A stretch of DNA of 64,000 bases, from the IMG/VR virus record IMGVR_UViG_2721755711_000002. One strand, given 5' to 3'. This document shows positions 1 to 64,000 of this stretch, piece by piece; within the stretch, counting starts at the first letter, position 1, and the number at the start of each line of letters is the position of its first letter. Source of the DNA: a virus (Duplodnaviria > Heunggongvirae > Uroviricota > Caudoviricetes). The notes beneath the pieces were generated by a model. It was not told where the DNA came from, did not search any database, and saw only the letters and a list, made by a program, of their open reading frames with translations. Both the position numbers and the translations under genes were made by a program.

Positions 1-47
1 AACGGGTCGTGATGCGGCCCGTTTGTGTTTTTAAAGGAAAGTCAATT

Positions 48-1076
48 ATGGGGTTATTTACCACGCGTCAGTTGCTCGGCTACACCGAGCAGAAAGTGAA
101 ATTCCGTGCGCTGTTTCTGGAGCTGTTTTTTCGTCGTACGGTCACTTTCCATACTCAGGAAGTGATGCTGGATAAAATCACCGGAAAAACACCGGTTGCG
201 GCATATGTGTCTCCGGTTGTGTCAGGTAAGGTACTGCGCAGTCGTGGTGGTGAAACCCGCGTGTTACGCCCCGGCTATGTTAAACCAAAACACCGGCTGG
301 ATTATCAGCAGGCGGTGGAGCGTCTTCCGGGGGAAGATCCGGCCCGTCTTAATGACCCGGCCTACCGTCGCCTGCGTATTCTGACTGACAACCTGAAACA
401 GGAAGAGCAGGCGATTGTGCAGGTGGAAGAAATGCAGGCGGTCAGCGCTGTTCTGCAGGGTAAGTACACCATGAGCGGTGAACAGTTTGAGACGGTGGAA
501 GTGGATTTTGGACGTTCTGCCGCCAATAACATTACGCAGGCAGGGGGACGCGAATGGTCAAAACAGAATGCTGACACCTTTGATCCGACGCATGATCTGG
601 ATGCGTACTGCGATTTTGCTTCCGGTACCATCAATATTGCGATTATGGACGGTACTGTCTGGCGTATGCTGAACGGTTTTAAGCTGTTTCGTGAAAAACT
701 GGATACCCGCCGTGGCTCAAAATCTGAACTGGAAACCGCGCTGAAAGATCTGGGTTCCGTGGTTTCTTTTAAAGGTTATTACGGTGATCTGGCCATCATG
801 GTGGCGAAAACAACGTATGTTGATGAAAACGGGGATGAGCAGCGTTATCTGCCGGAAGGCACACTGATTCTTGGAAACACTCAGGTGGAGGGTGTCCGTT
901 GTTATGGCGCAATCCAGGATAACCAGGCGCTGAGTGAAGGGATCACCTCTGCAATTCGTTATCCGAAACACTGGTTAGAGGTGGGGGACCCGGGGTGCGA
1001 ATATACCATGACGCAGTCTGCGCCGTTGATGGTGTTGCCGGATCCGGACGCGTTTGTGGTGGTTCAGGTGAAATAA
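48..1076 (+). CDS. E: Major capsid protein, lambda gpE family
   Basis: Strong similarity to lambda E (PGYVKPKH, DPAYRR, QVEEMQAVSAVL-GKYTM, KEKLDTRRGS-SELETA, IQSAPLM); start at ATG 48 (M14 of ORF 9..1076) with RBS aaaggaaa. Confidence 0.85.
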   Translation: MGLFTTRQLLGYTEQKVKFRALFLELFFRRTVTFHTQEVMLDKITGKTPVAAYVSPVVSGKVLRSRGGETRVLRPGYVKPKHRLDYQQAVERLPGEDPARLNDPAYRRLRILTDNLKQEEQAIVQVEEMQAVSAVLQGKYTMSGEQFETVEVDFGRSAANNITQAGGREWSKQNADTFDPTHDLDAYCDFASGTINIAIMDGTVWRMLNGFKLFREKLDTRRGSKSELETALKDLGSVVSFKGYYGDLAIMVAKTTYVDENGDEQRYLPEGTLILGNTQVEGVRCYGAIQDNQALSEGITSAIRYPKHWLEVGDPGCEYTMTQSAPLMVLPDPDAFVVVQVK

Positions 1077-1081
1077 GGTCA

Positions 1082-1103
1082 GGCGGGATATTCCCGCCTT
1101 TTT
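1082..1103 (+). terminator. Intrinsic terminator-like hairpin after capsid gene
   Basis: 7-bp GC stem ggcggga/tcccgcc, 3-nt loop, then TTTTT. Confidence 0.5.
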
Positions 1104-1126
1104 CTTTATCGCACAGGAGAGATGTG

Positions 1127-1513
1127 ATGACAAAAGAAGAAATAACAGCGCGTCTTCAGGAGCTGGCGGCAGTACTCGGGCGCGATGCCGATATTTCAGG
1201 CTCTAAAGCTGATCTTGAACAGCGCCTGGCGGAATGGGAAGAGGAGGCCGCCGGATTCGATGGGGAAGGGACAGAACAGGATGATGTGCATGATGAACAG
1301 CGTGATGCATCCGGAGGGGATGCCAGTAATGAGATGTATTCTGAGCGGGGACTCGTTCGGGTGCGCATGCTGAAAACGGCACATATGCCGTCCCGTGATG
1401 CGGTGACGGGCAAAATGTTGATGTTCGCCCTGGCCTCCAGTGTTGTGCTGGTTAATGAAGCCACAGTTCCTGCGTTGCTGGCGGACGGTCTGGCAGAAAA
1501 AATCCGGGAGTGA
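1127..1513 (+). CDS. DNA-packaging/head completion protein, lambda FI-like
   Basis: N-terminus MTKEEITARL...DLEQRLAE resembles lambda FI; RBS aggaga 1115-1120; position after E. Confidence 0.6.
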   Translation: MTKEEITARLQELAAVLGRDADISGSKADLEQRLAEWEEEAAGFDGEGTEQDDVHDEQRDASGGDASNEMYSERGLVRVRMLKTAHMPSRDAVTGKMLMFALASSVVLVNEATVPALLADGLAEKIRE

Positions 1514-1917
1514 TGATGTCCGATAATCTGTTCGATCAGGCCATGAGTGATGCGGATGACATCATCCTGGATACGATGGGGACGGAAATCAGCATATATC
1601 CGGGCGGCACGGAAAGAAAAATCCGTGCTGTTTTTGATGCCCCGGCAGATAACACCGGGATGAACACTGGCAGCGGCGAAATTCGTGATACTGCACCGGT
1701 GTTATTTACCCGGAGCGCATGGGTTGCCGGACTGAAAAAATATGACAGGGTCATGATCCACGGCGAACCCTACCAGGTGGTCGATCCTGGCTGGGATGAG
1801 TCAGGCACTGCGGGTCATGGTGTGATTACCATTACTCTTGCGCGGGGAGAACCCGGAAGAAGTACACCCGCCGCCCCTGTCCGACCGAGTAAACGTTATG
1901 ACAGTCAGAGAGCATGA
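1513..1917 (+). CDS. Head-tail joining protein, lambda FII-like
   Basis: DNLFD...MGT...IR-VFD...LF-R pattern as in lambda FII; start overlaps FI stop (ATG at 1513 or 1516). Confidence 0.6.
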   Translation: MMSDNLFDQAMSDADDIILDTMGTEISIYPGGTERKIRAVFDAPADNTGMNTGSGEIRDTAPVLFTRSAWVAGLKKYDRVMIHGEPYQVVDPGWDESGTAGHGVITITLARGEPGRSTPAAPVRPSKRYDSQRA

Positions 1918-2620
1918 ACGAAGCACTGTCCGGCAGCGACGGCTGGCACGAAACCTCGTCGTCGATATTGACGAGGATGATGTGCTGAAAATTATCGCTA
2001 AACTGGGTGGTTCAAAAAGCCAGATCCGTAAAGCCTGGGGCGTGGCGCTGAAAAGAGCCGCGTCCGCACTGCGGATGAAGGCCATGGCAGAGTTTAAAAA
2101 ACAGGTTGCGCCACGCAGCCAGAAAATGATCAAAAAACGTGTCCTGAATGCTTTTATCATTCGTCGAAATGGCGATGAGTTTGATGAGGTAAAGGTGTGG
2201 TTCGGCCTGAACGCCATCAAAGTGCGTGATCTGCGCGGACGCATCAGTGGGGGGCGACGCGGTGAACGCCATCAGCTGCGTGATGAACGGGGGCGTTTTG
2301 CACCGGCTTCCCGTCGCAGGAAAGCGCCGGAGATACGTTTTAAGCCCGCCGGGGAGGCAATACCGGTCACCACCTGGTCAGGTGACGAGGCTTTTGTTAA
2401 TGAGTTTGAGTCTGAAAACCGGCGCGGACGCATTTCACGACGTAAGACGGTACTGGTCCGGCAGGCATCCGGACGACGAAGGGTGCGCGAAGCGGAAATT
2501 GATATTTATGAAGCCATGCTGAACCGTATAGAGGATTTTGTTTTCCCTGATGCGGAAGCACTGATCCTGAAAAATTTTGAGCATGAACTGAAATTCCGGG
2601 TATTTAAGGGGATGGAATGA
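1898..2620 (+). CDS. Putative tail completion / head-tail adaptor protein (lambda Z or P2 R position)
   Basis: Position between FII-like and baseplate genes; basic protein; internal start at M21 of ORF 1838..2620. Confidence 0.35.
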   Translation: MTVREHERSTVRQRRLARNLVVDIDEDDVLKIIAKLGGSKSQIRKAWGVALKRAASALRMKAMAEFKKQVAPRSQKMIKKRVLNAFIIRRNGDEFDEVKVWFGLNAIKVRDLRGRISGGRRGERHQLRDERGRFAPASRRRKAPEIRFKPAGEAIPVTTWSGDEAFVNEFESENRRGRISRRKTVLVRQASGRRRVREAEIDIYEAMLNRIEDFVFPDAEALILKNFEHELKFRVFKGME

Positions 2621-3183
2621 TGGAACCATTGATGATGGGAACCTGGCATCAGGCAGTGATTGACAGTCTGAAACAAATTCCCTGGGTGGAAGATGCCGAT
2701 GAGTACCCGGAAAAAGTGACGCAACTGGTGACGCCTGCCGTGTTTGTGGATGTACCCGGCTGGGACAAGGCTCAGTTTGCCGACGGGCAGACACGGGTCA
2801 CGCTGAAATGCGATCTGTTTGTGGTGACTGATCGGGCCGGAAAGACGGAAAACGTGCCAAAACCGCAGATATTTGCCCGCTGTCTGGCAATGGATTTATC
2901 TGACTGGATTGATGGAGCCACGTTCGGGCTGGATAACGTTGATCCGGCGGTTTTTATTGATGCTGAGGTGGATACCTTCGACCGACTGCTGGACGACTAC
3001 ATCGTTTTCCGTGTCTCTTTTGAACAGGACATTCCGGTCGGCGAAGATCCGTTTGCGGCTCCGGCAGGTGTGCCGTTACAGGAAGTCTGGCTGGGTAAAG
3101 TACCGGAAACCGGTAAAAAGCATGTGCAGGATTATCGTCTTATCTGGAAAGCGGAGGGCACCGGCGATGAGTCTGGCGGATGA
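2617..3183 (+). CDS. Putative tail completion protein (lambda U or P2 S position)
   Basis: ATGA overlap with upstream gene; position immediately before gpV-like gene. Confidence 0.35.
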   Translation: MMEPLMMGTWHQAVIDSLKQIPWVEDADEYPEKVTQLVTPAVFVDVPGWDKAQFADGQTRVTLKCDLFVVTDRAGKTENVPKPQIFARCLAMDLSDWIDGATFGLDNVDPAVFIDAEVDTFDRLLDDYIVFRVSFEQDIPVGEDPFAAPAGVPLQEVWLGKVPETGKKHVQDYRLIWKAEGTGDESGG

Positions 3184-3790
3184 AGTGGCAGAGTTACGCC
3201 GCAGGGTGGCGGACATGATCCGTCGCGGCGTGGTGGAAGAGGTGATCCCGGGTAACCCGGTGATGGTTCGGGTGGATATCGGAGATGTGCTTTCGCCGCC
3301 GTTGCCCTGGATTCAGATGCAGTCCGGGCGTTACATGCAGGTCAGTAATTACCCGGCACCAGGAGATGCGGTCACGGTGATATCGGAGGCGGGCGATCTG
3401 CGTAACGGTCGTGTGTATCCAGGGGCGAATATTGACGCCATTCCTGTACCGGCGGGCAGTGAACACGAGCATGTTATTTTGTTTGATACCGGAACGGAAA
3501 TCCGTTACGACCGTAAAGCCAATGCCCTGTCCATCACGCTGGCTGAAGGCGGCAGCTATAAAATCACCGGCAGGGGAACGCTGGACGGTCCGGTGGAAAT
3601 CACGGATACCCTGACTGTGCAGGGAGAAACGAAGATTAATGCCGATACGCAGGTTCTGGGCAATATCGGTGCCTCACAGGAGATCACCGATAAAACCGGC
3701 AGCATGAGTAAAATTCGCGAAATTTATAATACTCATGATCACCCTGGCGACAGCGGGGGAACCACCCGTAAACCTAACCAGGAAATGTGA
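3167..3790 (+). CDS. Baseplate spike/assembly protein, P2 gpV-like
   Basis: C-terminal HDHPGDSGGTTRKP motif typical of P2 gpV; start at M99 of ORF 2873..3790. Confidence 0.8.
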   Translation: MSLADEVAELRRRVADMIRRGVVEEVIPGNPVMVRVDIGDVLSPPLPWIQMQSGRYMQVSNYPAPGDAVTVISEAGDLRNGRVYPGANIDAIPVPAGSEHEHVILFDTGTEIRYDRKANALSITLAEGGSYKITGRGTLDGPVEITDTLTVQGETKINADTQVLGNIGASQEITDKTGSMSKIREIYNTHDHPGDSGGTTRKPNQEM

Positions 3791-3812
3791 ACGCCGCACC
3801 GGCGTTTTTTTT
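3791..3812 (+). terminator. Intrinsic terminator-like hairpin between V-like and W-like genes (possible attenuator)
   Basis: acgccg-cac-cggcgt stem-loop followed by 8 T. Confidence 0.5.
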
Positions 3813-3824
3813 CGGAAAAATTTC

Positions 3825-4181
3825 ATGATTGGTATTGATTCCGCCACCGGCAGATATCTGCACGGTAACGAACATCTGCGTCAGTCCGTCACCGATATTT
3901 TGTCAACACCAGTCGGCAGCCGGGTACTTCTCAGGGAATACGGCAGCAGGCTGTTCAGTCTGCTTGATAACCCGCAGGATGATTTCACACGGGTGAGGAT
4001 TGTCCGTGAGACGGTTACCGCTCTTGAACGCTGGGAACCGAGACTGACGATCCGCCGTGTGGAGGTGAGCTTCGGCGGTGAGGGAAATGTCATGTTGACG
4101 CTTTTGGGCGTGAATAACGAAACACAGGAAACAATTCGTCTGGAGGAAATCAGAATTGACAACGTCTCAGGCCATTATTGA
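3825..4181 (+). CDS. Baseplate wedge protein, P2 gpW / gp25-like
   Basis: ILSTPVGSRVLLREYGS...WEPRL matches P2 W pattern; start at M31 of ORF 3735..4181. Confidence 0.75.
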   Translation: MIGIDSATGRYLHGNEHLRQSVTDILSTPVGSRVLLREYGSRLFSLLDNPQDDFTRVRIVRETVTALERWEPRLTIRRVEVSFGGEGNVMLTLLGVNNETQETIRLEEIRIDNVSGHY

Positions 4182-5070
4182 TTTGTCCGCGATACCTGTA
4201 CCGGATGCGGTGGAGGTGCCGGACACCGCTGTGCTGGTCACTCAGATAGTGGCGAAATATCAGGAACTGGACACGTTGTTTTCGGCCCTGGTGGAATCAG
4301 ATCCGGCGTATAAATGGGCGGAGGCGCTTGCTTTTCGGGTGGCGCTGATGCGCCAGCAGGTCAATGATGCAGTCCGGGCTGTACTGCTTGCCAGTGCCCG
4401 CAGGAACGATCTGGATCAGATTGGTGCGAATTTTCAGGTGCAACGTCTGGTGATTACTCCGGCAGATGACAGCACTATCCCGCCCACACCGGCGGTGTAT
4501 GAAGGGGATGATGCCTTTCGTGAGCGTATTCAGTTGTCGTGGGCGCGACTCAGTACAGCCGGTGCGAAAAATGCTTACCATTATTTTGCACAGAGTGCTG
4601 ATCCTGATGTGCTGGATGTGAAAGCCTACGGGCCGGAAACGCATTCACAGGAAGGGCGTGTTTTTCTTTATGTGTTATCGCGAACCGGAAACGGTACGGC
4701 ATCGCAACCCCTGCTGGATAAGGTGGCAGCGTCAGTCAATGATGATGAAATTCGACCTCTGACGGATTTTGTCAGTGTCCGTGCGGCAGAAATTATTCCC
4801 TACGATGTGGTTGCAGATATTCATATTCCCTACGGGCTGGATGGTGAACTGGTGATGAAAAATGCCCGTCAGGCGCTGCAGACATACACTGACAGTGTTC
4901 ACCGGATTGGTTCTGTGGCGTCCTGCTCCGGTATGGACGGAGCCCTGCATCAGACGGGGGTGATTACGGTGGCACTGAAATCGCCGGCCAGTGATATTGT
5001 TCCGGCGATGGGACAGGCTCCATGGTGTCGCTCAGTCACACTGAACAAGGTGGAGGCAACCGATGAATGA
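4156..5070 (+). CDS. Baseplate assembly protein, P2 gpJ-like
   Basis: IIDL...P-P-VVE, GANF...L-ITPADDSTIPPTPAV as in P2 J; apparent TTG start at 4156 with RBS ggagg. Confidence 0.8.
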   Translation: MTTSQAIIDLSAIPVPDAVEVPDTAVLVTQIVAKYQELDTLFSALVESDPAYKWAEALAFRVALMRQQVNDAVRAVLLASARRNDLDQIGANFQVQRLVITPADDSTIPPTPAVYEGDDAFRERIQLSWARLSTAGAKNAYHYFAQSADPDVLDVKAYGPETHSQEGRVFLYVLSRTGNGTASQPLLDKVAASVNDDEIRPLTDFVSVRAAEIIPYDVVADIHIPYGLDGELVMKNARQALQTYTDSVHRIGSVASCSGMDGALHQTGVITVALKSPASDIVPAMGQAPWCRSVTLNKVEATDE

Positions 5071-5644
5071 CATCATCAGAAGCATACTTCCTGTCAGCGC
5101 CAGCCGGGCAGAGCGGGTGGTGGACAGTACCGCCGGTGATATGCTGGCGGAAATCGCGGTCTGTCTGATCCGCTATGTAAAAAATCCCGATTTATGTCCG
5201 ACGGAATTGCTGCCATGGCTGGCCTGGGAAATGTCGGTGGACACCTGGAATGAACACTGGACGGAGGCGGAAAAAAGAGCGGCGATAAAACGTGCCGCTT
5301 ATATCCATCGTCACCGGGGAACAAAAGCCGCCCTGAACGAATCACTGACAGACAGCCCGTTCCGGTCACAGATTGTGGAGTGGTATGAGCAGACGCCACC
5401 AGGTGAACCCTATACCTTCCGGTTGAATGTGGAGCAGAAGGATTTACCGGTACAGATGAATGACTATCAGGATCTGAAGCATGCGGTGCTCCGTGCCAAA
5501 AATCTGCGCAGCTGGTTCAGTGTTCATCTTTACGGAAACAGCAGGGGGCGTGTTTTTGGTTACGGTTATGTGATGGCAACAGAAAAAGTCAGTGGTATCA
5601 GTGCTGATGATACCCGGGGTATCCGGGATGAGTGGGTGGAGTGA
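5063..5644 (+). CDS. Baseplate/tail protein, P2 gpI-like
   Basis: LLPWLAWE-SVD-W...W-E...KR pattern as in P2 I; ATGA-type overlap with J. Confidence 0.75.
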   Translation: MNDIIRSILPVSASRAERVVDSTAGDMLAEIAVCLIRYVKNPDLCPTELLPWLAWEMSVDTWNEHWTEAEKRAAIKRAAYIHRHRGTKAALNESLTDSPFRSQIVEWYEQTPPGEPYTFRLNVEQKDLPVQMNDYQDLKHAVLRAKNLRSWFSVHLYGNSRGRVFGYGYVMATEKVSGISADDTRGIRDEWVE

Positions 5645-5653
5645 GTTGTGGGT

Positions 5654-6880
5654 ATGCATGGACTAGTTTTGACAACAGCCGGGGCAGCCGAAATTGAAGC
5701 TGCATATCATGCCGGTGAGGTGGTGACCATCAGTCAGGTGATGATTGGTGACGGGGGCGGGAAAACACTGCCCTCAACGCCGGATGAGATGGCGGCGATG
5801 GTCATGTTGTGTGGTGAGTTTGGTCGGGAGCCCTTTTCAGGCGGCGTGGTGGACGAAGGTTTTATCAGCGGGGATATTGTCATTGACTGTCAGTCATACC
5901 CGGGTAAGACCCTGCGCGAGCTGGGAATGGTGAGTCATCGTGGTACGCTGATTGCGTATGGTCGTTATCCGGATACGTATTTACCGGCACAGACGGATTC
6001 CGTTATCAAGGAGGTGATACTGACACTGGTTCTTGCGCTTACACATACACAGAGTGTAACGCTGAATGTTGATCCGCACAGGGCGATTATCACGCAGGAG
6101 GCCGGAGATAAACGATATCTGCGTATCAGTGAAAATCTTGCTGATGTGAAAGACAGGGATGAGGCTGTTGAAAACCTCGGATTAAAACCTACGGTGGACA
6201 AGGCAAAAAATGCCGTTCAGCGTGATGGCGACACCATGACAGGAAAGCTGACGCTGCCCCAGACCTCCGGATTTGGTGTTAACACTGACAATGCCCTGGG
6301 CGGTAACTCAATTGCTCTCGGAGATAACGATACCGGTATAAAGCAAAACGGCGACGGCATTCTGGATGTTTATGCGAATGGTCAGCATGTATTTCGTTTT
6401 CAGAATGGCGTGGCGATGGCGTTAAAAAATATTCAGGCCGGAAATGGCAGAATGTTTACGCTATCCAGTTCTGACAGTTCCACGAAGAACGTAGGGTTTA
6501 ATTTATGGGGCAATCCATCCAGACCTGTAGTTGCAGAACTTGGTGATGATTCCGGCTGGCATTTCTACAGTCAGAGAAATACAGACGGTAGCGTCACATT
6601 CGCTGTAAACGGACAGATGACCCCATCAAACTACGCAAATTTTGATGCCCGCTATCAGACAAAAACAGGTGGCGTGCAGAATTTTCAGTACACCAGTGAG
6701 GTGTTTTACAACCCGGGAGGGAACGAACTCAGCTGGACGTTCCGCGCACCGTCTGGTTGTACCCTGTCCGGTATTCTGGTTCAGGATACCGGCAGAAACT
6801 CTGCGGATAATATCGGTGGTGTGTATTACAAACAGGCCCAGATTTATATAAATGGCGCATGGCGCTCAGTATCAGGTTAA
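5654..6880 (+). CDS. Tail fibre protein, P2 gpH-like N-terminus with P1/Mu-type C-terminal domain
   Basis: N-terminus VLTTAGAAEIEAA...MIGDGGG like P2 H; C-terminal TDNALGGNSIALGDNDTGIKQNGDGILDVYANGQ domain; last ~66 aa unique. Confidence 0.8.
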   Translation: MHGLVLTTAGAAEIEAAYHAGEVVTISQVMIGDGGGKTLPSTPDEMAAMVMLCGEFGREPFSGGVVDEGFISGDIVIDCQSYPGKTLRELGMVSHRGTLIAYGRYPDTYLPAQTDSVIKEVILTLVLALTHTQSVTLNVDPHRAIITQEAGDKRYLRISENLADVKDRDEAVENLGLKPTVDKAKNAVQRDGDTMTGKLTLPQTSGFGVNTDNALGGNSIALGDNDTGIKQNGDGILDVYANGQHVFRFQNGVAMALKNIQAGNGRMFTLSSSDSSTKNVGFNLWGNPSRPVVAELGDDSGWHFYSQRNTDGSVTFAVNGQMTPSNYANFDARYQTKTGGVQNFQYTSEVFYNPGGNELSWTFRAPSGCTLSGILVQDTGRNSADNIGGVYYKQAQIYINGAWRSVSG

Positions 6881-6893
6881 TTAAGGAAAAATA

Positions 6894-7421
6894 ATGGAAC
6901 TCGTAAACGTTACGCGTTACTACCCTGAAGACATGCCTTATGGTGAAGGCATTCAGTATTTCCGTAGTGAAGACGGGCAGGATTTTTATGAATCACTGGA
7001 TAAATTCACGAAGAAATACAAGCTGTGCACGCATCCTGAAACCGGCGTTATTTATTCAATGGCGGAAGACGTATCCCGGCTTTATCCGGCAGGTTTTACC
7101 ATTGTGGAAGTGGATGAACTGCCGGAAGGTTTTGGCATTGAAGCCAGCTGGTATTACAAAGACGGAGAAGTGCTGCCGGTGCCTGTTGATTACTCGCGAC
7201 TGGCAGAAAAAAAACGCCAGAGCCTGCTGAATGAAGCAAAGGACATCACCTCCGACTGGAAAACCGAGCTGGAGCTGGGCACCATCAGCGATGATGACAA
7301 AGCCCGTCTTACGCAATGGATGGCATATATCAAAGCGGTAAAGGCGCTGGATTTAAGTCAGGTCAGTGATGAATCATCTTATAATGCCATTGAGTGGCCA
7401 GTACCTCCACAGAACATCTGA
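6894..7421 (+). CDS. Tail fibre assembly protein (Tfa / P2 gpG-like)
   Basis: 175 aa directly downstream of fibre gene; C-terminal ...SYNAIEWPVPP shared with the second tfa at 14669..15217. Confidence 0.75.
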   Translation: MELVNVTRYYPEDMPYGEGIQYFRSEDGQDFYESLDKFTKKYKLCTHPETGVIYSMAEDVSRLYPAGFTIVEVDELPEGFGIEASWYYKDGEVLPVPVDYSRLAEKKRQSLLNEAKDITSDWKTELELGTISDDDKARLTQWMAYIKAVKALDLSQVSDESSYNAIEWPVPPQNI

Positions 7422-7440
7422 AAAAGAAGTTAATCAACAG

Positions 7441-7465
7441 ACCGCCTTTAAGGGCGGTTTTTTTA
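7441..7465 (+). terminator. Intrinsic terminator between tfa and sheath gene
   Basis: accgcc/ggcggt stem followed by 7 T; sheath RBS immediately downstream. Confidence 0.55.
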
Positions 7466-7477
7466 TGGGAGAAATGT

Positions 7478-8953
7478 ATGTCCGGACTACATGGTGTGGA
7501 AACCATTGAACTGACGACAGGCACGGTGGCCGTGCAGACCGTCTCCACGGCAGTGATTGGCCTCGTGGGGACAGCGCCGGACGCCTCCGGCGGTGTGTGT
7601 GCTTCCGGTACTGCCGGATCATGGTTGTTGAGTTCCGCGCTGGATTTTACAGCGAAAAAAGCCGGGCGGTCCGGCAATGAGATTTCAGTTGTGGCCAACG
7701 GAAGCACGCAGCAAAACGCAGAGACAACCGCGGCTCTGGAGGGAAACACCCTGACAATCACACTGGGCACAGATGAACATGGTGAGACGAATGCCACAGC
7801 GTCACGTGTGAAGGAGGTTGTGAATGCGCTGGAGGATTCACCGGTGATGGCCGATACCAGCATGCTGAATGCAGATTCTGTCGGGGAAGGAGTGGTATCT
7901 CCCTTTACCCTGACGTTGTCCGGCGGTGAGGATGAGGCATTTCCGGTTAATACGCCGGTGGTGGTGGCGGGGGCACTCACGCAGGCCGGAAAGCTGGGGG
8001 CTTCCGGAACGCTGTATCCTGCCCTGCGCGATATTTTTGACCAGACCGGTGCGCTGGTGATTGTGGTACGCGCGGAAAGCAAACCGAAAGCGAAGGAGAC
8101 CGAACAGCGTGCTGCAGTGATTAAGGCCATGGAGGCGCTGACGTGGAGTAAAGGCGTAACGGGCTACCAGCCGCGTATTCTTGTCGCCACCGGCTACAGC
8201 GAGGATGATGGTGTGGCAAAGGCGCTGGAAACGTATGCCGCGAAACTGCGGGCTGTTGCCTATATTGACTCCCCATCAATGGCAACGCCGCAGGATGTGG
8301 TTCAGCGCCGGACGTTATTTGGTGGGCGTGTTGAACTGCTTCGTCCGCGTGTGTCGGTGACGGATGACAGCGGACAAACAGTGTTTCGCCCGTATTCGGC
8401 ACGCGCAGCCGGACTACGTGCCCGTATTGATTATGAAAAAGGATGGTGGTGGTCCAAATCAAATCAGGACGTGATGAATATCACCGGTCTTGAGCAGGCG
8501 GATACATTTATTCTCGGGGAGCAGAACTGCACGGCAAACCTGCTGAACATGGAAAACATCTCCACCATTATTCGTCATGACGGTTTTAAACACTGGGGTA
8601 ACCGCCTGTGTACATCTCACAGCCAGTTGCGCTTTGAGTCCGTGCGCCGTACAGCTGATGTGATTGAAGACAGTGTTCAGGAATCCATGTTGCCTTATGT
8701 TGACCGTCCGATTGATCGGGATGTAGCGGACGATATTCTCGGCAGTATTAATGCCTACATGCGCCAGCTTAAAAATCTGGGCGCGATCCACGGTGGTAGC
8801 GCATGGCTGAACGACGAACTGAATACAGCAGAAACCCTGGCTGCCGGGCAGTTGTATATCGACTATGACTTCGGGCCGAAGTCACCACTGGAACGCCTGA
8901 CGCTGCGGACAATGATCAACAATAAACTGGCACGGGAGGAACTGACAGTATGA
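7478..8953 (+). CDS. Tail sheath protein (P2 FI-like)
   Basis: 491 aa, position before tube gene; start at M29 of ORF 7394..8953 with RBS gggaga. Confidence 0.8.
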   Translation: MSGLHGVETIELTTGTVAVQTVSTAVIGLVGTAPDASGGVCASGTAGSWLLSSALDFTAKKAGRSGNEISVVANGSTQQNAETTAALEGNTLTITLGTDEHGETNATASRVKEVVNALEDSPVMADTSMLNADSVGEGVVSPFTLTLSGGEDEAFPVNTPVVVAGALTQAGKLGASGTLYPALRDIFDQTGALVIVVRAESKPKAKETEQRAAVIKAMEALTWSKGVTGYQPRILVATGYSEDDGVAKALETYAAKLRAVAYIDSPSMATPQDVVQRRTLFGGRVELLRPRVSVTDDSGQTVFRPYSARAAGLRARIDYEKGWWWSKSNQDVMNITGLEQADTFILGEQNCTANLLNMENISTIIRHDGFKHWGNRLCTSHSQLRFESVRRTADVIEDSVQESMLPYVDRPIDRDVADDILGSINAYMRQLKNLGAIHGGSAWLNDELNTAETLAAGQLYIDYDFGPKSPLERLTLRTMINNKLAREELTV

Positions 8954-9468
8954 TGTCATGCGAGAAAAAACTGCTACGGGCATGGGCGCTCTTTCTGCCG
9001 GGTGGTATTCGCCTTCAGGGGGCACATGAGTACACGCCTCCGGCCATCAATATCACGAAGGTGGATATCAAAACCGGTGCGATGGATGCGCCGGTGTCAG
9101 TGGATGACGGTATGGAGGCGCTGACCTGCTCGTTTAAAATTTACGGATACGACGTGGCCATACTGACTCTGCTGGGATTGCAGGCAGGGATTTATTCGCC
9201 AGAAATTGTTGTCCGTCAGGCGTATCAGGTGGGCGGTGCAACAAGCGGTCTGGTGGAAACCCTTCAGGGAATGATCACCAGTATCACGCCGGATGCGCGT
9301 CCGTCCACCTCGCAGGCAGAAGCAGCGGTGTCGGTGGAAATGTCACTGAGTTATTACCGCCAGGCTGTCGATGGACTGGAGACCATCTGCATTATTCCGG
9401 AGCAGTTTGTACGGCGCATTAACGGTGTGAATGTGCTGTCGGATCTGAAAAAAATTATCCGGGTGTGA
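8950..9468 (+). CDS. Tail tube protein (P2 FII-like)
   Basis: 172 aa; ATGA overlap with sheath stop; PVSVDDGMEAL pattern like P2 FII. Confidence 0.75.
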   Translation: MMSCEKKLLRAWALFLPGGIRLQGAHEYTPPAINITKVDIKTGAMDAPVSVDDGMEALTCSFKIYGYDVAILTLLGLQAGIYSPEIVVRQAYQVGGATSGLVETLQGMITSITPDARPSTSQAEAAVSVEMSLSYYRQAVDGLETICIIPEQFVRRINGVNVLSDLKKIIRV

Positions 9469-9487
9469 TCTGGAGAAGTGGTCATTC

Positions 9488-9514
9488 AGGCGGTTCAGGC
9501 CGCCTTTTCTTTTT
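9488..9514 (+). terminator. Intrinsic terminator-like hairpin between tube and chaperone genes
   Basis: aggcgg-ttcagg-ccgcct hairpin followed by TTTTCTTTTT. Confidence 0.5.
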
Positions 9515-9528
9515 AAGAGGAAATCAAT

Positions 9529-9831
9529 ATGCCAGAGATAAACAGTATTCCCTGCAGCAGCGTGGAGATTGTGTTATCCGTGCCGTATGTCACTGCGTCA
9601 GGTCAGACAATCTCGCATGTCACCATGCGTGCACCCACCGTCCGCGATCGTCTGTTACATCGCCGGAGTACCAAGCCGGAAGCAGAAGCCGATCTGGATA
9701 TGATAGCCGGCCTGTGCGGAATGGATGCGGCGGACATGATGAATATGGAAGCGTGTGATTACCTGTCCCTGGAGCGGCAGTTTAATGTTTTTTTGCTGCC
9801 GCCGGTCAGGCGGAAGAAGACAGCATCCTGA
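9529..9831 (+). CDS. Tail assembly chaperone (P2 gpE-like), zero-frame product
   Basis: 100 aa between tube and tape measure; contains slippery heptamer near 3' end. Confidence 0.65.
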   Translation: MPEINSIPCSSVEIVLSVPYVTASGQTISHVTMRAPTVRDRLLHRRSTKPEAEADLDMIAGLCGMDAADMMNMEACDYLSLERQFNVFLLPPVRRKKTAS

Positions 9832-18588: not shown

Positions 18589-19335
18589 TTATTTTGCCTG
18601 TTTCATTTTTTCCACCCTCTCAAGCATTCTTTTTACATTTGATGGAGGATAGTTAAATTCATCGCCGTCTCCAAAAGAAATTTTTATAGGCTTCATTTTC
18701 ATAACCAATTCTTTCAGAACCGCTTTACCAATTTCAGTTTTTGGTACTATAAAACCATTTCCATACAAGCATGATTTATAAGTTTTATAATATTCACCAT
18801 TAATCAAAATTGGTGGATACTCTAATGGCCCATCAATTTGCACTGAATTATCGCAAAATCCATTGCCTTTAGATTTTGAAGCAATAAAAATAGCTATTGT
18901 CCCATCATCGCCATACATCAGGAATCTATTTTTACTAACACCTTCCAGTGGAGGTAATATTATCAGTGCACCATCAATATACCATTCAGCGTAATTCTTT
19001 GATTCATTGATTATGTTCTCATTAATTTCATTTAAAGATGAATATTCCCTGAATGCATTAGAATACCATTGTCGAACACATGATTCTGTTTTGCACTTCT
19101 CTCTTTCATTCCACAAGTCTGAAACAATTTTTCTAAAAGCTTTCTTATCAGCGCTCTCTAACTTTACTTTTTGATATAAAGAATTTAATTTATCATCAAG
19201 TTCAGATAATTCACTGTTGCTGCAAATTAACTTTTCAGAATATGATTTAGCTTTCGAGCAATCAAAAGATACCGCATTCGCAGTTCCGATTTGTAATAAA
19301 AAAGCAAACACTACAAATAATTTAAACTTAATCAT
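18589..19335 (-). CDS. Secreted protein with N-terminal DUF1311 / LprI-like domain (cargo gene)
   Basis: Signal peptide MIKFKLFVVFAFLLQIGTANA; FDCSKAKSYSEKLICSNSELSELDDKLNSLY pattern; AT-rich; RBS aggag. Confidence 0.55.
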   Translation of the reverse strand: MIKFKLFVVFAFLLQIGTANAVSFDCSKAKSYSEKLICSNSELSELDDKLNSLYQKVKLESADKKAFRKIVSDLWNEREKCKTESCVRQWYSNAFREYSSLNEINENIINESKNYAEWYIDGALIILPPLEGVSKNRFLMYGDDGTIAIFIASKSKGNGFCDNSVQIDGPLEYPPILINGEYYKTYKSCLYGNGFIVPKTEIGKAVLKELVMKMKPIKISFGDGDEFNYPPSNVKRMLERVEKMKQAK

Positions 19336-19667
19336 CCGTAATCTCCTTAAAAACAGGAGATTAAATTTTACCCATTCTTAATGTCCGTTCAAGTTCATAC
19401 TTTACAACCGCGCCCAGTTGAGTATGATTAAGCGCATGAGGCGTCGAAACCTCTTCTCAGTGCGGTCACAACCAACCCCGTTAGTGTTGGATTTTTTATG
19501 CCTGCTATTTAGTGATGGCACAATGTGCGGTCACATCCCCGAACAATGTCGGGAGGGCGACGAATACAACACCCGAAAGGGGAATAAGTCCGCGGCCTCA
19601 CTGAGCCGTTTCGAACCTCCCGGCTCCACTCCGATAGTGGAAATTCGAAAAAATCAGTGAGGTCGTT

Positions 19668-20237
19668 ATGACAATACAATTAATCCCCGTTTTCAACGGA
19701 ACTATCTCAAACGAAACCGCCCTACTCTGTAATGCTCGTGATCTGCACGCTTTTCTTGGTGTAGGTAAGGTTTTCGCAGCCTGGATTACATCCCGCATCG
19801 CAGAATACGGATTTACAGAAAATCAAGATTACATTTTGCTTTCCAAAACAGGAAAGCAATCGTTAGGAGGCAGAGGAGGACATAACCGCAAGGACTACCA
19901 CCTCACCCTAGACACCGCCAAAGAACTGGCAATGGTCGAGCGCAACGAAAAAGGACGCCAGATCCGCCGATACTTCATCGAGTGCGAGAAGAAGCTGCGC
20001 GAAGATACCACCAGCACACAATCCCCTCTGAATGTTGACATCATCATGCGCGTCAGAAACGGCTCGGTTACCCACATTGAGCACCACAAATCAGGCTCAG
20101 TTATCACCACAGAATGGGCAATTCACTTACTACGCAAAAGTGGATGGATTGTCATGCCACGCGATGAACTTCTTAACACGCCACTGGCCCAATTGATGCC
20201 CGAAAACTTGCCTCAAACCGGAACCTGCGTCCGGTAA
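19668..20237 (+). CDS. AntA/AntB-type antirepressor-like protein (cargo gene, opposite strand)
   Basis: N-terminal NARDLHAFLGVGKVFAAWITSRIAEYGF resembles AntA domain; RBS gtgagg. Confidence 0.5.
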   Translation: MTIQLIPVFNGTISNETALLCNARDLHAFLGVGKVFAAWITSRIAEYGFTENQDYILLSKTGKQSLGGRGGHNRKDYHLTLDTAKELAMVERNEKGRQIRRYFIECEKKLREDTTSTQSPLNVDIIMRVRNGSVTHIEHHKSGSVITTEWAIHLLRKSGWIVMPRDELLNTPLAQLMPENLPQTGTCVR

Positions 20238-20560
20238 CTGGTTCCGTTAAAAAACACAACATCGATGTTATAGGTGGGGTTCTCTGCCCCATCTACTTTT
20301 GAAATTGCCAGCGATGCAAAATACCCGGCATACTGTTGCTGAACCATGTTCACATAGTAGTCCGGGTAAATCTGCTGCACGATGCACTGCTGCGCTGGAA
20401 TGCCGTAATTCGCGTAAAACGGCGACTCCCCCAACCCCAGCTTTAACGTCTGAATGAGCGTCGTCAGCCAGCCGTAGGAGAAATCACCGTTGGTGTCAGA
20501 TTCTACTGCAACCCATTTTTTGTTGCCGTTCGCGTCGTTGACGCGGCCCCATGTTCTCAT
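20213..20560 (-). CDS. Hypothetical protein, possibly gp25/W-like baseplate wedge
   Basis: ~115 aa at the position expected for W between spike and J; weak motif support only. Confidence 0.3.
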   Translation of the reverse strand: MRTWGRVNDANGNKKWVAVESDTNGDFSYGWLTTLIQTLKLGLGESPFYANYGIPAQQCIVQQIYPDYYVNMVQQQYAGYFASLAISKVDGAENPTYNIDVVFFNGTSYRTQVPV

Positions 20561-20741
20561 CGCGCCCTCACCACCATCGGATCTGACCAACAAAATAACC
20601 AGACGCAAGAATCAGAAAGACCAACCAAATAAGCAAAAACTTCCAGGTGGATAATTTTTCAGCCATAACTCGAATCTCCCGAATCAGTTTGCTAAAATCA
20701 AACACGACTTCTCCTTGCCTTATTCAAGGTCAGAAACAAAA

Positions 20742-20769
20742 AGCCCCGACTGTTTGCCCAGTCGGGGCT
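20742..20769 (-). terminator. Intrinsic terminator-like hairpin downstream of spike gene
   Basis: 9-bp stem agccccgac/gtcggggct; U-run on - strand. Confidence 0.5.
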
Positions 20770-20807
20770 TTCGCTTTATGGATAGAATTTAAAGTGAAAT
20801 TAACCGG

Positions 20808-21521
20808 TTAACCCGGATTTGGTTGCTTCGACGTGATCGTGCTGCCGCCGCTTTGAACGCCAGTCACATCGTGGCTGTGGCCGCTGGCGCTCACGCCGTT
20901 GATAACTGCATCTTTCTCGACCTTAAGAGGGCCAATCAGCGAAGCGGTTGTATCCTTCATCTGGGCTTTGTCCTGGACGATCGGTCCGTTGAGGTGAATT
21001 TTCCCGTTCAGGAAAATATCTTCGGCCTCAAGGTAAACAGCTTTCGACTTTTGCCTGATTTCTTCCGGAGCCACCGTTACCGAGCTACTGCCGTCCTCTG
21101 TTTTGAGGATCGCGCCATCCGGACCGTACAAAACGATTTTTTGCGGATCTTCGTCGGACCAGTCCTTGTTTGCCAGTGGCACGAAAAACAGGGGAGTGAG
21201 CGACATCGAGTAAGAGAGCGTCGCCATACCAGTTCCCAACCCGGACACACCGCGCAGGGATACATCAGCGGCAATTGTTACTCCTCGATCGCCCGGCTGT
21301 ATCGGGTAACGGATATACGGGAATGTGGCGACAGGGATTGTTATCTGCGGAAAGTTGATCCCCTCGGGGAGCATATCAAACTGAACTGTCACTATCTGCC
21401 CGCTGACATCGACAACATGGCAGGGCAATTCACGGCCTTTAAGCTCGGCTTGCTGGTTACCAGAACTGGTCATCATCTCCGACAGCGTTCGGAGAAACGG
21501 TATTTTTTGAGCGTTTGACAT
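20808..21521 (-). CDS. Baseplate spike protein (Mu gp45 / P2 V-like)
   Basis: C-terminal SGHSHDVTGVQSGGSTIT motif typical of V/gp45 spikes. Confidence 0.6.
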   Translation of the reverse strand: MSNAQKIPFLRTLSEMMTSSGNQQAELKGRELPCHVVDVSGQIVTVQFDMLPEGINFPQITIPVATFPYIRYPIQPGDRGVTIAADVSLRGVSGLGTGMATLSYSMSLTPLFFVPLANKDWSDEDPQKIVLYGPDGAILKTEDGSSSVTVAPEEIRQKSKAVYLEAEDIFLNGKIHLNGPIVQDKAQMKDTTASLIGPLKVEKDAVINGVSASGHSHDVTGVQSGGSTITSKQPNPG

Positions 21522-22528
21522 TACACCCTCGCCCAGTTCTCAGCATATGCCTCGAATACCGTCACCCAGGCATCGCCATCGGCTGTCAGATACGAACCAA
21601 TGTGTCTGACCGATTTCACAAGAAATTTCCCGGTAAACGTGGTCGAGTTTTTGGAGATAACGCCAGGAGCCATTGTATTAGCCATCACAATCGACGCGGC
21701 GCCCGAATAAAGCCCCTCCGGCAAATTAACCACATCACCACATCTGATATCGCCCCTCATCGGGCATTTGAAGCTGACGGTAAACGGCGCTACCCATGTC
21801 GGCTGCCCGACCAGTTCATGGGCATGAATTGTTTTTGGCTCACCCCACTTTGCCGATGCGTTATCGTAGATTCGTATTCTGTCGGAAAGAATACTGATGG
21901 CGATTCCGCTATACCTTTCATTACGCATCATCGCAATAGAGGCGTTTTTTACGACCATTGCCAGAGAACCAATCTCTGTATATTTACCCGTCCACGGCTC
22001 TGGCAAAACTAGGTTGTCGCTGACTGTGCAATCAATCAATTTATTGGGATATGCTTTTTGCAAAGCGCGGACTAAAACATCGCCAACCCTTTCGCCTGCT
22101 TCCCCCTGCCCCTCAATTGAAAAAGGTTTACCGTCATCGGTTTTGCGTATGCTTGGATTTATTACCAGGTTTAAAGTCTGGTTCGTGCCGATCCAGTTGG
22201 CATAGGCCAGATAAATTTCACCATAGATTACCTCCCCCTGTTGATCCTTATTTGCCAGTGGTAACCCCTGAACAAAGCCTGCTTTCATACGGACCAGACA
22301 ACCCTGCAAGCTTACGCTTTGCTTCAGCATGTCAATTGGTAATCCATAGATCGTCAGCATCGTGCCCGAACAGACTACATCCAGGCCGGTTACTTCAAAG
22401 TCAAATTCAACATGCAACCCACATCCTGGTGTTTCACTGGTATCAAAAGGTCCAATGGGTTTTCCATTGCTATCCACTGGCGGCTTGCCTGTTTTAGGAT
22501 TAATAATTTCCAGTCGGTAATAACGCAT
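21521..22528 (-). CDS. Putative baseplate hub protein
   Basis: 335 aa upstream of spike gene, overlapping stop/start. Confidence 0.35.
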   Translation of the reverse strand: MRYYRLEIINPKTGKPPVDSNGKPIGPFDTSETPGCGLHVEFDFEVTGLDVVCSGTMLTIYGLPIDMLKQSVSLQGCLVRMKAGFVQGLPLANKDQQGEVIYGEIYLAYANWIGTNQTLNLVINPSIRKTDDGKPFSIEGQGEAGERVGDVLVRALQKAYPNKLIDCTVSDNLVLPEPWTGKYTEIGSLAMVVKNASIAMMRNERYSGIAISILSDRIRIYDNASAKWGEPKTIHAHELVGQPTWVAPFTVSFKCPMRGDIRCGDVVNLPEGLYSGAASIVMANTMAPGVISKNSTTFTGKFLVKSVRHIGSYLTADGDAWVTVFEAYAENWARV

Positions 22529-22794
22529 TACGAAACCTCAAACTGATTCGTACTTTCGCGAAAAACAAGTTTCCCCGGTGAGCAAGGCAGCGCCAGATTG
22601 ATGTCGTAACTGTCAGGTGACGCGATCAACGGCATGTACACAATCACGTCGCCAGAACTGTCTTTCAGTTCCAGGTAGTAACGATTTGCATACAGATTAA
22701 ACGGAACGCGGGCGAATGTTTCATATTCTCCAATTCTGGCCGTGAACTGAAACGGGCCTCGCCCGTCAGGTTTAAAAGGAATTAACGTTGTCAT
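22528..22794 (-). CDS. Hypothetical tail protein
   Basis: 88 aa ORF coupled within tail operon. Confidence 0.3.
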   Translation of the reverse strand: MTTLIPFKPDGRGPFQFTARIGEYETFARVPFNLYANRYYLELKDSSGDVIVYMPLIASPDSYDINLALPCSPGKLVFRESTNQFEVS

Positions 22795-23459
22795 AAGCCA
22801 ATACCAAACTCCTGCACGACCTGGTTCTTAATGCCTGACCACGATAGCGGCCCGTCTGACGGCATCCCTTTATCAAATTTATCCAGAACACTAGCCAGCG
22901 TCTTTACTGTTTGTTCGACAGACGACAATGGTTGCTCAAACTCAATCAGCCAGGTGTGCTGCACTTGCTTGTTCTGCTCAGAGAAACCAGATGTATCGAT
23001 AAACGACCGCATCAGGCAGCGCGTGTAGATAAACGAGGGAGTCATAACGGTATAACAACCGCCATACTGGTTATGCATATCAAGCGCCATTTTCAGCGCC
23101 GTAAACGTCATCCCCTTAGTGGTGTAGCCACCGTCCTCCGTTGATACCGGACGGATCATCTGCATGACTACCCGGTTAGGCTTCCTGACGGTCGCATTCG
23201 CTGCCGTTACCTGGTTATAGAAATTCAGGTTGCAAATATCCTGCTGGACCAGCGTTGTCCCGGCCATTGGCGTGAATGCCGCCATCGAGCGTGTATGAAT
23301 CTCTCCATGCAGCAGACCGTTCGCGATACTTAGTCCTTCGGTCAGAACAGCAATCGGCATCACCCCGCCGGGAATTTTCGACGCTATGCCATCAACTAAA
23401 AGAATGGGCGAAACTTCAAACGCCAGTTTGAAAGCTTGTCCAAAGTAATTAAGTGACAT
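22791..23459 (-). CDS. Hypothetical tail protein (downstream of tape measure)
   Basis: 222 aa, position only. Confidence 0.3.
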   Translation of the reverse strand: MSLNYFGQAFKLAFEVSPILLVDGIASKIPGGVMPIAVLTEGLSIANGLLHGEIHTRSMAAFTPMAGTTLVQQDICNLNFYNQVTAANATVRKPNRVVMQMIRPVSTEDGGYTTKGMTFTALKMALDMHNQYGGCYTVMTPSFIYTRCLMRSFIDTSGFSEQNKQVQHTWLIEFEQPLSSVEQTVKTLASVLDKFDKGMPSDGPLSWSGIKNQVVQEFGIGL

Positions 23460-23462
23460 CTT

Positions 23463-25436
23463 TTACCCCGGTATTTGTTGCGTTCCGGCGAGTTGTGCCA
23501 GTATGTCGGAACCCGGCGATTGTCGCACCTGAAGCTCAATTATTGCGCGGGCATTTTTGCCAGCACCCTGAAGGTTATCTCTGGCATTTCTTAGCTGATT
23601 CATAATACCAGGGTGTTGATCCAAAGCTCCCTGTATCTGAGGCAATAATTTAATTAAATATTTTACAGTCTCCATTCTCAAACTTAGATTTCCATCTCTA
23701 TCAATACGACCTCCGTTATATGCCGTAAGCATTTTTGCCACATCGCCTTTATAACGCCGGTTCAGATCATTTAAAAAGCGGCCAGCCGCAAGAGTGGATT
23801 TATTTGGGTCATAAACATCATCACCCACCAGACCATACTGTTTTGCGGTGCTATCCCAGAATTGCCACAACCCCTTAGCGAATCTACCTTTTTCATCTGG
23901 AGTTCCTCTTGCCAGAGGATTCCACGAAGATTCAACCTCCGCGATAGCTGACATCATATTTTTAGGAAGTCGATAAGTATTATTGGCTTGCTCTACAAAG
24001 TTCTGAATATTTCTCTTTAAATCATTAGGCATACGGTAATTTTTATATACATCATCCTGTTTATAAAACTCACCCGTATACTGATTTGTCATCGGGTTTG
24101 CTCCCGGCAACGCACCACCGAGATATTTATTCCCAAATGCCGCAAGAACTGGATCTGCCTGTTCAGCACCAACTCCGGTTCCGGGGAGATATTTATCTTC
24201 CCCACCGATCCATTTGATAGCTGACCATATTGCTTTTGCAATCCGGCTCACCGCCAGAGAAAAATCGTCAAGATCATTTTTAAATTGTTCGCTATTCAGC
24301 CACTTACCAAGTTTCTCCAGCCCTTCGCCAGCCTCAGTGAGAATTTTCTGAAAATTTCCACCATTCAGAAAACCTTCAATATTGGATGTCAGCCCATCAG
24401 ATGCACCTGTGATTAGTGGGTTATATCTGGCGAGAGCTGCATACCAGGAATTTGATATTCTGTTTCCATTTACCATCAGGTTACTCACCGTATCCTGATA
24501 ACCTGACTGCATAGCTGGCGTGAGGTAAGCACCGAGCAACCTGGTATTTGATGCAAATTTCTCGTTCAGTTGGGGGATCTTGTCCAGATTCGCTTCCACC
24601 TGGTTAGTTGTCGCGACATCAACAAATCCAAGCCCTTGTCCGTTGAGAATCCCCTGAGTAAGTCCTGAACCTTTATATTGCTTAACGAGAGATGCAAGCG
24701 CGCTCATAAGTTTGGGCAGATTCTTTGCTGCACCATCTCGAGGATCAATTCCAAGACTGACCAGACCAGCATAGTTTGGATCATTCGGATTTTTCTGTGC
24801 GTTCGCCAGATGCTGAACCAGTTCTTCTGTGCCAGAAAAATATGGCGAATAGGTGGCACGTGCGGCCTGCATCTGTGCGGTTTCCATACCCAGCCCCTGA
24901 GCCACGCTGTATTGCGCTGCAACCTTGCTCGCCATATATCCGTACCCGAAAGCACCGACCGAACCAAGCGCCGCAATTTTGCTCCCCCAGGATACAGTCG
25001 TTTTAAACAGCGTTTTCAGTCGTGAATTGGTCGTTTTAAGCGTTGAATTGATCTGCTTGTAAGTTTTCAGCGTCCCCTGAGCGTTTTTACCCAGACTACT
25101 GAGATACTTATCAAACATCGTTTCGCCGCGACCTTTATAGTTGCTCACCAGCGAATCAGGTGTTTTTCCGCTACCGACAAAGCTCCCTTTTTCATCCCTT
25201 AAACGTCCATCGGTGGGCGCAGGTGAAGATGGTTTCCTGGGAGCCTGATTGGCTTCTCCGCCCGAGGTTGCCTGCTGCGTGCCACCTCCTAGACCTGTAT
25301 TTGAAGGTATTTTAAGCGGCGTCCCCGCAGGGCCAATCATCAGCCCATTGCGATACTTTTCAAATATCGCCTCAAGTCGCTTAAGGTGTTCTTCATTAAC
25401 GTCCAGTGTCAGAACTGGCATCTGATTACCTGACAT
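23463..25436 (-). CDS. Tail tape measure protein with C-terminal lytic transglycosylase (SLT) domain
   Basis: 657 aa; C-terminal SAIAEVESSWNP...GLWQF...AYNGG resembles SLT catalytic region. Confidence 0.65.
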   Translation of the reverse strand: MSGNQMPVLTLDVNEEHLKRLEAIFEKYRNGLMIGPAGTPLKIPSNTGLGGGTQQATSGGEANQAPRKPSSPAPTDGRLRDEKGSFVGSGKTPDSLVSNYKGRGETMFDKYLSSLGKNAQGTLKTYKQINSTLKTTNSRLKTLFKTTVSWGSKIAALGSVGAFGYGYMASKVAAQYSVAQGLGMETAQMQAARATYSPYFSGTEELVQHLANAQKNPNDPNYAGLVSLGIDPRDGAAKNLPKLMSALASLVKQYKGSGLTQGILNGQGLGFVDVATTNQVEANLDKIPQLNEKFASNTRLLGAYLTPAMQSGYQDTVSNLMVNGNRISNSWYAALARYNPLITGASDGLTSNIEGFLNGGNFQKILTEAGEGLEKLGKWLNSEQFKNDLDDFSLAVSRIAKAIWSAIKWIGGEDKYLPGTGVGAEQADPVLAAFGNKYLGGALPGANPMTNQYTGEFYKQDDVYKNYRMPNDLKRNIQNFVEQANNTYRLPKNMMSAIAEVESSWNPLARGTPDEKGRFAKGLWQFWDSTAKQYGLVGDDVYDPNKSTLAAGRFLNDLNRRYKGDVAKMLTAYNGGRIDRDGNLSLRMETVKYLIKLLPQIQGALDQHPGIMNQLRNARDNLQGAGKNARAIIELQVRQSPGSDILAQLAGTQQIPG

Positions 25437-25739
25437 TCAATACCCCTCCCGGCGTCGTGCATTTACGCAGCTCACGAAACTGAGCTGCTGTTTTTACATT
25501 CAGACCGGAATTTGCCCAGATGTCGCTGAATCCGTCTCCGGCTGAGTAGTCGAGGATGTCGCTGATAACGTGCTCGCCGTCGCGCCAGAACTGGCGACAG
25601 GCTTCAATGTCGGCAATGAAGCAATCCATTCCGTAAGACTCAAGGATGAAGTGCGACTGTTCCACATTCCACTGACTACCAGCATCATCTGTTCCGTCTG
25701 CTCCGGTGTGTTTATCGACGAGACGCATGTAAAAAAAAC
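25426..25739 (-). other. -1 programmed frameshift site U UUU UUU (plus-strand A-run 25731-25738) with extension frame ending at 25426
   Basis: ORF 25426..25728 is in the -1 frame relative to ORF 25500..26129 and starts directly after the T8 run. Confidence 0.5.
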
Positions 25740-26117
25740 GAGTTCACCTGCCACATCATCAAATTCAACGATGCCGCGCTCTAGCGCCATATCAAGCGGG
25801 ATCGTGTCGTAGCCTTTCCCTTCGACTGGGTAAACCAGATTCGCAAGACGAATGATTTCATTCACGAGCGTATTGCGAACGCCCTTTTCGCCATCCCAGA
25901 TATTCATATCTGAGGAGATCCGTTCCAGCATAAGGCAGGCGATACGCGGCCCCGAAACGACGCCAAGACCTTCTGAAAAAATGGCAGAAAAGGTTTTACT
26001 CAGAATAAAGAAATGCTCTTTAAACACCTCTTTGCTGATCGGCGTGGCATGGATCCAGCCGTTCCCCTTTTCTGTCCGGACAGGAATAATCAGATTCAAA
26101 TTTCGCGCGATTTTCAT
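25500..26117 (-). CDS. Tail assembly chaperone (zero-frame product)
   Basis: Between tube and tape measure; contains slippery run. Confidence 0.45.
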   Translation of the reverse strand: MKIARNLNLIIPVRTEKGNGWIHATPISKEVFKEHFFILSKTFSAIFSEGLGVVSGPRIACLMLERISSDMNIWDGEKGVRNTLVNEIIRLANLVYPVEGKGYDTIPLDMALERGIVEFDDVAGELVFFTCVSSINTPEQTEQMMLVVSGMWNSRTSSLSLTEWIASLPTLKPVASSGATASTLSATSSTTQPETDSATSGQIPV

Positions 26118-26557
26118 ACCAGATCCCACATTTCAGAGTTGATGTAATACGTACCGGTAATGGTGATGGCTACACCAGGCTCGCCCCCGGCGAAGGTCAT
26201 ATCCTGCACGTTGGTGATCGCCGTGTTATAGATATCGAAGTCACCGAATACCGTGCTGTCGCTATACACTTTTGCGTCGCCGATCGTGGCGTTCTTTTCC
26301 CATTGAGCCTTGAATTGTTTTCCCAGCGCCTGGCTACGCAGCAGATGAACACGCGCCTGTAAAATCATGTATGGCTGCGGCGACTGCACGGCTCCCGTCA
26401 TGGCGGGTAAAAACTCCGTAATATTGCCCTGAAAGGACAATTCGACGCCTTCTTTTGCCAGAAATGAGGCGGACACATTCAGTTCGGAATGAGAGGTGAA
26501 TTTAACGCTGGCGCGAACCCGGTTAAGGGTGCCAACAGGGATCATTGGATTAGGCAC
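26114..26557 (-). CDS. Tail tube protein
   Basis: 147 aa, position between sheath-like gene and chaperone. Confidence 0.5.
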   Translation of the reverse strand: MPNPMIPVGTLNRVRASVKFTSHSELNVSASFLAKEGVELSFQGNITEFLPAMTGAVQSPQPYMILQARVHLLRSQALGKQFKAQWEKNATIGDAKVYSDSTVFGDFDIYNTAITNVQDMTFAGGEPGVAITITGTYYINSEMWDLV

Positions 26558-26568
26558 GGTTCAGTCCC

Positions 26569-27906
26569 TCACGAAAGCTGCATTGTCACATTGATGTTAA
26601 AAATGATTTCGACAAATCCGCGCATCGGCGTATAGGAGGCCGAAAGGCCCGCATAACGCCCGATACCGTAATCATTCGGATTCGTGTTGATATACTGGCG
26701 GAAAGGCACTGCATCGACGACAGGCTGGCCGTTGACCAGGCCGTAAGATACGCCCGTATTGAACACCGCCTGTGCGACCTGCTGTAGACGGTCGATCCCG
26801 TCCTGGTTGTAGTAAAGCGGGTTAATTGGGTTATTGCTGCCGTTGATCACCGTGTTGGCGAGCTGCATATCGACATTAATCTGCACCCAGTCCACGGAAT
26901 ACCAGTACGTCATATCGTTACCGTCACTGGTAACGCCTTTCACCAGAATCGTGTTGGAGATTCCGCCCTCAGCCCCCGTTTCGACGTAGTTAATATTCTG
27001 CTTCGTCATCGTGGCCAGAATGGAATTTTTGCCCTTGTGGGCGTTTACCGCCTGTAGATAGCGAAATGCCATCGGCGGCACCTTGTTGATTTCTGAAGGT
27101 GATGCGGAAACATAGTTCCACATTACGGCTGCTGCCGCGTTTGTCGCCGGGTACGTATCATCCGCCGTTGCAATAACCGACTTAATACCGGCATAAGGCG
27201 AAACGTAATTCGTGTCGTCCGGCGTTTTCGTCAGCACGAAGAAATACTGCATCGCTTCGTTGGCGGTGTGGAGTTTTGCCAGACTGATAAACTCCGCGTC
27301 GCCATCCCACGTCTGCGGTACCAGATAAGCGTAAAAACGCTGGAGCGGATCTTCCATATAAGATTTCAGCGCAGCGATTTCCTTACTGACTCCGCCTTTC
27401 TGTACTCCCAGCTCCAGCAGGTAAATCCCCACTGAATTTCCCTGGGCAAAAAACGTGTTTACTGCCGTCACCAGATTTTCACTGCCAGCAATAGAAAACT
27501 GCCCCAGCGTCACTGGAGAACCGGAAAGCTGAGAACCAGTAATAGTCCAGGTCAGTGTTTTTTCATCCGTGACGGTAGCAGTATATTCGCCATTCCACGC
27601 GTCGGGCGAACACCCGGAAACAACAATTTTCACCTCAGAACTGTTTTCGCGTCGGATGTTGCTCCCTTCCGGAAGCGTCATCGTTACGATGACGCTTGCC
27701 GCAGATCTTCCTGCGACAGCTGCCGACAAGGCAACAATCGGATTTTTAACCAGTTCGTTAATGTCCTGATTACGGGTGAGTAATACGGGTTTTCCCGGCT
27801 CATGAGTCGTGGAACCAAACGAGAGAACCGCAGACATCTGCTGCAAATTCGAGGGAATGGCCCCGATGGTCTGGGACACATTCACCGTGACGATATTAAA
27901 TCCCAT
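26569..27906 (-). CDS. Tail sheath protein
   Basis: 445 aa upstream of tube gene; position-based. Confidence 0.5.
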   Translation of the reverse strand: MGFNIVTVNVSQTIGAIPSNLQQMSAVLSFGSTTHEPGKPVLLTRNQDINELVKNPIVALSAAVAGRSAASVIVTMTLPEGSNIRRENSSEVKIVVSGCSPDAWNGEYTATVTDEKTLTWTITGSQLSGSPVTLGQFSIAGSENLVTAVNTFFAQGNSVGIYLLELGVQKGGVSKEIAALKSYMEDPLQRFYAYLVPQTWDGDAEFISLAKLHTANEAMQYFFVLTKTPDDTNYVSPYAGIKSVIATADDTYPATNAAAAVMWNYVSASPSEINKVPPMAFRYLQAVNAHKGKNSILATMTKQNINYVETGAEGGISNTILVKGVTSDGNDMTYWYSVDWVQINVDMQLANTVINGSNNPINPLYYNQDGIDRLQQVAQAVFNTGVSYGLVNGQPVVDAVPFRQYINTNPNDYGIGRYAGLSASYTPMRGFVEIIFNINVTMQLS

Positions 27907-28850
27907 TATTTAACCTCATATTTACAAATAACTTTTTCAATCAACTGCCGGGATATTTCCCGGGCGGTGCTCTGGTAGTAATTCACGTCAAAATCGACAA
28001 TCTTTTTCTTCGCCAGAGCGTTGATTTCAACCTGTCCCGACTTTGCGTCCTGAACCACCGGAATATTGGTTACACCAAACTTTTCCTCCTCCAGCGCCCT
28101 GTTCACCACCGAGTCGACAAGATCCAGCGCCATTTTGTTGCTGAATCCGTAAAGCGTCAGGCGAACCGAATCCTGGACTAGCTGGAACCGCTCACCTCCG
28201 AAAACAACGGGAGCCACCTGCAACGGAATACTGTTGCGAACATCCACCGCGATATACGGAGGGCGAAGGTTCTGCGGTACCAGGTAAGACGGATACACGG
28301 TCGCGGCATCTTTCATTTGCAGCCAGATCGGGATGCTGTTGGAGATGATCTGCTCGTCGCTGATATCCTCCTCGCAGTCGATAATCTGGGAACGCATGGT
28401 TGGTAAAATCGCCATGCCGCGATAATGAAAAATACCCGACTGCTGATAACGGCTCTCCATTCGTGAAAAAGCGAACTGGACGCCTCCGTACTCACCGAGA
28501 TAGATCGCATCGGGATTTTCCACATTAAAATCATCAACCTGCTGAACAGGCGTGAAAATAATGTTGTTCACATCCTTCGAGACAGACTCGTCCTGAATCG
28601 CAATAACCTGACGATGCAGGCTGCCTTTGATTTTCAGACGAGTTGGTGACTCAATATTCAGGCGACACAGTTCATCGCAACTGATGATTTCCGCATTAAC
28701 CCAATAGACAAAGCCATCCAGCGGCAGAACCTGCCGGACATAGAGCCTGAACGTGATTTCCTGGTCTGACGAGATGGTTTCAACTGCGGATTTAAGAACG
28801 GATGAGAGCTGCGAACTGTGCTGTTCGGCTAATTCCTCAAGACTCGGCAT
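27906..28850 (-). CDS. Hypothetical virion protein (head-tail region)
   Basis: 314 aa, translationally coupled in structural operon. Confidence 0.3.
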   Translation of the reverse strand: MPSLEELAEQHSSQLSSVLKSAVETISSDQEITFRLYVRQVLPLDGFVYWVNAEIISCDELCRLNIESPTRLKIKGSLHRQVIAIQDESVSKDVNNIIFTPVQQVDDFNVENPDAIYLGEYGGVQFAFSRMESRYQQSGIFHYRGMAILPTMRSQIIDCEEDISDEQIISNSIPIWLQMKDAATVYPSYLVPQNLRPPYIAVDVRNSIPLQVAPVVFGGERFQLVQDSVRLTLYGFSNKMALDLVDSVVNRALEEEKFGVTNIPVVQDAKSGQVEINALAKKKIVDFDVNYYQSTAREISRQLIEKVICKYEVK

Positions 28851-29292
28851 TGTTATCTATCCACGCTATAAAGCTGCCCTTAAACAGGCCACCGTCTATG
28901 AATGACGGGCGCCGCTCCCCGGTATATTTGTCCTTAAGCCTGGAGTTAACGCCCAGTAGCGCGGCCTGAGTTGGCACAGGGTTTCCGTTAATCGTCATCC
29001 CGGCCATTTCTTCAGTTTCCAGAAAAATATGGAAAATCTTCCCGGTCCCTTCCAGAAAATGCTCGCCAGGTAGCGGAGCCTTATACTTGAAGTGATTGAC
29101 CAACTGGTACGCCAGTTCAGTACCTGCCTCCTGGATAATCTCGTCCTTATGCATTTCCCAGAAGTGCGTAAAAATTTCGTATCGCTCCTCGAGGTCACAG
29201 GCCACGTCAAACGTGGTTTTTCCCGGTTCGTCGCCGTAGTCATACGGCTGGTCGATAACCCCAAAACAAAGTTTCATGGCGTGTAACCCCAT
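28837..29292 (-). CDS. Hypothetical head-tail connector/completion protein
   Basis: Position only. Confidence 0.3.
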   Translation of the reverse strand: MGLHAMKLCFGVIDQPYDYGDEPGKTTFDVACDLEERYEIFTHFWEMHKDEIIQEAGTELAYQLVNHFKYKAPLPGEHFLEGTGKIFHIFLETEEMAGMTINGNPVPTQAALLGVNSRLKDKYTGERRPSFIDGGLFKGSFIAWIDNNAES

Positions 29293-29714
29293 ACCGTGCC
29301 CATCTGCATCAGCACCGCAACAACCTGTCGTCCATACGGATCCTGTAACATCTGCAAATCCAGCAAAGACAGATTACTCAGCGCGTCGCTGATGGTGATC
29401 GAACCCGATGTCCCCTGGTCTGCTGCCGCGCTGACAAGCCCGGTAGCCAGTTTCCCAAGGTTGAGTTTTTTTCTCAGGTCGGCAAACCACGAGCCGGGAG
29501 CGAAATTCAGGAGAAATGAGGCGGCAGCGTTATAAACCGTTCGCACATAGATGATGGGTAAACGCTCCAGCCCCTGATCGTGAGGGATTAGCTCCATCGC
29601 AGACTGAAAGCAACATTCCAGCGTCGGATCATCGTCAGCAATAGCGTGAACCGGTACTTTCATGTCGTCACGAACAAAGCGAATAAACCCCTCCAGTGAC
29701 GGACGCAGGGTCAT
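29274..29714 (-). CDS. Hypothetical head-tail connector/completion protein
   Basis: Position only. Confidence 0.3.
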   Translation of the reverse strand: MTLRPSLEGFIRFVRDDMKVPVHAIADDDPTLECCFQSAMELIPHDQGLERLPIIYVRTVYNAAASFLLNFAPGSWFADLRKKLNLGKLATGLVSAAADQGTSGSITISDALSNLSLLDLQMLQDPYGRQVVAVLMQMGTVWGYTP

Positions 29715-30184
29715 TATTTTTTAACCTTAATATTTCGCTTTGTGCTGGGCGGATTTTCCTGTTCGGTGTTAACCGCTTCCCCGGTGATTTCCATTTCAAT
29801 ACCACCTGGTTGAGGTTTTTCGCCACTCTGAATCACTGCCTGATCCACTGCGTTATTCAGCGATACGGCGCTGGCTGCGAGAATTTCTTCTGACAGGGAT
29901 TCCAGATTTTCCGTTTTCTGCTCCGCGCAATCCTCAATGCGACCAACGCTCACAGGTTTATCGATGGAATAGCAGATACCAGAAAAATTCTTGTCCACCT
30001 TGTCACAACGCTGGAATCCGTAAGGCTCATGCTGTCGGATGATGTGGTCGATAATATCGGACTGATTTTCGATCATATGCTGACGTCCGGACGGAATTGT
30101 CACACCGAACGACTGCGTTTTTTCGGGGAGTTTGTAGTTGAACGTGTGCGGCTGACGTGAGCAGTTAGCGATGTAGAGCTTCAT
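29714..30184 (-). CDS. Hypothetical head protein
   Basis: Position only. Confidence 0.3.
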   Translation of the reverse strand: MKLYIANCSRQPHTFNYKLPEKTQSFGVTIPSGRQHMIENQSDIIDHIIRQHEPYGFQRCDKVDKNFSGICYSIDKPVSVGRIEDCAEQKTENLESLSEEILAASAVSLNNAVDQAVIQSGEKPQPGGIEMEITGEAVNTEQENPPSTKRNIKVKK

Positions 30185-30241
30185 AAATTTTTCCCACAAA
30201 AAAGGGGAGCATTTAGCTCCCCGCGTTATCAGGTTGAACGT

Positions 30242-31270
30242 TTATGCGTATTTGGCAGACAACAGGGTGATCCCCTCAGGGCGGAAGTTCCAGCCCGGCG
30301 TCGCGCGCATGGTATACAACGTGGTCAGGCCACCATCCGGCATAGGGGATGGTATTTCCGTCGGCGCTGCCATATCACAGAACATCACGTTGACGGCCTG
30401 CTGGTTAGGAACCAGCGTGGAGAAAATATTGGTGTTAATGGTATGACGCGCTTCCGGAACCTCAATCGTCGGGTTCGTAACGATGATCAGGTCATTACCA
30501 CCAGCGCCTTTACCGATCAGCGTGTCGTCCTGGCAGAAAATGATGTCGTCGCCTGTCGCCTTATCGGCGACATCTTTAACCATCGTTCCCACCGTTCCGG
30601 TACCACCACCAGGACGCTGATAACTGGTCAGCTCAACAATTCCTGTCCACTCCAGCGCCTTCATGAATCGCTGTGGACTCAGAATAACAGTCGTTAATGG
30701 CTGCCCCAGCAGCAACATGCGGGTTTTCTGGTCAGCAATCAGGCCAAGCATAAATTTAGCCATCTCGCCGGAATCCCAGGTGGTGTACGAATCGTTACCT
30801 TTGCTGTCGTTGCCCAGATTCAGCGTCACTGCATTCGGGGAGTTGGTGATCCCTTCGTTATTCTTCGCTTCAACACCGTACAGCAGCATATTACGCAACA
30901 TTTGAGCGTGTCCCTGGCGGTTAGCCAGGCGCAGGCCTTCAATCAGAGAATAGCCCCAGCGATCTGCTGCATCAGTATCGAGATAGCTGTATTGCGAGCG
31001 GGAAGAAATTCGGTAAGTCATCATCCCGTCATAGCCACCAGAGATACTGGAAGACGGTAACTGGCCCGGCAGAGACTGGCTGACCTGCGCCTGCGAGGTC
31101 ATGCGCAGATATTTCTGATAGACCATCAAATCACTGGAACTGATTTTTACTGCCGGAGCACCACCAGCCAGGACTTCAAACGCCCCGGAAGCCATGCTCT
31201 GTTGCACGATCATTTCCGGCAGCACCATTGACGGCGACACAATAGTAGTCGCAGGAGTAAATGCGCTCAT
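30242..31270 (-). CDS. Putative major capsid protein
   Basis: 342 aa, downstream of scaffold-like gene; RBS present. Confidence 0.5.
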   Translation of the reverse strand: MSAFTPATTIVSPSMVLPEMIVQQSMASGAFEVLAGGAPAVKISSSDLMVYQKYLRMTSQAQVSQSLPGQLPSSSISGGYDGMMTYRISSRSQYSYLDTDAADRWGYSLIEGLRLANRQGHAQMLRNMLLYGVEAKNNEGITNSPNAVTLNLGNDSKGNDSYTTWDSGEMAKFMLGLIADQKTRMLLLGQPLTTVILSPQRFMKALEWTGIVELTSYQRPGGGTGTVGTMVKDVADKATGDDIIFCQDDTLIGKGAGGNDLIIVTNPTIEVPEARHTINTNIFSTLVPNQQAVNVMFCDMAAPTEIPSPMPDGGLTTLYTMRATPGWNFRPEGITLLSAKYA

Positions 31271-31284
31271 TAATTAATATCCCC

Positions 31285-31902
31285 TTAAATTAAAAACAGG
31301 CCGCACGGTTTGCCGATTTCCCAGACAACGTTACCGCCATCCTCTTTTTTCACCGTCAGGTTTCCGTCAACTGAAACCATCAGCAGCTTAATATCCACTT
31401 TCGGATTAGTGCCGGGTGATCCCGAATAAACATCAATCATGTTTTTCGTCAGATCCCACACAAAACCACAGGCAGCAACGGTGTTATTTCCATCAGCCAG
31501 CGCAACAACTTCTGCACTGACAGGGAGAGGAATGCGGGCACCTGAACCGACGCGGTAATAGTGAACAAAGCCACCCGCGAGATATAACGGCACCGGATTA
31601 TCCGGCGTGGTAATGCCATGAAATGCCTGATTAAAGACAGTAAAGGCGTTACAGGCGTCCTTCGTGGCCTGCTTGATAACCGCCCCGTTAACGCTGTCTT
31701 TCGCGGGAGCGATGCACTCGATAACACCGACACCACCCCATACCGGTTCACTGATTTTGCTGTCCAGTCGTCCGGAGCAAAGTTGCAGACGAATTGCCGG
31801 ATCATCCTGCGCATCCCCCTGCATCAGCCCACGGGATTCGACGTTAAAAAGGCCACCAAATGCTCCACGGTTTTTAAACGGATGAAAGTTAATATCAGCC
31901 AT
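31285..31902 (-). CDS. Hypothetical head protein (decoration/structural)
   Basis: Position only. Confidence 0.3.
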   Translation of the reverse strand: MADINFHPFKNRGAFGGLFNVESRGLMQGDAQDDPAIRLQLCSGRLDSKISEPVWGGVGVIECIAPAKDSVNGAVIKQATKDACNAFTVFNQAFHGITTPDNPVPLYLAGGFVHYYRVGSGARIPLPVSAEVVALADGNNTVAACGFVWDLTKNMIDVYSGSPGTNPKVDIKLLMVSVDGNLTVKKEDGGNVVWEIGKPCGLFLI

Positions 31903-33217
31903 TGTTCAGGCTCCCTTGAGTGTTAATTTTTGCCAGACGACGCCCCGGAATTTTGAAGGCACTCAGCCAGACGTTCGGATCGCCCTGATATTCAGTAATG
32001 CGACGCCCGGCTTCATCGTTGCGGATACGTTTATGCAGTTGCCCCTGCGTACTCATCATTTCTTTTTCGATGGACTGACGGGCGGCACTGAAAATTGCGT
32101 CCTCAAGCACAGCCAGCGTTGCAGAATCCGCAATCGCGCGAATATTGACGTCCTTATGTGCCGGAGAGTGTTTCTGCATAGCGATTAGCGCACGCTTGCG
32201 GTAGTCCAGCGCATTTTCACCAGAAAACGGTGCTGGCGCGTTTTTACCGCAGGCACTGAATGCGGAGTCGGCTTTTGCCTGCGCTTCTGCCAGGGCAGAG
32301 TCATTGCGTTCTTTTTCTGCCTCCTCGTCAGCCTTACGCTGTTCTTCCGCTTCGGAATCAGCCTTTGCTTTCTCCTCAGCGTCTTTAGCTGCCGCCTCGT
32401 CAGCTTTGGCTTTTTCTTCCGCCTCCTTTGCCGCAGCTTCATCAGCTTTACGCTGTTCCTCTGCGGCTTCATCGGCTTTGGCCTTTTCTTCGGCCTCTTT
32501 TTTCGCCTGTTCTTCGGCATCCGCCCGCGCTTTGTCCCGCTGTTCCAGTGAGTCCATGCGCGTAACGACACCATCGATTTTCTGATTAATGCCTTGCAGG
32601 GCATCGCTCACAACCCCCTGTAACAGGGCCTGGAGTTCTTCTTTTTCCATCTCGATTTCACCTGTGTTTGTCACTTCAACCCCTGCGGGGATCCGGTCTT
32701 TATCCCACACGCCCAGCGAGCCGTGGGCTTTCGTCACCAGGGCGATGTGATCAACCAGGAAAGGAACGCCTTCGATTAAAAAATTGGTGTCACCTTCCTG
32801 TACTTCCACATTTCCTGATGTGCTGTTGAACACCACCGACGGGCTTGTCGAAACATCCCCCTCAGTGATTTCTTCAACAATGCTCTGGAGGTAAACGCGG
32901 CACACCGCCCATACCTCATCACCCCGGATATACGGCAGCATGACGCTACCGACGATCCGCGATTTAAAGTCCTCCTCCGTCAGAACTGCGTCGTCAGGAT
33001 GGTTTGCGATAACCGGAAGGCCATTGCATCGCCTTAAAAACTCCTCGTTCAGATAGAGCTTTGGATCACGCCAGACGTGCTCTTTCAGCCCGGCGCGATA
33101 GGCAAGCCCGGTTCCGGTTATTCGCAAATTCACCAGCCACATGTTGGAGAATTTCACCGGAGACGGTACGGTTCCGTCCCTGATGCGTTCTGCCACTTCA
33201 AGCTCGGTTAAACTCAC
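31895..33217 (-). CDS. Putative scaffold / prohead protease-scaffold protein with Ala-Glu-Lys repeat region
   Basis: 440 aa with repeated EEKAKADEAAAK units; between MuF-like gene and capsid gene. Confidence 0.45.
   Translation of the reverse strand: MSLTELEVAERIRDGTVPSPVKFSNMWLVNLRITGTGLAYRAGLKEHVWRDPKLYLNEEFLRRCNGLPVIANHPDDAVLTEEDFKSRIVGSVMLPYIRGDEVWAVCRVYLQSIVEEITEGDVSTSPSVVFNSTSGNVEVQEGDTNFLIEGVPFLVDHIALVTKAHGSLGVWDKDRIPAGVEVTNTGEIEMEKEELQALLQGVVSDALQGINQKIDGVVTRMDSLEQRDKARADAEEQAKKEAEEKAKADEAAEEQRKADEAAAKEAEEKAKADEAAAKDAEEKAKADSEAEEQRKADEEAEKERNDSALAEAQAKADSAFSACGKNAPAPFSGENALDYRKRALIAMQKHSPAHKDVNIRAIADSATLAVLEDAIFSAARQSIEKEMMSTQGQLHKRIRNDEAGRRITEYQGDPNVWLSAFKIPGRRLAKINTQGSLNNG
32290..32570. 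repeat. Imperfect tandem repeats inside scaffold gene
   Basis: Reiterated gcttc-tc-gctttggc-ttttcttc units; spurious mirror ORFs 32185..32604 and 32304..32585 arise here. Confidence 0.6.
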
Positions 33218-34031
33218 GTTTGCCCTTCTCCGTTAAAAATTCGTCGGGTAGTTTCTGAGGGGCGTAGATCGGCAGTGCATCGCAACTGCAATAAACCTCC
33301 TCCCCAGCAGCAGTGATTTCGTCATAAAAACCATATACGGGCTTAATCAGCCCCTGCTCCAGCGCCCACGAATTGCGGAGGAGATAAATTTTCTCGTCGC
33401 GCTCTTTGTGGTCCTGTCGGTATTTGTAGCCCGGACGCCGCCAGTTAGAATGCCAGCGCAGAGCAATCGCTCCACTCTGAACAGCCAGCAGATACTTAAC
33501 GTTGCTTGCCAGCTTATGCCCCTGGTCAATTGCCACCCGGCGACTGATAAAATCCATATCCTTCACGGACTTCTGAAAACCGGACTTCACTTCCCGGCGA
33601 TCAATTTCGCTCACCCCGTCAGGCGGAATGGACGTAACCCACCCCTGAAAACGCTGTATGGTTTTCTCGATGGCCTGTTCGCGGTTGAGTTTTATCAGGT
33701 TGGCACTGGCGAAAATTCGCCTGTCGAGTTCCTTGCGAAACTCAGGTTTCAGTTTTTCAACAGTGACTTTTTTAGGGCCGTCAGGAGGCTGCTCCCGTAA
33801 TGCCCCGCCGTCGATGACAAGACGGCTGTAGATGGCGGTGAGATGTTTTCTGGCTACGGTATCATCAGGGGTTTCTCGCTGAGCGGCTACACGGAGTTTC
33901 CGGCACCATTCGAGCAATGATTTTTCGCTATCCCACCCGTGATTTACGTAGTAGTTAACGGCATCCGTCAGAACCTCATATAGCGTCCTGATCCGTTTCT
34001 TCTTCCTCACCGCCCGGCTGGAAATTGCCAT
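33198..34031 (-). CDS. Head morphogenesis protein (Mu F / SPP1 gp7 family)
   Basis: Position after portal; start taken at M47 of ORF. Confidence 0.55.
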   Translation of the reverse strand: MAISSRAVRKKKRIRTLYEVLTDAVNYYVNHGWDSEKSLLEWCRKLRVAAQRETPDDTVARKHLTAIYSRLVIDGGALREQPPDGPKKVTVEKLKPEFRKELDRRIFASANLIKLNREQAIEKTIQRFQGWVTSIPPDGVSEIDRREVKSGFQKSVKDMDFISRRVAIDQGHKLASNVKYLLAVQSGAIALRWHSNWRRPGYKYRQDHKERDEKIYLLRNSWALEQGLIKPVYGFYDEITAAGEEVYCSCDALPIYAPQKLPDEFLTEKGKREFNRA

Positions 34032-35415
34032 CAGGCGTCTCCTGCTTCGGTGGTTCATAATTCGCCAGCGCGTCCACATCAATGATGAGTGGAGCTTCGC
34101 CATAGGTTTGCGTGGCATTAACAAGGCTTGCCAGCCATTCAGTGACGGCGGCACGGTTTTCAGGATCAACCTGTGGCGACACGGCAGAGAAAAGTGCTAT
34201 CGCCTGTTGAATCACTTTACTGTCGCTTTCCCGGCGTTTGTCCGGCGACTCCTCCACCAGCTCCTGCCATGTCGCGGTAAATTCACGTCGCCACTGGTAA
34301 AACGTGGTTTTATAGTCATCAGTTATGATGTCCGGGTAATCATTTTTCAGCGACTGATAAAATTCCTCGTTCCAGGCGATGTACTGCACCAGGCGTTCGA
34401 AATAATCCATCACAGGTTCAATCTGCTGGCGTACACCATCGATATACTGGCTGATAGCTTTCGAATCCTCAGTTCCTTCACCGAAACCATTCGAGAAAGC
34501 CTCCTCCTTGATGAGAATCGCGGGAACATCGCTACCTGATGCAATATCGGAAATAATGTTGTCGCGGGCGGCATTTAGCGCGCCATCGATGTTTTGTAAA
34601 TTCAGCGAGGTAACGTCCTCATCCTTCCCGATACTAAGCACACCTTTATTTTTTGCCTCTTTGACATTTTCCCTTTTTCGTCCCGTGGCGGCAGCCATGA
34701 TCCCGTCAAGTTTCGAACCGTTTTGCACAACTTTAGCTACCAGTACGCCCGCTTTCTGACTGACGAGATCATTCGCCTCCATCGTGTTGATATAGGATTT
34801 CAGGGAATAAAGAACGCGCTGAAACACGCTTCGCCCGGTGAATCCGAACGATGAACTCTGAAACTCCAGATAAATCGGTGTGCCGTTGAAAATTTTCAAC
34901 GTGCGTGACGGATGCCAGTCTTTTCCGCCAATCTTCAGCTTTTTATTGGCTTCCTGGAAAAACGGACTGTTTGGGTTCTGGTCAGTCACCATCGAACCGG
35001 AAGCGTTCAACGGATCCCACGCGTTGATATACACATCCTCTTCTGTCAGTCCGAACGTCGGAAGCGGTTCACGACATGAAACACTGTCGGTGCCCACGCC
35101 GATCGCTGCGGCACCGTAGCAACGAGACAGAAAAAACAGATTTTTAATCTTCTCGTTGACTTTCATACGTTCCCATACCTCCTGAAAACGCCGCACAACC
35201 CTCTCGTCAGGATCTGTCTCCACGTTATACTGTCGCGGCTTACACATCGCCATCAGTATGGGTTTTTCGACAAGTTTTCCGCCCAGAGGATGGAATTGCC
35301 ACAGCAGCTTACACAGTTCATAGCCGATATCGGTTCCCGGCTGAATTTCTTCAGCCTCAAGAATACGCATCAGTGCCGAACCGAGGCCGCCAGTAATCTC
35401 GATCTCTGCCATCAA
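33976..35415 (-). CDS. Portal protein
   Basis: 479 aa directly downstream of terminase large subunit; acidic C-terminus. Confidence 0.65.
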   Translation of the reverse strand: MMAEIEITGGLGSALMRILEAEEIQPGTDIGYELCKLLWQFHPLGGKLVEKPILMAMCKPRQYNVETDPDERVVRRFQEVWERMKVNEKIKNLFFLSRCYGAAAIGVGTDSVSCREPLPTFGLTEEDVYINAWDPLNASGSMVTDQNPNSPFFQEANKKLKIGGKDWHPSRTLKIFNGTPIYLEFQSSSFGFTGRSVFQRVLYSLKSYINTMEANDLVSQKAGVLVAKVVQNGSKLDGIMAAATGRKRENVKEAKNKGVLSIGKDEDVTSLNLQNIDGALNAARDNIISDIASGSDVPAILIKEEAFSNGFGEGTEDSKAISQYIDGVRQQIEPVMDYFERLVQYIAWNEEFYQSLKNDYPDIITDDYKTTFYQWRREFTATWQELVEESPDKRRESDSKVIQQAIALFSAVSPQVDPENRAAVTEWLASLVNATQTYGEAPLIIDVDALANYEPPKQETPDGNFQPGGEEEETDQDAI

Positions 35416-35430
35416 AAATATCCTGATTTT

Positions 35431-36759
35431 TTACAACGCCGCGTAATTACCGTGCGCAATGATCAATCCATAGGTGTAACAATCGAAAAGGTCATCAGCA
35501 CGTTTATGCGCGTCTTTGTCTGCCAGGTGGAACCCGGCGATTTGTTTGATGAGGTGGTTTGCGGTTGTGCGCTTGAATGAAACGGTTTTGTCGTAAGCCT
35601 CGCGGGTAATTTTGCATTTACCCTGGTAATGGTGGCTGGAAGCCAGCACCGCGCGCTCGTCTTTCCCTTTGCTGGTTAACGCTGATTTAATCGGCGTCAT
35701 ATCCCAGCCTTCGGTTTCCGCTTTCTGGTTGAGGATTGCGCCCATTGCGGCATCCTCCATGAATACCCCCTGACTCCCCAGGCGCGGGCGGCAGAGTTGC
35801 GCCAGCCGCTCGAGGTTGTCATAAACACCGGGGATATACTCAGGAAGCAGCGACGCTTTAATTTGCGTCACATCCCAGTCGATAACGGTCAGTTTCGGCT
35901 CATCGGAATACGTGGACTCATACGCGAAGTAAACCACGCCTGTCCCGTCGTTCTCCGTCCCGCCTTTCAGCGCCGTATCCATTACCGCAAAAATCATGTC
36001 GCAGTGTCGCGGCATCTCAACCGGCTGGCCATCCACCAGCAGCTTATCGACATCGAGTAACGCGTCTTTGGACCAGTCTACGAACTCTGCAAGATATTCC
36101 TGCTGCCAGACGCGCGGATCGGATTTCTTCTCCGTTTCCTCCAGTTCTTCTTTCGGAATATACGGATTCGATGAAGTTGGCGCATGGTGCATAACAAATC
36201 CCAGGGATTCATCGTGGCATATCGCGTAGAAAAAATTGCTCTCGTCGATACCGTTTGGTGTGGAAAATACCCACGCACAGCCGCGGTAATCGACAAGCGT
36301 CGGGCGTATCGCTCGGGGCCAGATTTCCTCGAGCATTTCCGGCGATTTAGTGAATGCGGCCTCATCAATCAGCACAGCGTGATATTTACGCCCACGCCCG
36401 GCCAGTTTGTTATTGTCCGTTACCCAAAAGTCGATGCGCCCCCCATTACGGAGAATGATGCGCTTTTCATTTTTTGACTGACTGAGGATCAGCGGTTGCA
36501 GAACGGCGCTAATTTCATCCCAGATTTCCTGGTACTGGCGGTATTGCGCGGTAAAAATCCCCACCCTACCCGCGATAAGTTGCCCAGTGGTAGGAACGGC
36601 AAATTTCCGCGTAGCGAAACTGGTAGCGATGTTCACCAGCATCACCGTTTTACCCCAGCGACGACCACAGCATACCGCGTGGAAGCGTTCCTCTATTGCC
36701 GCCGTCCATGCAGCTATTTGCCCCTCATGAGGTTTTGGGAGGTAGATTTCAATCGACAT
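35431..36759 (-). CDS. Terminase large subunit
   Basis: Walker A-like CGRRWGKT near N-terminus; 442 aa. Confidence 0.85.
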   Translation of the reverse strand: MSIEIYLPKPHEGQIAAWTAAIEERFHAVCCGRRWGKTVMLVNIATSFATRKFAVPTTGQLIAGRVGIFTAQYRQYQEIWDEISAVLQPLILSQSKNEKRIILRNGGRIDFWVTDNNKLAGRGRKYHAVLIDEAAFTKSPEMLEEIWPRAIRPTLVDYRGCAWVFSTPNGIDESNFFYAICHDESLGFVMHHAPTSSNPYIPKEELEETEKKSDPRVWQQEYLAEFVDWSKDALLDVDKLLVDGQPVEMPRHCDMIFAVMDTALKGGTENDGTGVVYFAYESTYSDEPKLTVIDWDVTQIKASLLPEYIPGVYDNLERLAQLCRPRLGSQGVFMEDAAMGAILNQKAETEGWDMTPIKSALTSKGKDERAVLASSHHYQGKCKITREAYDKTVSFKRTTANHLIKQIAGFHLADKDAHKRADDLFDCYTYGLIIAHGNYAAL

Positions 36760-37840
36760 TATCCACTCCCGGCATCGGCAGAGAGTTGTGGATAATTATT
36801 TCGTTATTCTCACCACCCACGCCTTTTTTGAGGTTTTCAATCTCAGTGCGCAGCTTTTCGTTGCGAAGCCTCAGTCCTTCAAGCTCCAGATCATTGCGAC
36901 TGTCAGTTGCACCACCAGCAGAACTTCCTTTCGTCGCCATTATCAGCTTGATAAGTTCGCGCCGGGCGGCAGCCTTATCCTCCAGCAGGATCTCAACACC
37001 AAATTTCCCGAGCTTTGCCCCTGCATATAATTGTCGCGCATCCCCATCAAGCAGAGTGGTATCAGCCATATAAAGCTGTCCCGTTCCCTCACCGCAGCAC
37101 TTCGGACAATCCGGATTGGGTATGGCGTTATCAACAAAGCCGAGGCCTCCATATTCCGGCTCGGGTTTGCCATCTCTGGAGGCCTGTGCCGCTGCCTTAT
37201 CGAATTCTGCAATATCACGCCACTGGTAGAGATGATTCTCGCCCCAGCAATAACGGCAGTTAACACGGCGAAATTGTGCCAACTGATTGGGGTCGGCCTG
37301 GACAATAGCCATCAACTGACTCACCAGTAAATCCAGGTCTGCGGTATAGCGTTTCTGATACTGATTGCGGAAGTAGCTGATAGCACGATAAACCCTGGCA
37401 TTTCTAAGCATACGGCTGGCGTTGCTGTTAGCTGTCGCACCTTGCCCCTCATAACCAGCCAGTCGGTATGCCTCTGTCGGCTTTTTCCCCTGAGCAACAA
37501 GCATCGCAAACTTAGCCTGCTGGTCAGAAATGCCGAATTCATCGGGGCAGAACGAAAATTCCTCCGCGTCGCCCTCATTCAGGCACGCATCGGATACTGG
37601 CTTTTTTTTCTGAGATTTTCCGTTCCGCTTTTGCGCAGTCTGCGCAGATTTTTTCTGCGCACTTTGTTGCGCAGTTTTGCGCATTTCTGTCTGCGCATTT
37701 TTCGGAGGTTTTTTGATGTAACGACGGGCTGTTGCGTAATTCAGTCCCCTTGCCTCACACCATGCCACCGGAGATACACCGGAGCGGGTGTATTCAGCAA
37801 TATATTCCTGCTGCAACGCCCCCCAGTCCGGTCTGCTCAT
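36749..37840 (-). CDS. Putative terminase small subunit
   Basis: N-terminal HTH-like region, Cys-rich segment; overlaps terL start. Confidence 0.5.
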   Translation of the reverse strand: MSRPDWGALQQEYIAEYTRSGVSPVAWCEARGLNYATARRYIKKPPKNAQTEMRKTAQQSAQKKSAQTAQKRNGKSQKKKPVSDACLNEGDAEEFSFCPDEFGISDQQAKFAMLVAQGKKPTEAYRLAGYEGQGATANSNASRMLRNARVYRAISYFRNQYQKRYTADLDLLVSQLMAIVQADPNQLAQFRRVNCRYCWGENHLYQWRDIAEFDKAAAQASRDGKPEPEYGGLGFVDNAIPNPDCPKCCGEGTGQLYMADTTLLDGDARQLYAGAKLGKFGVEILLEDKAAARRELIKLIMATKGSSAGGATDSRNDLELEGLRLRNEKLRTEIENLKKGVGGENNEIIIHNSLPMPGVDNVD

Positions 37841-37843
37841 TAG

Positions 37844-38095
37844 TTAGTCCTGATTTTTATCCACCCTGAGTAGTTCACGCAGGGCAAAGGCATCCCCTTT
37901 TCTGGCAAGCTTAAACAATGCCGCCCGTAGTTCGGCTTCACCTTTCGCTCTGCCCTTACGGATGGATGCGTAAAAATCTGTCATTGCTTCCCGATTTTCT
38001 TTCAGTCGGTTCAGATCAACATCCAGAACGTCAGCGATTTGTTGTGCAGTCATCCGGCACGCTGCCAGAGACTCGACTTTCGAATACGGAATCAT
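37844..38095 (-). CDS. Small DNA-binding-like protein
   Basis: 83 aa, HTH-like MTAQQIADVLDVD. Confidence 0.3.
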   Translation of the reverse strand: MIPYSKVESLAACRMTAQQIADVLDVDLNRLKENREAMTDFYASIRKGRAKGEAELRAALFKLARKGDAFALRELLRVDKNQD

Positions 38096-38963
38096 TTGTC
38101 ACCCCCATTGATATGCAGGGTGTCTTCTTCCTGTATTTTTCGTGAAGGATTTTTACTGCAGCGTTGTTCCAGGTGACCTGATGGTGAATGCGTTTATGGC
38201 TGGCCCCCATCAGTGAGATTTTTACGCACGAGGGCGCATACATGACGGAGTAAAAACTTTTAACGTAGGTTCCGGAATCCAGATACAGCTCGGTCATTCC
38301 GCCGCTGTTTTTCTGCGTCTGTTTCTGCCCTAACTGGACAGCACCGATCGTCATAAACAATTCACCACAGCGACCGAGATTCGTGTACGTATTCACATCC
38401 TCGTTAATGCGCCCCATGAATGAGAACGGTCGATCAACCGAACAGATAAAGCTGTTCATTGCCTTGCGTTTCACCCACGAAGCATGGCCGCCATTGTCAC
38501 CAAGAAAATCCCCGCCCTGCGACATAGCGATGGAAAGCGCGGGTATTGATTCGTAATACGCCAGCATTTCAGAAAGGATCGCATCCAGTTTCCTTATCGG
38601 GAAATAGGCCTGGTCATAGTTGCGATCCACCCGAAACTGGAACTCGTGATAATCATCATCGAGCTGAATGAAGTATTTACACCCGACCATTTTTGCCAGG
38701 TCGAAACAGGCATTACGGGCGTAAAAAATTGAGCGGCGGTCACCGAAATTATCGGCTTCGTCAAAACGACTGGCGATATCGGCTTTGGAAAACACCAGCA
38801 CCTGTTCACCAAATTCAGCTATGTACTGATGCCGTGTCTTATCTTCATCATCAACAACGATAAAAATTTTCCCGGTATAGCCAGCACGACGCAACGTCCG
38901 GTAAGTCAGAACTTTGTCCGGTCGCCCGTGAGTCAGAATAAAGGCGCAAAAATCATCACGCAT
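38031..38963 (-). CDS. Uncharacterised protein with DxD-like acidic motifs (FIVVDDEDK, QLDDDY); possible nucleotide-sugar transferase-like fold
   Basis: Motifs read from translation; coupled to ParB-like gene. Confidence 0.4.
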   Translation of the reverse strand: MRDDFCAFILTHGRPDKVLTYRTLRRAGYTGKIFIVVDDEDKTRHQYIAEFGEQVLVFSKADIASRFDEADNFGDRRSIFYARNACFDLAKMVGCKYFIQLDDDYHEFQFRVDRNYDQAYFPIRKLDAILSEMLAYYESIPALSIAMSQGGDFLGDNGGHASWVKRKAMNSFICSVDRPFSFMGRINEDVNTYTNLGRCGELFMTIGAVQLGQKQTQKNSGGMTELYLDSGTYVKSFYSVMYAPSCVKISLMGASHKRIHHQVTWNNAAVKILHEKYRKKTPCISMGVTNDSVFESRVSGSVPDDCTTNR

Positions 38964-39744
38964 ATTCCTCCTCCCCGCCATGCATGATCTCCACCATGCG
39001 CTGCGTCATCCGGACAAAACCATTTTCGATGGCTTGCTGATAATCAATGATCACCAGTGCCGACTCCTCAAAAAGGCCCTGAATTTCAGCGGGGGCGTGA
39101 GCGTAATAGTCTGCAATTCTGCTGAAATTAAACACCGTGTGGCGTTCTGCCGCGCACAGGAGGAATTTTTCGATATCAGGCTCAAGGGACGCCGTACGTA
39201 TCCGGCTGACCAGCTCCTGAGTTTTCGTATCGTCGTACAGTTCACTGATATCCGGTTCATCCCCTGACGGCTCATAAACAGGCGTATCAATTTTCGTCGT
39301 GTACGGCTCATCCTCATTCGCTGTACCTGGCAAAACATCCGTTAATAGTTCGTCAATTTCTGTCGGGCAGAATCCTGTCAGGGAGATATCAAAATCAGCA
39401 TTGATTAGGTCCGACAGCTCCATCCGTAACAGATCTTCATCCCAGCCAGCACTCATCGGCAGGCGATTATCAGCCAGGCGGTACGCCTTTTTCTGATCAT
39501 CCGTCAGACCAGACAGAACAATGACCGGAACCGAATCCATTTTGAGCGCCTCAGCCGCCATAACACGCCCGTGCCCCGCAATAATTTCACCCTTTTCATC
39601 AATCAGCACCGGATTTGTCCAGCCGAATTGCTTAATGCTTTCAACCAGCTGTGTCACCTGTTCAGGAGAGTGTGTCCTTGCATTGTGCACATACGGAGAC
39701 AACTCTTGTAACAGTCGATAGACAATATTCAATTTTTCGCTCAT
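38956..39744 (-). CDS. ParB-like nuclease domain protein
   Basis: N-terminal ...ARTHSPEQV...GHGRVMAA... ParB/Srx-like motifs; start at M55 of ORF with RBS gagg. Confidence 0.65.
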   Translation of the reverse strand: MSEKLNIVYRLLQELSPYVHNARTHSPEQVTQLVESIKQFGWTNPVLIDEKGEIIAGHGRVMAAEALKMDSVPVIVLSGLTDDQKKAYRLADNRLPMSAGWDEDLLRMELSDLINADFDISLTGFCPTEIDELLTDVLPGTANEDEPYTTKIDTPVYEPSGDEPDISELYDDTKTQELVSRIRTASLEPDIEKFLLCAAERHTVFNFSRIADYYAHAPAEIQGLFEESALVIIDYQQAIENGFVRMTQRMVEIMHGGEEEYA

Positions 39745-40142
39745 ACAACCTCGCTTTATGAATAAAAAACTAACAGCAGCCAGTGGAGAGCATTTATCAT
39801 TAACATTTACAGATAAGATGACGTACATCATTGAAACGCCATTCAGCCATATACCGGCAGCATTCGTAGTTGCACTCCGTAACTCTGCGACTAAGGTTAA
39901 AAACATGGCCCTCTTTCGCCACCGGCAAATCTTCCATGGATTTCCCCTGCCGGTTTTTTATTTTCGTCGATGCATAACATTGCATTTACATCAATACCGT
40001 CTATTGTCATAAGTATGTTGTACCGATGCTCGGGTGATATTGGCGGTCTTCGCCGGCCGGTTCTGTGTAGCTGTTCCCTGTGACCGGTTTTTTATTTCTC
40101 ACATTATCGCAGCCCCTCGCTGAAGGGCTGCTGTAATGTCTG

Positions 40143-40442
40143 TTACTCTGTAACAACCGCACCTTCCGGTAATTCCATGCCGGCAAATACCGGACAACCC
40201 GGATGACGATCATCTTCTGTTGCTTCCAGCATTGACTCACCAAACCACTGCGTCGTGGCGCGACCATCTGCAGCCTTGTAGTGGATCAAGTACTGGTTTT
40301 CGCCATCCGCATACTGCGCGCGGGCTTTAACCTCACCCCATTCATCACTGATGCGCATCTCCACCAGTTGAGACAACTCAAACTTAAACGGAGCAGCATC
40401 AGCACCAATTACAATCGGTTTGTTTTCTGTTTTTTCCATCAT
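40143..40442 (-). CDS. Hypothetical protein
   Basis: 99 aa; RBS aggag. Confidence 0.35.
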   Translation of the reverse strand: MMEKTENKPIVIGADAAPFKFELSQLVEMRISDEWGEVKARAQYADGENQYLIHYKAADGRATTQWFGESMLEATEDDRHPGCPVFAGMELPEGAVVTE

Positions 40443-40613
40443 CGTCTCCTGATATCGAAGCCCGTCGCCGCACCGGGCGCTGATCAACATTTGAGTATTC
40501 GCGGCGACAGAAAGAATTTATTTAATTGAGTAGCCACAAACACAGAATTTCATGCTTTCCGGACGCTGACACATCCTTCATTTTTCAGCAAAATATTCTG
40601 CTCTTACAGGCGA

Positions 40614-40796
40614 TCAGTTCTGCAGACACTGCCGAACACCGTCGACAATTTCACAGACCTGAGAAGCTGTATCAAAAAGCTGGCGCGCTTTATCCAGGCT
40701 GACACATCCCACCAGGAAAAAAGGCACCAGTATCGCTACCAGCGCCCATTTCACCGCCGTTCGAGGCATTCTGTGTGTCCAGTGTTTTCGGCTCAT
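40614..40796 (-). CDS. Small lipoprotein (o-spanin-like or Bor/Cor-like)
   Basis: Signal peptide with lipobox LVGC; short mature peptide. Confidence 0.45.
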   Translation of the reverse strand: MSRKHWTHRMPRTAVKWALVAILVPFFLVGCVSLDKARQLFDTASQVCEIVDGVRQCLQN

Positions 40797-41002
40797 GTCA
40801 CCACCAACGCACAGCCCAAATCAGAACAGCGACCGCCACAAGGCGAATTGCAAAGGCCGCAGCCCTTGTCAAATCAAGGCTCGCGGGAGTTTCCACTTCA
40901 ATACCTTTCATAATGGACAACCTCAAAAAGAATCTTTTATACTTTCCCACGAGGATTTTCTCCGTACTCACTACTCACAATTTCCTCTTTGACGTGAAAA
41001 CT

Positions 41003-41045
41003 AAAAACCCCGGACTGTTCCAGCAGCCGGGGTTTTGTTTTTTAT
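41003..41045. terminator. Bidirectional intrinsic terminator
   Basis: A-run, aaccccgg...ccggggtt hairpin, long T-run. Confidence 0.6.
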
Positions 41046-41323
41046 TTACTGCCTTGGGTGCGGCATCTGGCTATTTCATTCCTGGCTTTACTGTCACCGC
41101 GACAGATACAACGCACCGTGTCTCCGGTCAGCGTGGTAATGTAAGCCTCATCCTCTTTTTCTACCGGAATACATGGAATATCCCCGCCCAGGCAATACTC
41201 AATTTTTGCTGCAAGATGAGTGTCACGCGGATAGAACTCCAGACGATACATATTCCCCAGAACATGCACTTCTTCAACCTGACGACCATCTTTAGTTACC
41301 GTGATTTTTTTCAGTGCGTACAT
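41042..41323 (-). CDS. Hypothetical protein in lysis cassette
   Basis: 93 aa; strong RBS ggagg; no predicted membrane span. Confidence 0.35.
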   Translation of the reverse strand: MYALKKITVTKDGRQVEEVHVLGNMYRLEFYPRDTHLAAKIEYCLGGDIPCIPVEKEDEAYITTLTGDTVRCICRGDSKARNEIARCRTQGSK

Positions 41324-41393
41324 ACGTACCTCCGTTCTTTCGTTTTTTGAGCAATAAAAAAGCCGCTCATGGCGGCCCTGTATGTTTTGCAAG

Positions 41394-41771
41394 CTATCGC
41401 TTCAATTGAAAATGTGGGCCGTCTTTAAGCGTCCGCCAGTCACCGCCCCATTCGATGGCAGTTCCAAGCTCTGCGGCAGCTTGCTTAAATGCCTGTGCGA
41501 TTTTCTCGTACAGAGGCCAGTCCCATGACACCTGGCTGCCAACATAAGCCACAACATCCACAGCATCACCGGTCAGGTGGCGGCTGTTCATGGTCTGGCT
41601 CTTACCTTCTGCAACCAGCTGTTTCTGGCGATACTTACTGCGCAGACCTTCCGTAATACCGAAATCAACCTCCGTCAGCTCCAGCGCACGGCGAACAACA
41701 GCAACCAGCTGTGGTTTGACGCCCTCCAGATTTTTTTCACTGCGACGACTGAATCTGAATTTACCCGACAT
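41394..41771 (-). CDS. Endolysin, peptidase M15-like
   Basis: SRHLTGDAVD and WGGDW...DGPHF motifs; follows holin genes. Confidence 0.7.
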   Translation of the reverse strand: MSGKFRFSRRSEKNLEGVKPQLVAVVRRALELTEVDFGITEGLRSKYRQKQLVAEGKSQTMNSRHLTGDAVDVVAYVGSQVSWDWPLYEKIAQAFKQAAAELGTAIEWGGDWRTLKDGPHFQLKR

Positions 41772-41773
41772 GC

Positions 41774-42049
41774 TCACCTCCGGAATGAAAGGATTTTTGA
41801 AACGTTCCCGCGTGCACGTATCACCAGCACGCAGAACAGCAGATTAAGCCCCACCGCCAGCCAGTTCGCCGCTAACGGGCGACCGCACAGATAGCTGAGT
41901 GGTGCAAAGGCATAAAGCAGCATCAGTAGCCAGGCCAGCCATGACATCAGCGCTTTATGTCTGGAATCACGGCGACGATAAAAAAAGAGCGTCAGCACGA
42001 TAACCGTGCTTAACACCACATTCAGTAATCCGGGAAGGTTACTTAACAT
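41774..42049 (-). CDS. Holin/antiholin-like membrane protein
   Basis: 91 aa with 2-3 hydrophobic helices. Confidence 0.5.
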   Translation of the reverse strand: MLSNLPGLLNVVLSTVIVLTLFFYRRRDSRHKALMSWLAWLLMLLYAFAPLSYLCGRPLAANWLAVGLNLLFCVLVIRARGNVSKILSFRR

Positions 42050-42428
42050 TACCGCCTCCTCCCCGCAGACGGGAGAACAGCCCGAATACCAGCGATGCGA
42101 TATCCTGCTGGTGGATGAATGAGAGAATCTTCACCGACACCACCGATACCAGTACCGCGCAAAGCGCGTCGAGAGATGTGCTGTGGAGATTCAGTTTTTC
42201 AACCAGGTAAGACGCCATCACATCCGCCCCCAGCACGCCAACAATGAACGACACCAGAAAATGCGCTGCCACACGCCAGACAGAAATCTTCTGTGGTATC
42301 GTGGCCACAAACAGCGCCCCTGCGAATGCACCAAACACAATCCCGAAATCCGTTCCGGTAAACAGCCCGAATACCGTCGCCCCACCGAGCGCCGCAGCCG
42401 TGCCGGAACCGGATAAGGGTTCAGACAT
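42039..42428 (-). CDS. Holin-like membrane protein
   Basis: 129 aa, Gly/Ala-rich hydrophobic helices; RBS aggag. Confidence 0.55.
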   Translation of the reverse strand: MSEPLSGSGTAAALGGATVFGLFTGTDFGIVFGAFAGALFVATIPQKISVWRVAAHFLVSFIVGVLGADVMASYLVEKLNLHSTSLDALCAVLVSVVSVKILSFIHQQDIASLVFGLFSRLRGGGGNVK

Positions 42429-42521
42429 ACTTTTTCTCCTGTAAATAAAAAAGGGCCGCTGTCGGCCCGTAAAAAAACCCCCCGTCAAAGGCACCCACAG
42501 ATGCCTTTTGTGTGGTGCTAT

Positions 42522-42728
42522 TTATTGCTTTAGTGTCATTTGCGCTTCAATAAAGCGACGGCGGTTCTCCGCAATAACAAACGCCATTGCCAGCCCTTTG
42601 ACGGCTGCATCATGACCATACCGGGTCTGAGCAGCAGCAAACCTTCGTTCTATCGCTGCTACAGAATCAATGGCAGAATCTGCTATGCAATTTTCAAATT
42701 CAGTTATCACTTCTGTCGAAGAGGTCAT
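42522..42728 (-). CDS. Small hypothetical protein (uncertain)
   Basis: 68 aa; its ATG abuts the divergent plus-strand ATG within CATATG. Confidence 0.25.
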   Translation of the reverse strand: MTSSTEVITEFENCIADSAIDSVAAIERRFAAAQTRYGHDAAVKGLAMAFVIAENRRRFIEAQMTLKQ

Positions 42729-43409
42729 ATGTACTCCCTGAAAATTAGATGCCCGTACTGCCTTCATCAGGTTCATATTTCTCTGAATGAGGTCACCCAG
42801 TACCACAGCAGGCGCCCGGCTACAGAAAACAAGCTTTACGTGCAACAGCCGCGCACCTCTGAAATAACATCAGCAAAAGCATACTCAACAGACTTTTGCA
42901 CAGAATGTAACAACCCATTAATGATCGCATTCGAATGTTCAGTCAGTGAACTGGTGGACATGAAAAAAGCCATCAACAACAAAGCCTGGGTGCTGAATGC
43001 TCCACTTGAGGGAAGCATCAAAATCTATCCTGAACTCAGGCTGCCCGATGACTCCCCCCACTATCCCGAAAAAATTCGCGCAGTCTTCACCGAGTTGCAA
43101 GAGGATGTTCGGTCCGGCAGAACCGCCCCGCGTATCATTGTTGGCTGCCGTAGCGTCCTCGAGGTTGCCCTCCGTGCCCTGGGGTACGAAAAAGGCAATC
43201 TGCTGTCACGCATTGAACTGGCACGGCAGGACGGCATACTGACGGAATCAATGAGAAACTGGGCTCACCGAATCCGTATGGAAGGCAATGAGGCTGTGCA
43301 CGAGCTCGAGGCCAGTGGTGAACAGGCAAAAGAGTTTGTGGCGTTTCTCCGCCTGTTCCTTGAAGTGGCATTTGTGCTACCGGAACGCATTAAGGAACAG
43401 CAGCAATAA
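42729..43409 (+). CDS. Zinc-ribbon protein with C-terminal DUF4145-like domain (cargo gene, opposite strand)
   Basis: CPYC...CTEC pairs at N-terminus; C-terminal ...RNWAHRIRMEGNEAVHELE... resembles DUF4145; RBS gaagagg. Confidence 0.55.
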   Translation: MYSLKIRCPYCLHQVHISLNEVTQYHSRRPATENKLYVQQPRTSEITSAKAYSTDFCTECNNPLMIAFECSVSELVDMKKAINNKAWVLNAPLEGSIKIYPELRLPDDSPHYPEKIRAVFTELQEDVRSGRTAPRIIVGCRSVLEVALRALGYEKGNLLSRIELARQDGILTESMRNWAHRIRMEGNEAVHELEASGEQAKEFVAFLRLFLEVAFVLPERIKEQQQ

Positions 43410-43443
43410 AAATGCAGCGGGCTTTCAATGCCCGCTCAAATAA

Positions 43444-43602
43444 TCAGCTGTTGTTTTTGTTCCGGAATAAAGGCCGGAGCACGACCAGCGCCATCGCCAC
43501 CAGTACACCATCAGCCAGTACCGACATCAGCCGTCCGGTGAAATCCACCGCCACTACCAGAAACAGCAGGACGGCAGCCAGCGCAAGGCGTGCACTTTTC
43601 AC
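43444..43602 (-). CDS. Small two-helix membrane peptide (52 aa), coupled to TerB-like gene
   Basis: GTG start overlaps TerB-like stop (GTGA); translation KSARLALAAVLLFLVVAVDFTGRLMSVLADGVLVAMALVVLRPLFRNKNNS; below ORF-track size cutoff. Confidence 0.3.
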   Translation of the reverse strand: MKSARLALAAVLLFLVVAVDFTGRLMSVLADGVLVAMALVVLRPLFRNKNNS

Positions 43603-44024
43603 AGGTACTGCTCCAGCGGTAACTGCAGCGCCTGAGCAATTTTCTTGAGCTGTGCTTCTTCATCCGGACCAATGCCATCCTGGTCTGCGATATCCAGACA
43701 CAGGCACAGCACATTAACGGCATCATCAGTACCGGCGACATCAGCCAGTTGACGGAGGGCTTCAGCATTGGCAGAACGCGGCGATGCTTCATAACGGGCG
43801 CGGATATTCGCGCTCATCTGGGCAATCTCACCGGAGAACGGCGCAAAGGCAGGAAGTGCTGCAATGGTTTTCTCCAGTACCGCAATTTCTTTCGCGTCAC
43901 AGGTGTCGTCAGCGTATGCAATGGAATACGCGCCCCAGACGGTCGCCTCCACCGCGTCGCGGTTCTCCATTTTCTTCACTTCAGTAATAGCCTTACGGGT
44001 TTTCTTTTTGAAAATACCAAACAT
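43599..44024 (-). CDS. TerB-like domain protein
   Basis: ~141 aa; acidic helical protein (...DTCDAKEIAVLEKTIAAL...DIADQDGIGPDEEAQLKKIA) resembling TerB family. Confidence 0.5.
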   Translation of the reverse strand: MFGIFKKKTRKAITEVKKMENRDAVEATVWGAYSIAYADDTCDAKEIAVLEKTIAALPAFAPFSGEIAQMSANIRARYEASPRSANAEALRQLADVAGTDDAVNVLCLCLDIADQDGIGPDEEAQLKKIAQALQLPLEQYL

Positions 44025-44221
44025 CGTGACTTTTCCTTTTAGTGGGTGAGCCTCGCCCCGGGATGAGCAGCCCACAGAGAAAGTCACACTGACCATCCCG
44101 TAAGCTCCCCCCTGAAAGGCTCTGTGGTTTTTTGATGTGCGCCGGGCGTGGCGCAGATATGAAAAAGGCCACGCACGTGCGCAGCCTGATAATTTTCTGA
44201 ATCAGCGGAGTGTCAGCTGGT

Positions 44222-44749
44222 TTACCCTTTCACTTCTGAAAGGGATTTTTTGCCAAACGTCACTTCATTCATTGACATAAGTATGCTGTCTTTAATGTAT
44301 TCGCACACTTCATTAATTTTTGCGTTGGTATCCACATGCGAAAATGTCCTGGCCTGATAACCATCAACCGAAATCGTCATGTTGTCGCCATCAAGTAACA
44401 GAATACTCACTGTAATATTCACACTTACAGACTGGCGGGGATCATCATCAACAACCGTATATAAATTAAAAGTAACCCCATCCTGAAAATCTACCTGCAA
44501 ATCCTCCGGTTTCTCACAACAACTATCATGAGAAAGATAAACATAGGGATGGGAGTTACCGTCAATATCCAGCCATCGTGGTTTCGGCAATGCCAGTGAG
44601 TCTTCATAGGTCTTGACCAGCCTTTTTGCCATATCCCGCAGTCGCTGGATGTACTCCTGTCTGGCCTCCTGAATTTCAGCCTGCTTTGCCCGAATGTCTG
44701 CATATGTGATCACAGTCTCAATTCTCCTGTATACAGAAAAATAAAACAT
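44222..44749 (-). CDS. Hypothetical protein (AT-rich cargo gene)
   Basis: Start uncertain (M103 of ORF 44222..45055). Confidence 0.3.
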   Translation of the reverse strand: MFYFSVYRRIETVITYADIRAKQAEIQEARQEYIQRLRDMAKRLVKTYEDSLALPKPRWLDIDGNSHPYVYLSHDSCCEKPEDLQVDFQDGVTFNLYTVVDDDPRQSVSVNITVSILLLDGDNMTISVDGYQARTFSHVDTNAKINEVCEYIKDSILMSMNEVTFGKKSLSEVKG

Positions 44750-45112
44750 AATAATAGCCAACCGGGAAAAGATGAAAAATGCCATAACAGAACAGGCATT
44801 GCGCACGGATAAAAAAATGCCCGTCATGAGACGGGCTAAAACATTCATCATGCAAGAGTTAAGCAGGATTACTTGTATCGAATTATCGGTATCAGAATGA
44901 GTCGTCAACCTGCAACCGCAATTCTGGCGAATCGTAGGCCCCGGCACAGGCGACGACTCATTCTGATAACGCATACCATTAACAATGTAAAAAACACAGC
45001 ACTGAAACTGTAACCGATCAGGCATTACAGAATGAAGAAAATAAAATGTCCGCAACCAGATTCTTCACGAAAATGCGCCAGTGCTGATAAAACTATGACT
45101 CATCAGTTTTAC

Positions 45113-45189
45113 TGGAGAGCGGGTGACGGGAATCGAACCCGCATCATCAGCCTGGAAAGCTGAGGTAATAGCCATTATACGATACCCGC
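45113..45189 (-). tRNA. tRNA-Gly(UCC)-like gene, possibly degenerate
   Basis: GCGGGTATCGTATAATGGCTATTACCTCAGCTTTCCAGGCTGATGATGCGGGTTCGATTCCCGTCACCCGC...; resembles glyT as recalled but with an A7-C66 mismatch and TCTCCA instead of TCCA at the 3' end. Confidence 0.5.
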
Positions 45190-45407
45190 ATACTGTGCTG
45201 GCCTCCGGAATCACACGAATTACCAGGAAAGCCAGCACTGGTCTTTCCGGTGGCAAGCAACACCCCTGTGAACATAAAGACAACCACCTTCCGGACCAGT
45301 CAGAATACTAACGACAGTTTTTCAGACATCAAAAATATATTTGGTGTTCAGTTTTAAATATGTGTATACATCTGTATCAGAAATATACAACGTATATCAT
45401 CACTGAA

Positions 45408-46454
45408 TTAAAAATCTTTCGTTATTTCTCTGACCGTCTGATTAAAACGTTCCTCTTCCAGTTCCACGCCAATCGCCCTGCGTCCCAGCGACAGTGCCGC
45501 TTTTATTGTCGACCCCGACCCCATAAAAAAATCTGCGACCAAATCGCCAGGACGGCTGCTGGCAGTAATTATCTGACGCAACATATCCGCCGGTTTTTCA
45601 CAGGGATGTTTGCCCGGATAATACTGCACGGGCTTGTGCGTCCAGACATCCGTATAAGGAACGACAGCCGATACGGAAAAATAACGCCGCAGTGATTTGT
45701 ATTCCTCCAGCAGGCTGGCATATTGCCGGTTCAGTTCGCTGTATGTGCTGACCAGCTGGTGGTGTGGCTGCTCCAGTTCACCGCGCTGGTGTTTTTCTGC
45801 CACCACACGTGCAAACAGCGCCTGCAGTTTACTGTAATCGGCCTCATTCGGTAACTGCCACTGACTGGTACCAAACCAGTGCGAAGCCATGTTTTTCTTT
45901 CCGGTGGCTTCCGCTATCTGTTTTGACGTTATTCCCAGTGATTCACGCGCATCACGAAAGTAAGAAATCAGCGGGGCCATGACGTGCTGTTTTAGCTCAC
46001 GCCCCTTTGCCGCATAGCCGTCATTTTTGGGCTGGTATGGCCCCTGATAATGTTCAGCAAACAGAATGCGTTCTGTTGCCGGAAAATACGCCCGCAGGCT
46101 TTCCTTGTTGCACCCGTTCCAGCGCCCGAACGGCTTCGCCCAGATAATGTGGTTCAGCACATTAAAGCGTTCACGCATCATGATTTCGATATCAGATGCC
46201 AGGCGATGACCACAGAACAGGTAGAGACTTCCGGCAGGTTTCAGTACCCGCCAGAACTGCGCCAGACACTGAGCCAGCCATTTCAGGTAATCATCGTCGC
46301 CCTTCCACTGGTTATCCCAGCCCTCGGGCTTCACTTTAAAGTATGGCGGGTCTGTGACTATCAAATCGACAGAGTTTTCCGGTAAGGTCCGGATAAATTC
46401 CAGGCAATCAGCGTTGATTAACTCACAACTGGATATTTTTACAGTATTAGCCAT
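45408..46454 (-). CDS. Orphan DNA methyltransferase (amino-MTase, DPPY type)
   Basis: IVTDPPYF catalytic motif near N-terminus and FMGSGST SAM-binding motif near C-terminus; no adjacent restriction gene. Confidence 0.8.
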   Translation of the reverse strand: MANTVKISSCELINADCLEFIRTLPENSVDLIVTDPPYFKVKPEGWDNQWKGDDDYLKWLAQCLAQFWRVLKPAGSLYLFCGHRLASDIEIMMRERFNVLNHIIWAKPFGRWNGCNKESLRAYFPATERILFAEHYQGPYQPKNDGYAAKGRELKQHVMAPLISYFRDARESLGITSKQIAEATGKKNMASHWFGTSQWQLPNEADYSKLQALFARVVAEKHQRGELEQPHHQLVSTYSELNRQYASLLEEYKSLRRYFSVSAVVPYTDVWTHKPVQYYPGKHPCEKPADMLRQIITASSRPGDLVADFFMGSGSTIKAALSLGRRAIGVELEEERFNQTVREITKDF

Positions 46455-46604
46455 AGATCAGTAAGCACTTCTCTGATAGGCTCATACCGCTTTTGCGCAA
46501 AGCAGATGGGCCTGAGGTTTGCTTGTGATCCCAACACATGAGCAGATGGCTGGCAGGTGCCGCTAACACCCACCAGCCGCCCATTACCACAAATTAAAAA
46601 GCCT

Positions 46605-46802
46605 TCACTGAGGAAGGCGTCTGTAACAACCGAACTGATAATCTGCCAGACCCGCCATAACAAGCTGGGTCAGTATTAACTGGCAGCGTTCGCGTGAAAG
46701 GTAAGTATTCTGCGCAATTTCCCCGACGGTCGCCGGTTCGGTGACGCTTAATTCATTAAACACCACTCTGGCGGTTTCGGTCATATCCTGCTGTTTTAGC
46801 AT
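46605..46802 (-). CDS. Small winged-helix-like protein
   Basis: 65 aa; RBS aggga. Confidence 0.35.
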   Translation of the reverse strand: MLKQQDMTETARVVFNELSVTEPATVGEIAQNTYLSRERCQLILTQLVMAGLADYQFGCYRRLPQ

Positions 46803-46925
46803 GTCTTTTTCCCTTTTCCGGTTAACGTGACATACCAATAACTCTTGTCGAAAAAGCCAGCAAGCTGAAAGACCGGTATTCGTAACCACCAGCGCATTTA
46901 ACGTCCTGTACCGCTTTTTGGGCAC

Positions 46926-46952
46926 AAAAAAACCCGCTTGGCGGCGGGTTTT
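46926..46952. terminator. Bidirectional intrinsic terminator just downstream of Q-like gene (tR'-like position)
   Basis: A-run, aacccgc-ttggcg-gcgggtt hairpin, T-run. Confidence 0.55.
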
Positions 46953-47014
46953 GCTTACTTTGCCATCGCGTACAAAATCGGCAAAATATCAGATTTGCAT
47001 GAAATATATGCTTT

Positions 47015-47710
47015 TTAATCTACTTTTGCAATACTTTGCTTTGAAAATGCCGCCTTTTGTTCCGAACGCGTTCTCATTACCAACAATAAAGCCTCACTAT
47101 CCAGCTGGTGGAAAATGTGTTTCATTGCAACCCAGTGACCAGTAAATGTTTTGGACCAGTTTTTAGTTGTCACTCCCGCCAGTAATGCCAGCTCCTGGTA
47201 TTCATAACCTTCCCCGCCAAAAAGTTCTGCTTTTACTGCCTGCGCCGCCAGCCAGATTAATTTTTTCAGGCGTTCCCGTGTTTTCTCTGCAATTTTCCTG
47301 TTGCCAGAATGAGCCTTAAACTCTTCCCATGCCCAGCGGGTTATGGTGACCTGATACTCCCAGCAAATATTTCCGCTGTAACACCACAACAACCAGGTTT
47401 TATGAGGTTCTTCAAGAGACAGAACAGCCCGTCGCCATGAGGATGTCGAAAACTCAACCTGACTTACCAGAGGAATTGACGTCCCCTTCGCCAGCGATTG
47501 TTTCCCCGGGATTGGTGGATTATCCCGCGTGATCATTTTTCCAGTCACTTCATCGCGGTACCGGATTTTTTTACGCCTGTAACGCCCTGTATCGAACATG
47601 GCATTCTCCTGCCAGGCTTCAAGCTGACCTTTTGTTGCCCCACTCAAATCGGCGGTGGCGATAATGAGCTGCTCACGAACAAACTGTAAATACTGGTTAT
47701 TCATGCGCAC
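47015..47710 (-). CDS. Putative late-gene antiterminator (Q-like)
   Basis: 231 aa directly downstream of rusA and upstream of terminator and lysis region, as in lambdoid phages. Confidence 0.5.
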   Translation of the reverse strand: MRMNNQYLQFVREQLIIATADLSGATKGQLEAWQENAMFDTGRYRRKKIRYRDEVTGKMITRDNPPIPGKQSLAKGTSIPLVSQVEFSTSSWRRAVLSLEEPHKTWLLWCYSGNICWEYQVTITRWAWEEFKAHSGNRKIAEKTRERLKKLIWLAAQAVKAELFGGEGYEYQELALLAGVTTKNWSKTFTGHWVAMKHIFHQLDSEALLLVMRTRSEQKAAFSKQSIAKVD

Positions 47711-48066
47711 TCCAGCCCTGTGATTTTTATCCCCAACCGACCACCAGGAACGACCTGACCGCGCACAATATTGATTTCATCAAACTGCTCGTCGTCTATG
47801 AGAAGTCCGGCATGCGTCAGCGCATCCAGTGGTGCTTTCAGGATATTGTCCAGGTCACGACGGCGCTTATCCGGTGGCTCTGCAATAATCTTTATCGCCA
47901 GCCTTCCGGACAGGTTTAATTTCAGCCGCTGCTGGCGAACAATTAGCGCCACATCACGGCGATAACGCTTTCCGGCCTCCGAGATGAAATACGTATTGCC
48001 ATGACGTCGCCAGTAGGTATTCACCGTCGGCGGGTAAGGCAAAACAAATTCTATGCGTTCAGTCAT
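47701..48066 (-). CDS. rusA: Holliday junction resolvase RusA
   Basis: 121 aa; RusA family pattern (...RRDLDNILKAPLDAL...). Confidence 0.8.
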   Translation of the reverse strand: MTERIEFVLPYPPTVNTYWRRHGNTYFISEAGKRYRRDVALIVRQQRLKLNLSGRLAIKIIAEPPDKRRRDLDNILKAPLDALTHAGLLIDDEQFDEINIVRGQVVPGGRLGIKITGLECA

Positions 48067-49125
48067 TTATGCTTTCCACTTCAGGACACCCGAATTTCTC
48101 GCGTGCATTAAAAAACGAATCAGCAACAACAGCTGGCTGCCGTGTTTTTCTTCAAAATCTTTTACCCCGGCGTGCAGTTCGTTATGACATTTACGGCACA
48201 GCGGAATAACAAACAAATCGTCAGCCTTTGTCCCCATTCCTCCCAGTCCATGACCAATGATGTGATGCGGATCATCTGCCTGAGCGCCACACGTCATGCA
48301 TTTCTGCGTTTTTACCCAGCGCGTGTATACGGGCATCTCTTCCCGTTGTGGTTTCTGGCGCTGGAGATACTGAGCAGGTGCCTCCGGATCAACGGCGATG
48401 CTTACTACCGCCTTTTCCTGTGGTGGGGTTTGTTGCTGGTGGGTGTGAGGCAACGGCACAAGATTTTTTGTGCGCTGCTTCAATATGCTGGTTGCGGTCT
48501 GCTCTCCCGGTACGATGTCGCTTTCGCGGTAAACCGAGCGGATTTTTTCCGCACGTAACCCCAGAGAGCGACGTAATACTGCCTCCGGAAGCGCGTCCGC
48601 CACCTGATTGCAGAGCGCCCACCAGGATAATTCAGCCAGCGATAATTCCCGCTCCTGTGTGCCATTCATTGCATGGCGTATGACGTCAATCATCCATGCT
48701 GACAGGTTTTGGTGAGCAAGTTGCCCGAGTGATTCGGAAGTCTGGTCACGCAGCTGGTTGTCGCAGTGCCAGCACAACACCATCGCGCCGGTGCCGTAAC
48801 GATGTATGACGGTTTCGCTGTGATGGTAATCACCATGAGGCCACTGGCAGGATTTGACATGACACAACAACCAGTCAGACAGTGCACCAGCGCCGCCAGC
48901 AGCATGAATCACCCGCTCATCGCTGAAAAATGGCAGTAATGATTTATCTTCCGCCAGCGGCTGGCGAACGGCAGGAACAACTCCGGACGGCAGACCGCGC
49001 ATGCTTTTCGGTTCCGGCTCCACCAGCACCCTGCCGTTATGGAATACCTGCATGGATTCACGGCCTGGCTTAACGATAACCAGCCCAAGTTCCGGTACCA
49101 GAACAGGTCGAAGTAATACCCGCAC
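48067..49125 (-). CDS. DUF968-like nin-region protein
   Basis: C-terminal CMTCG...DPHHI...CRKCH motif. Confidence 0.6.
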   Translation of the reverse strand: MRVLLRPVLVPELGLVIVKPGRESMQVFHNGRVLVEPEPKSMRGLPSGVVPAVRQPLAEDKSLLPFFSDERVIHAAGGAGALSDWLLCHVKSCQWPHGDYHHSETVIHRYGTGAMVLCWHCDNQLRDQTSESLGQLAHQNLSAWMIDVIRHAMNGTQERELSLAELSWWALCNQVADALPEAVLRRSLGLRAEKIRSVYRESDIVPGEQTATSILKQRTKNLVPLPHTHQQQTPPQEKAVVSIAVDPEAPAQYLQRQKPQREEMPVYTRWVKTQKCMTCGAQADDPHHIIGHGLGGMGTKADDLFVIPLCRKCHNELHAGVKDFEEKHGSQLLLLIRFLMHARNSGVLKWKA

Positions 49126-49126
49126 G

Positions 49127-49399
49127 TTACCTCCAGATCCGTTGCTGGTATGTGCGGGATGGACGCGGTGGGCGTTCGGAGTAAGGAAGCCTGACGGAGA
49201 TTATCCAGTGACGATAATCGAGGCTGAGGGCTTTCCTAAACTCATACCCACGTCTGCGGTAGTTCTGTATCAGCCATTCGGCCTGTTCTTCAGTGCAGGG
49301 GGCATGCTGATACCAGTCATATTTGAATGTGTGAGAACGCCGCCCTTGCCTGCTGGCAGGGGCGGTATCAGAATTGTGATGTTTGGTATTGTGCGCCAT
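49127..49399 (-). CDS. Hypothetical nin-region protein
   Basis: 90 aa basic protein. Confidence 0.35.
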   Translation of the reverse strand: MAHNTKHHNSDTAPASRQGRRSHTFKYDWYQHAPCTEEQAEWLIQNYRRRGYEFRKALSLDYRHWIISVRLPYSERPPRPSRTYQQRIWR

Positions 49400-49516
49400 C
49401 GGTTTTCTCTGCTGGCGCAGCAGGTGCCAGTTGTTCAGGCTGGCCTGTGGATTGTAAACCAGAATACGTAAAACAAAAAACCCGCCGAAGCGGGTCTGGT
49501 TATTGATGAATTAACT

Positions 49517-49777
49517 TCACGGTTTGGGCTGGAAATTCTTATTCAGCGCTCTGCACTGCTCTTTGTCTTCTTCTTCATGGGCTTTAAATACAGAATAAGT
49601 ATCAGGGTCAAAAAACGAGATAGATTCTACTTCCCTCTTGGCTACAAGTATCCGAAAGTCTTCAAGGCTAAGGCCGCCAAGACCTTCCGCTACAATTCCT
49701 TCTGACTGATAATGTCGGCGGTAGTTTGTTGTGATGTTTGTAGTTAACGTACCCTTATCCCGATACCCGATACCCAC
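49517..49777 (-). CDS. Hypothetical protein (possible C-terminal continuation of 49755..50342)
   Basis: AT-rich; 23-nt overlap with upstream ORF. Confidence 0.25.
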   Translation of the reverse strand: MGIGYRDKGTLTTNITTNYRRHYQSEGIVAEGLGGLSLEDFRILVAKREVESISFFDPDTYSVFKAHEEEDKEQCRALNKNFQPKP

Positions 49778-50342
49778 TCAACAGCGGAAGAAGTTCAATA
49801 TGGGTAAAATCGCCGTTTTCAAAACTTGGGCAGATAACAATTCCAACGTAAAATTTTCTGGATGAGAGTGTTATAATGACGGGAAACTGCCTGACTGCTG
49901 CTTCCATAAGGAAGCTCTCTTCTGGACTTGTGGAAACAATTCTTGCGATAGCATCCAACCTGCGATCCCCTTTCTCTGTTCTTTTTTTGCGCCGCCAACC
50001 GCAAAATGCAGCAAGAGCAACAGATGTCATTCCCCAGACTGCAGATTTAAGATCCTTTATCGAATTTCCTCCATCAAAAGAGATAGGAAAAACTCTTTTC
50101 AGGGCATCAGGACCAAGATGAAAAAAATGCAGAATACCGTTAATCAACCAGCGGTATACCCCAAGGAAACCAAGGATCGTACAAACAACCCACGCAACAC
50201 AGACAAAAACAGCTCCCCAGGTTGCAACAAAAAAATAAGCGTCCCATCCCACAGAACGCTTATACCTATATCTTGTTTCCAAACAAAGAGTAACATAAAC
50301 ATAACCACTAATCAGTATGACAGCGATCAATAGCGTATTCAT
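49755..50342 (-). CDS. Membrane protein (AT-rich cargo gene)
   Basis: Three N-terminal hydrophobic helices; overlaps ORF 49517..49777 in another frame (possible frameshift or two genes). Confidence 0.35.
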   Translation of the reverse strand: MNTLLIAVILISGYVYVTLCLETRYRYKRSVGWDAYFFVATWGAVFVCVAWVVCTILGFLGVYRWLINGILHFFHLGPDALKRVFPISFDGGNSIKDLKSAVWGMTSVALAAFCGWRRKKRTEKGDRRLDAIARIVSTSPEESFLMEAAVRQFPVIITLSSRKFYVGIVICPSFENGDFTHIELLPLLSGYRVSG

Positions 50343-50344
50343 TC

Positions 50345-50551
50345 TTACCCTAGCTTTTTGTTTTCCAATGACTCAAGCTTGTCCAGCTGTTCTTTGATAG
50401 CCTTTCTGACCTTGTCGTTCTCAAGGTTAACCATGATGAAACCATCGTCGCTTACTTCGAACTTATCCTTGTTTTCTTTAAGAACTTTTGACAACCTGTT
50501 CGATGGTGTCTGTATGGTTCCATACCCTCTTATTGCATATGCGAGACTCAT
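50345..50551 (-). CDS. Hypothetical small protein
   Basis: 68 aa, Lys/Glu-rich. Confidence 0.3.
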   Translation of the reverse strand: MSLAYAIRGYGTIQTPSNRLSKVLKENKDKFEVSDDGFIMVNLENDKVRKAIKEQLDKLESLENKKLG

Positions 50552-50797
50552 TCTTACCTCCCATCTTACCGTTATCACCGTGTAGTGACACTGTTACATC
50601 CATGTATAAATGCTTTGATACTATGGCTATACCATTAAAATAAGTTTACCGGAAGACTTTGATCAACTACTTTTCACACCAGATACACAAATAATGTGAA
50701 ACACAACATAGAAATTGTCAAAACCGCCGGGTGGCGGGTGCGTTGAGGATGCCTGACACATCAGAGGTGGCGAGGGATTTCTCCCCCGCCAGGTCTC

Positions 50798-50953
50798 TTA
50801 CTCCTCAGATTCGTAAGCTGTGAAGACAGCGACCTCCGTCTGGCCGGTTCGGATTCGTACCTCGCAGAGGTCTTTCCTCGTTACCAGTGCCGTCACTATG
50901 ACGGTTAAACAGATGACGATCAGGGCGATTAACATCGCCTTTTGCTGCTTCAT
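50798..50953 (-). CDS. hok: Hok/Gef family type I toxin
   Basis: MKQQKAMLIALIVICLTVIVTALVTRKDLCEVRIRTGQTEVAVFTAYESEE; in-frame leader upstream (mok-like) and GC-rich stem-loops downstream. Confidence 0.8.
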   Translation of the reverse strand: MKQQKAMLIALIVICLTVIVTALVTRKDLCEVRIRTGQTEVAVFTAYESEE

Positions 50954-51243
50954 AGCCTGCTTCTCCTTGCCTTTCGGCACGTAAGAGGCTAACCTACATG
51001 TGTTCAGCATGGATTGAGCCTCAGATTAATGTTAAGCGTCTTGCAGGACGCGTAATGTTAACTGGGGCTTTTCTCTATCTGCCGTTGGTGTTCATGCCCG
51101 AGGCAGATAGCCTCAAGCACCCGCAGCAATTCTACTTAACTCTCCTTTTCCCGCAAACCGTTTTTATCCCCATCGGCAAATCGAATACACCACCAGCGCC
51201 ACCGCCATCGCAATTCCTACCGTTGTGAATGCTTCGGGCCAGG

Positions 51244-51807
51244 TCATCGCAAAACATCCTCCGCACTTATCAGTTCGTTCCGCTTCAGGTAGTCCATCGC
51301 CTTATCCGGCAATTTACAGTCCGGCTTCACTTTCTTCAGTTGACTGACCAATTGCTTAACCAGCATGGTTAATTCGTCAGTCTGTTTGCCTGGTACTGGT
51401 GGATTGTCGGTTGTACCATGACTGGCAGTACAGTTGGCACTTCCTCCCTTCTCCTCCCGCAGCGGTTCAGGCAACGCATCCAGTGATGCTTTCACAAACC
51501 ACGCTGCCTGTACTATAACGCCATGAATCCAGCGCAAATCAGCATCGCGATCGTTCTTTTTCATCTTTTCACCACTTAAAGCCTGGCTTATGTGGCTGCG
51601 AACCAGGTCTTCATGTAACTCCTTCGCATCCTCAATGGTGAAACCACCAGGCAGGCGAGCCGGAGTTACCGGAGAGTTGCCAGCCTTACGCATGGCCATT
51701 TCCACGATTTCAACCATATCTCCTGGTGGAATTTTACAAAGTTGCCCAATACATTTCTGCTGCCTGGCATATTCGAGAATGTGTTCCAGTTTGGTTCGAT
51801 TAATCAT
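51244..51807 (-). CDS. Hypothetical nin-region protein
   Basis: 187 aa. Confidence 0.35.
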   Translation of the reverse strand: MINRTKLEHILEYARQQKCIGQLCKIPPGDMVEIVEMAMRKAGNSPVTPARLPGGFTIEDAKELHEDLVRSHISQALSGEKMKKNDRDADLRWIHGVIVQAAWFVKASLDALPEPLREEKGGSANCTASHGTTDNPPVPGKQTDELTMLVKQLVSQLKKVKPDCKLPDKAMDYLKRNELISAEDVLR

Positions 51808-52397
51808 TATTTATCTCCCTTAAGCATGGTGGCGCGGCAGGCGTTCCAGCCATCAGCATATGTTTCAGTTACACCGTCGAGATGGCAGGTAAGCAAATCC
51901 ATTTCATCCGGCACTATCAGCACCGGCTGGACAGTGACATTGGCAAAGGCAGCACGCAACCCGGCCTTAATTTCCTCTACCTCATCAGCACTTGGAGATG
52001 AGTCTGACAGTGCATGATGGAATGCGTAAGCCATGTCGTCGTTTACTGCAACCGGCTCTGCTTCCAGTGATACCAGTGCAATCTGCGTCCTGACCCACGC
52101 CACCCGCTCCGGATTCATATGGCACATGTTGTTCCCTTTTTCTTCATAGTAATGCCCTTTACTCTCGTTAAATGGCAACACCTCATTCAGCCCGGCACTT
52201 CTGAAATCAGCGTGTAATTGTTCCAGTGCCGCTTCGCTGGAGGTACCGATTGATGTGAGATAATCGAAAAGATTGGCGCATAAACCATAATTTCGAGAAA
52301 ACACCCCACCTGGTTTCGCCCCATTACTCAGCCACAAATCATAAGCAATATAAAACCCGTAAAGCTGTTTTCTGATATTTTCTTTGGTTTCTTGCAT
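51807..52397 (-). CDS. Hypothetical nin-region protein
   Basis: 196 aa. Confidence 0.35.
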   Translation of the reverse strand: MQETKENIRKQLYGFYIAYDLWLSNGAKPGGVFSRNYGLCANLFDYLTSIGTSSEAALEQLHADFRSAGLNEVLPFNESKGHYYEEKGNNMCHMNPERVAWVRTQIALVSLEAEPVAVNDDMAYAFHHALSDSSPSADEVEEIKAGLRAAFANVTVQPVLIVPDEMDLLTCHLDGVTETYADGWNACRATMLKGDK

Positions 52398-52528
52398 TAT
52401 TTATTACCGCCCTTTCTGGCGGCCTCCTGGTGTTCTGAGGGTGCAGGAATCCCTCCGGTTAAGGATTTAATAAAATTCACTTCTGCTTTAAATTTTTCAG
52501 TGTTTTGTTGTCAGGTGTTTTATCGCCT

Positions 52529-52840
52529 TTATGCTTCAGCCTTATTTCTCAGCCATACACAAACAGGACCATCTTCAGTGTCATGAATGGAACCAATGAA
52601 CCAGCCTTCACCTTCCGGGCGCTCCGGTTTCCAGGAGGCAATATCGGGACCATCTGCGTCCAGATTAAAATCATCTTCATCCATAGTTCTGATGGTCCAT
52701 TGAAGATTATTTTCCTCCATCCATGCGTTAAACTCTTCCGTTGAAATATGTTCTCTACCATCACAGAATTTTTCATATTCAGGATGCGTCCAGCAGCCAT
52801 ATGTATCACGTTCTACCGGCATTTCTTTGATTTCGTTCAT
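52529..52840 (-). CDS. Hypothetical protein
   Basis: ~103 aa acidic protein. Confidence 0.3.
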   Translation of the reverse strand: MNEIKEMPVERDTYGCWTHPEYEKFCDGREHISTEEFNAWMEENNLQWTIRTMDEDDFNLDADGPDIASWKPERPEGEGWFIGSIHDTEDGPVCVWLRNKAEA

Positions 52841-53032
52841 AACATTAACTCCATTAAAATAATGCAAAACACATTAACCACACCACTACAACCGATGCTA
52901 TTAACACCCTGATTGCAAACAGTGGACTGATATGTCGAAAAGGATTTTCCCAGATAATAAAAGCCGCTGCCAGAAATGCACTGTTCAGGAATACAATAAC
53001 AAACAGCTCAATTTTGATTATCCAGAACATAT

Positions 53033-53329
53033 TCACTGCATCGCCTTCTGTAAAATAACCGCATGCCCCAGTTTCTCCGCCAGTGCCAGTTCTGCCTTAG
53101 CACCTGCCGACCGCTGCCAGCCATTCAGCATATAAATCGCATCCACGCAACGTATCATCGCCATGCAGATATCCATGTACTGCAACTGAGTCAGTCCGTC
53201 CGGAAGTACTGCCGGGTTTAAGACGGTATGCCCTTCACGTTTCAGTTCCTCTTCCGCCTTGTGAAACGCCTCACGGTTGAAATTTTTATATCCCGTCATT
53301 GGGCCAGCAATATAAACTCTCACCCTCAC
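53033..53329 (-). CDS. DUF4406-like protein (nucleoside deoxyribosyltransferase-like)
   Basis: N-terminal VYIAGPMTG motif. Confidence 0.55.
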   Translation of the reverse strand: MRVRVYIAGPMTGYKNFNREAFHKAEEELKREGHTVLNPAVLPDGLTQLQYMDICMAMIRCVDAIYMLNGWQRSAGAKAELALAEKLGHAVILQKAMQ

Positions 53330-53661
53330 TCCTGAACTCTCCTGTCGAAATAAACGTAGTTATTCACTGTGCGCAACGGCATTCCAAATTTTATGGCGAT
53401 TTCTCTCCTGGACACGCCACGCTGATGCAGTTGTCGCGCCAGCTCAATATCGCTCTGAAGATATTTTGCTGACTGGTGAAAATCACCACGCAGAATCAGA
53501 CTTATTCCCATCTCCCGGGCTTTCGTCCTGACAGCCGCCTCACTACGACCAATCAGACTGCCGATGCTTTTTACCTTCATTGTTCCCGCGCACTGCCGCA
53601 GAATAAGGATTTCAGCCCGCACCCAGCCACGCCATCTCACTTCACATCCTCTCTGGAACAA
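53326..53661 (-). CDS. Hypothetical HTH-like protein
   Basis: Two HTH-like segments. Confidence 0.3.
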   Translation of the reverse strand: MFQRGCEVRWRGWVRAEILILRQCAGTMKVKSIGSLIGRSEAAVRTKAREMGISLILRGDFHQSAKYLQSDIELARQLHQRGVSRREIAIKFGMPLRTVNNYVYFDRRVQE

Positions 53662-54422
53662 TTCATCTGCCGTACAATATCCCGGTGCTTGTTAAGCTCC
53701 CGCAGCGCCGCGCAGACTCGCTCCCACTTCCGGACATGATTTTTCGCCCGACGCAGTTCGCGGTTTGCCATGTGCAGCGATGGTAAAATCAGGTCATTCG
53801 CACGCGTTTCGGTAAACGATGGCAGCGACTGCACAATGTCCGCCACAGTTTCTGTTTTAATATCTTCCTGTGTTGCAACCTCCTGTACTGGTAACGCAAC
53901 CCCCGCTGGCTGAGGAAAGGCTTTACCATCAGTTTTCGCTACCGATACAAATTTCGGCTCTGCTGGTAAATTTTCCCCGGTTTCTTTTACCAGCATCCAC
54001 TTACACCCCTTCCCCTGTCCCAGCTTAATCGCCATGCCATCGCGGCAAAGCTTTTCCATCGCAGAAACCAGCGACCTGACGCAATCAGCACGCCCCACAG
54101 CAATTGCAATCTCAGCGGTGGTCATTGCCCCACCATGAGCAAGTGTGGACAGGATGTCGCAGCGATTCAGTGGCTCACGGTCTTTTCTGCTGACCACCAT
54201 GCGGGATTTTCTTTCCGCTTTACACACCGGCACTGTTTTTTCTTTCACGCCACTTTGTCGTTCTGAAACAGACCAGTAACCATTAACCGATACAACTTCT
54301 CCCTGCTCTTCGTACTCCCGCAACATTTTAATCGCCTCAGCCGGTGCAATGCCCAAACTGGTAGCAAGCTCAGTGCACGTCACCTTTTGCATCGCTTTTA
54401 ACGTATCAATCAACGTTTCCAT
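53637..54422 (-). CDS. Putative replication protein at lambda P position (winged-helix repeats; not lambda P-like)
   Basis: Directly downstream of O-like gene; no ATPase motif seen. Confidence 0.35.
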   Translation of the reverse strand: METLIDTLKAMQKVTCTELATSLGIAPAEAIKMLREYEEQGEVVSVNGYWSVSERQSGVKEKTVPVCKAERKSRMVVSRKDREPLNRCDILSTLAHGGAMTTAEIAIAVGRADCVRSLVSAMEKLCRDGMAIKLGQGKGCKWMLVKETGENLPAEPKFVSVAKTDGKAFPQPAGVALPVQEVATQEDIKTETVADIVQSLPSFTETRANDLILPSLHMANRELRRAKNHVRKWERVCAALRELNKHRDIVRQMNCSREDVK

Positions 54423-54467
54423 TAAAATTTCTCCCGTTAAAAATTATTTACCAATCTCAAACAAAAC

Positions 54468-55433
54468 TTACCCCCTGAACCCTGGTGGAATTTCGGTGTC
54501 CGGTTCAGAAATGTGATTCACACAACGCTGCGCGGGACCACGCCACAGTCGAATAACCAGCTCATCCCATTTTTCACGGAGTTTTTCCGGGCTCTTGATG
54601 TTTTTTATCCAGAACGGATCCCGTTGTGCCCGACTGAACATTTCGCAAATTTGTCTGTGACTTCTTCCATCCAGCATCCGCATTGTGCGCACATCATTGG
54701 CCCACGTAGTCCAGTTGGGCTCTTTCGGTCGCGTGATCTCACCATCATCGCTCGCAGCCTGCTCGTACAGGTTTAAAACCCGCCCCCAGATCCACTGCGC
54801 ACACGTCAAATCCTCCCGGGTTCCCCACTGGCGTTTTTTTACACTGAACACAGCTGCGTCAGGATGGCGGGTTAAAAACTCCTGTTCAGCCGTCTGCTCG
54901 TCCGGTTGCGAAGCGTCCGGACAAGAGAGTTTTTTATTCTCTGTAGTAATCTCTGTTGTATTCTCTGTAGGATCATCGGGCCATTTTGACCTGATGACAT
55001 TGGGTCGTTTTGAACCAATGGAGTGTGTCATTTTGGCATCTTCCATCGTGTCATTTTGACCTGATGGAGCGGCGCATTTTGACCTGATGGATTCGCTCAA
55101 TTTGCCATCATCTAAAAGCTTGCTCTCGTAATTGATCGTGTAGAAATTAGTCATATCGCGCTTTGATTTATTGAGCTTTTCGCAACGCAAAAGCCCCAGC
55201 GTTTTCAGACTTGCAAATGCACGTTTTAACGTTGACTCTGACCAGAACGGGAACTGTTCCAGCCATTGTTCCGTTGTGTTATAAATCCAGCGAACACCAT
55301 CACATTCCATGCCGGAACTGGTATCTCTCAACCAGTAATGCAGCTGCTGCAACACGATGGCTTCGTTCAGACCAATTTTCATCGCCAGCTGCGTGTTTAT
55401 AACCAGCGGGCGTTCAGCAAAAAGGAGCTTCAT
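54468..55433 (-). CDS. Replication initiation protein, lambda O-like
   Basis: C-terminal WGTREDLTCAQWIWG...WANDVRTMRMLDGRSHRQICEMF...SPEKLREKWDEL parallels lambda O. Confidence 0.75.
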   Translation of the reverse strand: MKLLFAERPLVINTQLAMKIGLNEAIVLQQLHYWLRDTSSGMECDGVRWIYNTTEQWLEQFPFWSESTLKRAFASLKTLGLLRCEKLNKSKRDMTNFYTINYESKLLDDGKLSESIRSKCAAPSGQNDTMEDAKMTHSIGSKRPNVIRSKWPDDPTENTTEITTENKKLSCPDASQPDEQTAEQEFLTRHPDAAVFSVKKRQWGTREDLTCAQWIWGRVLNLYEQAASDDGEITRPKEPNWTTWANDVRTMRMLDGRSHRQICEMFSRAQRDPFWIKNIKSPEKLREKWDELVIRLWRGPAQRCVNHISEPDTEIPPGFRG

Positions 55434-55453
55434 CCCACCCCCATAACACGTTA

Positions 55454-55879
55454 TCAATGCGCGACCACGGCATTTCCCGCCGGGCCGCCACGATTCATCT
55501 GATTGAAACCAGCAATCGCCACTGCGACAAAATCATCAGCGTCTCTCACCAGTCGTTCCCGCGTCTCCACCAGTTCCCGAAACCAGGCTGAACTGTGGCT
55601 GCGCATTCGGGCCACCAGCAGAGGTGGCATTGCTTTTTCGATCGCTGGTAACAACGCCTGAATTTTTTTAACCGCATCAGGAGTGTCTTTCTCCACCCAG
55701 CGGAAAATTTTCTGGGTGTTACGGCCCAGGGCTTCCGGATGGCTGTCGTCGTACAATTCCGGGAACGTCATACCGAGTTCGAAATACGCTTTGGTAATTT
55801 TCGCAGCCGGTACTTTCTCGCCGTCTGGATGCGCCCAGGCATTCATCGCCATGCGGATGTGTTCATGCTTGATTTTCAT
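55454..55879 (-). CDS. Putative CII-like regulatory protein
   Basis: Position between cro-like gene and O-like gene. Confidence 0.35.
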   Translation of the reverse strand: MKIKHEHIRMAMNAWAHPDGEKVPAAKITKAYFELGMTFPELYDDSHPEALGRNTQKIFRWVEKDTPDAVKKIQALLPAIEKAMPPLLVARMRSHSSAWFRELVETRERLVRDADDFVAVAIAGFNQMNRGGPAGNAVVAH

Positions 55880-56135
55880 GAATCAACTCCGGCGCATTTG
55901 ATGTGTTAACCTTACATCCAACAGGTAAACCGTCGGTTGGGTTAGGGTATTTATCAGGGCGCAATTCATGCGGAGTCACTCCCCAGCCAAGCGCCTCACA
56001 TGCTGGAATGACCTCCTCCGCAGGAACTCGTTTTTTAAACCACCCACTTATAGTTTGTGGAGTTTTACCAAGACGACGCCCTAACTCTGATTGGCTCATT
56101 ATCGACAGGATTTTCACTTGAGTACTTTTTTGCAT
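55863..56135 (-). CDS. Cro-like HTH regulator
   Basis: HTH SQSELGRRLGKTPQTISGW; divergent from repressor; RBS ggaggg. Confidence 0.55.
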   Translation of the reverse strand: MQKSTQVKILSIMSQSELGRRLGKTPQTISGWFKKRVPAEEVIPACEALGWGVTPHELRPDKYPNPTDGLPVGCKVNTSNAPELIHENQA

Positions 56136-56147
56136 GTTTCCCTCCAA

Positions 56148-56255
56148 ACTTTACGATGGCACCGATAATTACAAATTTAATTTTAATTTTCAACTTCTAT
56201 TTGTAATGCCACTTATCAATTTTTTCTGTAGGATTGCAGGATTAGTTTTCGAGGG
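56148..56255. promoter_or_regulatory. Divergent promoter/operator region (OR-like)
   Basis: Perfect 9-bp inverted repeat attacaaat (56168-56176) / atttgtaat (56200-56208); same acaaatttaat core as OL-like site. Confidence 0.5.
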
Positions 56256-56261
56256 GTGGTG

Positions 56262-56654
56262 ATGATCTTTGTAAAACGCCTTCAGCAGGTGTTGCAGGAA
56301 TTGAATATAAACCAGTCAGAGCTGGGAAGACGTCTTGGTGTAAAACCCCAATCCGTGCAAGGTTGGTTGAAAGGCGTGATGCCAAGAATGGATAAATTGG
56401 AAAAATTAGCAGAGCTCTCACAACATCCCGTCCATTGGTTCTTTATGGAAGAAGAAACTCTCGGCGATAAGATGGCTGTATCCAGTAATGACAACCAACC
56501 GCAACTTACAGAACAACAACGAAAAATCATATCGCTTTTAGATGAGTTACCTCAAAGCGACGCAGAGCAGATCATTCGGGATATGGAGCAAAAACGCGAT
56601 TTCTATAAACGCAAACTTGAAGAGTTACTGCGGCAGAAAAACAAAACTGCCTGA
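56262..56654 (+). CDS. Prophage repressor (CI-like, HTH; no peptidase domain)
   Basis: HTH NQSELGRRLGVKPQSVQGW; divergent from cro-like gene. Confidence 0.6.
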   Translation: MIFVKRLQQVLQELNINQSELGRRLGVKPQSVQGWLKGVMPRMDKLEKLAELSQHPVHWFFMEEETLGDKMAVSSNDNQPQLTEQQRKIISLLDELPQSDAEQIIRDMEQKRDFYKRKLEELLRQKNKTA

Positions 56655-56700
56655 TGCGTTCCTTTTCTGGAACGAGCATCAGGCAAATGACTAACAGATT

Positions 56701-57060
56701 TTATAATCCCACCAGGCTTTCCAAGGGGATACCAAATTGATTATGAAGACGGCGAATCATTGGTAACGTAAGGCTTCTGGTGCCATTCAACACCTCGTAA
56801 ACCCGATTTTTTTTTCCAATTGCGGGTTCCAAATCTTTCACGGTCAGCCCCTGCTGTTCCATGCGAAATCTTATAGCTTCAATTGGGGATGGTGGCTCAA
56901 TGGGATAATGTTTTTTTTCATATTCCGCTATTAGCAAACACATCACCTCAAAGAAATCCCCCTCAGGCGTGTTAATTTCCGGCTCATTGTCGAACATGGG
57001 CTCAACAGCACGCAACGCGGCTTCATAATCTTGCTCTGTACGAATAGGTTTGATGTTCAT
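56701..57060 (-). CDS. higA: Antitoxin HigA (HTH)
   Basis: 119 aa, C-terminal HTH; directly downstream of HigB-like toxin. Confidence 0.7.
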   Translation of the reverse strand: MNIKPIRTEQDYEAALRAVEPMFDNEPEINTPEGDFFEVMCLLIAEYEKKHYPIEPPSPIEAIRFRMEQQGLTVKDLEPAIGKKNRVYEVLNGTRSLTLPMIRRLHNQFGIPLESLVGL

Positions 57061-57062
57061 GC

Positions 57063-57365
57063 TTACTCCAGTTCAATGGTATCAGCATCAATGGCATCGT
57101 ATTCCTTGTGGTTTCCGATGAATTTAACAAATACCCATCCTCGCTGATACGCAATTGCAACAATTAAACGGTAATGATTACCTTTTATGTTGAATACCAC
57201 GCGCCGGTTTTTCAATATACTGGCCGTTCGGTATTGTGCCTTAATGTCTGCCGGGCTTTTCCAGTCAGCCTTTGCTGCCTCATCCACCCATGCCCTTAGC
57301 GGTTGTTCTGCATCGGGATTCTCCGCCCAAAAATCCCTAAGCGTTTTAACTGAGATGATCTTCAT
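57063..57365 (-). CDS. higB: Toxin HigB (RelE/ParE superfamily)
   Basis: 100 aa; ...NIKGNHYRLIVAIAYQRGWVFVKFIGNHKEYD resembles HigB C-terminus; toxin-first order. Confidence 0.7.
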   Translation of the reverse strand: MKIISVKTLRDFWAENPDAEQPLRAWVDEAAKADWKSPADIKAQYRTASILKNRRVVFNIKGNHYRLIVAIAYQRGWVFVKFIGNHKEYDAIDADTIELE

Positions 57366-57399
57366 AACTGTATGGTAGTCCCATTTCGGGACTAATGCA

Positions 57400-57470
57400 A
57401 TCGGCCTCAGCTACAAATTTAATGATAAATATATTGACCAATTAAATTTTAATTTGTAGATTATACTCAC
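57400..57470. promoter_or_regulatory. OL/pL-like operator-promoter for rightward early operon (and/or higBA control region)
   Basis: Inverted repeat ctacaaatt (57411-57419) / aatttgtag (57451-57459) flanking TTGACC (57434-57439), TAGATT 17 bp downstream. Confidence 0.45.
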
Positions 57471-57640
57471 CAACCAACTCCCCGCCCCACAGAACGCAGG
57501 GCAATACTTCGAGTTACCAGGCAGTGGTCAGGGGTTAAGTAGCCAGCCCGAGGCGTAAGAACATGACGGCAGGGTTCAACTTTAACTATGCAGCAGGTTT
57601 TTGTTCCGCCACCCCGGCGTTAAAGGGAAATGAGGTCAGC

Positions 57641-57793
57641 ATGGATACTATCGATCTTGGCAACAACAAATCTCTGGTATACGGCGTGTTTCCAAACCAG
57701 GACGGTACGTTCACCGCGATGACGTATACCAAAAGCAAAACGTTTAAAACCGAAGCTGGCGCGCGTCGCTGGTTAGCCAGAAATACTGACTGA
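57641..57793 (+). CDS. Small early protein
   Basis: 50 aa from M27 of ORF 57563..57793; first gene after pL-like promoter. Confidence 0.3.
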   Translation: MDTIDLGNNKSLVYGVFPNQDGTFTAMTYTKSKTFKTEAGARRWLARNTD

Positions 57794-57804
57794 TGAGGTT
57801 AACG

Positions 57805-58440
57805 ATGGAATTTAAAGACTTACCGCTATCAATCCAGGAGATTGCAGCACACACACTACGTCAACATCTGAACGAAGCTATGGCTGAATCTGCAAAGAAA
57901 GAAACCATTGATAACATGGCTCGTAATGTGCACGATGCGTTTACCGGATTGTATTTCTGTGCGTCTGTAAATAAACACGACCCAGAGAGTGTGGCAAAGA
58001 AAATTGCAGAAACGACAGTGCAAAACATCAATACGAAACAAACCGAAGACGAAATTGACCAGCCTGCCAGTGAACAAAAGAAAGAAAAATCGCCATATGC
58101 GGGGAACATGTTTGTTTATGACAAACTTATCCGAATTCGTGGCGAAATTCCGACTGAATACCTGGCAAAAATTCACCAGGCATTACTTAAAAATCTGGAA
58201 ACGGAAGTATTTGATGGCAACACCAACGGCTCCTTCGTGGTGTCAGCCCTCACAAAAGAGTGGGATACAGATAATCGCCGGAATGTTGCTACATGGTTAT
58301 TCAGCAACAAAGCTGCTGCCCTGGAAGCTGCGGCCTGTATTTGCGACCTGCTAAGGACAGACCGCAAATACAACCTGGATGTGTATAGCTATATTTATGC
58401 TGAACACTATCCGCTCTGGATTGACTGGTTTAAAGGGTAA
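57805..58440 (+). CDS. Hypothetical early protein
   Basis: ~211 aa. Confidence 0.35.
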   Translation: MEFKDLPLSIQEIAAHTLRQHLNEAMAESAKKETIDNMARNVHDAFTGLYFCASVNKHDPESVAKKIAETTVQNINTKQTEDEIDQPASEQKKEKSPYAGNMFVYDKLIRIRGEIPTEYLAKIHQALLKNLETEVFDGNTNGSFVVSALTKEWDTDNRRNVATWLFSNKAAALEAAACICDLLRTDRKYNLDVYSYIYAEHYPLWIDWFKG

Positions 58441-58602
58441 CACCTGCGGGACCGAGCCGACCAGCACCACGATTATTTTATCCTCCATTAAGGGGTGAAT
58501 TAAAAATGGAGACCAACACGCTGCTACGTGTGGTCGTGCGCCGGACACGGATAACCTTCCGGCATGCTCTTTAACAATCTGGATATCCACAACAGCAATA
58601 AC

Positions 58603-59121
58603 CTACGGATTGCTGCTCAATGCTCTACCTATCTCTTCTTCAGATGGGGGCGGTATATAGTCATCATTGCGTTCAAATTTAAAGCGCGAATCACATTTCA
58701 GGCATTTAGAAATATGGAACTTATCATGCTCACCAATTTCAACAGGTTGAAGTATTGCTATTACACCATGCTGATAGCAATTGGGACAGGCATAGTAAAA
58801 ACATGTGTCTTCTTCGTCGAGGCTGTTCCTGAAAGCATAGACAAAATGCCCAAAACCAGTTTTGTGTATCGTATAGCATTCAAGTTTTCGATTACGCTCG
58901 TCAATTTCATGACATTTTTGCTTAAGCAAGAGTATTTCCTCGTACTGAAGCGCGAGCGTTTTCGCTAGCTCTGCGTTCTGTATTTGTAAGTCTGCCAGTT
59001 GGCGACGCATTTCGTAGACAGCCTTTTCACGTTCAGATTGGCTTTTTGCATCAAGTATTACCTGTAATAAATCAATCGAGACTTTAATTGCCGTTATTGA
59101 TGAAGTTATTCCAGATAGCAT
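58603..59121 (-). CDS. Coiled-coil protein with C-terminal Cys-rich zinc-finger-like motifs (cargo gene, opposite strand)
   Basis: CPNC...CLKC motifs; AT-rich; antisense to early operon; start uncertain. Confidence 0.35.
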   Translation of the reverse strand: MLSGITSSITAIKVSIDLLQVILDAKSQSEREKAVYEMRRQLADLQIQNAELAKTLALQYEEILLLKQKCHEIDERNRKLECYTIHKTGFGHFVYAFRNSLDEEDTCFYYACPNCYQHGVIAILQPVEIGEHDKFHISKCLKCDSRFKFERNDDYIPPPSEEEIGRALSSNP

Positions 59122-59656
59122 TCTTAACTCTCTTTGTTGTTGGGGTATCCGGATTATACAAATTTCTTGTCGTTGGGGAATGACGGAAACCACCTCGCCT
59201 GACGTGGTTAAAAGCAGGCACACAACGCGAAAGCGCACGGCGAAGGTTTCTTTTCCTTAGAAGGCTTGTCGTTAGATTTCTTCGACCGTGCACTTCCGGT
59301 TGTGGCAATCCGCGAAATGGCGCGGCGGTAAGTATGGCGGGTTATCCTTACCCCCATTGTGGCACCGGGTTGGCAGGTTGACCATACGCTTAAGTGACAA
59401 CCCCGCTACAACACTCCATGTTGATTTGTACCTTTGGCGGCATCAGTTTCATTGCTGGCTGATGTCCGCCCTTTTTAAAGTGAATTTTGTGATGCGGTGA
59501 ATGCGGCTCAGCGCACGCGGAACAGTTAAAAAGCGATTAGTTCCCCCGTATCGGGTGTTTATGGGTTCCCTGTATCCGGCGTTAATTGTTAACTGGTTAA
59601 CGTCACCTGGAGGCACCAGGCACCGCATCACAAAATTCATTGTTGAGGACGCGATA

Positions 59657-59845
59657 ATGGAAACGTTATTACTCAATTCCACTACGCCTGAAACTCGTTT
59701 TGAAATTGGCGTTATCACTGGCGATAAAACTTTTATTGAGGATGCCATTAACCAGATAAAGCATGAGCCGGATTCATTAAATAAGGTTTGCATTGTTTCA
59801 ATGATGGCCCGTTCACGCCTGATGCAAAAAGGATACTGGCAATGA
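59657..59845 (+). CDS. Small hypothetical protein
   Basis: 62 aa; RBS gagga. Confidence 0.3.
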   Translation: METLLLNSTTPETRFEIGVITGDKTFIEDAINQIKHEPDSLNKVCIVSMMARSRLMQKGYWQ

Positions 59846-60045
59846 ATACCACATTTGCACTTGTTCTGACGGTTTTTCTTGTTTCCGGTGAACCAGTTGA
59901 CATGGTTACTGGCGTATACAGCTCAATGAAAGAATGCATGGCTGCCGCAGATGAACAGAAAATTCCCGGTAACTGTTATCCGGTCGATAAAGTTATTCGC
60001 ATGGATAATAACGAAGTCCCGGCAGGACTTAAAACAGCACCGTAA
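59842..60045 (+). CDS. Small secreted/membrane protein
   Basis: N-terminal hydrophobic segment; ATGA coupling to upstream ORF. Confidence 0.35.
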   Translation: MNTTFALVLTVFLVSGEPVDMVTGVYSSMKECMAAADEQKIPGNCYPVDKVIRMDNNEVPAGLKTAP

Positions 60046-60122
60046 TTAATATCCGGTTTCATTTTTATATGTCAGAAATGGCAGGGATTTGTTCACCCTA
60101 AAAATAGTTACGAGGTTTATCA

Positions 60123-62579
60123 ATGAGCGCTGATAAAGAAGAAATTGCACTATATTACGAAGCCAAAAATGACAAAGTCAGAAAACGCCTTGGGATTAAA
60201 GGCGGTTTTTACTGGCGCACAGCAAAAAAATTATCGGTTGCAATATCACGCGGTGTTGTCGCAATGGACGATGCCGGATTTGACGAAGAGGATTTTAAAA
60301 AACCTGTTCGCGTCCATTTACCCATTGTGAATGACCTTCCTCCGGAAGGCGTGTTTGATACCGAATTCTGCAATCGATACGAAAAAGGCGGGGAAGATGG
60401 TATAACAATGGTATTTATTGAGACATCTCACTCTGCGCAGGACAAACCAGCCAGCACTGACAATACCAACGTCAACGGCGAAGACATGACGGAGATTGAG
60501 GAGAACATGCTCCTGCCGGTTTCAGGTCAGATTCTGCCTGTTCGATGGCTGGCACAGCACGGCAGCGAAAAACCGATCACACACGTTTCGCGGGACGAAC
60601 TGCGCGCATTACATAACGCACAGGATGAAAAACTTCCCGCCGTTACCGCTCTGGCCATCTCAAATAAAGCAGCGCAACTCGAACCGCTGGAAATTCGCGA
60701 TCTCCACAAACTGGTTCGTGACACGGACAAAGTTTTCCCTAATCCTGGTAATTCAGACCTGGGACTGATGACTGCTTTTTTCGAAGCATACCTGGGCGCT
60801 GACTACACCGATCGCGGTCTGCTGACAAAAGAGTGGATGAAAGGAAATCGTGTTTCACGCATTACCCGCACGGCTTCCGGTGCTAATGCCGGTGGAGGAA
60901 ACAAAACCGATCGCAATCCTAATTTAGTACACACCTTCGATACGCTGGATGTGGAGATTGCAGCGGCCACACTTCCGATGGATTTTAATATTTATGAAAT
61001 TCCGGGCAGCGTTTATCGTCGCGCAAAAGAAGTCGTCCGGAAGAAAGAAAGCCCGTTCAAAGAATGGTCCGCAGCACTTCGCGCAATCCCGGGTATCCTG
61101 GATTATTCCCGCGCCGCTATTTTTGCGCTTATCCGGAGCGCACACCCTGAATTTTATCATTACCCGGGACGCCTTCAGGGGTATATCAACGCCTACTTAA
61201 CGGAGACTGATCACGAGAACCCCAGCAAGGAAACTCTCACTGCTGCACGACATACACCGGAAAAAGATATCCTGGAAGAAGTTAACCGCGAGCTGGCTGC
61301 CGGGCAAGAAACAGAAGAAGAAAAAAATGATGAAGAAAAACCGCAACCGTCTGGCGTACTGGCAGATGAACAGGCAACGGCTGAAACAATGGAACCGGAT
61401 ACAACTGAACATCGCCAGGACACGCAATCGCTGGATACTCAGGAACAGGTAGATCCAGTTAATCAGGTGAAAGTTACCGCTGACGAAGTAAACAAAATTA
61501 TGCAGGCAGCCAATATCGGCCAGCCTGACGCCGATAAGTTGCTTGCGGCCTCTCGCGGTGAATTTGTTGCAGGGATTAGCGACCCGAATGATCCGAAATG
61601 GGTGAAGGGGATTGAAACCCGCGATTCAGTGAATCAGAACCAGCAAGAAACGGAACAGAACGACCAGAAAGCGGAACAAAACAGCCCAAATGCGTTACAA
61701 AACGAGCCAGAAACGAAACAACATGAACCAGCAGCGCAACAGGAACCGGAAAAAGCCTGCACCGTCTGCGGTCAGACCGGCAGCGGCAACTTCCCTGATT
61801 GTGGCGCGGTGATGGGCGACGCAACATACCTGGAAACATTCGATGAAGAGAATCAGGTTGAAGTTCAGGAAAATGATCCGGAGGAAATGGAAGGCGCTGA
61901 ACATCCACACAAGGAGAATGCTGGCAGCGCTCAGGACCACGCCAGCGATAATGAAACTGGCGAGGCGGCAGATCACTCAATTAAGGTGAACGGTCATCAC
62001 GAAATCACATCCACCAGCAGGACGTGTGACCATCTCATGATCGACCTCGAAACCATGGGAAAAAATCCTGATGCCCCGATTATCTCAATAGGTGCAATAT
62101 TTTTCGATCCGCAAACCGGAGATATGGGACCGGAATTTAGTAAGACTATCGATCTGGAAACTGCTGGCGGAGTCATTGATCGGGACACCATTAAATGGTG
62201 GCTGAAGCAATCACGCGAAGCGCAATCTGCCATTATGACCGATGAAATCCCGTTAGATGATGCACTGTTACAATTGCGAGAATTTATCGACGAAAACTCC
62301 GGTGAATTTTTTGTTCAGGTCTGGGGAAATGGAGCCAACTTCGACAACACGATTTTGCGCCGTTCATACGAACGGCAGGGGATCCCCTGCCCGTGGCGTT
62401 ACTACAACGATCGCGATGTACGCACAATTCTTGAACTGGAAAAAGCCATAGACTTCGATGCCAGAACGGCTATTCCATTCGAAGGCGTACCCCACAATGC
62501 GCTGGACGATGCCCGTCACCAGGCAAAACAAGTTTCAGCTATCTGGCAAAAACTGATCCCGAGTCAGGCTGATTTTTAA
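60123..62579 (+). CDS. Large early protein, RecE-like N-terminal region with C-terminal DEDDh-type 3'-5' exonuclease-like domain
   Basis: 818 aa; C-terminal motifs [25 protein letters not shown]; N-terminal block [17 protein letters not shown]...[10 protein letters not shown] resembles RecE as recalled. Confidence 0.5.
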
Positions 62580-62643
62580 TGTTCAACCCCGGTCGTCGCC
62601 CACCAGCTATAGTGGTGGCGACCATGATTAGCGAACGACGCTC

Positions 62644-62892
62644 ATGGCAAGACTTATTCTGCTCACTGAGTGGGCAAAAGAGGAATTCAGCGATCCGGTC
62701 CCGACTCCGGGCACGTTAAGTAAATACGCTAAAGCCGGAATGATATTTCCTCTCCCCAAAAAAGTTGGAAGACACTGGCGAGTGGATCCACGAGCTCGCT
62801 TTGTCGGAATGGTAAACAAGCCGGAGGTGATCGCCACAGATCACCCTGCTTTGAAGAGGATACTGGAAGATGGCGCGCCCGCGAAAATATAA
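62644..62892 (+). CDS. xis: Excisionase (Xis-like)
   Basis: 82 aa immediately upstream of and overlapping int; LTEW...FPLP pattern like lambda Xis. Confidence 0.55.
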   Translation: MARLILLTEWAKEEFSDPVPTPGTLSKYAKAGMIFPLPKKVGRHWRVDPRARFVGMVNKPEVIATDHPALKRILEDGAPAKI

Positions 62893-64000
62893 AACCGAAG
62901 TTCCGGGACTATCTCCGTATTTTGACAAAAGAAATAACAAAGTTTACTGGCGTTACAGGCATCCCATAACAGGCAAAAATCACGGTCTCGGCAGTATTGA
63001 CCAGAAACTGGCAGAAACTATTGCAGCAGAAGCGAACAGCCGTCTTGCCAGGCAGCAAATGGAACAAATGCTCAGTCTGCAGGAGAAAATTATTAATGAT
63101 ACCGGCGGTTCATCAACCGTTTCCATTTTTCTGAATAATTACAGAAAAATTCAACAGGAAAGATATGAAAACGGAGAGATCAAACTCAACACGCTGAAAC
63201 AAAAAGCGGCCCCTCTCAGGGTATTTGATGAACGTTTTGGCACCAGACCGTTAGATGCCATAACTGTAAAAGATGTGGTATCGGTGCTGGAAGAGTACAA
63301 GGCCAGAGGACATAACAGAATGGGGCAAATTTTCAGGAAGGTACTGATCGATGTTTTCCGGGAAGCTCAGCAAACAGGCGATGTTCCGCCAGGCTTTAAC
63401 CCTGCAGAATCGGCAAAAAAACCGCAGGTGCGGATATCAAGACAGCGACTGACTTTTGATGAGTGGATGATGATTTATAACGCAGCGGAAAAGGATGGTT
63501 ACTTTTTACAGCGCGGCATGCTGCTGGCACTGATGACAGGCCAGCGCCTTTCAGATATTTGCAAAATGCAATTTTCGGATATCCGGGATGGTTATCTTCA
63601 TGTCGAACAGCAAAAAACAGGAACCCGGATTGCCATCCCTCTTGCTCTGCGTTGCAATAAATTAAATCTCACCCTGGATGATGTGGTGTCATCCTGTCGC
63701 GATTGCGTTCTTAGTCCGTGGCTATTGCACCACCATCATGCGAAAGGGACAGCCAAGCGCGGCGGGATGGTTAAGCCAGCAACGTTAACAGTTGCATTTA
63801 AAAAAGCGCGGGATTCTGTAGATTACAACTGGTGCGCTAATGGTACCCCACCCTCTTTCCATGAACAGCGATCATTGTCGGAGCGCTTGTTCAGGGAGCA
63901 AGGGATCGACACCCAAATTTTGCTGGGCCATTCGAATCAAAAAATGACCGATATTTACAACGATGCACGTGGTAAGGAGTGGAAAAAACTGGTCATTTGA
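62870..64000 (+). CDS. int: Tyrosine integrase, lambda Int family
   Basis: Strong similarity to lambda Int including C-terminal LLGHSNQKMTDIYNDARGKEWKK; stop at window end. Confidence 0.9.
   Translation: MARPRKYKTEVPGLSPYFDKRNNKVYWRYRHPITGKNHGLGSIDQKLAETIAAEANSRLARQQMEQMLSLQEKIINDTGGSSTVSIFLNNYRKIQQERYENGEIKLNTLKQKAAPLRVFDERFGTRPLDAITVKDVVSVLEEYKARGHNRMGQIFRKVLIDVFREAQQTGDVPPGFNPAESAKKPQVRISRQRLTFDEWMMIYNAAEKDGYFLQRGMLLALMTGQRLSDICKMQFSDIRDGYLHVEQQKTGTRIAIPLALRCNKLNLTLDDVVSSCRDCVLSPWLLHHHHAKGTAKRGGMVKPATLTVAFKKARDSVDYNWCANGTPPSFHEQRSLSERLFREQGIDTQILLGHSNQKMTDIYNDARGKEWKKLVI

What the first reader, a model, noticed from the sequence alone, without database searches (positions are those of the whole stretch)
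50700..51060. hok/sok-type type I toxin locus embedded in the nin region
A 51-aa Hok/Gef-family toxin with an in-frame upstream leader and GC-rich 3' stem-loops (50700-50797) sits among replication-side genes. A Sok-like antisense RNA would be expected on the + strand around 50950-51020 but cannot be confirmed by eye.
Basis: partly seen in the sequence, partly recalled or inferred. Interest (0 to 1): 0.45.

Follow-up and report, generated by a model that had tools for sequence, protein, structure and literature searches.

The report
Intact hokD/hokW-type hok/sok toxin–antitoxin module
This is an intact copy of a well-known small "host-killing" toxin gene (hok) with its antisense RNA antidote (sok). 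It sits at its usual place in a lambda-like prophage and is nearly identical to the hokW-sokW system already studied in E. coli O157, so it is real but ordinary.

Summary

- **Toxin:** a 51-aa Hok/Gef toxin lies on the minus strand (50953-50798; Pfam E=3e-23). It is 50/51 identical to E. coli K-12 HokD (RelF) and 48/51 to HokW of phage 933W/Sp5. It sits inside an in-frame 70-codon mok frame (51010-50798).
- **Leader:** the Rfam model RF01794 scores 113.5 bits (cut-off 59) on the hok-sense strand, so it models the mRNA leader, not the antisense RNA.
- **Antitoxin:** Sok maps to 51002-51072 (+). Its promoter (-35 at 50967-72, -10 at 50990-95) is base-for-base the one that Takada et al. 2021 inactivated by mutation in Sp5.
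- **Regulatory elements:** all canonical RNA elements are present. Pairing between the two ends of the mRNA shows compensatory changes across 35 homologues.
- **Extent:** the true locus is about 50720-51156, wider than the 50700-51060 reported.
- **Context:** the module lies between the replication genes and DUF968-RusA-Q, the slot hokD occupies in K-12 prophage Qin. In 78 of 80 related viral contigs every recognisable neighbour marker was on hok's strand.

The molecular mechanism is well supported by homology. The biological role (helping lysis on induction, addiction or phage exclusion) is inferred. Novelty: already known.

The parts
51129..51156 (-). Presumed hok promoter: -35 TTGCGG (51156-51151), 16-nt spacer, -10 TAGAAT (51134-51129), 6 nt before the mRNA start
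   Evidence: Read from the sequence. Its position relative to Rfam model position 1 at 51122 comes. It falls below the threshold of the consensus scan, so it is inferred only.
50720..51122 (-). Full-length hok mRNA (about 400 nt). The 5' end is set by Rfam model position 1. The 3' end is inferred at the terminator-like hairpin plus T run.
   Evidence: Rfam RF01794 covers 51122-50948, 113.5 bits. The MFE is -165.7 kcal/mol, z=-6.8, with the 5' and 3' ends paired. The window's MFE structure laid on 35 homologues gives 86.8% of cells paired, against about 40% when partners are slid, and 37 pairs with changes on both sides.
51115..51122 (-). tac element (GGGUGCUU), the 5' end of the mRNA. It pairs with fbi in the full-length form and with ucb in the truncated form.
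   Evidence: Folds of the 401-nt and 361-nt forms. Element names follow PMC9841398.
51064..51070 (-). ucb, the anti-SD box (AAGCCCC). It pairs with the mok SD region in the full-length fold and with tac in the truncated fold.
50798..51010 (-). mok reading frame: 70 codons, in frame with hok. Its SD (GAGG) is at 51022-51019 and its ATG at 51010.
   Evidence: ORF list. It is identical in the first 19 codons to the annotated mokW of 933W.
50985..50990 (-). dcb (AGCCUC). It pairs with the mok SD (GAGGCU, 51022-51017) in the truncated mRNA to form the Sok-target hairpin.
   Evidence: Fold of the 361-nt form. The same hairpin appears in the Rfam consensus structure.
50798..50953 (-). hok toxin gene, 51 aa plus stop. 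Its SD (AAGGAG) is at 50968-50963.
   Evidence: Pfam PF01848 E=3e-23. It is 50/51 identical to K-12 HokD and 48/51 to HokW. Eleven IMG/VR loci encode a 100% identical Hok.
50812..50815 (-). TACG at Tyr47 within an invariant UUACGAA loop. This is a candidate TadA A-to-I editing site (Tyr to Cys) of the kind reported for K-12 hokD.
   Evidence: The loop is invariant in 35 homologues. The 3-bp stem is 99% paired, with compensatory changes in 2 of 3 pairs. K-12 hokD is reported as 6% edited (PMC12214031). The hairpin is not stable when folded on its own.
50769..50790 (-). GC-rich 3' hairpin (GGCGGGGGA-GAAA-UCCCUCGCC). By analogy with R1 it is the stem-loop that protects the 3' end of the truncated mRNA.
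   Evidence: Helix 17 is 97.2% paired across homologues. The role is taken from PMC9841398.
50736..50748 (-). fbi element (CCUCAACGCACCC), complementary to the mRNA 5' end
   Evidence: Duplex of -21.5 kcal/mol, 49 nt after the stop. A matching duplex lies 45-56 nt after the stop in 34 of 37 homologous loci, with compensatory U-A to C-G and G-C to A-U changes.
50720..50737 (-). Terminator-like hairpin CCGCC-ACCC-GGCGG followed by TTTT. The 3' boundary of homology to 933W falls here.
   Evidence: Sequence and alignment with 933W. It has only four Ts, so the terminator scan does not report it. It is inferred.
50967..50995 (+). sok promoter: -35 TTGCCT (50967-72), 17-nt spacer, -10 TAACCT (50990-95)
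   Evidence: Identical to Sp5/933W. The 'pro-less' primer YO-421 of Takada et al. differs from the window at 4 bases in 50989-96, and that mutation abolished antitoxin activity.
51002..51072 (+). Sok antisense RNA, 71 nt: a 14-nt single-stranded 5' tail complementary to the mok start codon region, a long hairpin, then GGGGCUUUU
   Evidence: Mapped from the annotated sokW of 933W. Fold -30 kcal/mol, z=-5.0. The northern probe YO-592 matches 51002-51031 exactly.

Best explanation

**Mechanism, inferred by homology to R1 hok/sok and Sp5 hokW-sokW:**
1. A weak constitutive promoter makes a stable hok mRNA of about 400 nt.
2. That mRNA is inert because its 5' end (tac) is paired to its 3' end (fbi) and the mok ribosome-binding site is sequestered by ucb.
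3. Slow 3' trimming back to the GC-rich hairpin releases tac. Tac then pairs with ucb, and the mok SD moves into a hairpin with dcb.
4. The refolded mRNA can be translated, with hok translation coupled to mok. It can also be bound by Sok.
5. Sok is a short-lived 71-nt antisense RNA made from its own promoter inside the mok/hok SD region. Its single-stranded 5' tail covers the mok start codon.
6. Sok binding blocks translation and leads to RNase III cleavage.
7. When Sok synthesis stops, the mRNA pool yields Hok, a single-pass inner-membrane peptide that collapses the membrane.

**Biological role, less certain:** by analogy with Sp5, the module fires on prophage induction and speeds growth arrest, lysis and phage release.
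For: **Shown here**
- The Hok domain is present.
- The Rfam leader model scores 113.5 bits on the hok strand.
- The mok frame is present.
- The full-length fold shows tac-fbi pairing, and the truncated fold shows the tac-ucb and SD-dcb hairpins.
- The fbi duplex is conserved with compensatory changes in Escherichia, Kluyvera, Photorhabdus, Pantoea, Erwinia and Citrobacter loci.
- Sok has the expected 5'-tail, hairpin and U-run architecture.
- 375 of 388 nt of the mRNA, and 174 of the 175 leader nt, are identical to 933W hokW-sokW.
- Primers and probes from the Sp5 study match exactly, including the mutated -10 hexamer.

**From the literature**
- Sp5 HokW is toxic and sokW neutralises it.
- sokW RNA disappears and HokW appears after mitomycin C in a RecA-dependent way.
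- Deleting the locus delays growth arrest by about 40 min and halves phage release (PMC8621323).
- The R1 folding pathway and element names come from PMC9841398.

**Context**
- The slot and orientation match hokD in Qin and phage vB_EcoS-689R5.
- 78 of 80 IMG/VR loci had at least one of these markers, and every marker found was on hok's strand.
Against: - No transcript, processing or toxicity data exist for this copy. Promoters, RNA ends and 3' trimming are inferred.
- Neither promoter reaches the threshold of the consensus scan, and the terminator has only four Ts.
- The 3' flank differs from 933W immediately after fbi, so the 3' end and processing could differ.
- Hok differs from the tested HokW at 3 C-terminal residues.
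- Native chromosomal hokA, hokB and hokC loci were reported unable to mediate post-segregational killing (cited in 10.1101/2025.08.07.668861).
- The lysis-assist role was shown for a copy located near attR, not in a nin region.
- NCBIfam Hok models score below their curated cut-offs (51.4 bits against 73).
Confidence: 0.9

Rival explanations
1. The cassette is a decayed, non-functional hok relic, like most K-12 chromosomal hok loci. It would be kept only because prophage DNA is slow to erode.
For: - K-12 hokD lacks the promoter, mok start and sok; its homology to the window begins only at 50967.
- Other K-12 hok loci are reported as inactivated (PMC12214031).
- Some fetched loci carry damaged hok frames (L021, L042, L043).
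Against: - Every element is present here, and the leader differs from the functional Sp5/933W system at one loop base.
- The Hok ORF is intact and identical in 11 viral contigs.
- The RNA pairings are preserved.
Confidence: 0.04
2. The molecular machine is the same, but its main role is prophage addiction. Cells that lose or delete the prophage are killed as Sok decays, as happens with R1 plasmid loss.
For: - This is the canonical function of plasmid hok/sok.
- hok genes are enriched about four-fold in prophages (23% observed against 5% expected; 10.1101/2025.08.07.668861).
- The 933W annotators labelled hokW 'prophage maintenance'.
Against: - Native chromosomal hokA, hokB and hokC loci did not mediate post-segregational killing.
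- Takada et al. found a positive effect on phage release instead.
- Excision normally leads to lytic growth, so killing cured cells would matter only for rare curing or deletion events.
- Nothing in the sequence separates this role from the others.
Confidence: 0.25
3. The molecular machine is the same, but its main role is abortive-infection defence of the lysogen. A superinfecting lytic phage shuts off host transcription, Sok decays, and Hok kills the cell before the invader completes its cycle.
For: - R1 hok/sok on a high-copy plasmid reduced T4 plating by 42% and plaque size by about 85% (cited in PMC8621323).
- The slot just downstream of hok is a variable cargo site in related phages. Here it carries a low-GC insert.
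Against: - hok is not enriched near defence systems (section title; discussion).
- PADLOC has no hit for Hok or its neighbours.
- The effect was shown only at high copy number.
- There are no data for single-copy prophage hok.
Confidence: 0.2
4. The antitoxin RNA is encoded on the same strand as hok, as the Rfam 'sok' hit on the minus strand might suggest, and not antisense on the plus strand.
For: The only Rfam match above the gathering score is on the minus strand.
Against: - The model is 157 nt long. It starts at the mRNA 5' end and ends at the hok AUG.
- In all loci examined (38 full-length matches plus 2 cut by a locus end) it lies on the hok strand directly upstream of hok. It therefore describes the hok leader.
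- The annotated and experimentally probed sokW is antisense.
Confidence: 0.01

Closest known systems
hokW-sokW (mokW) of Stx2 phages 933W / Sakai prophage 5 (Sp5)
   Same: - 375 of 388 nt of the mRNA are identical, and 174 of 175 nt of the leader.
- The first 19 mok codons are identical (the frames differ only at the 3 Hok positions), and so are the sok promoter, the 71-nt Sok and the tac and fbi elements.
- The shared block includes the small upstream ORF (51247-50734).
- HokW is the experimentally characterised relative (PMC8621323).
   Different: - Hok differs at 3 C-terminal residues (T45V, A46D, E51K).
- The 3' flank diverges right after fbi, and the window has its own hairpin plus TTTT.
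- The genomic position differs. In 933W the cassette lies next to attR, beyond the tail genes, on the int/pL strand. Here it lies in the nin region on the pR-operon strand.
hokD (relF) of cryptic prophage Qin, E. coli K-12
   Same: - Hok is 50/51 identical (S49P).
- It occupies the same slot and orientation, upstream of a small gene, ydfU (DUF968) and the Q-like antiterminator ydfT.
- The K-12 hokD transcript is reported to be A-to-I edited at the equivalent Tyr codon.
   Different: - K-12 hokD is a 5'-truncated remnant fused behind relBE. Homology to the window starts at 50967, so it has no hok promoter, no mok start and no sok RNA.
- The window copy is complete.
hok/sok (parB) of plasmid R1
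   Same: - It shares the architecture and all named elements: tac, ucb, mok SD, dcb, the hok SD overlapped by the sok promoter, the 3' hairpin, and fbi followed by a terminator.
- In an IncFII plasmid locus whose Hok is 100% identical to R1 Hok, the leader is 168 nt (169 nt here) and the mok ATG is 57 nt upstream of hok, in frame.
   Different: - HokW is 44% identical to R1 Hok.
- Compared with the Rfam consensus and with the hokC-type and Photorhabdus-type loci, the Sok/target hairpin carries an extra 16-20 nt.
- The replicon is a prophage rather than a low-copy plasmid, so the trigger and the benefit probably differ.
hokC/gef (mokC, sokC), the chromosomal locus
   Same: - The Hok subfamily is the same, about 80% identical.
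- The 5' end (GGGUGCUUGAGGCU) and the fbi type are the same.
   Different: - The Sok hairpin is shorter and the promoter -10 region differs.
- It sits at a fixed chromosomal site rather than in a phage.

Membership tests
[quoted passage not shown] | Small (about 50 aa) Hok/Gef toxin with an N-terminal transmembrane helix and a conserved periplasmic part (Pfam PF01848) | tested here: met
   PF01848 E=3e-23, 81.6 bits against a cut-off of 22, covering profile positions 1-42 of 42. NCBIfam Hok models match but fall below their curated cut-offs.
[quoted passage not shown] | An overlapping upstream reading frame (mok) with its own SD, to which hok translation is coupled | tested here: met
   A 70-codon ORF starts at 51010 with GAGG 8 nt upstream. 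It is identical in the first 19 codons to the annotated mokW. Translational coupling itself was not tested.
[quoted passage not shown] | Structured hok mRNA leader (Rfam RF01794, named 'sok') | tested here: met
   113.5 bits against a gathering score of 59, with the full model 1-157 matched on the hok strand. The opposite strand scores 11.5 bits.
[quoted passage not shown] | Cis-encoded antisense RNA (Sok) with its own promoter inside the mok/hok SD region, a single-stranded 5' tail, a hairpin and a U run | tested here: met
   The sequence is identical to the annotated and mutated sokW promoter and RNA apart from one loop base. The fold shows a 14-nt tail plus hairpin, z=-5.0. Whether it is transcribed cannot be tested here.
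[quoted passage not shown] | Long-range 5'-3' pairing (tac-fbi) that locks the full-length mRNA | tested here: met
   The pairing is present in the MFE. The duplex is -21.5 kcal/mol. It is conserved 45-56 nt after the stop in 34 of 37 homologues, with compensatory changes. Helix 1 is 91.4% paired, with 4 pairs changed on both sides.
[quoted passage not shown] | [quoted passage not shown] | tested here: met
   The fold of a 361-nt form gives exactly these two helices, and they match the Rfam consensus structure. The real truncation point is unknown.
[quoted passage not shown] | Hok is toxic and Sok neutralises it; hok mRNA is stable and Sok is unstable | not testable with these tools
   Toxicity, neutralisation by sokW and the loss of sokW RNA after induction while hokW mRNA persists were shown for Sp5 hokW-sokW, whose leader is nearly identical (PMC8621323). 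They were not shown for this copy.
hokD/hokW subfamily of lambdoid prophages | Hok at least about 94% identical to HokD/HokW, with the long-hairpin Sok variant | tested here: met
   50/51 identical to HokD and 48/51 to HokW. The 16-20-nt hairpin extension is shared with 933W and the related Escherichia and Kluyvera loci L002, L003, L009-L011, L024 and L027-L030.
hokD/hokW subfamily of lambdoid prophages | Location between the replication genes and DUF968-RusA-Q, co-oriented with them | tested here: met
   Shown for the window, Qin and vB_EcoS-689R5. 78 of 80 IMG/VR loci had at least one marker, always on hok's strand. 933W/Sp5 is the exception, with the cassette near attR.

The most novel reading that the evidence does not exclude
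The cassette may be wired to prophage induction by sense read-through from an antiterminated early operon.

- **In the window:** hok points the same way as the early-right operon (cII-O-...-Q). 78 of 80 related viral contigs had recognisable markers, and all of those markers were on hok's strand.
- **In 933W/Sp5:** hok lies next to attR on the int/pL strand. Leftward early transcription would therefore enter it only after excision and circularisation.
- **Proposed mechanism:** in both layouts, induced early transcription would run through hok in sense and collide head-on with the weak sok promoter. That would shut off the short-lived antitoxin while supplying more hok RNA.
- **What it would explain:** the RecA- and induction-dependent loss of sokW RNA that Takada et al. 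left unexplained.

This is my inference from gene orientation only.
Probability: 0.3. Interest if true: 0.4.

Novelty: already known. Interest (0 to 1): 0.1.

Why it matters
For genome annotation, the result marks an intact hok/mok/sok cassette, probably functional by sequence. Standard pipelines would label it only as a 'Hok/Gef family protein', without the antisense RNA, the mok frame or the mRNA elements.

It also clarifies that Rfam RF01794 reports the hok leader strand and not Sok.

Biologically it adds nothing new in kind. hok is present in most E. coli genomes: 4732 of 5426 complete genomes match this 651-nt query. It is known to be enriched in prophages, and a nearly identical copy has been characterised.

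The only open question it touches is what switches such prophage-borne copies on during induction. The orientation pattern seen here suggests a testable answer.

Tried and rejected
- **Consensus scan:** the promoter/terminator scan of 50500-51400 found nothing. Both promoters and the terminator are sub-consensus, so the scan was uninformative and is not evidence against them.
- **PADLOC:** no Hok or neighbour hit.
- **NCBIfam:** only sub-threshold Hok hits.
- **A label I got wrong:** I first called the 3' segment 50764-50750 'dcb'. After reading PMC9841398 I corrected this. The dcb is AGCCUC at 50990-50985. The 3' segment is only an extra long-range partner of the mok start region in the MFE, and it is weakly conserved (helices 5-7, 53-72% paired).
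- **The mok frame in R1:** I recalled that mok is out of frame with hok in R1. In an IncFII plasmid locus whose Hok is 100% identical to R1 Hok, the upstream ATG is in frame, as it is here. I therefore make no claim that the in-frame arrangement is unusual.
- **Source organism:** I could not identify it. No complete E. coli genome covers more than 66% of 47000-56000 (93.6% identity) or more than 67% of 1-20000 (88%). The single genome-contig scan went on Hok relatives.
- **Third component:** I asked whether the small ORF upstream of hok is a constant part of the module. It is not. Only 18 of 129 hok leaders examined in the fetched loci have it, and others carry unrelated small hydrophobic ORFs or none.
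- **Anticodon-arm-like hairpin at Tyr47:** it is not stable when folded alone. Only the covariation supports it.

Full report
**1. What is in the sequence**

On the minus strand a 70-codon ORF runs 51010..50798. Its last 51 codons (ATG at 50953) encode MKQQKAMLIALIVICLTVIVTALVTRKDLCEVRIRTGQTEVAVFTAYESEE. Pfam HOK_GEF matches at E=3e-23 over the whole profile. The protein is 50/51 identical to E. coli K-12 HokD (RelF), 48/51 to HokW of phage 933W, and about 80% to HokC/Gef.

A window-wide Rfam scan gives one relevant hit, RF01794 'sok', at 113.5 bits (gathering score 59, E=4.8e-25) on 51122..50948 of the minus strand.

**2. What the Rfam hit means**

The model is 157 nt long. It starts at GGGUGCUUGAGG and ends at the hok AUG. 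The plus strand scores only 11.5 bits. In the 40 homologous loci scanned from other genomes it gave 38 full-length matches and 2 cut at a locus end, every one on the hok strand just upstream of a hok gene where the sequence extended that far. It is therefore a model of the hok mRNA leader, which contains the Sok target. It is not a model of the antisense RNA. The hit confirms the locus but does not by itself demonstrate Sok.

**3. Sok and its promoter**

Phage 933W (AF125520) annotates mokW, hokW and a 71-nt antisense sokW. Over the mRNA the window is 375/388 identical to 933W. Within the 175-nt leader it differs at a single base (51045), which lies in a hairpin loop.

Transferring the annotation puts Sok at 51002-51072 (+). 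Its promoter has -35 TTGCCT at 50967-72, a 17-nt spacer, and -10 TAACCT at 50990-95.

Takada et al. 2021 (PMC8621323) worked on the same locus in Sakai prophage 5. They showed:
- HokW is toxic.
- sokW expressed from its own promoter neutralises it.
- Mutating the -10 hexamer removes protection.
- sokW supplied in trans restores protection.
- Both RNAs are visible on northern blots.

Their primers and probes match the window exactly. The 'pro-less' primer differs from the window only at four bases in 50989-50996, which pins down the -10 hexamer.

Folded alone, the 71-nt RNA has a 14-nt single-stranded 5' tail, a long interrupted hairpin and a GGGGCUUUU end (-30 kcal/mol, z=-5.0). The tail is complementary to AAUCCAUGCUGAAC, which spans the mok start codon.

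**4. The mRNA switch**

Element names follow Le Rhun et al. 2022 (PMC9841398).

The 401-nt form (51122-50722) folds to -165.7 kcal/mol (z=-6.8). Its first 12 nt (tac) pair with CCUCAACGCACCC at 50748-50736 (fbi). The mok SD region pairs with AAGCCCC at 51070-64 (ucb).

A 361-nt form ending just after the GC-rich hairpin at 50790-50769 refolds. Tac now pairs with ucb, and GAGGCU (the mok SD) pairs with AGCCUC at 50990-85 (dcb). This forms the target hairpin drawn in the Rfam consensus.

I tested the long-range pairing phylogenetically:
- In 34 of 37 hok loci from Escherichia, Shigella, Kluyvera, Citrobacter, Pseudocitrobacter, Pantoea, Erwinia and Photorhabdus, the first 12-14 nt form a duplex with a site 45-56 nt after the stop codon.
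- GGGUGC/GCACCC is replaced by GGGCGC/GCGCCC, and GAGG/CCUC by GAGA/UCUC.
- On a 35-sequence alignment, the window's full-length MFE structure has 86.8% of cells paired, against 38-44% when partners are slid by 1-3 columns.
- 37 pairs are changed on both sides. No shuffle out of 500 reached the observed pairing or covariation score.

The presumed hok promoter (TTGCGG, 16 nt, TAGAAT at 51156-51129) and the terminator-like hairpin with four Ts (50737-20) are read from the sequence only. The consensus scan does not report them.

**5. An additional known layer**

The Tyr47 codon (TAC, 50815-13) followed by G lies in a UUACGAA loop that is invariant in all 35 homologues. A 3-bp stem flanks it. The stem is 99% paired, with C-G to U-A and G-C to A-U exchanges.

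This resembles the tRNA-Arg anticodon arm that TadA recognises. K-12 hokC, hokD and hokE transcripts are reported to be edited from Tyr to Cys at this position, with hokD at 6% (PMC12214031). The hairpin is not stable when folded alone, and editing here is untested.

**6. Context**

Upstream on the same strand lie, in order:
- a CII-like gene (55454-55879);
- an O-like replication gene (54468-55457);
- a phrog_630 gene of unknown function that sits where P would (53637-54422);
- several small genes of unknown function.

Downstream lie a 90-aa gene, DUF968/YdfU (48067-49125), RusA, Q (47015-47710) and a DNA methyltransferase. So the 'nin region' placement is correct.

The same slot holds hokD in K-12 prophage Qin (relB-relE-hokD-rem-x-ydfU-ydfT) and the 'host killer protein' of phage vB_EcoS-689R5. 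The K-12 copy keeps only the part from 50967 onward, so it lacks the promoter, the mok start and sok.

Among 80 IMG/VR contigs encoding a Hok at least 98% identical, 78 carry recognisable cII, O or P-like genes upstream and/or the 90-aa gene, DUF968, RusA or Q downstream. Every such marker is on the hok strand.

In 933W/Sp5 the cassette instead lies next to attR, on the strand of int, xis and the pL operon.

**7. How common it is**

- The 651-nt query matches 4732 of 5426 complete E. coli genomes, with a median of 2 places per genome, and 106 phage records.
- More than 574 viral-contig stretches encode relatives.
- A recent survey found Hok in almost 80% of Enterobacteriaceae genomes and about four-fold enriched in prophages (10.1101/2025.08.07.668861).

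**8. Function**

The molecular mechanism is the canonical hok/sok one and is supported at every point that sequence can test.

The biological role is inferred. The only direct data, from Sp5, show that sokW RNA vanishes and HokW appears on RecA-dependent induction. They also show that the locus advances growth arrest by about 40 min and doubles phage release. Addiction and abortive infection remain possible, and none of these roles excludes the others.

From orientation alone I propose that induced, antiterminated early transcription reads through hok in sense and silences the convergent sok promoter. In 933W/Sp5 this could happen only after circularisation. This is untested.

**9. Verdict**

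The locus runs about 50720-51156 rather than 50700-51060, and Sok lies at 51002-51072. It is a complete member of an already characterised subfamily in its usual genomic slot. Interest is low.

Noticed in passing
window 51164-51247 (-): A 27-aa hydrophobic ORF (MTWPEAFTTVGIAMAVALVVYSICRWG) lies just upstream of the hok promoter. Its ATG overlaps the stop of the upstream gene (ATGA).

The block shared with 933W and other phages starts exactly at this ATG. The ORF is kept open, with both synonymous and conservative changes, upstream of 18 of the 129 hok leaders examined in the fetched loci.

Other loci carry unrelated small hydrophobic ORFs at the same position, for example ...VYCLVVFLMDRLGN or ...LGVFMAVMCIEYWR. 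It is unannotated in 933W.
   Followed up: partly
window 49478-50720 (-): A low-GC insert (39-44% GC against 50-57% in the flanks) lies between hok and the 90-aa/DUF968 genes.

It holds a 68-aa gene (50551-50345, phrog_9843) and a 195-aa membrane-type gene (50342-49755, phrog_3630, matching only 191 of 274 profile positions). An overlapping 86-aa ORF (49777-49517) follows, which may mean a frameshifted gene. The insert ends at a strong hairpin terminator at 49497-49478.

None of the 80 related viral contigs has these genes. The distance from hok to the 90-aa gene varies from 323 to 2541 nt among them, so this looks like a variable cargo slot.
   Followed up: partly
window 50948-51122 (-); loci L002-L052: The Rfam family RF01794, named 'sok antitoxin', matches the hok-sense strand in every locus examined. 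It spans mRNA position +1 to the hok AUG, so automated annotation with it will place 'sok' on the wrong strand and with the wrong extent.
   Followed up: yes
window 19548-19632 (+): An Rfam sRNA-Xcc1 match (72.4 bits, gathering score 53) lies far from the hok locus. The same family also hit two hok-bearing loci from Photorhabdus and Erwinia (L036, L052).
   Followed up: no
window 45118-45189 (-): A tRNA gene (Rfam 52.5 bits) lies downstream of Q and the DNA methyltransferase. Related lambdoid phages carry tRNA genes at this position.
   Followed up: no
window 1-13770: A second phage-like region with a contractile tail (tail sheath, VgrG/Pvc8-type and major capsid genes) is only 86-88% identical to its best E. 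coli matches. No complete E. coli genome covers more than two-thirds of either region tested, so the source may not be a sequenced E. coli lineage.
   Followed up: partly
L033 2856-4206; L049 2550-2940; L051 2662-2934: In Photorhabdus temperata, three hok leaders lie in tandem about 630 nt apart. In Erwinia sp. CGal63 and Kalamiella, the hok leader starts about 100 nt after CRISPR-DR4 repeats.
   Followed up: no

Follow-up and report, generated by a model that had tools for sequence, protein, structure and literature searches.

A higBA toxin-antitoxin cassette as probable autonomous cargo in a lambdoid prophage immunity region of the Qin/CP-933P type

Lambdoid immunity regions are defined by their OL/OR design, in which one regulator controls two regions. 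PaaR2 (PMC8630535) and DicA (PMC10448788) are single repressors of this kind, each acting at a PR-like and a PL-like promoter. For CP-933P (Sp12) of E. coli O157:H7, footprinting placed the repressor on the OR region and a reporter assay showed repression of PL (Jurenas et al. 2021, PMC8630535). TTGATT-N6-AATCAA is the published recognition site of CP-933P YdaT (PMC9986795). In Qin of E. coli K-12, operators have been reported at the dicC and dicB promoters, and short DicA-type repressors are relieved by antirepressors (PMC10448788). The cI-N slot, located between repressor gene and PL, is known as a hotspot for exclusion and abortive-infection genes expressed in the lysogen (PMC8585504), and is filled by rexA-rexB in lambda and by bstA in BTP1.

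The locus described here resides in a 64,000-nt stretch of viral DNA (Caudoviricetes; IMG/VR record IMGVR_UViG_2721755711_000002), called the window in the following. Its features are listed in order of position.

55454-55879, minus strand: ydaT-like gene (CII analogue; Pfam YdaT_toxin, E 2e-9)
55863-56135, minus strand: cro-like YdaS-family HTH gene (Pfam YdaS_toxin/HTH_3)
55869-55886: perfect YdaT box TTGATT-N6-AATCAA, PRE-like, at the cro/ydaT junction
56165-56193, minus strand: candidate PR, TTGAAA-17-AATTAT with TG (promoter scan)
56170-56187 and 56188-56205: candidate OR pair, O1 and O2, with outward half-sites TACAAAT / ATTTGTA
56229-56234, plus strand: candidate PRM -10, TGTAGGAT, with a weak -35 abutting O2 (read from sequence)
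56251-56256, plus strand: candidate Shine-Dalgarno sequence of the repressor gene, GAGGGG
56262-56654, plus strand: repressor gene, 130 aa (Pfam HTH_3 as the sole domain detected)
56648-56685: hairpin over the repressor stop codon, with a U-tract on the minus strand only
56701-57060, minus strand: higA antitoxin gene, 119 aa, C-terminal HTH (HTH_3)
57063-57365, minus strand: higB toxin gene, 100 aa (PF09907)
57372-57401, minus strand: higB promoter, -35 TTGCAT (57401-57396), 18-bp spacer, -10 TACCAT (57377-57372)
57376-57394: perfect 7-5-7 palindrome TAGTCCC-ATTTC-GGGACTA, within the spacer and -10 of the higB promoter
57402-57411: hypervariable 10-bp linker between the higB promoter and OL
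57412-57458: candidate OL pair, O3 (57412-57429) and O4 (57441-57458)
57434-57462, plus strand: PL, TTGACC (57434)-17-TAGATT (57462) (promoter scan), reading into the ydfA/DicF-like early-left operon
57638-57793, plus strand: ydfA-like DUF1391 gene, first in the PL operon (Pfam DUF1391, E 3e-27)

We consider it quite probable that the locus is a lambdoid prophage immunity region of the Qin/CP-933P type, and that higBA is autonomous cargo inserted between the repressor gene on one side and OL/PL on the other. Repressor and cro-like genes are divergent, as had been noticed in a previous sequence-only reading and is upheld by ORFs and Pfam searches. The repeated candidate operators lying between them overlap PR, and a second set of shared operator motifs is found at PL, beyond the repressor gene. 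The repressor starts at the codon annotated by RefSeq in homologous loci, and its sequence places it in the short, DicA-like prophage type. It can be aligned to K-12 DicA over the full length, at 22% identity only (E 2e-7), and matches the NCBIfam DicA subfamily over the full length at 50 bits, below cutoff. The Pfam search, which returned HTH_3 alone, found no S24 peptidase domain in the 130-aa protein, setting it apart from repressors of the lambda/P22 type with their RecA-stimulated S24 autocleavage domain. Among solved structures the repressor has generic HTH matches alone (434 repressor, a LexA-annotated NMR entry), and no PaaR2 entry was retrieved at E ≤ 1. The cro-like gene belongs to PHROG 35 (transcriptional repressor; E 3e-30), and homologues of the ydaT-like gene in E. 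coli loci are annotated as 'toxin YdaT family protein'. The YdaT box is the sole exact match in the window. The ydfA-like gene is near-identical to Qin ydfA over the aligned gene.

CP-933P has the same YdaS (Cro-like) and YdaT (CII-like) genes, a short repressor devoid of an S24 domain, a type II toxin-antitoxin (TA) module between the repressor gene and PL of a YdaS/YdaT region, and repeats common to the OR and OL/PL regions; its YdaT box is also found here as a perfect copy. In contrast, the CP-933P module is ParE2/PaaA2 rather than HigB/HigA, and paaA2-parE2 is co-transcribed with the repressor gene from PRM, whereas higBA is convergent to it, on the opposite strand, and has its own promoter. 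The operator motifs also differ, as does the N-terminus of PaaR2 (MQKKE), the published N-terminus being the part in which the two repressors were compared. Qin features the same order of repressor gene, PL-like promoter, ydfA and DicF-like sRNA, and DicA has the length and architecture of the present repressor. However, DicC is unrelated to the cro-like gene, and no cargo lies between dicA and the dicB promoter, where higBA resides in the present locus. The position of higBA corresponds to that of rexAB, as previously proposed, and of bstA; the latter genes are co-oriented with the repressor gene and presumed to rely on its promoter, whereas higBA is convergent and self-promoted. No Rex or BstA models were found among the Pfam and PADLOC matches of HigB and HigA.

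The repressor/cro gap contains a perfect 9-bp inverted repeat, ATTACAAAT (56168-56176) and ATTTGTAAT (56199-56207), which had been reported before. The acaaatttaat core, noted in the same reading as common to this gap and to the region beyond higB, extends to an exact 12-mer, TACAAATTTAAT, present at 56170 and 57412 and without a third copy in 64 kb. Inverted similarity over 19 nt links 56170-56188 to 57440-57458 (17/19 residues). O1 coincides with the spacer of PR, which is similar to that of PL; O4 holds a perfect palindrome, AATTAAA-T-TTTAATT, and fills the PL spacer. Among 17 distinct variants of the locus the OR pair (56170-56205) shows almost no change, O4 is unchanged except at one edge position, and the block 56199-56235 is invariant but for two single-variant differences. 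The assignment of PRM to 56229-56234 is putative. The TTGACC-17-TAGATT promoter reading into the early operon, already proposed, was recovered by the promoter scan; it aligns in position with the sister-phage PL, just downstream of which the leader becomes homologous. The conserved leader had no Rfam match and folds no better than shuffled sequences (z +1.3) when viewed as an RNA element. A related OR motif is present in Salmonella homologues.

Most likely, the shared repeats represent the ordinary left and right operators of the phage at PL and PR, and motif sharing and conservation suggest that the repressor very probably binds both sets. To this extent the earlier proposal of one regulator for both regions stands. 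The same proposal took the shared core as a sign that TA expression is coupled to lysogeny control, and this part is not supported. Tritos, 689R5 and 813R8 are sister phages with the same flanks, other cro/cI alleles and no cargo; at PL, Tritos and 689R5 carry two operator copies each, matching their own OR motif, and 813R8 an overlapping OR-like match. Since cargo-free sister phages share the O3/O4-type layout, O3 and O4 are explained by PL alone, and since a two-region regulator is the generic OL/OR design, no link to the toxin genes is implied. Coupling is unsupported also because higBA features its own promoter and palindrome, found family-wide.

HigB and HigA, read before on the minus strand from 57365 down to 56701, were identified as such by PF09907, HTH_3 and K-12 matches. 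HigB matches PF09907 at E 4.8e-33 (113.7 bits, cutoff 27), aligns with K-12 HigB from residue 1, and carries an H-x-EYD motif invariant in an 8-sequence alignment; HigA matches E. coli K-12 HigA (PDB 5ycl/5ifg) at E 1e-9. The pair has the make-up of a type II TA module, a RelE-fold HigB domain being encoded first and an HTH antitoxin directly downstream, 2 nt from higB stop to higA start. HigB is assumed to be a toxin here, by analogy with the K-12 family. The K-12 HigB-HigA pair (ygjN/ygjM; PDB 5ifg, 5ycl) has the same PF09907 domain, toxin-first order and C-terminal-HTH antitoxin, and a palindrome next to the -10. It differs in being chromosomal rather than prophage-borne, in HigB sequence (~28% identity), in the length of HigA (138 aa, here 119 aa), and in the palindrome, GTTGCCA-N5-TGGCAAC in K-12 and TAGTCCC-N5-GGGACTA here.

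The higB promoter was read from the sequence, and scores below the threshold of the promoter scan. Its -10 fits TAnnAT in 17/17 variants, the third and fourth positions being variable, and the higB ATG follows 6 nt after it, in a leaderless-like arrangement. The palindrome at 57376-57394 is presumably the HigA operator; no HigA-type palindrome, which would hint at HigA control over phage promoters, was found elsewhere in the window. TCCC-N5-GGGA was found upstream of 60 out of 80 HigB homologues from many phyla, at 13-14 nt from the start codon in 33 of those 60, as here, and the layout of the promoter recurs across diverse HigB loci. An 80%-identical higBA located behind a Q antiterminator has only the genes and the palindrome/promoter in common with the present one, the flanks being unrelated. 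The comparison shows higBA as a mobile cassette of ~700 bp (~56695-57395), with its own predicted sigma-70 promoter. The cassette and the repressor gene converge, 46 bp separating the stop codons of repressor and higA. The hairpin at 56648-56685 (-26 kcal/mol, z -3.9 to -4.8) is followed by GCAGUUUUGUUUUU on the minus strand and by AAAUGAC on the plus strand, has arms mostly conserved across variants, and is likely the intrinsic terminator of higBA. A consensus terminator scan, the rules of which miss its internal bulge, returned nothing.

Repressor and cassette travel together. The repressor was found at ≥95% identity in 147 complete E. coli genomes, higBA in 148 (147 at ≥90% identity), and the whole 2.1-kb module in 147. 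Repressor and higBA are co-located at every inspected locus, and higB is present in 23/23 viral contigs carrying the repressor; the same repressor allele (≥89% identity) was never found without higBA in E. coli genomes and viral contigs. The replication and PL-operon flanks of the module are mosaic. In loci with repressor homologues 71-74% identical, the slot holds a PaaA2-family gene, a gene for a 424-aa PLD-family protein, or nothing evident; next to the Salmonella homologue (72% identical) is a PaaA2-family gene. These sequences mark the repressor-PL slot as a cargo hotspot. Pathogenic E. coli lineages commonly carry the module, among them O26:H11 str. 11368 and strains of O103, O111 and O121.

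By analogy to DicA, PaaR2 and CI, we propose that paired units of 18 bp are the binding sites of the short DicA-like repressor. O1 and O2 would overlap PR, and O3 and O4 would lie on either side of the PL -35 and occupy the PL spacer, both the cro/ydaT and the ydfA-DicF-like operons being silenced by bound repressor. O2 would abut the weak PRM -35, much like lambda OR2. From a -10 placed 6 nt from the ATG, the higB transcript may be leaderless or near-leaderless. As known for the K-12 HigBA family, HigB would be a ribosome-dependent mRNA endonuclease restrained by HigA, and HigA, or the HigBA complex, would bind the palindrome and repress its own synthesis; transcription of higBA would stop at the 56648-56685 hairpin. 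The phage operators do not reach into the core promoter of higB; expression of higBA in the lysogen should therefore not depend on the switch, and nothing in the sequence calls for a direct influence of the repressor on higB. The cassette may serve as an addiction module that keeps this immunity allele from being lost or replaced, and/or in abortive-infection defence when synthesis of HigA stops; we regard the two roles as roughly equally plausible.

An unlikely alternative is that higBA is wired into the switch. Repressor bound at O3, or looping between OL and OR with the repressor gene and higBA inside the loop, would modulate the leaderless higB promoter, or unterminated PRM transcripts would be antisense to higBA. 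In that case the toxin/antitoxin balance would report presence and activity of the immunity allele, and the cassette would guard the lysogenic state or this particular immunity allele.

Taken singly, the routes are a little less probable still, and equally so. According to the first, the prophage repressor, bound at the shared core beside higB, directly controls higBA, and TA expression tracks the lysogenic state. O3 is the candidate phage operator nearest to higB and lies upstream of its -35, past the 10-bp linker, about one helical turn further than O2 is from the candidate PRM -35. This spacing is the same in 16/17 variants, activation or looping is conceivable, and higBA is strictly linked to one repressor allele. 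However, no stretch of the locus varies more than the linker (9/10 positions differ among the 17 variants), and the 1-bp deletion found in one variant breaks helical phasing. Moreover, the higB core promoter contains no phage operator, promoter and palindrome form a family-wide autonomous unit, and the O3/O4 layout matches OL of the cargo-free sister phages.

The second route involves convergent transcription. PRM transcripts would pass the hairpin and run antisense through higA-higB, so that lysogenic transcription damps or tunes the TA module; alternatively, higBA transcription would act as a roadblock, shielding PL-operon genes from read-through. The confinement of the U-tract to the minus strand and the convergence of the genes at such short distance agree with this, as does cargo-free 689R5, in which a GC-rich hairpin followed by a T-run, read from the alignment, is found just past the repressor gene. 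Nevertheless, a hairpin as strong as that at 56648-56685 may still terminate or pause transcription, and the layout could be a by-product of insertion.

It is very improbable that higBA is what remains, decayed and non-functional, of PD-lambda-2, a three-gene defence system (Vassallo et al. 2022, PMC9519451). In PD-lambda-2, component B (HTH-peptidase) is toxic and is neutralised by A, and defence requires C, which is related to a P4 antitoxin (PMC9519451). A is HigB-like and the N-terminal domain of B is HigA-like; HigB matches PADLOC PD-Lambda-2_A over the full length (E 1e-40), and HigA covers only residues 1-119 of the 402 of PD-Lambda-2_B (E 8e-42). Still, membership in PD-lambda-2 was rejected, as the present locus features neither the C-terminal peptidase domain nor the third gene: HigA ends at 119 aa, no ORF or peptidase remnant was found between higA and the repressor terminator, and only the 46-bp intergenic space is left. 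Among 80 diverse HigB loci the partner measures ~120-135 aa in ~70 and ~400 aa in 5, the small-partner majority indicating that the two-gene form is common. In 148 E. coli genomes neither ORF is disrupted, and purifying selection is strong, dN/dS of higB being 0.064 versus the L002 copy. HigA keeps 87% amino-acid identity to a copy with ~80% nucleotide identity, synonymous sites of higA being saturated so that no dN/dS value could be obtained.

Least credible is a chance likeness of two AT-rich intergenic regions. The 12-mer with one mismatch allowed reached at least two matches in 8/100 shuffles, but the exact TACAAATTTAAT averaged 0.02 copies and occurred twice in 0/100, the single TACAAAT-N22-ATTTGTA of the window was equalled in 1/100, both copies of the motif lie within spacers of similar promoters, the inverted 17/19 match is additional, the motifs are conserved in 17 distinct variants in which neighbouring sequences vary, and Salmonella has a related motif; the shared repeats are not due to chance.

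The reading of higBA as autonomous cargo of an ordinary lambdoid switch has several implications. Repeats that the repressor/cro gap has in common with a site past the repressor gene are what an OL/OR pair is expected to show, not evidence for regulation of the cargo. After CP-933P paaA2-parE2, this would be a second, differently wired TA module in a lambdoid immunity region. The conserved promoter-operator layout of a large HigBA subfamily could guide annotation and experiments. The strict linkage of higBA to one immunity allele on mosaic backbones makes the published ideas of allele stabilisation and of prophage abortive infection directly testable.

The immunity region of the window is organized as follows.
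55454-55879, - strand, ydaT-like gene
55863-56135, - strand, YdaS/Cro-like HTH gene
56170-56205, putative operator units O1 and O2
56262-56654, + strand, repressor gene (130 aa, HTH_3)
56701-57060, - strand, higA
57063-57365, - strand, higB
57412-57429, putative operator unit O3
57441-57458, putative operator unit O4

The cro-like and repressor genes are separated by 126 bp, and a 197 bp gap divides higB from the early-left (PL) operon. The latter lies on the + strand; its first gene is DUF1391/ydfA, and it also encodes a RecE-like exonuclease. The repressor, cro-like, higB and higA genes had been correctly named in the sequence-only reading. HigB is an unambiguous PF09907 member (E 4.8e-33), and both toxin-antitoxin (TA) proteins align to the solved HigB-HigA pair of E. 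coli K-12, HigB from residue 1. The region resembles the K-12 prophage Qin. The repressor is DicA-like (full-length alignment, 22% identity) and lacks an S24 domain in a domain search of the protein, ydfA is nearly identical to its Qin homologue, and a DicF-like sRNA match is found further along. The latter (59423-59471, + strand; 38.7 bits, under the Rfam gathering score of 48; E 5e-6) is directly followed by a sub-threshold STnc100 match (59473-59676), and the two are consistent with a dicBF-type early-left operon. A perfect TTGATT-N6-AATCAA, the sole exact copy in the 64 kb, marks the cro/ydaT junction (55869-55886). Since this box matches the site reported as recognized by the CII analogue YdaT of prophage CP-933P (PMC9986795), a PRE-like promoter is suggested.

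The inverted repeat, the shared core and the TTGACC-17-TAGATT promoter noticed earlier are all present. The core is an exact 12-mer occurring solely at 56170 and 57412; none of 100 shuffles gave two copies. Two 18-bp units starting with TACAAAT are found in each region, and the outward-facing TACAAAT-N22-ATTTGTA occurs once in the window. O1 occupies the spacer of a - strand promoter reading into cro (TTGAAA-17-AATTAT), O4 that of the + strand TTGACC-17-TAGATT, and the two spacers are near-copies of one another. The layout most likely represents a classical PR/OR and PL/OL arrangement. This reading agrees with experiments on related systems. PaaR2 of CP-933P, footprinted on its own OR region, represses PL, where the repeats match those of OR (PMC8630535); in Qin, both the dicA-dicC and dicA-dicBp intergenic regions carry operators, similar to those of lambda PR and PL, and dicBp is repressed by DicA (PMC10448788).

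Three sequenced sister phages (Tritos, vB_EcoS-689R5 and vB_EcoS-813R8) share with the window the ydaT flank and the leader past PL, have different cro/cI alleles, and feature an empty cI-PL interval. Tritos and 689R5 carry two operator copies each at PL, matching their respective OR motifs, and 813R8 one overlapping OR-like match. As homology to the window restarts directly past the PL -10, the operators would be part of the immunity allele, with O3 a component of OL and not an addition for higBA. The GC-rich leader (57475-57600), kept in the three phages despite unrelated immunity alleles, gave neither an Rfam match nor a significant fold.

Among 5,426 complete E. coli genomes, the repressor was found in 147 and higBA in 148, the extra higBA being a divergent copy in Q context; the entire 2.1-kb module is present in 147. 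All repressor-bearing IMG/VR contigs (23/23) also carry higB. Carriers differ in adjoining replication genes and PL operons, which indicates that the cro-OR-repressor-higBA-OL block moves as one unit. In E. coli VL40 (NZ_CM177011.1) the module is interrupted by an IS4-family element: its match falls into two pieces, and an IS4 transposase is annotated beneath it. Next to repressor homologues of 71-74% identity, the slot hosts a PaaA2-family antitoxin gene in Salmonella Javiana (L141, 3454-3645), with no ParE/toxin partner evident at the locus, a 424-aa PLD-family protein in S. diarizonae (L143, 3506-4780), and nothing evident in Sodalis (L145, 1133-1610). Such variety is in keeping with the cI-to-PL slot being a known cargo hotspot, as for rexAB and bstA (PMC8585504).

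An 80%-identical higBA resides in another lambdoid prophage of E. coli JNEC-KY176 (L002, 3988-4700), immediately downstream of a Q antiterminator gene, the position of stx genes in Stx phages. Homology extends from a few nucleotides after the higA stop codon to a palindrome upstream of higB, and the flanks are unrelated; these limits delineate a mobile unit of about 56695-57395, which carries its own control region. As read on the - strand, the latter features TTGCAT, an 18-bp spacer holding TAGTCCC-N5-GGGACTA, a -10 TACCAT, six bases and ATG. The palindrome has no second copy within the window. The L002 element shares it, but has a leader of ~20 nt with a Shine-Dalgarno instead of the leaderless layout. 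Among 17 variants of the immunity locus the -10 is TAnnAT throughout, varying in third and fourth position, and palindrome arms are largely conserved, with variable loops. HigB is under strong purifying selection (dN/dS 0.064).

The sequence-only reading had further proposed that TA expression is coupled to lysogeny control. Coupling is conceivable by antisense read-through of the repressor transcript into higBA. The repressor stop codon falls within a strong hairpin (56648-56685, -26 kcal/mol), whose U-tract, encoded by the last repressor codons, is found on the - strand only; for this reason it looks like a higBA terminator, probably weak for the repressor transcript. Direct control of higB by the phage repressor is improbable, since the higB core promoter is free of phage operators, and the nearest one, O3, lies upstream of the higB -35 across a 10-bp linker that varies at 9/10 positions among variants and has lost a base in one of them. 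Coupling is unsupported; the rexAB-like position was rightly seen, as probably was one regulator shared by both regions, so that the earlier interpretation holds in part.

The higB control region has counterparts in a large HigB(PF09907)/HigA subfamily spread over many phyla, in which TTG, ~5 nt, TCCC-N5-GGGA, CTAnnnT and 6–7 nt precede the start codon (57366-57401 in the window). In 80 HigB loci, one genome per species (L059-L138), TCCC-N5-GGGA was found within 60 nt upstream in 60, usually with TTG just upstream and CTAnnnT after the right arm; 33 of these 60 keep the 13–14 nt from palindrome to start codon seen in the window. The palindrome of K-12 higBA is different. The short distance (6–7 nt) between CTAnnnT and the start codon implies that these mRNAs would be leaderless or near-leaderless. 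A limited full-text literature search found no published description of this layout. Two-gene loci are the norm, with a partner of ~120-135 aa beside HigB in about 70 of the 80.

Against the PADLOC models of PD-lambda-2, HigB aligns full-length and HigA covers the N-terminal third of component B. PD-lambda-2 further depends on a fused peptidase domain and on a third gene, and its toxic partner is component B (PMC9519451). The peptidase and the third gene are missing here, so membership was rejected and the locus is a relative of that system. We regard higBA as a probably autoregulated HigBA expressed in the lysogen. By analogy with paaA2-parE2, proposed to stabilise an immunity allele, it would most likely serve to stabilise the immunity allele of its host phage, act in abortive infection, or both.

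Follow-up and report, generated by a model that had tools for sequence, protein, structure and literature searches.

The DNA analyzed here (a stretch of 64,000 nucleotides, hereafter the window) is a lambdoid prophage, in which int, xis, an exonuclease gene, dicB, and a repressor gene are present. The rightward operon comprises, all on the plus strand, ydfA/DUF1391, a phrog_2151 gene, dicF, dicB, a DUF1482 gene, and the genes of the exonuclease, xis, and int. Antisense in this dicB operon, between the gene at the ydfC position and dicF, lies a single gene referred to below as rip1-like (Table 1). A first-pass annotation made from the letters alone had noticed at this place an AT-rich minus-strand ORF, antisense to the rightward operon and encoding a coiled coil plus CPNC and CLKC motifs. 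This description was confirmed: the ORF codes for 172 aa with both motifs, its GC content is 40.3% vs. 49.7% in the whole window, the genes of the surrounding operon all run in the opposite direction, and a long helix predicted for residues 28-81 accounts for the "coiled coil". The whole cassette harboring the gene has a GC content of 40% against 45-50% in its flanks.

Table 1. Features of the rip1-like cassette and of the adjoining dicF/dicB region (positions are those of the window).
Feature	Position	Strand	Details
Inserted moron cassette	58441..59211		Hairpin, ORF, ribosome-binding-like motif, promoter candidate
Terminator-like hairpin downstream of the rip1-like stop	58502..58535	minus	Local folding scan
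rip1-like gene	58603..59121	minus	172 aa, ATG 59121, stop 58603-58605
AAGAGAG ribosome-binding-like motif	59127-59133	minus	Between promoter candidate and ATG
Candidate sigma-70 promoter of the rip1-like gene	59153..59180	minus	TTCCCC, 16 nt spacer, TATAAT
Conserved non-coding leader upstream of dicF	59212..59422	plus	Corresponds to the ydfC-dicF intergenic region of Qin
DicF-like sRNA, divergent allele	59423..59471	plus	Rho-independent terminator hairpin 59439-59466 and T-run
Structured dicF-dicB spacer / dicB leader	59473..59656	plus	Closing stem of ~27 bp, several hairpins inside
dicB, cell-division inhibitor	59657..59845	plus	62 aa; Pfam, NCBIfam

In the ORF listing, the minus-strand frame spans 58603-59238 and amounts to 211 aa if counted from a GTG codon. 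This start (GTG at 59238) was rejected, since the extension is missing in the homologues and overlaps the promoter candidate. By contrast, a Met equivalent to that of the in-frame ATG at 59121 begins all homologues in two alignments, and the length of 172 aa was also called by gene callers on two other contigs. In public records, the gene is carried merely as "hypothetical protein".

As read from the nucleotide sequence, the rip1-like gene has the layout of a moron, i.e., its own promoter candidate, the ORF, and a terminator-like hairpin. The bounds of the cassette were derived by aligning the window to K-12 Qin, phage Tritos, and O157; they extend from the stop codon of the 215-aa phrog_2151 gene to the point of resumed homology to the ydfC-dicF intergenic region of K-12 Qin, and the megablast coverage by E. 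coli genomes begins at about 59165-59210. The promoter candidate, revealed by a minus-strand scan and scored below the threshold of the standard scan, combines a perfect -10 element with a weak -35 element ~32 nt upstream of the ATG; E. coli strain 41 has exactly this sequence, and the O157:H7 allele retains part of it. This best minus-strand candidate is situated within the range covered by the first-pass annotation, just left of the stretch which that annotation called non-coding. On the other side of the ORF, the hairpin GACCACACG-UAGCAG-CGUGUUGGUC (-13.9 kcal/mol) is followed by UCCAUUUUU; it is imperfect as a terminator, since the U-run begins 4 nt past the stem, and the standard terminator scan did not report it.

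The RNA region to the right of the cassette is a resident plus-strand feature separate from it, namely the long-known dicF sRNA/dicB leader locus of E. coli-type prophages, and it needs no new explanation. Earlier, the interval 59240-59650 had been described as ~400 bp of GC-rich, apparently non-coding sequence, possibly an sRNA or a promoter region. Its non-coding nature stands, but at 50.6% GC it is rich only in comparison with the ORF and not with the window (49.7%). The guess at its content turned out to be apt, as the stretch holds a DicF-like sRNA with a terminator hairpin and a structured dicB leader, and the Rfam scan of 59.2-59.65 kb suggested at that time yielded matches to RF00039 and STnc100, both below the gathering score. 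The leader upstream of dicF displays long invariant runs common to the window, K-12, Tritos, and O157, and has no match in Rfam; the fold of 59212-59476, including the DicF hairpin, has a z-score of -2.84.

The DicF-like sRNA matched RF00039 over its full length (positions 1-52) with 38.7 bits (E 4.4e-6) vs. a gathering score of 48 bits, and it aligned column for column with the annotated dicF of K-12 and phage Tritos. Its terminator stem is predicted at -21.0 kcal/mol vs. -15.9 in K-12. Its RNAduplex pairing with K-12 ftsZ (-25 to +15) reached -18.4 kcal/mol, a value equaled by 45% of dinucleotide shuffles, whereas K-12 DicF reached -23.4 kcal/mol on the same target with 7% of shuffles equal, the method being weak even for K-12 DicF. 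An exact-match search of species-representative genomes did not find this exact DicF variant.

The dicF-dicB spacer is predicted to be strongly structured (MFE -72.7 kcal/mol, z -4.95, none of 200 shuffles as good), with a closing stem pairing 59473-59500 with 59620-59648, and the stem changes in four homologues retain the pairing via G-U. Its match to STnc100 scored 35.3 bits (E 3.2e-5; gathering score 47). The same interval is non-coding in the annotated K-12 Qin and phage Tritos, and an 11-nt indel relative to K-12, Tritos, and O157 leaves no conserved frame through it; hence an N-terminally extended DicB (ATG 59501, 114 aa) was discarded. A GAGGA Shine-Dalgarno motif precedes dicB, the product of which matches Pfam DicB (PF05358; 99.8 bits, cut-off 27) and NCBIfam CellDivInhibDicB (131.9 bits, cut-off 100), in both cases over residues 1-62 of 62.

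Among PHROGs, Pfam, NCBIfam, and PADLOC, only PHROGs recognized the minus-strand ORF, as a member of phrog_1244 (E 5.5e-31), a family of unknown function. The Pfam scan gave no match at E<=0.1 save a spurious coiled-coil one, and none to SieB; the NCBIfam scan gave nothing meaningful, and PADLOC-DB v2 (2023) no family at E<=1. The silence of these three collections stems from their having no model for the Rip1 family. PADLOC-DB v2 is older than the description of Rip1.

Searches against the PDB were more telling. With the single sequence, phmmer retrieved the entry 9oox, "ring interacting pore 1 (Rip1)", at E 3.6e-8 (next match E 0.039); with a profile of 24 family sequences, the E-value for the same entry fell to 7.8e-34, covering residues 14-159 of 164. 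The entry 9oox represents Rip1 of phage HK446 bound to the small terminase of T6 and contains 12 Rip1 chains. BLASTP against HK446_037 gave 23% identity (E 5e-11), and hhalign a probability of 99.7%. A single-sequence AF2 model was poor (pLDDT 55), so an alignment-based model (pLDDT 92.4) was used in its place; in Foldseek, its sole significant matches in the PDB were 9oox_M and 9oox_L (E 5e-7, probability 1.00, target-normalized TM 0.73, rmsd 3.4 A over 123 columns; next match E 0.13). The family itself became visible with an exhaustive HMMER search, which returned 245 representative clusters (E<=1e-3), almost without exception 140-175 aa long and aligned over their full length, while a word-indexed protein search recovered near-identical sequences only. 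Judged from these profiles and from the modeled fold, the minus-strand ORF is a clear, though divergent, homologue of Rip1 and belongs to its family.

The protein is predicted to consist of an amphipathic helix (residues 2-24), the long helix, and a C-terminal beta/Cys4 zinc-ribbon domain, which aligns with the C-terminal half of Rip1. The CPNC and CLKC motifs occupy residues 112-115 and 140-143, respectively; C112, C115, C140, and C143 are invariant in two alignments of 24 and 62 homologues, and an ILQ motif is nearly invariant across the homologues. In the N-terminal helix, hydrophobic residues recur with heptad spacing (2, 5, 9, 12, 16, 19, 23), its mean hydrophobicity being 0.26-0.40 and its hydrophobic moment 0.25-0.33. 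By homology with the reviewed Rip1, the N-terminal helix may be the pore-lining part and the C-terminal half the ring-contacting part.

Rip1 is presented in a review (PMC13434031, on Patel et al. 2026, Nature 651:1060) as a prophage anti-phage protein forming a pore in the membrane on meeting ring-shaped proteins of the invading phage. According to this review and a conference report (PMC12908700), activation by terminase or portal rings precedes pore formation; together with a preprint also covering the function of the family (bioRxiv 10.64898/2026.04.30.721860), they describe Rip1 as conferring phage resistance, as non-toxic alone, and as triggered once the infecting phage supplies its small terminase or portal in oligomeric form. 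The first-pass suggestion that the antisense cargo encodes a defence or exclusion function thus gains support, since the ORF is homologous by sequence and fold (PDB 9oox) to a prophage protein whose anti-phage action has been characterized by experiment, as reviewed in PMC13434031.

With considerable confidence, we therefore read the minus-strand ORF as a Rip1-family single-protein anti-phage defence in a self-contained moron, antisense in the repressed dicB operon, next to the resident dicF/dicB RNA region. Most likely, it would be a prophage-expressed sensor-effector aborting superinfection via a pore once terminase or portal rings appear. By homology with the characterized members, the way in which it would be expressed in the lysogen, triggered, and turned into an anti-phage pore can be envisaged as follows. 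Being antisense in a repressed early operon and having its own promoter candidate, the cassette would be expressible in the lysogen while the operon is off. To judge from HK446 and Pseudomonas Rip1, the protein alone would be harmless. Upon late gene expression of a superinfecting phage, the C-terminal zinc-ribbon half would attach to the small-terminase or portal rings of the invader, and the phage ring would serve as a template for the assembly of a Rip1 ring of roughly 12 subunits. The N-terminal amphipathic helices would then form a pore in the inner membrane, and the cell would die or lyse before the progeny mature, i.e., the infection would be abortive.

The slot that the gene takes up in the early-left operon is a common place of exclusion genes, and the depositors of the HK620 genome labelled the homologue hkaP as a "putative superinfection exclusion protein"; these observations would fit a classical superinfection-exclusion factor, acting early by a block of DNA injection (like SieB/SieA or HK97 gp15) and forming no late pore. 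In the same vein, the homologous JBD30 gp30 is mentioned, in an EMBO J 2024 paper citing Tsao et al. 2018, as a protein that "blocks phage genome injection", a mechanism other than a pore. Still, the protein has no transmembrane segment (the best 18-residue window has a mean hydrophobicity of 0.4) and, as stated above, matches neither SieB nor another Pfam family. The HK620 label rested on position, not experiment, and a full-text literature search for "hkaP" returned unrelated papers only, whereas later structural and functional work from the same laboratory, as summarized in PMC12908700 and PMC13434031, reports that terminase or portal rings activate Rip1 and that a pore forms. Early exclusion is hence regarded as quite improbable.

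The genomic surroundings of the homologues are diverse. In HK446, the Rip1 gene is located between N and cIII, antisense within the early-left operon; the gene is named hkaP in HK620, HK629, and HK630. A prophage of O157:H7 harbors a homologue in the same ydfA-dicB slot, in PhiR49_1 and vB_EcoM-689R2 the homologue adjoins cI, and in Pseudomonas Mu-like phages it is placed between the terminase genes. In all seven contexts examined, the gene is opposite to the flanking lytic operon, and no neighbor gene is conserved over these different contexts. Zinc ribbons are frequent nucleic-acid binders, and the gene is convergent with, and antisense to, the transcript needed for DicF and DicB. One might accordingly imagine that this protein with its zinc ribbon and coiled coil regulates the dicBF operon or prophage induction, via nucleic-acid binding or an antisense effect of its mRNA, and is no defence effector. 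This is very hard to reconcile with a fold match to Rip1 alone and with homologues in unrelated slots devoid of dicBF (the terminase genes of Pseudomonas Mu-like phages, N-cIII), which imply that the function goes with the gene and not with its neighbors; of the readings considered here, a regulatory one is the least credible.

The seven contexts, with the dicB/pL operon in the window, HK446, and HK620 and with the vicinity of terminase genes in the Pseudomonas phages, also inspire a doubtful idea: antisense placement in a strongly transcribed lytic operon could serve Rip1-family genes as a self-immunity switch. If so, upon prophage induction, lytic read-through would collide with rip1 or make antisense RNA, and rip1 would be off just when the terminase and portal rings of the induced prophage itself appear; in the window, the expression of Rip1 would be inversely coupled to the production of DicF and DicB.

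It is also conceivable, though unlikely, that the gene is a decaying or neutral passenger, i.e., a Rip1 homologue that has lost its activity or expression here. The window allele is rare: it was detected in 2 of 5426 complete E. coli genomes, and a peptide-pattern search did not find the protein in 185,579 species-representative genomes. One of the two E. coli copies, the near-identical allele of E. coli PapRG-04-4, bears a premature stop (Q68*), which means that at least one host can do without the gene, and the -35 element is weak. On the other hand, the frame in the window is intact, with all invariant and nearly invariant residues of the family kept, and the perfect TATAAT of the -10 element is conserved in strain 41, relative to which dN/dS is 0.19 (from just 7 differences). 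Furthermore, the exact protein occurs on three other contigs, and two proteins 99% identical to it (P0001 and P0002) represent 45 and 39 member sequences, respectively. Beyond this allele, the 5' end and promoter of a related one occur in ~800 of 5426 complete E. coli genomes, O157:H7 included, with the slot established for the O157:H7 allele. The ydfA-dicF interval of dicB-type prophages thus seems to be a recurrent slot for Rip1-like cargo.

The RNA region being already known, the Rip1-like gene is the previously unannotated addition, and it belongs to a known family. It was missed by Pfam, NCBIfam, and PADLOC even though this family was shown in 2026 to combine sensor and effector against phages in one protein. 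A Rip1 variant of 23% identity provides material for understanding how trigger specificity is encoded in the C-terminal domain. The locus also brings host-affecting functions side by side in a short prophage stretch: the HigBA toxin-antitoxin pair, Rip1, DicF, DicB, and a YdfD-like protein.

Among the known systems, the tail assembly blocker Tab of Pseudomonas phage JBD26 came into question, since it takes the same slot in Pseudomonas phages. Like the Rip1 homologues there, it is a minus-strand moron in the terminase-gene slot; it is expressed from the prophage by a promoter of its own and acts late, on virion morphogenesis proteins. Unlike Rip1, it comprises 83 residues, is directed at the tape-measure protein, depends on an anti-Tab partner, and makes no pores; no homologues of Tab are reported beyond close relatives of JBD26, and JBD26 was absent among the 60 of 61 tblastn matches listed, even at E<=10. 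Tab was dropped as an unrelated protein. The moron of Pseudomonas Casadabanvirus phages (JBD30 gp30, its DMS3 counterpart, and D3112 orf25) is homologous to the window protein over 89-91% of its length at 27% identity (tblastn: E 6e-7 for JBD30 and DMS3, 4e-7 for D3112). It is likewise encoded on the minus strand within a plus-strand operon, in a Pseudomonas host, and phage resistance is reported for it.

The dicBF locus of Qin, a cryptic prophage of E. coli K-12 (ydfABC-dicF-dicB-ydfD), features the same gene order, leader, DicF with its terminator, structured spacer, dicB, and DUF1482 gene, and the RNA flanks of the window are near-identical to it. The window differs by the insertion of the rip1-like cassette ahead of the leader, by the 215-aa phrog_2151 gene instead of ydfB/ydfC, by an 8-nt deletion in the 5' part of DicF together with a changed loop, and by an 11-nt insertion in the dicF-dicB spacer.

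The closest counterpart of the window protein by profile and fold is HK446 Rip1 (9oox; 164 aa vs. 172 aa). The two are only 23-25% identical, which leaves room for differences in trigger specificity and even in activity; they also occupy different slots (that of the window being between the ydfC-position gene and dicF), and the window protein, unlike HK446 Rip1, has a C-terminal extension of ~20 residues (DDYIPPPSEEEIGRALSSNP) common to O157-type alleles. At the same time, the order of parts is the same in both, i.e., an amphipathic helix, a long helix, and a CxxC...CxxC domain with the ILQ motif, and both genes form single-gene prophage cassettes opposite to the lytic operon.

The minus-strand ORF at 58603-59121 (the rip1-like gene) encodes a protein of 172 aa, counted from the ATG at 59121; the AT-rich composition and the CPNC and CLKC motifs attributed to this ORF in the first-pass annotation were all recovered (GC 40.3% vs. 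49.7% for the window; residues 112-115 and 140-143, respectively). This start is supported since every homologue in alignments of 24 and 62 members begins at the equivalent Met, and gene callers gave the same 172 aa on two other contigs with an identical protein; an upstream GTG start (211 aa), favored by neither homologues nor gene callers, was set aside. Scans of Pfam, NCBIfam and PADLOC yielded no match to the ORF, and the PHROGs scan assigned it to phrog_1244 (E 5.5e-31), whose function is listed as unknown. A translated search of phage genomes retrieved full-length relatives of 23-32% identity, including those of HK620 (hkaP), HK629/HK630, HK446, several temperate phages of E. coli and Klebsiella, and ~30 Mu-like phages of Pseudomonas (JBD30 gp30, DMS3, D3112 orf25, MP38 ORF25). 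An exhaustive HMMER search returned 245 representative clusters (E ≤ 1e-3), nearly all of 140-175 aa and aligned end to end. In the 24- and 62-member alignments, the only invariant columns are the four cysteines, while Y83, G91, Y95 and the L124-Q125 pair within the 'ILQ(P)' motif are nearly invariant.

The family profile matched the PDB entry 9oox, 'ring interacting pore 1 (Rip1)' (E 7.8e-34; E 3.6e-8 for the rip1-like protein as a single query), entitled 'Cryo-EM structure of the Escherichia phage HK446 Rip1 in complex with the Enterobacteria phage T6 small terminase'. The AlphaFold2 model of the rip1-like protein, resting on the 62-sequence alignment (mean pLDDT 92.4), comprises a helix (2-24), a long helix (28-81) and then a small beta/zinc-ribbon domain. 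In the Foldseek comparison with the PDB, its sole significant matches were chains M and L of 9oox (E 5e-7, probability 1.00, TM 0.73 on the target), the best remaining match having an E of 0.13. Direct comparison with HK446_037, the HK446 Rip1 protein, gave 23% identity (E 5e-11), and the profile comparison gave 99.7% probability. The rip1-like gene is therefore placed in the already characterised Rip1 family as a new and divergent member; the earlier guess of an exclusion or defence function for this antisense cargo is thus borne out by homology, in sequence and fold, to an anti-phage protein.

The work on Rip1 (Patel, McCarthy, Taylor et al., Nature 651:1060 (2026)) is taken here as summarised in a 2026 review (PMC13434031). 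[quoted passage not shown] By the same account, 12 Rip1 subunits surround an 11-mer small-terminase ring in cryo-EM, with an amphipathic helix as the N-terminal part and terminase contacts made by the C-terminal half; a pore runs through the centre of the complex, liposomes exposed to the complex release dye, and Rip1 relatives are widespread across Proteobacteria, chiefly in prophages (PMC13434031). What a conference report (PMC12908700) and a preprint (bioRxiv 10.64898/2026.04.30.721860) say of Rip1 is consistent with the review. Homology to Rip1, the shared fold, the conserved residues, and the architecture and context of the cassette come directly from the present analysis. By analogy with this family, the source of what is assumed about expression, trigger, pore formation and protection, the rip1-like gene would be transcribed from its own candidate promoter in a lysogen with the dicB operon repressed. 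Its product would stay idle until a superinfecting phage produces terminase or portal rings, whereupon it would use the ring as a platform for assembly and form a pore, so that the infection is aborted. Such ring-triggered abortive infection by a Rip1-like pore is probably the mechanism. An early-acting exclusion factor, as might be read from an older secondary statement (citing Tsao et al. 2018) in which JBD30 gp30 is a protein that 'blocks phage genome injection', is very unlikely.

In all contexts examined, the homologue lies opposite to the flanking lytic genes: between N and cIII in HK446 (Rip1), between hkaQ/N and cIII in HK620 and HK630 (hkaP), adjoining cI in PhiR49_1 and vB_EcoM-689R2 and, in an O157:H7 prophage, in the ydfA-dicB slot exactly as in the window. 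No neighbour gene was shared across these contexts, which fits a single-gene system. That the protein regulates the dicBF operon, as its place inside this operon might suggest, is extremely unlikely given homologues sited away from dicBF, as between N and cIII. The consistent antisense placement in lytic operons could also make Rip1 a candidate self-immunity switch acting via transcriptional interference, a tentative and rather doubtful idea.

This allele is rare, being carried by two of the 5426 complete E. coli genomes, with Q68* in one of the two copies; a search of GTDB species representatives did not recover it. An inactive passenger, of which such a stop would be a sign, is an unlikely reading of a gene that in the window encodes all 172 aa with the family's invariant cysteines. 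Approximately 800 of the 5426 genomes show 74-78% identity to the 5' end and promoter; for the O157:H7-type allele (prophage locus L002, 3066-3581), and for this allele alone, the match was established to sit in the ydfA-dicB slot. Beyond the 5' end and promoter, the gene is too diverged from these matches to be recognised at the DNA level; the O157:H7 protein WP_001509524.1 (171 aa) is 30% identical to the rip1-like protein. In E. coli PapRG-04-4 (locus L001, 4203-4722; NZ_CP049201.1), the gene differs by two mismatches in 519 nt and is interrupted by a premature stop at codon 68; its RefSeq annotation is limited to a 106-aa fragment. The identical 172-aa protein and the same DicF allele occur in a prophage integrated beside ompW (loci L012/L013; SRR19333116, GCA_902847855.1), which has a different immunity region, with YdaS/YdaT and without higBA. 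Hence, the cassette moves between related prophages.

At its right end, the window comprises a lambdoid prophage's early-left arm, which reads on the plus strand; the rip1-like gene and the non-coding stretch lie between the phrog_2151 gene and dicB. The right boundary of the insertion was placed at ~59212 by alignment with K-12 Qin, Tritos and O157 and by the coverage of E. coli matches, the sequence rightward from there being common to 4736 of the 5426 complete E. coli genomes. The cassette (~58441-59211) has a lower GC content than its surroundings, is opposite in strand to the operon around it and runs in the order predicted promoter, gene, predicted terminator; it is thus built like a moron. 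Neither the candidate promoter nor the terminator-like hairpin passed a stricter standard scan of the window, so both remain predictions. E. coli strain 41 has the same promoter region without any difference, and the O157:H7 allele conserves it in part.

Features of the early-left arm around the rip1-like gene
Feature	Position	Strand	Details
YdaS/YdaT-like pair	55454-56147	minus	
DicA/CI-type HTH repressor gene	56256-56654		
HigB/HigA toxin-antitoxin pair	56701-57365	minus	HigB toxin 100 aa, Pfam HigB_toxin E 4.8e-33; HTH antitoxin 119 aa
ydfA/DUF1391 gene	57563-57793	plus	
phrog_2151 gene	57793-58440	plus	215 aa
Terminator-like hairpin	58535-58502	minus	68 nt past rip1-like stop; -13.9 kcal/mol, then UCCAUUUUU
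Ribosome-binding-like motif	5 nt before rip1-like ATG	minus	AAGAGAG
Candidate promoter of rip1-like gene	59180-59153	minus	TTCCCC, 16 nt, perfect TATAAT; 32 nt upstream of ATG
Leader upstream of dicF	59212-59422	plus	~210 nt; long invariant runs (window, K-12 Qin, Tritos, O157)
DicF-like sRNA	59423-59471	plus	Rfam 38.7 bits, E 4.4e-6, gathering score 48
STnc100-like match	59473-59676	plus	Rfam 35.3 bits, E 3.2e-5, gathering score 47
dicF-dicB spacer	59473-59648	plus	Multi-branched fold; ~27 bp closing stem, TTTTAAAGTGAATTTTGTGATGCGGTG with CACCGCATCACAAAATTCATTGTTGAGG
dicB	59657-59845	plus	Pfam DicB, 99.8 bits
DUF1482 (ydfD-like) gene	59842-60045	plus	
Exonuclease gene	60123-62579	plus	818 aa
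xis	62644-62892	plus	
int	62870 to window end	plus	

A second opposite-strand cassette of this operon is HigB/HigA, which separates the repressor gene from ydfA; among the loci compared, it is missing from the otherwise similar prophages L012/L013, L001 and L007. The exonuclease (also at L012 2543-4999) combines Exonuc_VIII in its N-terminal region with a 3'-5' exoribonuclease domain of the Rv2179c-like type; its gene is broken into 258-aa and 542-aa products on one other contig, and the counterpart in one O157:H7 strain is an annotated pseudogene with an internal stop.

The stretch at 59240-59650, described earlier as ~400 bp of GC-rich non-coding DNA, is indeed non-coding, but its 50.6% GC is average for the window. 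It lacks a conserved reading frame, since an 11-nt indel separates the window from K-12, Tritos and O157 in the part that would extend dicB. The Rfam scan proposed for it, run with permissive thresholds, gave two matches, DicF and STnc100, each below its gathering score. The suspected sRNA is present as a DicF-like element, which aligns column for column with the annotated dicF of K-12 and Tritos and ends in a terminator hairpin and T-run. The allele (59416-59471, plus strand) is divergent: 8 nt are deleted from the single-stranded 5' portion, the loop differs, and the terminator stem is stronger. In predicted pairing with the start region of K-12 ftsZ, it does not outperform shuffled controls, and K-12 DicF itself does so just marginally. 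At an identity of at least 99%, the allele occurs in 14 complete E. coli genomes, and an exact-match search of GTDB species representatives found none.

The fold of the dicF-dicB spacer has a z-score of -4.95, with 0 shuffles equally stable, and homologue differences in its closing stem keep pairing via G-U intermediates. DicF is said to have been traced by Faubladier et al. in 1990 to termination plus RNase III/RNase E processing of the dicB-operon transcript, and we take the ~27 bp stem to be a putative natural RNase III substrate. The leader matched no Rfam family in the permissive scan; the fold of 59212-59476, which includes it, has a z-score of -2.84. Overall, the RNA region corresponds to an already known locus in which the DicF allele is unusual. 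The dicB operon of the window has the layout seen in Qin, a cryptic prophage of K-12, and in phage Tritos. Compared with K-12, Tritos and O157, its dicF-dicB spacer is longer by an 11-nt insertion.

What the first reader, a model, noticed from the sequence alone, without database searches (positions are those of the whole stretch)
60123..62579. RecE-like large early protein with DEDDh-type exonuclease motifs and no RecT/Bet partner
The 818-aa protein upstream of xis-int has an N-terminal region resembling RecE (as recalled), but its C-terminal ~180 aa carry DnaQ-like motifs ([25 protein letters not shown]) rather than a lambda-exo-like nuclease. No annealing-protein gene is present between it and xis.
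Basis: partly seen in the sequence, partly recalled or inferred. Interest (0 to 1): 0.5.

Follow-up and report, generated by a model that had tools for sequence, protein, structure and literature searches.

The report
RecE-like prophage protein with 3'-5' exonuclease

Summary
The observation and the interpretation both hold. ORF 60123-62579 (+) encodes 818 aa. Residues 58-620 are 56% identical to RecE residues 50-591 of the K-12 Rac prophage. Residues 637-808 are a DEDDh 3'-5' exonuclease (Pfam PF16473, E 2e-66; D641, E643, D741, H791, D796). The closest solved fold is phage T4 DexA. The RecE PD-(D/E)XK nuclease is absent.

Only 64 nt separate the gene from xis-int. No RecT, Bet, Erf, Gam or Abc2 homologue was found in the window.

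The gene is ordinary. The exact protein is already in public assemblies. The DEDDh segment occurs in 4047 of 5426 complete E. coli genomes, against 1730 for the RecE nuclease segment. The fusion is kept across at least ten enterobacterial genera, always just upstream of xis-int and without an annealing protein. Phage Tritos, prototype of a published "nuclease only" lambdoid class (Genome Res 2025), carries the same domain.

The prophage is rich in Chi sites (18 found, about 2 expected; 14 on the late-gene strand), as that class predicts. It therefore probably relies on host RecBCD/RecA.

What the exonuclease does is still not established. The rivals are DNA-end trimming, anti-phage exclusion (EcD-like) and RNA degradation.

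The parts
60123..62579 (+). 818-aa chimeric exonuclease gene: RecE-family N-terminal module, acidic linker, DEDDh 3'-5' exonuclease domain
   Evidence: ORF. Pfam PF06630 plus PF16473. The exact protein is on record with the same precomputed architecture.
60294..61982 (+). Region homologous to RecE residues 50-591 (aa 58-620). It includes the PF06630 match (aa 56-189) and the most conserved core (aa ~228-345, DRGLL...IRSA).
   Evidence: BLASTP 56% identity to K-12 RecE. tblastn 60294-61982. NCBIfam NF007259 matches model positions 1-602 of 877 only. dN/dS 0.096 for aa 1-395.
61308..62012 (+). Acidic, low-complexity linker (aa 396-630; 23% D+E). It contains a degenerate zinc ribbon, [16 protein letters not shown] (aa 546-561, nt 61758-61805).
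   Evidence: Composition and motif position. dN/dS about 1.0. AF2 pLDDT below 50. The segment is largely absent in Enterobacter and Citrobacter homologues.
62031..62546 (+). DEDDh (DnaQ/DexA/Rv2179c-like) 3'-5' exonuclease domain, aa 637-808. Catalytic residues are D641, E643, D741, H791 and D796.
   Evidence: PF16473 E 2e-66. Invariant residues. AF2 pLDDT 85.6. Foldseek top hits are T4 DexA 8KEL/8KEN with TM 0.75, then RNase T, Orn and DnaQ. dN/dS 0.088.
62644..62892 (+). Excisionase, directly downstream after a 64-nt gap
   Evidence: PF07825 and phrog_629
62870..64000 (+). Lambda-type tyrosine integrase; the 376-aa ORF ends at the last base of the window
   Evidence: PF09003 and PF00589. In other assemblies the same integrase lies next to ompW.
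59501..60045 (+). dicB (DicB domain = aa 53-114 of ORF 59501-59845) and a ydfD-like DUF1482 gene (59788-60045), immediately upstream in the same operon
   Evidence: PF05358 and PF07358. Same order in E. coli, in K-12 Qin and in phage Tritos.
59423..59471 (+). DicF-like sRNA upstream of dicB (sub-threshold match)
   Evidence: Rfam RF00039, 38.7 bits against a gathering score of 48, E 2e-6. Terminator-like hairpin at 59439-59466.
56256..56654 (+). DicA/CI-like HTH repressor at the head of the early-left operon
   Evidence: PF01381 and phrog_8
16331..62607 (.). Span holding the 18 Chi sites (GCTGGTGG): 14 on the - strand (late-gene strand) and 4 on the + strand
   Evidence: One search found 18 sites; shuffles gave 1.97 +/- 1.37 with a maximum of 7.

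Best explanation
Shown: the gene encodes a chimeric protein. The N-terminal module of RecE (exonuclease VIII), about 400 aa of folded and conserved sequence plus an acidic linker, is joined to a DexA/Rv2179c-type DEDDh exonuclease domain. That domain takes the place of RecE's PD-(D/E)XK 5'-3' nuclease. The gene is the last one of a Qin/PPompW-type early-left operon (repressor ... dicF-like, dicB, ydfD, exo, xis, int). It is the only recombination-type gene in a prophage that has no annealing protein and no RecBCD inhibitor but many Chi sites. This is the published 'Tritos-type' nuclease-only module.

Inferred: after induction or infection the protein acts as a Mg2+-dependent 3'-5' exonuclease on DNA 3' ends. 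The RecE-type N-terminal module brings or holds it at whatever structure or partner that module recognises in RecE. It does not work as a RecET- or Red-like exonuclease/annealase pair. The phage instead relies on host RecBCD-Chi/RecA recombination, and the exonuclease trims 3' ends or flaps, or degrades competing DNA. Both the substrate and the benefit to the phage are untested.
For: Architecture.

No partner in the window: tblastn with RecT, Bet, Erf, lambda Exo, Gam, Abc2 and the RecE C-terminus found nothing. Pfam and PHROG scans of the early-left and early-right ORFs showed no annealing-protein family.

Family-wide: 23 fused loci (685-833 aa) from about ten enterobacterial genera had their neighbourhoods examined, out of about 26 found. 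All have exo directly before xis/int. None has RecT, Bet or Erf by tblastn. A Pfam census of 130 upstream ORFs gave YdaT, DnaT, lambda P and HTH families but no annealing-protein family.

Purifying selection acts on both folded modules (dN/dS 0.096 and 0.088) but not on the linker (about 1.0).

DNA rather than RNA: the nearest sequence and fold relative is the T4 DNA exonuclease DexA. Stand-alone homologues sit next to SSB, AAA_24 (Sak4-like), Rad52-like, ERF and RdgC genes.

Chi: 18 sites against about 2 expected, 14 on the late-gene strand. This matches Table 1 of PMC12315714 for phage Tritos (nuclease +, SAP -, SSB -, anti-RecBCD -; 7-21 top-strand Chi). The Tritos 823-aa exonuclease is nearly identical to the window protein over aa 448-817, DEDDh domain included.
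Against: No biochemical or genetic data exist for this protein or any fused homologue. Searches for ydfE, PF16473 and Rv2179c+prophage returned nothing.

3'-5' DnaQ-like exonucleases usually inhibit rather than promote homologous recombination, as PMC12315714 itself notes. A pro-recombination role is therefore not obvious.

The function of the N-terminal module is unknown. AF2 could not model it and no solved structure is related to it.

Pfam names the family after an exoribonuclease. An E. coli DexA homologue (EcD) was reported as an anti-T4 defence nuclease (PMC12153337).
Confidence: 0.6

Rival explanations
1. It is an anti-phage exclusion nuclease. The DexA-like domain would degrade the modified (for example 5hmC) DNA of superinfecting T-even-type phages, as reported for the E. 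coli DexA homologue EcD ('HREX').
For: The C-terminal domain is closest in sequence and fold to T4 DexA. PMC12153337 reports that plasmid-borne EcD protects E. coli from T4 and digests T4 DNA but not unmodified DNA. The EcD forward primer encodes MIDTET, so EcD starts right at the Exo I motif, like the stand-alone MIDLET forms here. The domain is prophage-borne and present in 75% of complete E. coli genomes, up to 7 copies.
Against: The gene lies deep in the repressor-controlled early-left operon, between dicB/ydfD and xis-int. It is not a separately transcribed, opposite-strand insert like the HigBA pair nearby. No promoter-like site above chance precedes it. It has no PADLOC match. The residue aligned with DexA W152, reported as needed for 5hmC recognition, is Tyr761 here, and the D169 equivalent is ambiguous. 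The conserved RecE-type N-terminal module is left unexplained. The EcD sequence could not be retrieved for comparison.
Confidence: 0.15
2. It is an exoribonuclease, like the founding family member Rv2179c. It would trim or degrade RNA 3' ends (host or phage transcripts, sRNAs) during lytic growth.
For: The Pfam family is named the Rv2179c-like 3'-5' exoribonuclease domain. NCBI names many members '3'-5' exoribonuclease'. Fold neighbours include RNase T, oligoribonuclease and REXO2.
Against: The best sequence and fold match is the DNA exonuclease DexA. The domain replaces a DNA exonuclease on the RecE scaffold. Stand-alone homologues are embedded among DNA-transaction genes: SSB, Sak4-like, Rad52-like, ERF and RdgC. 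Database names are propagated by homology and were not tested.
Confidence: 0.12
3. It is a canonical RecE-type recombination exonuclease whose annealing partner is encoded elsewhere or is unrecognisable.
For: Many depositors annotate it 'exodeoxyribonuclease VIII'. It shares about 560 aa with RecE. Two unknown ORFs lie upstream: 215 aa at 57793-58440 and 211 aa at 58603-59238 on the - strand.
Against: The RecE nuclease domain is absent, and the NCBIfam equivalog scores 896 bits against a cut-off of 1269. From prior knowledge, RecE residues ~588-866 alone support RecT-dependent recombination, and that region is missing here. No annealing-protein family appears in 23 fused loci. The unknown upstream ORFs are not conserved across the fused loci of other genera, where no + strand ORF of 140 aa or more lies between the repressor and exo in most loci.
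Confidence: 0.03
4. It is a decaying, non-functional fusion left in defective prophages.
For: K-12 Qin carries an IS-truncated remnant, the ydfE pseudogene. Shigella, Leclercia and Scandinavium loci have broken copies.
Against: The window ORF is intact. dN/dS is about 0.09 in both folded modules. The catalytic residues are invariant. The fusion is conserved across genera at 40-47% overall identity. It is present in isolated phages such as Tritos and vB_EcoS-640R1.
Confidence: 0.03

Closest known systems
RecE (exonuclease VIII) of the Rac prophage, E. coli K-12
   Same: The N-terminal roughly 560 aa are homologous (56% identity, aa 58-620 against RecE 50-591), including the PF06630 region, the conserved DRGLL...IRSA core and the acidic linker. 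The position is the same: in the early-left operon upstream of xis-int of a YdaS/YdaT-type lambdoid prophage.
   Different: The catalytic domain is not homologous. RecE has a PD-(D/E)XK 5'-3' dsDNA exonuclease at residues ~600-866; this protein has a DEDDh 3'-5' exonuclease. RecE is followed by recT (and ralR/rcbA); here xis follows after 64 nt. One Cys of the RecE zinc ribbon is Phe here.
The 823-aa exonuclease of phage Tritos, and the 'Tritos-type' Rec module (nuclease only) of PMC12315714
   Same: Same operon order: dicF-dicB-ydfD-exo-xis-int. The linker and DEDDh domain are nearly identical (aa 448-817). There is no SAP, SSB or anti-RecBCD gene. The genome is Chi-rich.
   Different: The first roughly 270 aa of the Tritos protein do not align with the window protein, and aa ~270-447 align only weakly. 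Its E. albertii orthologue L005 shows 36% identity over window aa 200-400. The window protein has the RecE-like PF06630 N-terminus, so the two are mosaic variants.
Phage T4 DexA (exonuclease A; PDB 8KEL/8KEN) and its E. coli homologue EcD
   Same: DEDDh fold: TM 0.75, profile E 3e-15. The catalytic D/E/D/H/D residues align.
   Different: Identity is only 22-26%. DexA and EcD are stand-alone proteins of about 180-230 aa without a RecE module. DexA carries extra loops. DexA W152 aligns with Tyr here. [quoted passage not shown]
Rv2179c (M. tuberculosis), founder of Pfam PF16473
   Same: Same Pfam family, matched over the full profile with E 2e-66.
   Different: Rv2179c is a stand-alone chromosomal exoribonuclease. 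It was not recovered in the PDB sequence or fold searches made here.
Stand-alone prophage DEDDh exonucleases (180-235 aa) of Enterobacterales, Aeromonas, Vibrio and Pseudoalteromonas
   Same: They are 41-74% identical to the C-terminal domain. They are often the last gene before int in an early-left operon.
   Different: They have no RecE module. Many sit beside DUF2303, SSB, Sak4-like, Rad52-like, ERF or RdgC genes, whereas the fused form has no such neighbours.

Membership tests
RecE / exodeoxyribonuclease VIII (NCBIfam NF007259 equivalog) | N-terminal Exonuc_VIII region (PF06630) and the RecE middle region | tested here: met
   PF06630 E 4.8e-29. 56% identity to RecE 50-591.
RecE / exodeoxyribonuclease VIII (NCBIfam NF007259 equivalog) | C-terminal PD-(D/E)XK 5'-3' exonuclease domain (RecE ~600-866) | tested here: not met
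   BLASTP and tblastn give no alignment to RecE 591-866. NF007259 matches model positions 1-602 of 877 only.
RecE / exodeoxyribonuclease VIII (NCBIfam NF007259 equivalog) | Whole-protein score above the curated equivalog cut-off | tested here: not met
   896 bits against a cut-off of 1269
RecE / exodeoxyribonuclease VIII (NCBIfam NF007259 equivalog) | Adjacent RecT-type annealing protein | tested here: not met
   xis follows after 64 nt. No RecT, Bet or Erf in the window or in 23 fused loci.
DEDDh (DnaQ-like) exonucleases, Rv2179c/DexA subfamily (PF16473) | Profile match above the gathering score over the full domain | tested here: met
   223.5 bits against 27; profile positions 2-177 of 177
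DEDDh (DnaQ-like) exonucleases, Rv2179c/DexA subfamily (PF16473) | Exo I (DxE), Exo II (D) and Exo III (Hx4D) catalytic residues | tested here: met
   D641, E643, D741, H791 and D796 are invariant in the family alignment. They align with D7, E9, D119, H186 and D191 of a T4-type DexA.
DEDDh (DnaQ-like) exonucleases, Rv2179c/DexA subfamily (PF16473) | RNase H-like alpha/beta fold of DEDD exonucleases | tested here: met
   AF2 pLDDT 85.6. Foldseek: DexA TM 0.75, RNase T about 0.7, Orn about 0.7.
DEDDh (DnaQ-like) exonucleases, Rv2179c/DexA subfamily (PF16473) | Mg2+-dependent 3'-5' exonuclease activity | not testable with these tools
   Needs an enzyme assay
HREX / EcD-type 5hmC-DNA-specific defence exonuclease (PMC12153337) | Residues reported for 5hmC recognition (DexA W152 and D169) | tested here: inconclusive
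   W152 aligns with Tyr761 (most homologues have Trp). The D169 region aligns ambiguously.
HREX / EcD-type 5hmC-DNA-specific defence exonuclease (PMC12153337) | Protection against T4-type phages and selectivity for modified DNA | not testable with these tools
   Needs plating and nuclease assays. No PADLOC model matches.
'Tritos-type' lambdoid Rec module (nuclease only; PMC12315714 Table 1) | Nuclease gene in the early-left operon with no SAP, SSB or anti-RecBCD gene | tested here: met
   The Tritos nuclease shares the same DEDDh domain.
'Tritos-type' lambdoid Rec module (nuclease only; PMC12315714 Table 1) | Four or more Chi sites on the late-gene ('top') strand | tested here: met
   14 on the - strand (late-gene strand) and 4 on the + strand; about 2 expected in total

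The most novel reading that the evidence does not exclude
The RecE N-terminal module may be a nuclease-independent adaptor with a function of its own. It is a narrow family of 153 clusters at 50% identity. It occurs with a 5'-3' PD-(D/E)XK nuclease, with a 3'-5' DEDDh nuclease, or with no nuclease at all. In the Chi-rich, annealase-less phages, the DEDDh version might use this module to reach host RecBCD/RecA recombination intermediates or DNA ends and edit their 3' tails. That would be a phage-encoded modulator of host Chi-dependent recombination rather than a recombinase.
Probability: 0.2. Interest if true: 0.6.

Novelty: already known. Interest (0 to 1): 0.3.

Why it matters
The gene family is among the most widespread prophage genes in E. 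coli. Its DEDDh segment is in 75% of complete genomes, more than twice as many as canonical recE. Many deposited phage records, and the IMG annotations seen here, still call it 'exodeoxyribonuclease VIII', which implies a 5'-3' RecE activity and a RecT partner that it does not have.

The correct reading has three practical uses. It prevents wrong inference of RecET-type recombination capacity in prophages. It supports the view that a large class of lambdoid phages relies on host RecBCD-Chi recombination. It also identifies the long-unexplained N-terminal 600 aa of RecE as a separable module.

No experiment on the fused protein was found, so its role (DNA-end trimming, exclusion of modified-DNA phages, or RNA processing) remains an open but tractable question.

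Tried and rejected
(1) AF2 of the full-length protein with a 22-sequence alignment. The N-terminal 633 aa came out below pLDDT 50, so nothing could be learned about the RecE module. The three homology searches returned mostly near-identical partial or Citrobacter sequences, so a deeper admissible alignment could not be built.

(2) A profile of 51 diverse proteins containing the N-terminal module, searched against PDB sequences: no match up to E = 1.

(3) PADLOC scan of the exonuclease and six unknown early ORFs: no match.

(4) Literature searches for ydfE+exonuclease, PF16473 and Rv2179c+prophage found nothing. One search ('full-length RecE') was wasted because word-start matching hit 'receptor'.

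(5) The EcD sequence (HAK9828821.1) could not be obtained. Only the cloning primers are in the supplement. The forward primer encodes MIDTET. The reverse primer could not be put in a clean reading frame, so the EcD C-terminus and its relationship to this domain remain undetermined.

(6) Promoter and terminator scans around the gene did not exceed chance.

(7) The upstream unknown ORFs (215 aa at 57793-58440; 211 aa at 58603-59238, - strand) were considered as cryptic annealing proteins. This was rejected as unsupported: they have no Pfam match, only unknown-function PHROG matches, and they are not conserved in fused loci of other genera.

(8) Decay was considered and rejected on dN/dS and cross-genus conservation.
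Full report
**Observation**

ORF 60123-62579 (+) is intact and encodes 818 aa, with GAGG 9 nt upstream of the ATG.

Pfam finds two domains:
- PF06630 (Exonuc_VIII) at aa 56-189, E 4.8e-29.
- PF16473 (Rv2179c-like 3'-5' exoribonuclease) at aa 637-808, across the whole profile, E 2e-66.

The NCBIfam RecE equivalog NF007259 matches only its positions 1-602 of 877. It scores 896 bits, below its cut-off of 1269. BLASTP against K-12 RecE gives 56% identity between aa 58-620 and RecE 50-591. Nothing in the C-terminus aligns.

**The C-terminal domain**

- In an alignment of 15 homologues, D641, E643, D741, H791 and D796 are invariant (residue numbers). This is the DEDDh signature.
- They align with D7, E9, D119, H186 and D191 of a T4-type DexA.
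- The only solved structures found by sequence are T4 DexA 8KEL/8KEN: E 1.4e-6 with the single sequence and 3e-15 with the profile.
- An AF2 model of the domain is confident (pLDDT 85.6).
- Its best fold matches are DexA (TM 0.75), followed by RNase T, oligoribonuclease and DnaQ domains.

Membership of the DEDDh 3'-5' exonuclease superfamily, DexA/Rv2179c subfamily, is therefore established at the sequence and fold level. Activity and substrate are inferred.

**The partner question**

xis (62644-62892) starts 64 nt after the stop codon, and int follows it. Upstream, the operon has this order:
- a DicA/CI-like repressor;
- an opposite-strand HigBA pair;
- ydfA (DUF1391);
- two unknown ORFs;
- a sub-threshold DicF-like sRNA;
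- dicB;
- a ydfD-like gene;
- the exonuclease.

This is the arrangement of the K-12 Qin prophage, whose ydfE pseudogene is an IS-truncated remnant of this gene type.

tblastn of the window with RecT, the RecE C-terminus, RalR, RcbA and RacC found nothing except the RecE N-terminal match. Adding lambda Bet, Exo and Gam and P22 Erf and Abc2 also found nothing. Pfam and PHROG scans of the early-right ORFs show O-like replication, DUF1627, RusA, DUF968/HNH, Q and a methylase. No annealing protein appears.

**How common it is**

- The exact protein is already in two NCBI assemblies and one Logan assembly, next to ompW, with PF06630 + PF16473 as its precomputed architecture.
- By megablast, the full gene is covered at 80% or more in 1273 of 5426 complete E. 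coli genomes. PGAP calls it 'exonuclease' or '3'-5' exonuclease'.
- The 570-nt DEDDh segment alone is in 4047 of 5426 genomes, up to 7 copies per genome.
- The nuclease segment of canonical recE is in 1730 genomes.
- Four isolated phages carry full-length copies at 88-89.5% nucleotide identity, and many others carry the C-terminal half.
- By tblastn, the domain occurs in 1631 phage records, including the T4-like dexA genes.

**Family-wide anatomy**

A scan of one genome per species returned 80 loci. About 26 encode long fused proteins (685-833 aa). They come from Escherichia, Dryocola, Buttiauxella, Pluralibacter, Klebsiella, Enterobacter, Scandinavium, Atlantibacter, Citrobacter, Kosakonia and Phytobacter. 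About 50 loci encode stand-alone 176-295-aa proteins.

In the 23 fused loci whose neighbourhoods were examined:
- The gene is followed directly by xis/int.
- There is no RecT, Bet, Erf, lambda Exo, Gam or Abc2 within 10 kb.
- In most of them no + strand ORF of 140 aa or more lies between the repressor and the exonuclease.
- A Pfam census of 130 upstream ORFs gave YdaT (20), DnaT (13), lambda P (13) and HTH families, but no annealing-protein family.

The stand-alone forms differ. Within 2.6 kb upstream they have DUF2303 (12), SSB (7), RdgC (3), AAA_24/Sak4-like (3), Rad52-like (2) and ERF genes. tblastn found Erf in four of these loci and Abc2 in one. This places the domain family in DNA-transaction modules rather than RNA metabolism.

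Against an E. coli orthologue (95.4% nucleotide identity), dN/dS is 0.096 for aa 1-395, about 1.0 for the acidic linker and 0.088 for the DEDDh domain. This is a single pairwise comparison.

**The N-terminal module**

Its conserved core (aa 195-400) has only 153 cluster representatives at 50% identity among 1.84 billion proteins. By local HMM and phmmer searches, about 14 of them carry the DEDDh domain, about 22 carry a RecE-type nuclease, and 51 long ones carry neither. Pfam sees only PF06630 in that last group, apart from one RecT match and one weak DUF3799 match.

E. coli also has 670-675-aa versions with the same N-terminus and only a short hydrophobic tail. These probably correspond to the 'RecE-2' proteins without a nuclease domain mentioned in PMC12315714.

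The Tritos and E. albertii 823-aa proteins share the linker and DEDDh domain but have a different N-terminal third. The protein is therefore a mosaic of exchangeable modules. The structure of the N-terminal module could not be modelled, and it has no relative in the PDB.

**Literature**

PMC12315714 (Genome Res 2025) analysed 325 lambdoid phages. It reports the following:
- A functional type with prototype Tritos (4 phages) has a nuclease but no SAP, SSB or anti-RecBCD gene, and 7-21 top-strand Chi sites.
- Phages without their own recombination system are Chi-rich, and RecBCD aids their growth.

Tritos has the order dicF-dicB-ydfD-exo(823 aa)-xis-int. Its exonuclease is nearly identical to the window protein over aa 448-817.

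I tested the Chi prediction on this window. It holds 18 Chi sites against 1.97 +/- 1.37 in shuffles (maximum 7). All are inside the prophage, 14 of them on the late-gene strand. The prophage therefore fits the Tritos class.

PMC12153337 (NAR 2025) reports that T4 DexA switches substrate with temperature. It also reports that EcD, an E. coli DexA homologue, digests 5hmC DNA and protects against T4. The EcD sequence could not be compared with this protein.

**Mechanism**

Shown:
- the domain architecture;
- intact catalytic residues;
- purifying selection on both folded modules;
- the operon position;
- the absence of an annealing protein and of a RecBCD inhibitor;
- the Chi enrichment.

Inferred:
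- The protein is made after induction.
- It removes nucleotides from DNA 3' ends.
- The RecE-type module localises it.
- Recombination-dependent growth is left to host RecBCD-Chi/RecA.

The rivals are ranked in the Rival explanations section: an EcD-like exclusion nuclease, an RNase, a RecE with a hidden partner, and decay. None is excluded by experiment.

**Verdict**

The feature, however, is a very common, database-annotated gene type that the literature catalogued in 2025. The remaining interest lies in its untested function and in the modular RecE N-terminus.

Noticed in passing
window 16331-62607: Chi (GCTGGTGG) is strongly over-represented: 18 sites against 1.97 +/- 1.37 in shuffles. All 18 lie inside the prophage, 14 of them on the - strand (late-gene strand). 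None is in the host-like first 14 kb. This fits the published Chi-rich class of lambdoid phages without their own recombinase.
   Followed up: yes
window 59423-59471 (+): A DicF-like sRNA lies upstream of dicB. It scores 38.7 bits, below the Rfam gathering score of 48 (E 2e-6), and overlaps a terminator-like hairpin at 59439-59466. An STnc100-like match (35.3 bits) follows at 59473-59676.
   Followed up: partly
window 56701-57365 (-): A HigB toxin / HigA antitoxin pair is inserted on the opposite strand between the prophage repressor and ydfA. It looks like an independently acquired insert.
   Followed up: no
window 61758-61805 (aa 546-561): The CxxC...CxxC zinc ribbon of RecE (CNACGQTGGDNCPDCG) reads [16 protein letters not shown] here, so the third Cys is Phe. 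The whole segment is missing from Enterobacter and Citrobacter homologues, so it is probably dispensable.
   Followed up: partly
proteins P0191 and P0127 (E. coli), related to window aa 1-~615: A third variant of the RecE N-terminal module exists. It is 670-675 aa long and ends in a short hydrophobic tail (…VVIAAVYGLCANPAGIASAPLIPGIAMMIANKL…) with no nuclease domain. It probably corresponds to the 'RecE-2' proteins of PMC12315714.
   Followed up: partly
window 58603-59238 (-) and 57793-58440 (+): Two unknown ORFs sit in the early-left region. One is a 211-aa protein on the opposite strand, with two CxxC pairs (CPNC, CLKC) near its C-terminus (phrog_1244). The other is a 215-aa protein (phrog_2151). 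Neither has a Pfam or PADLOC match.
   Followed up: partly
window 50948-51122 (-): A sok antitoxin RNA scores 113.5 bits, which points to a hok/sok-type toxin-antitoxin locus in the early-right (nin-like) region.
   Followed up: no
window 62589-62625: An inverted repeat (GGTCGTCGCCCACCAGC / GTGGTGGCGACC) lies between the exonuclease stop codon and the xis start codon. It contains one of the - strand Chi sites (62600-62607) and has no T-run after it.
   Followed up: no
loci L013-L080 (stand-alone homologues): Stand-alone DEDDh exonucleases in other prophages often lie just downstream of a DUF2303 (YfdQ-like) gene (12 loci). Others lie near SSB, RdgC, Sak4-like, Rad52-like or ERF genes.
   Followed up: partly
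window 19548-19632 (+) and 45117-45189 (-): There is an Rfam sRNA-Xcc1 match (72.4 bits) in the late region. A tRNA-Gly(TCC) lies about 1.8 kb downstream of the antiterminator Q gene (47015-47710).
   Followed up: no
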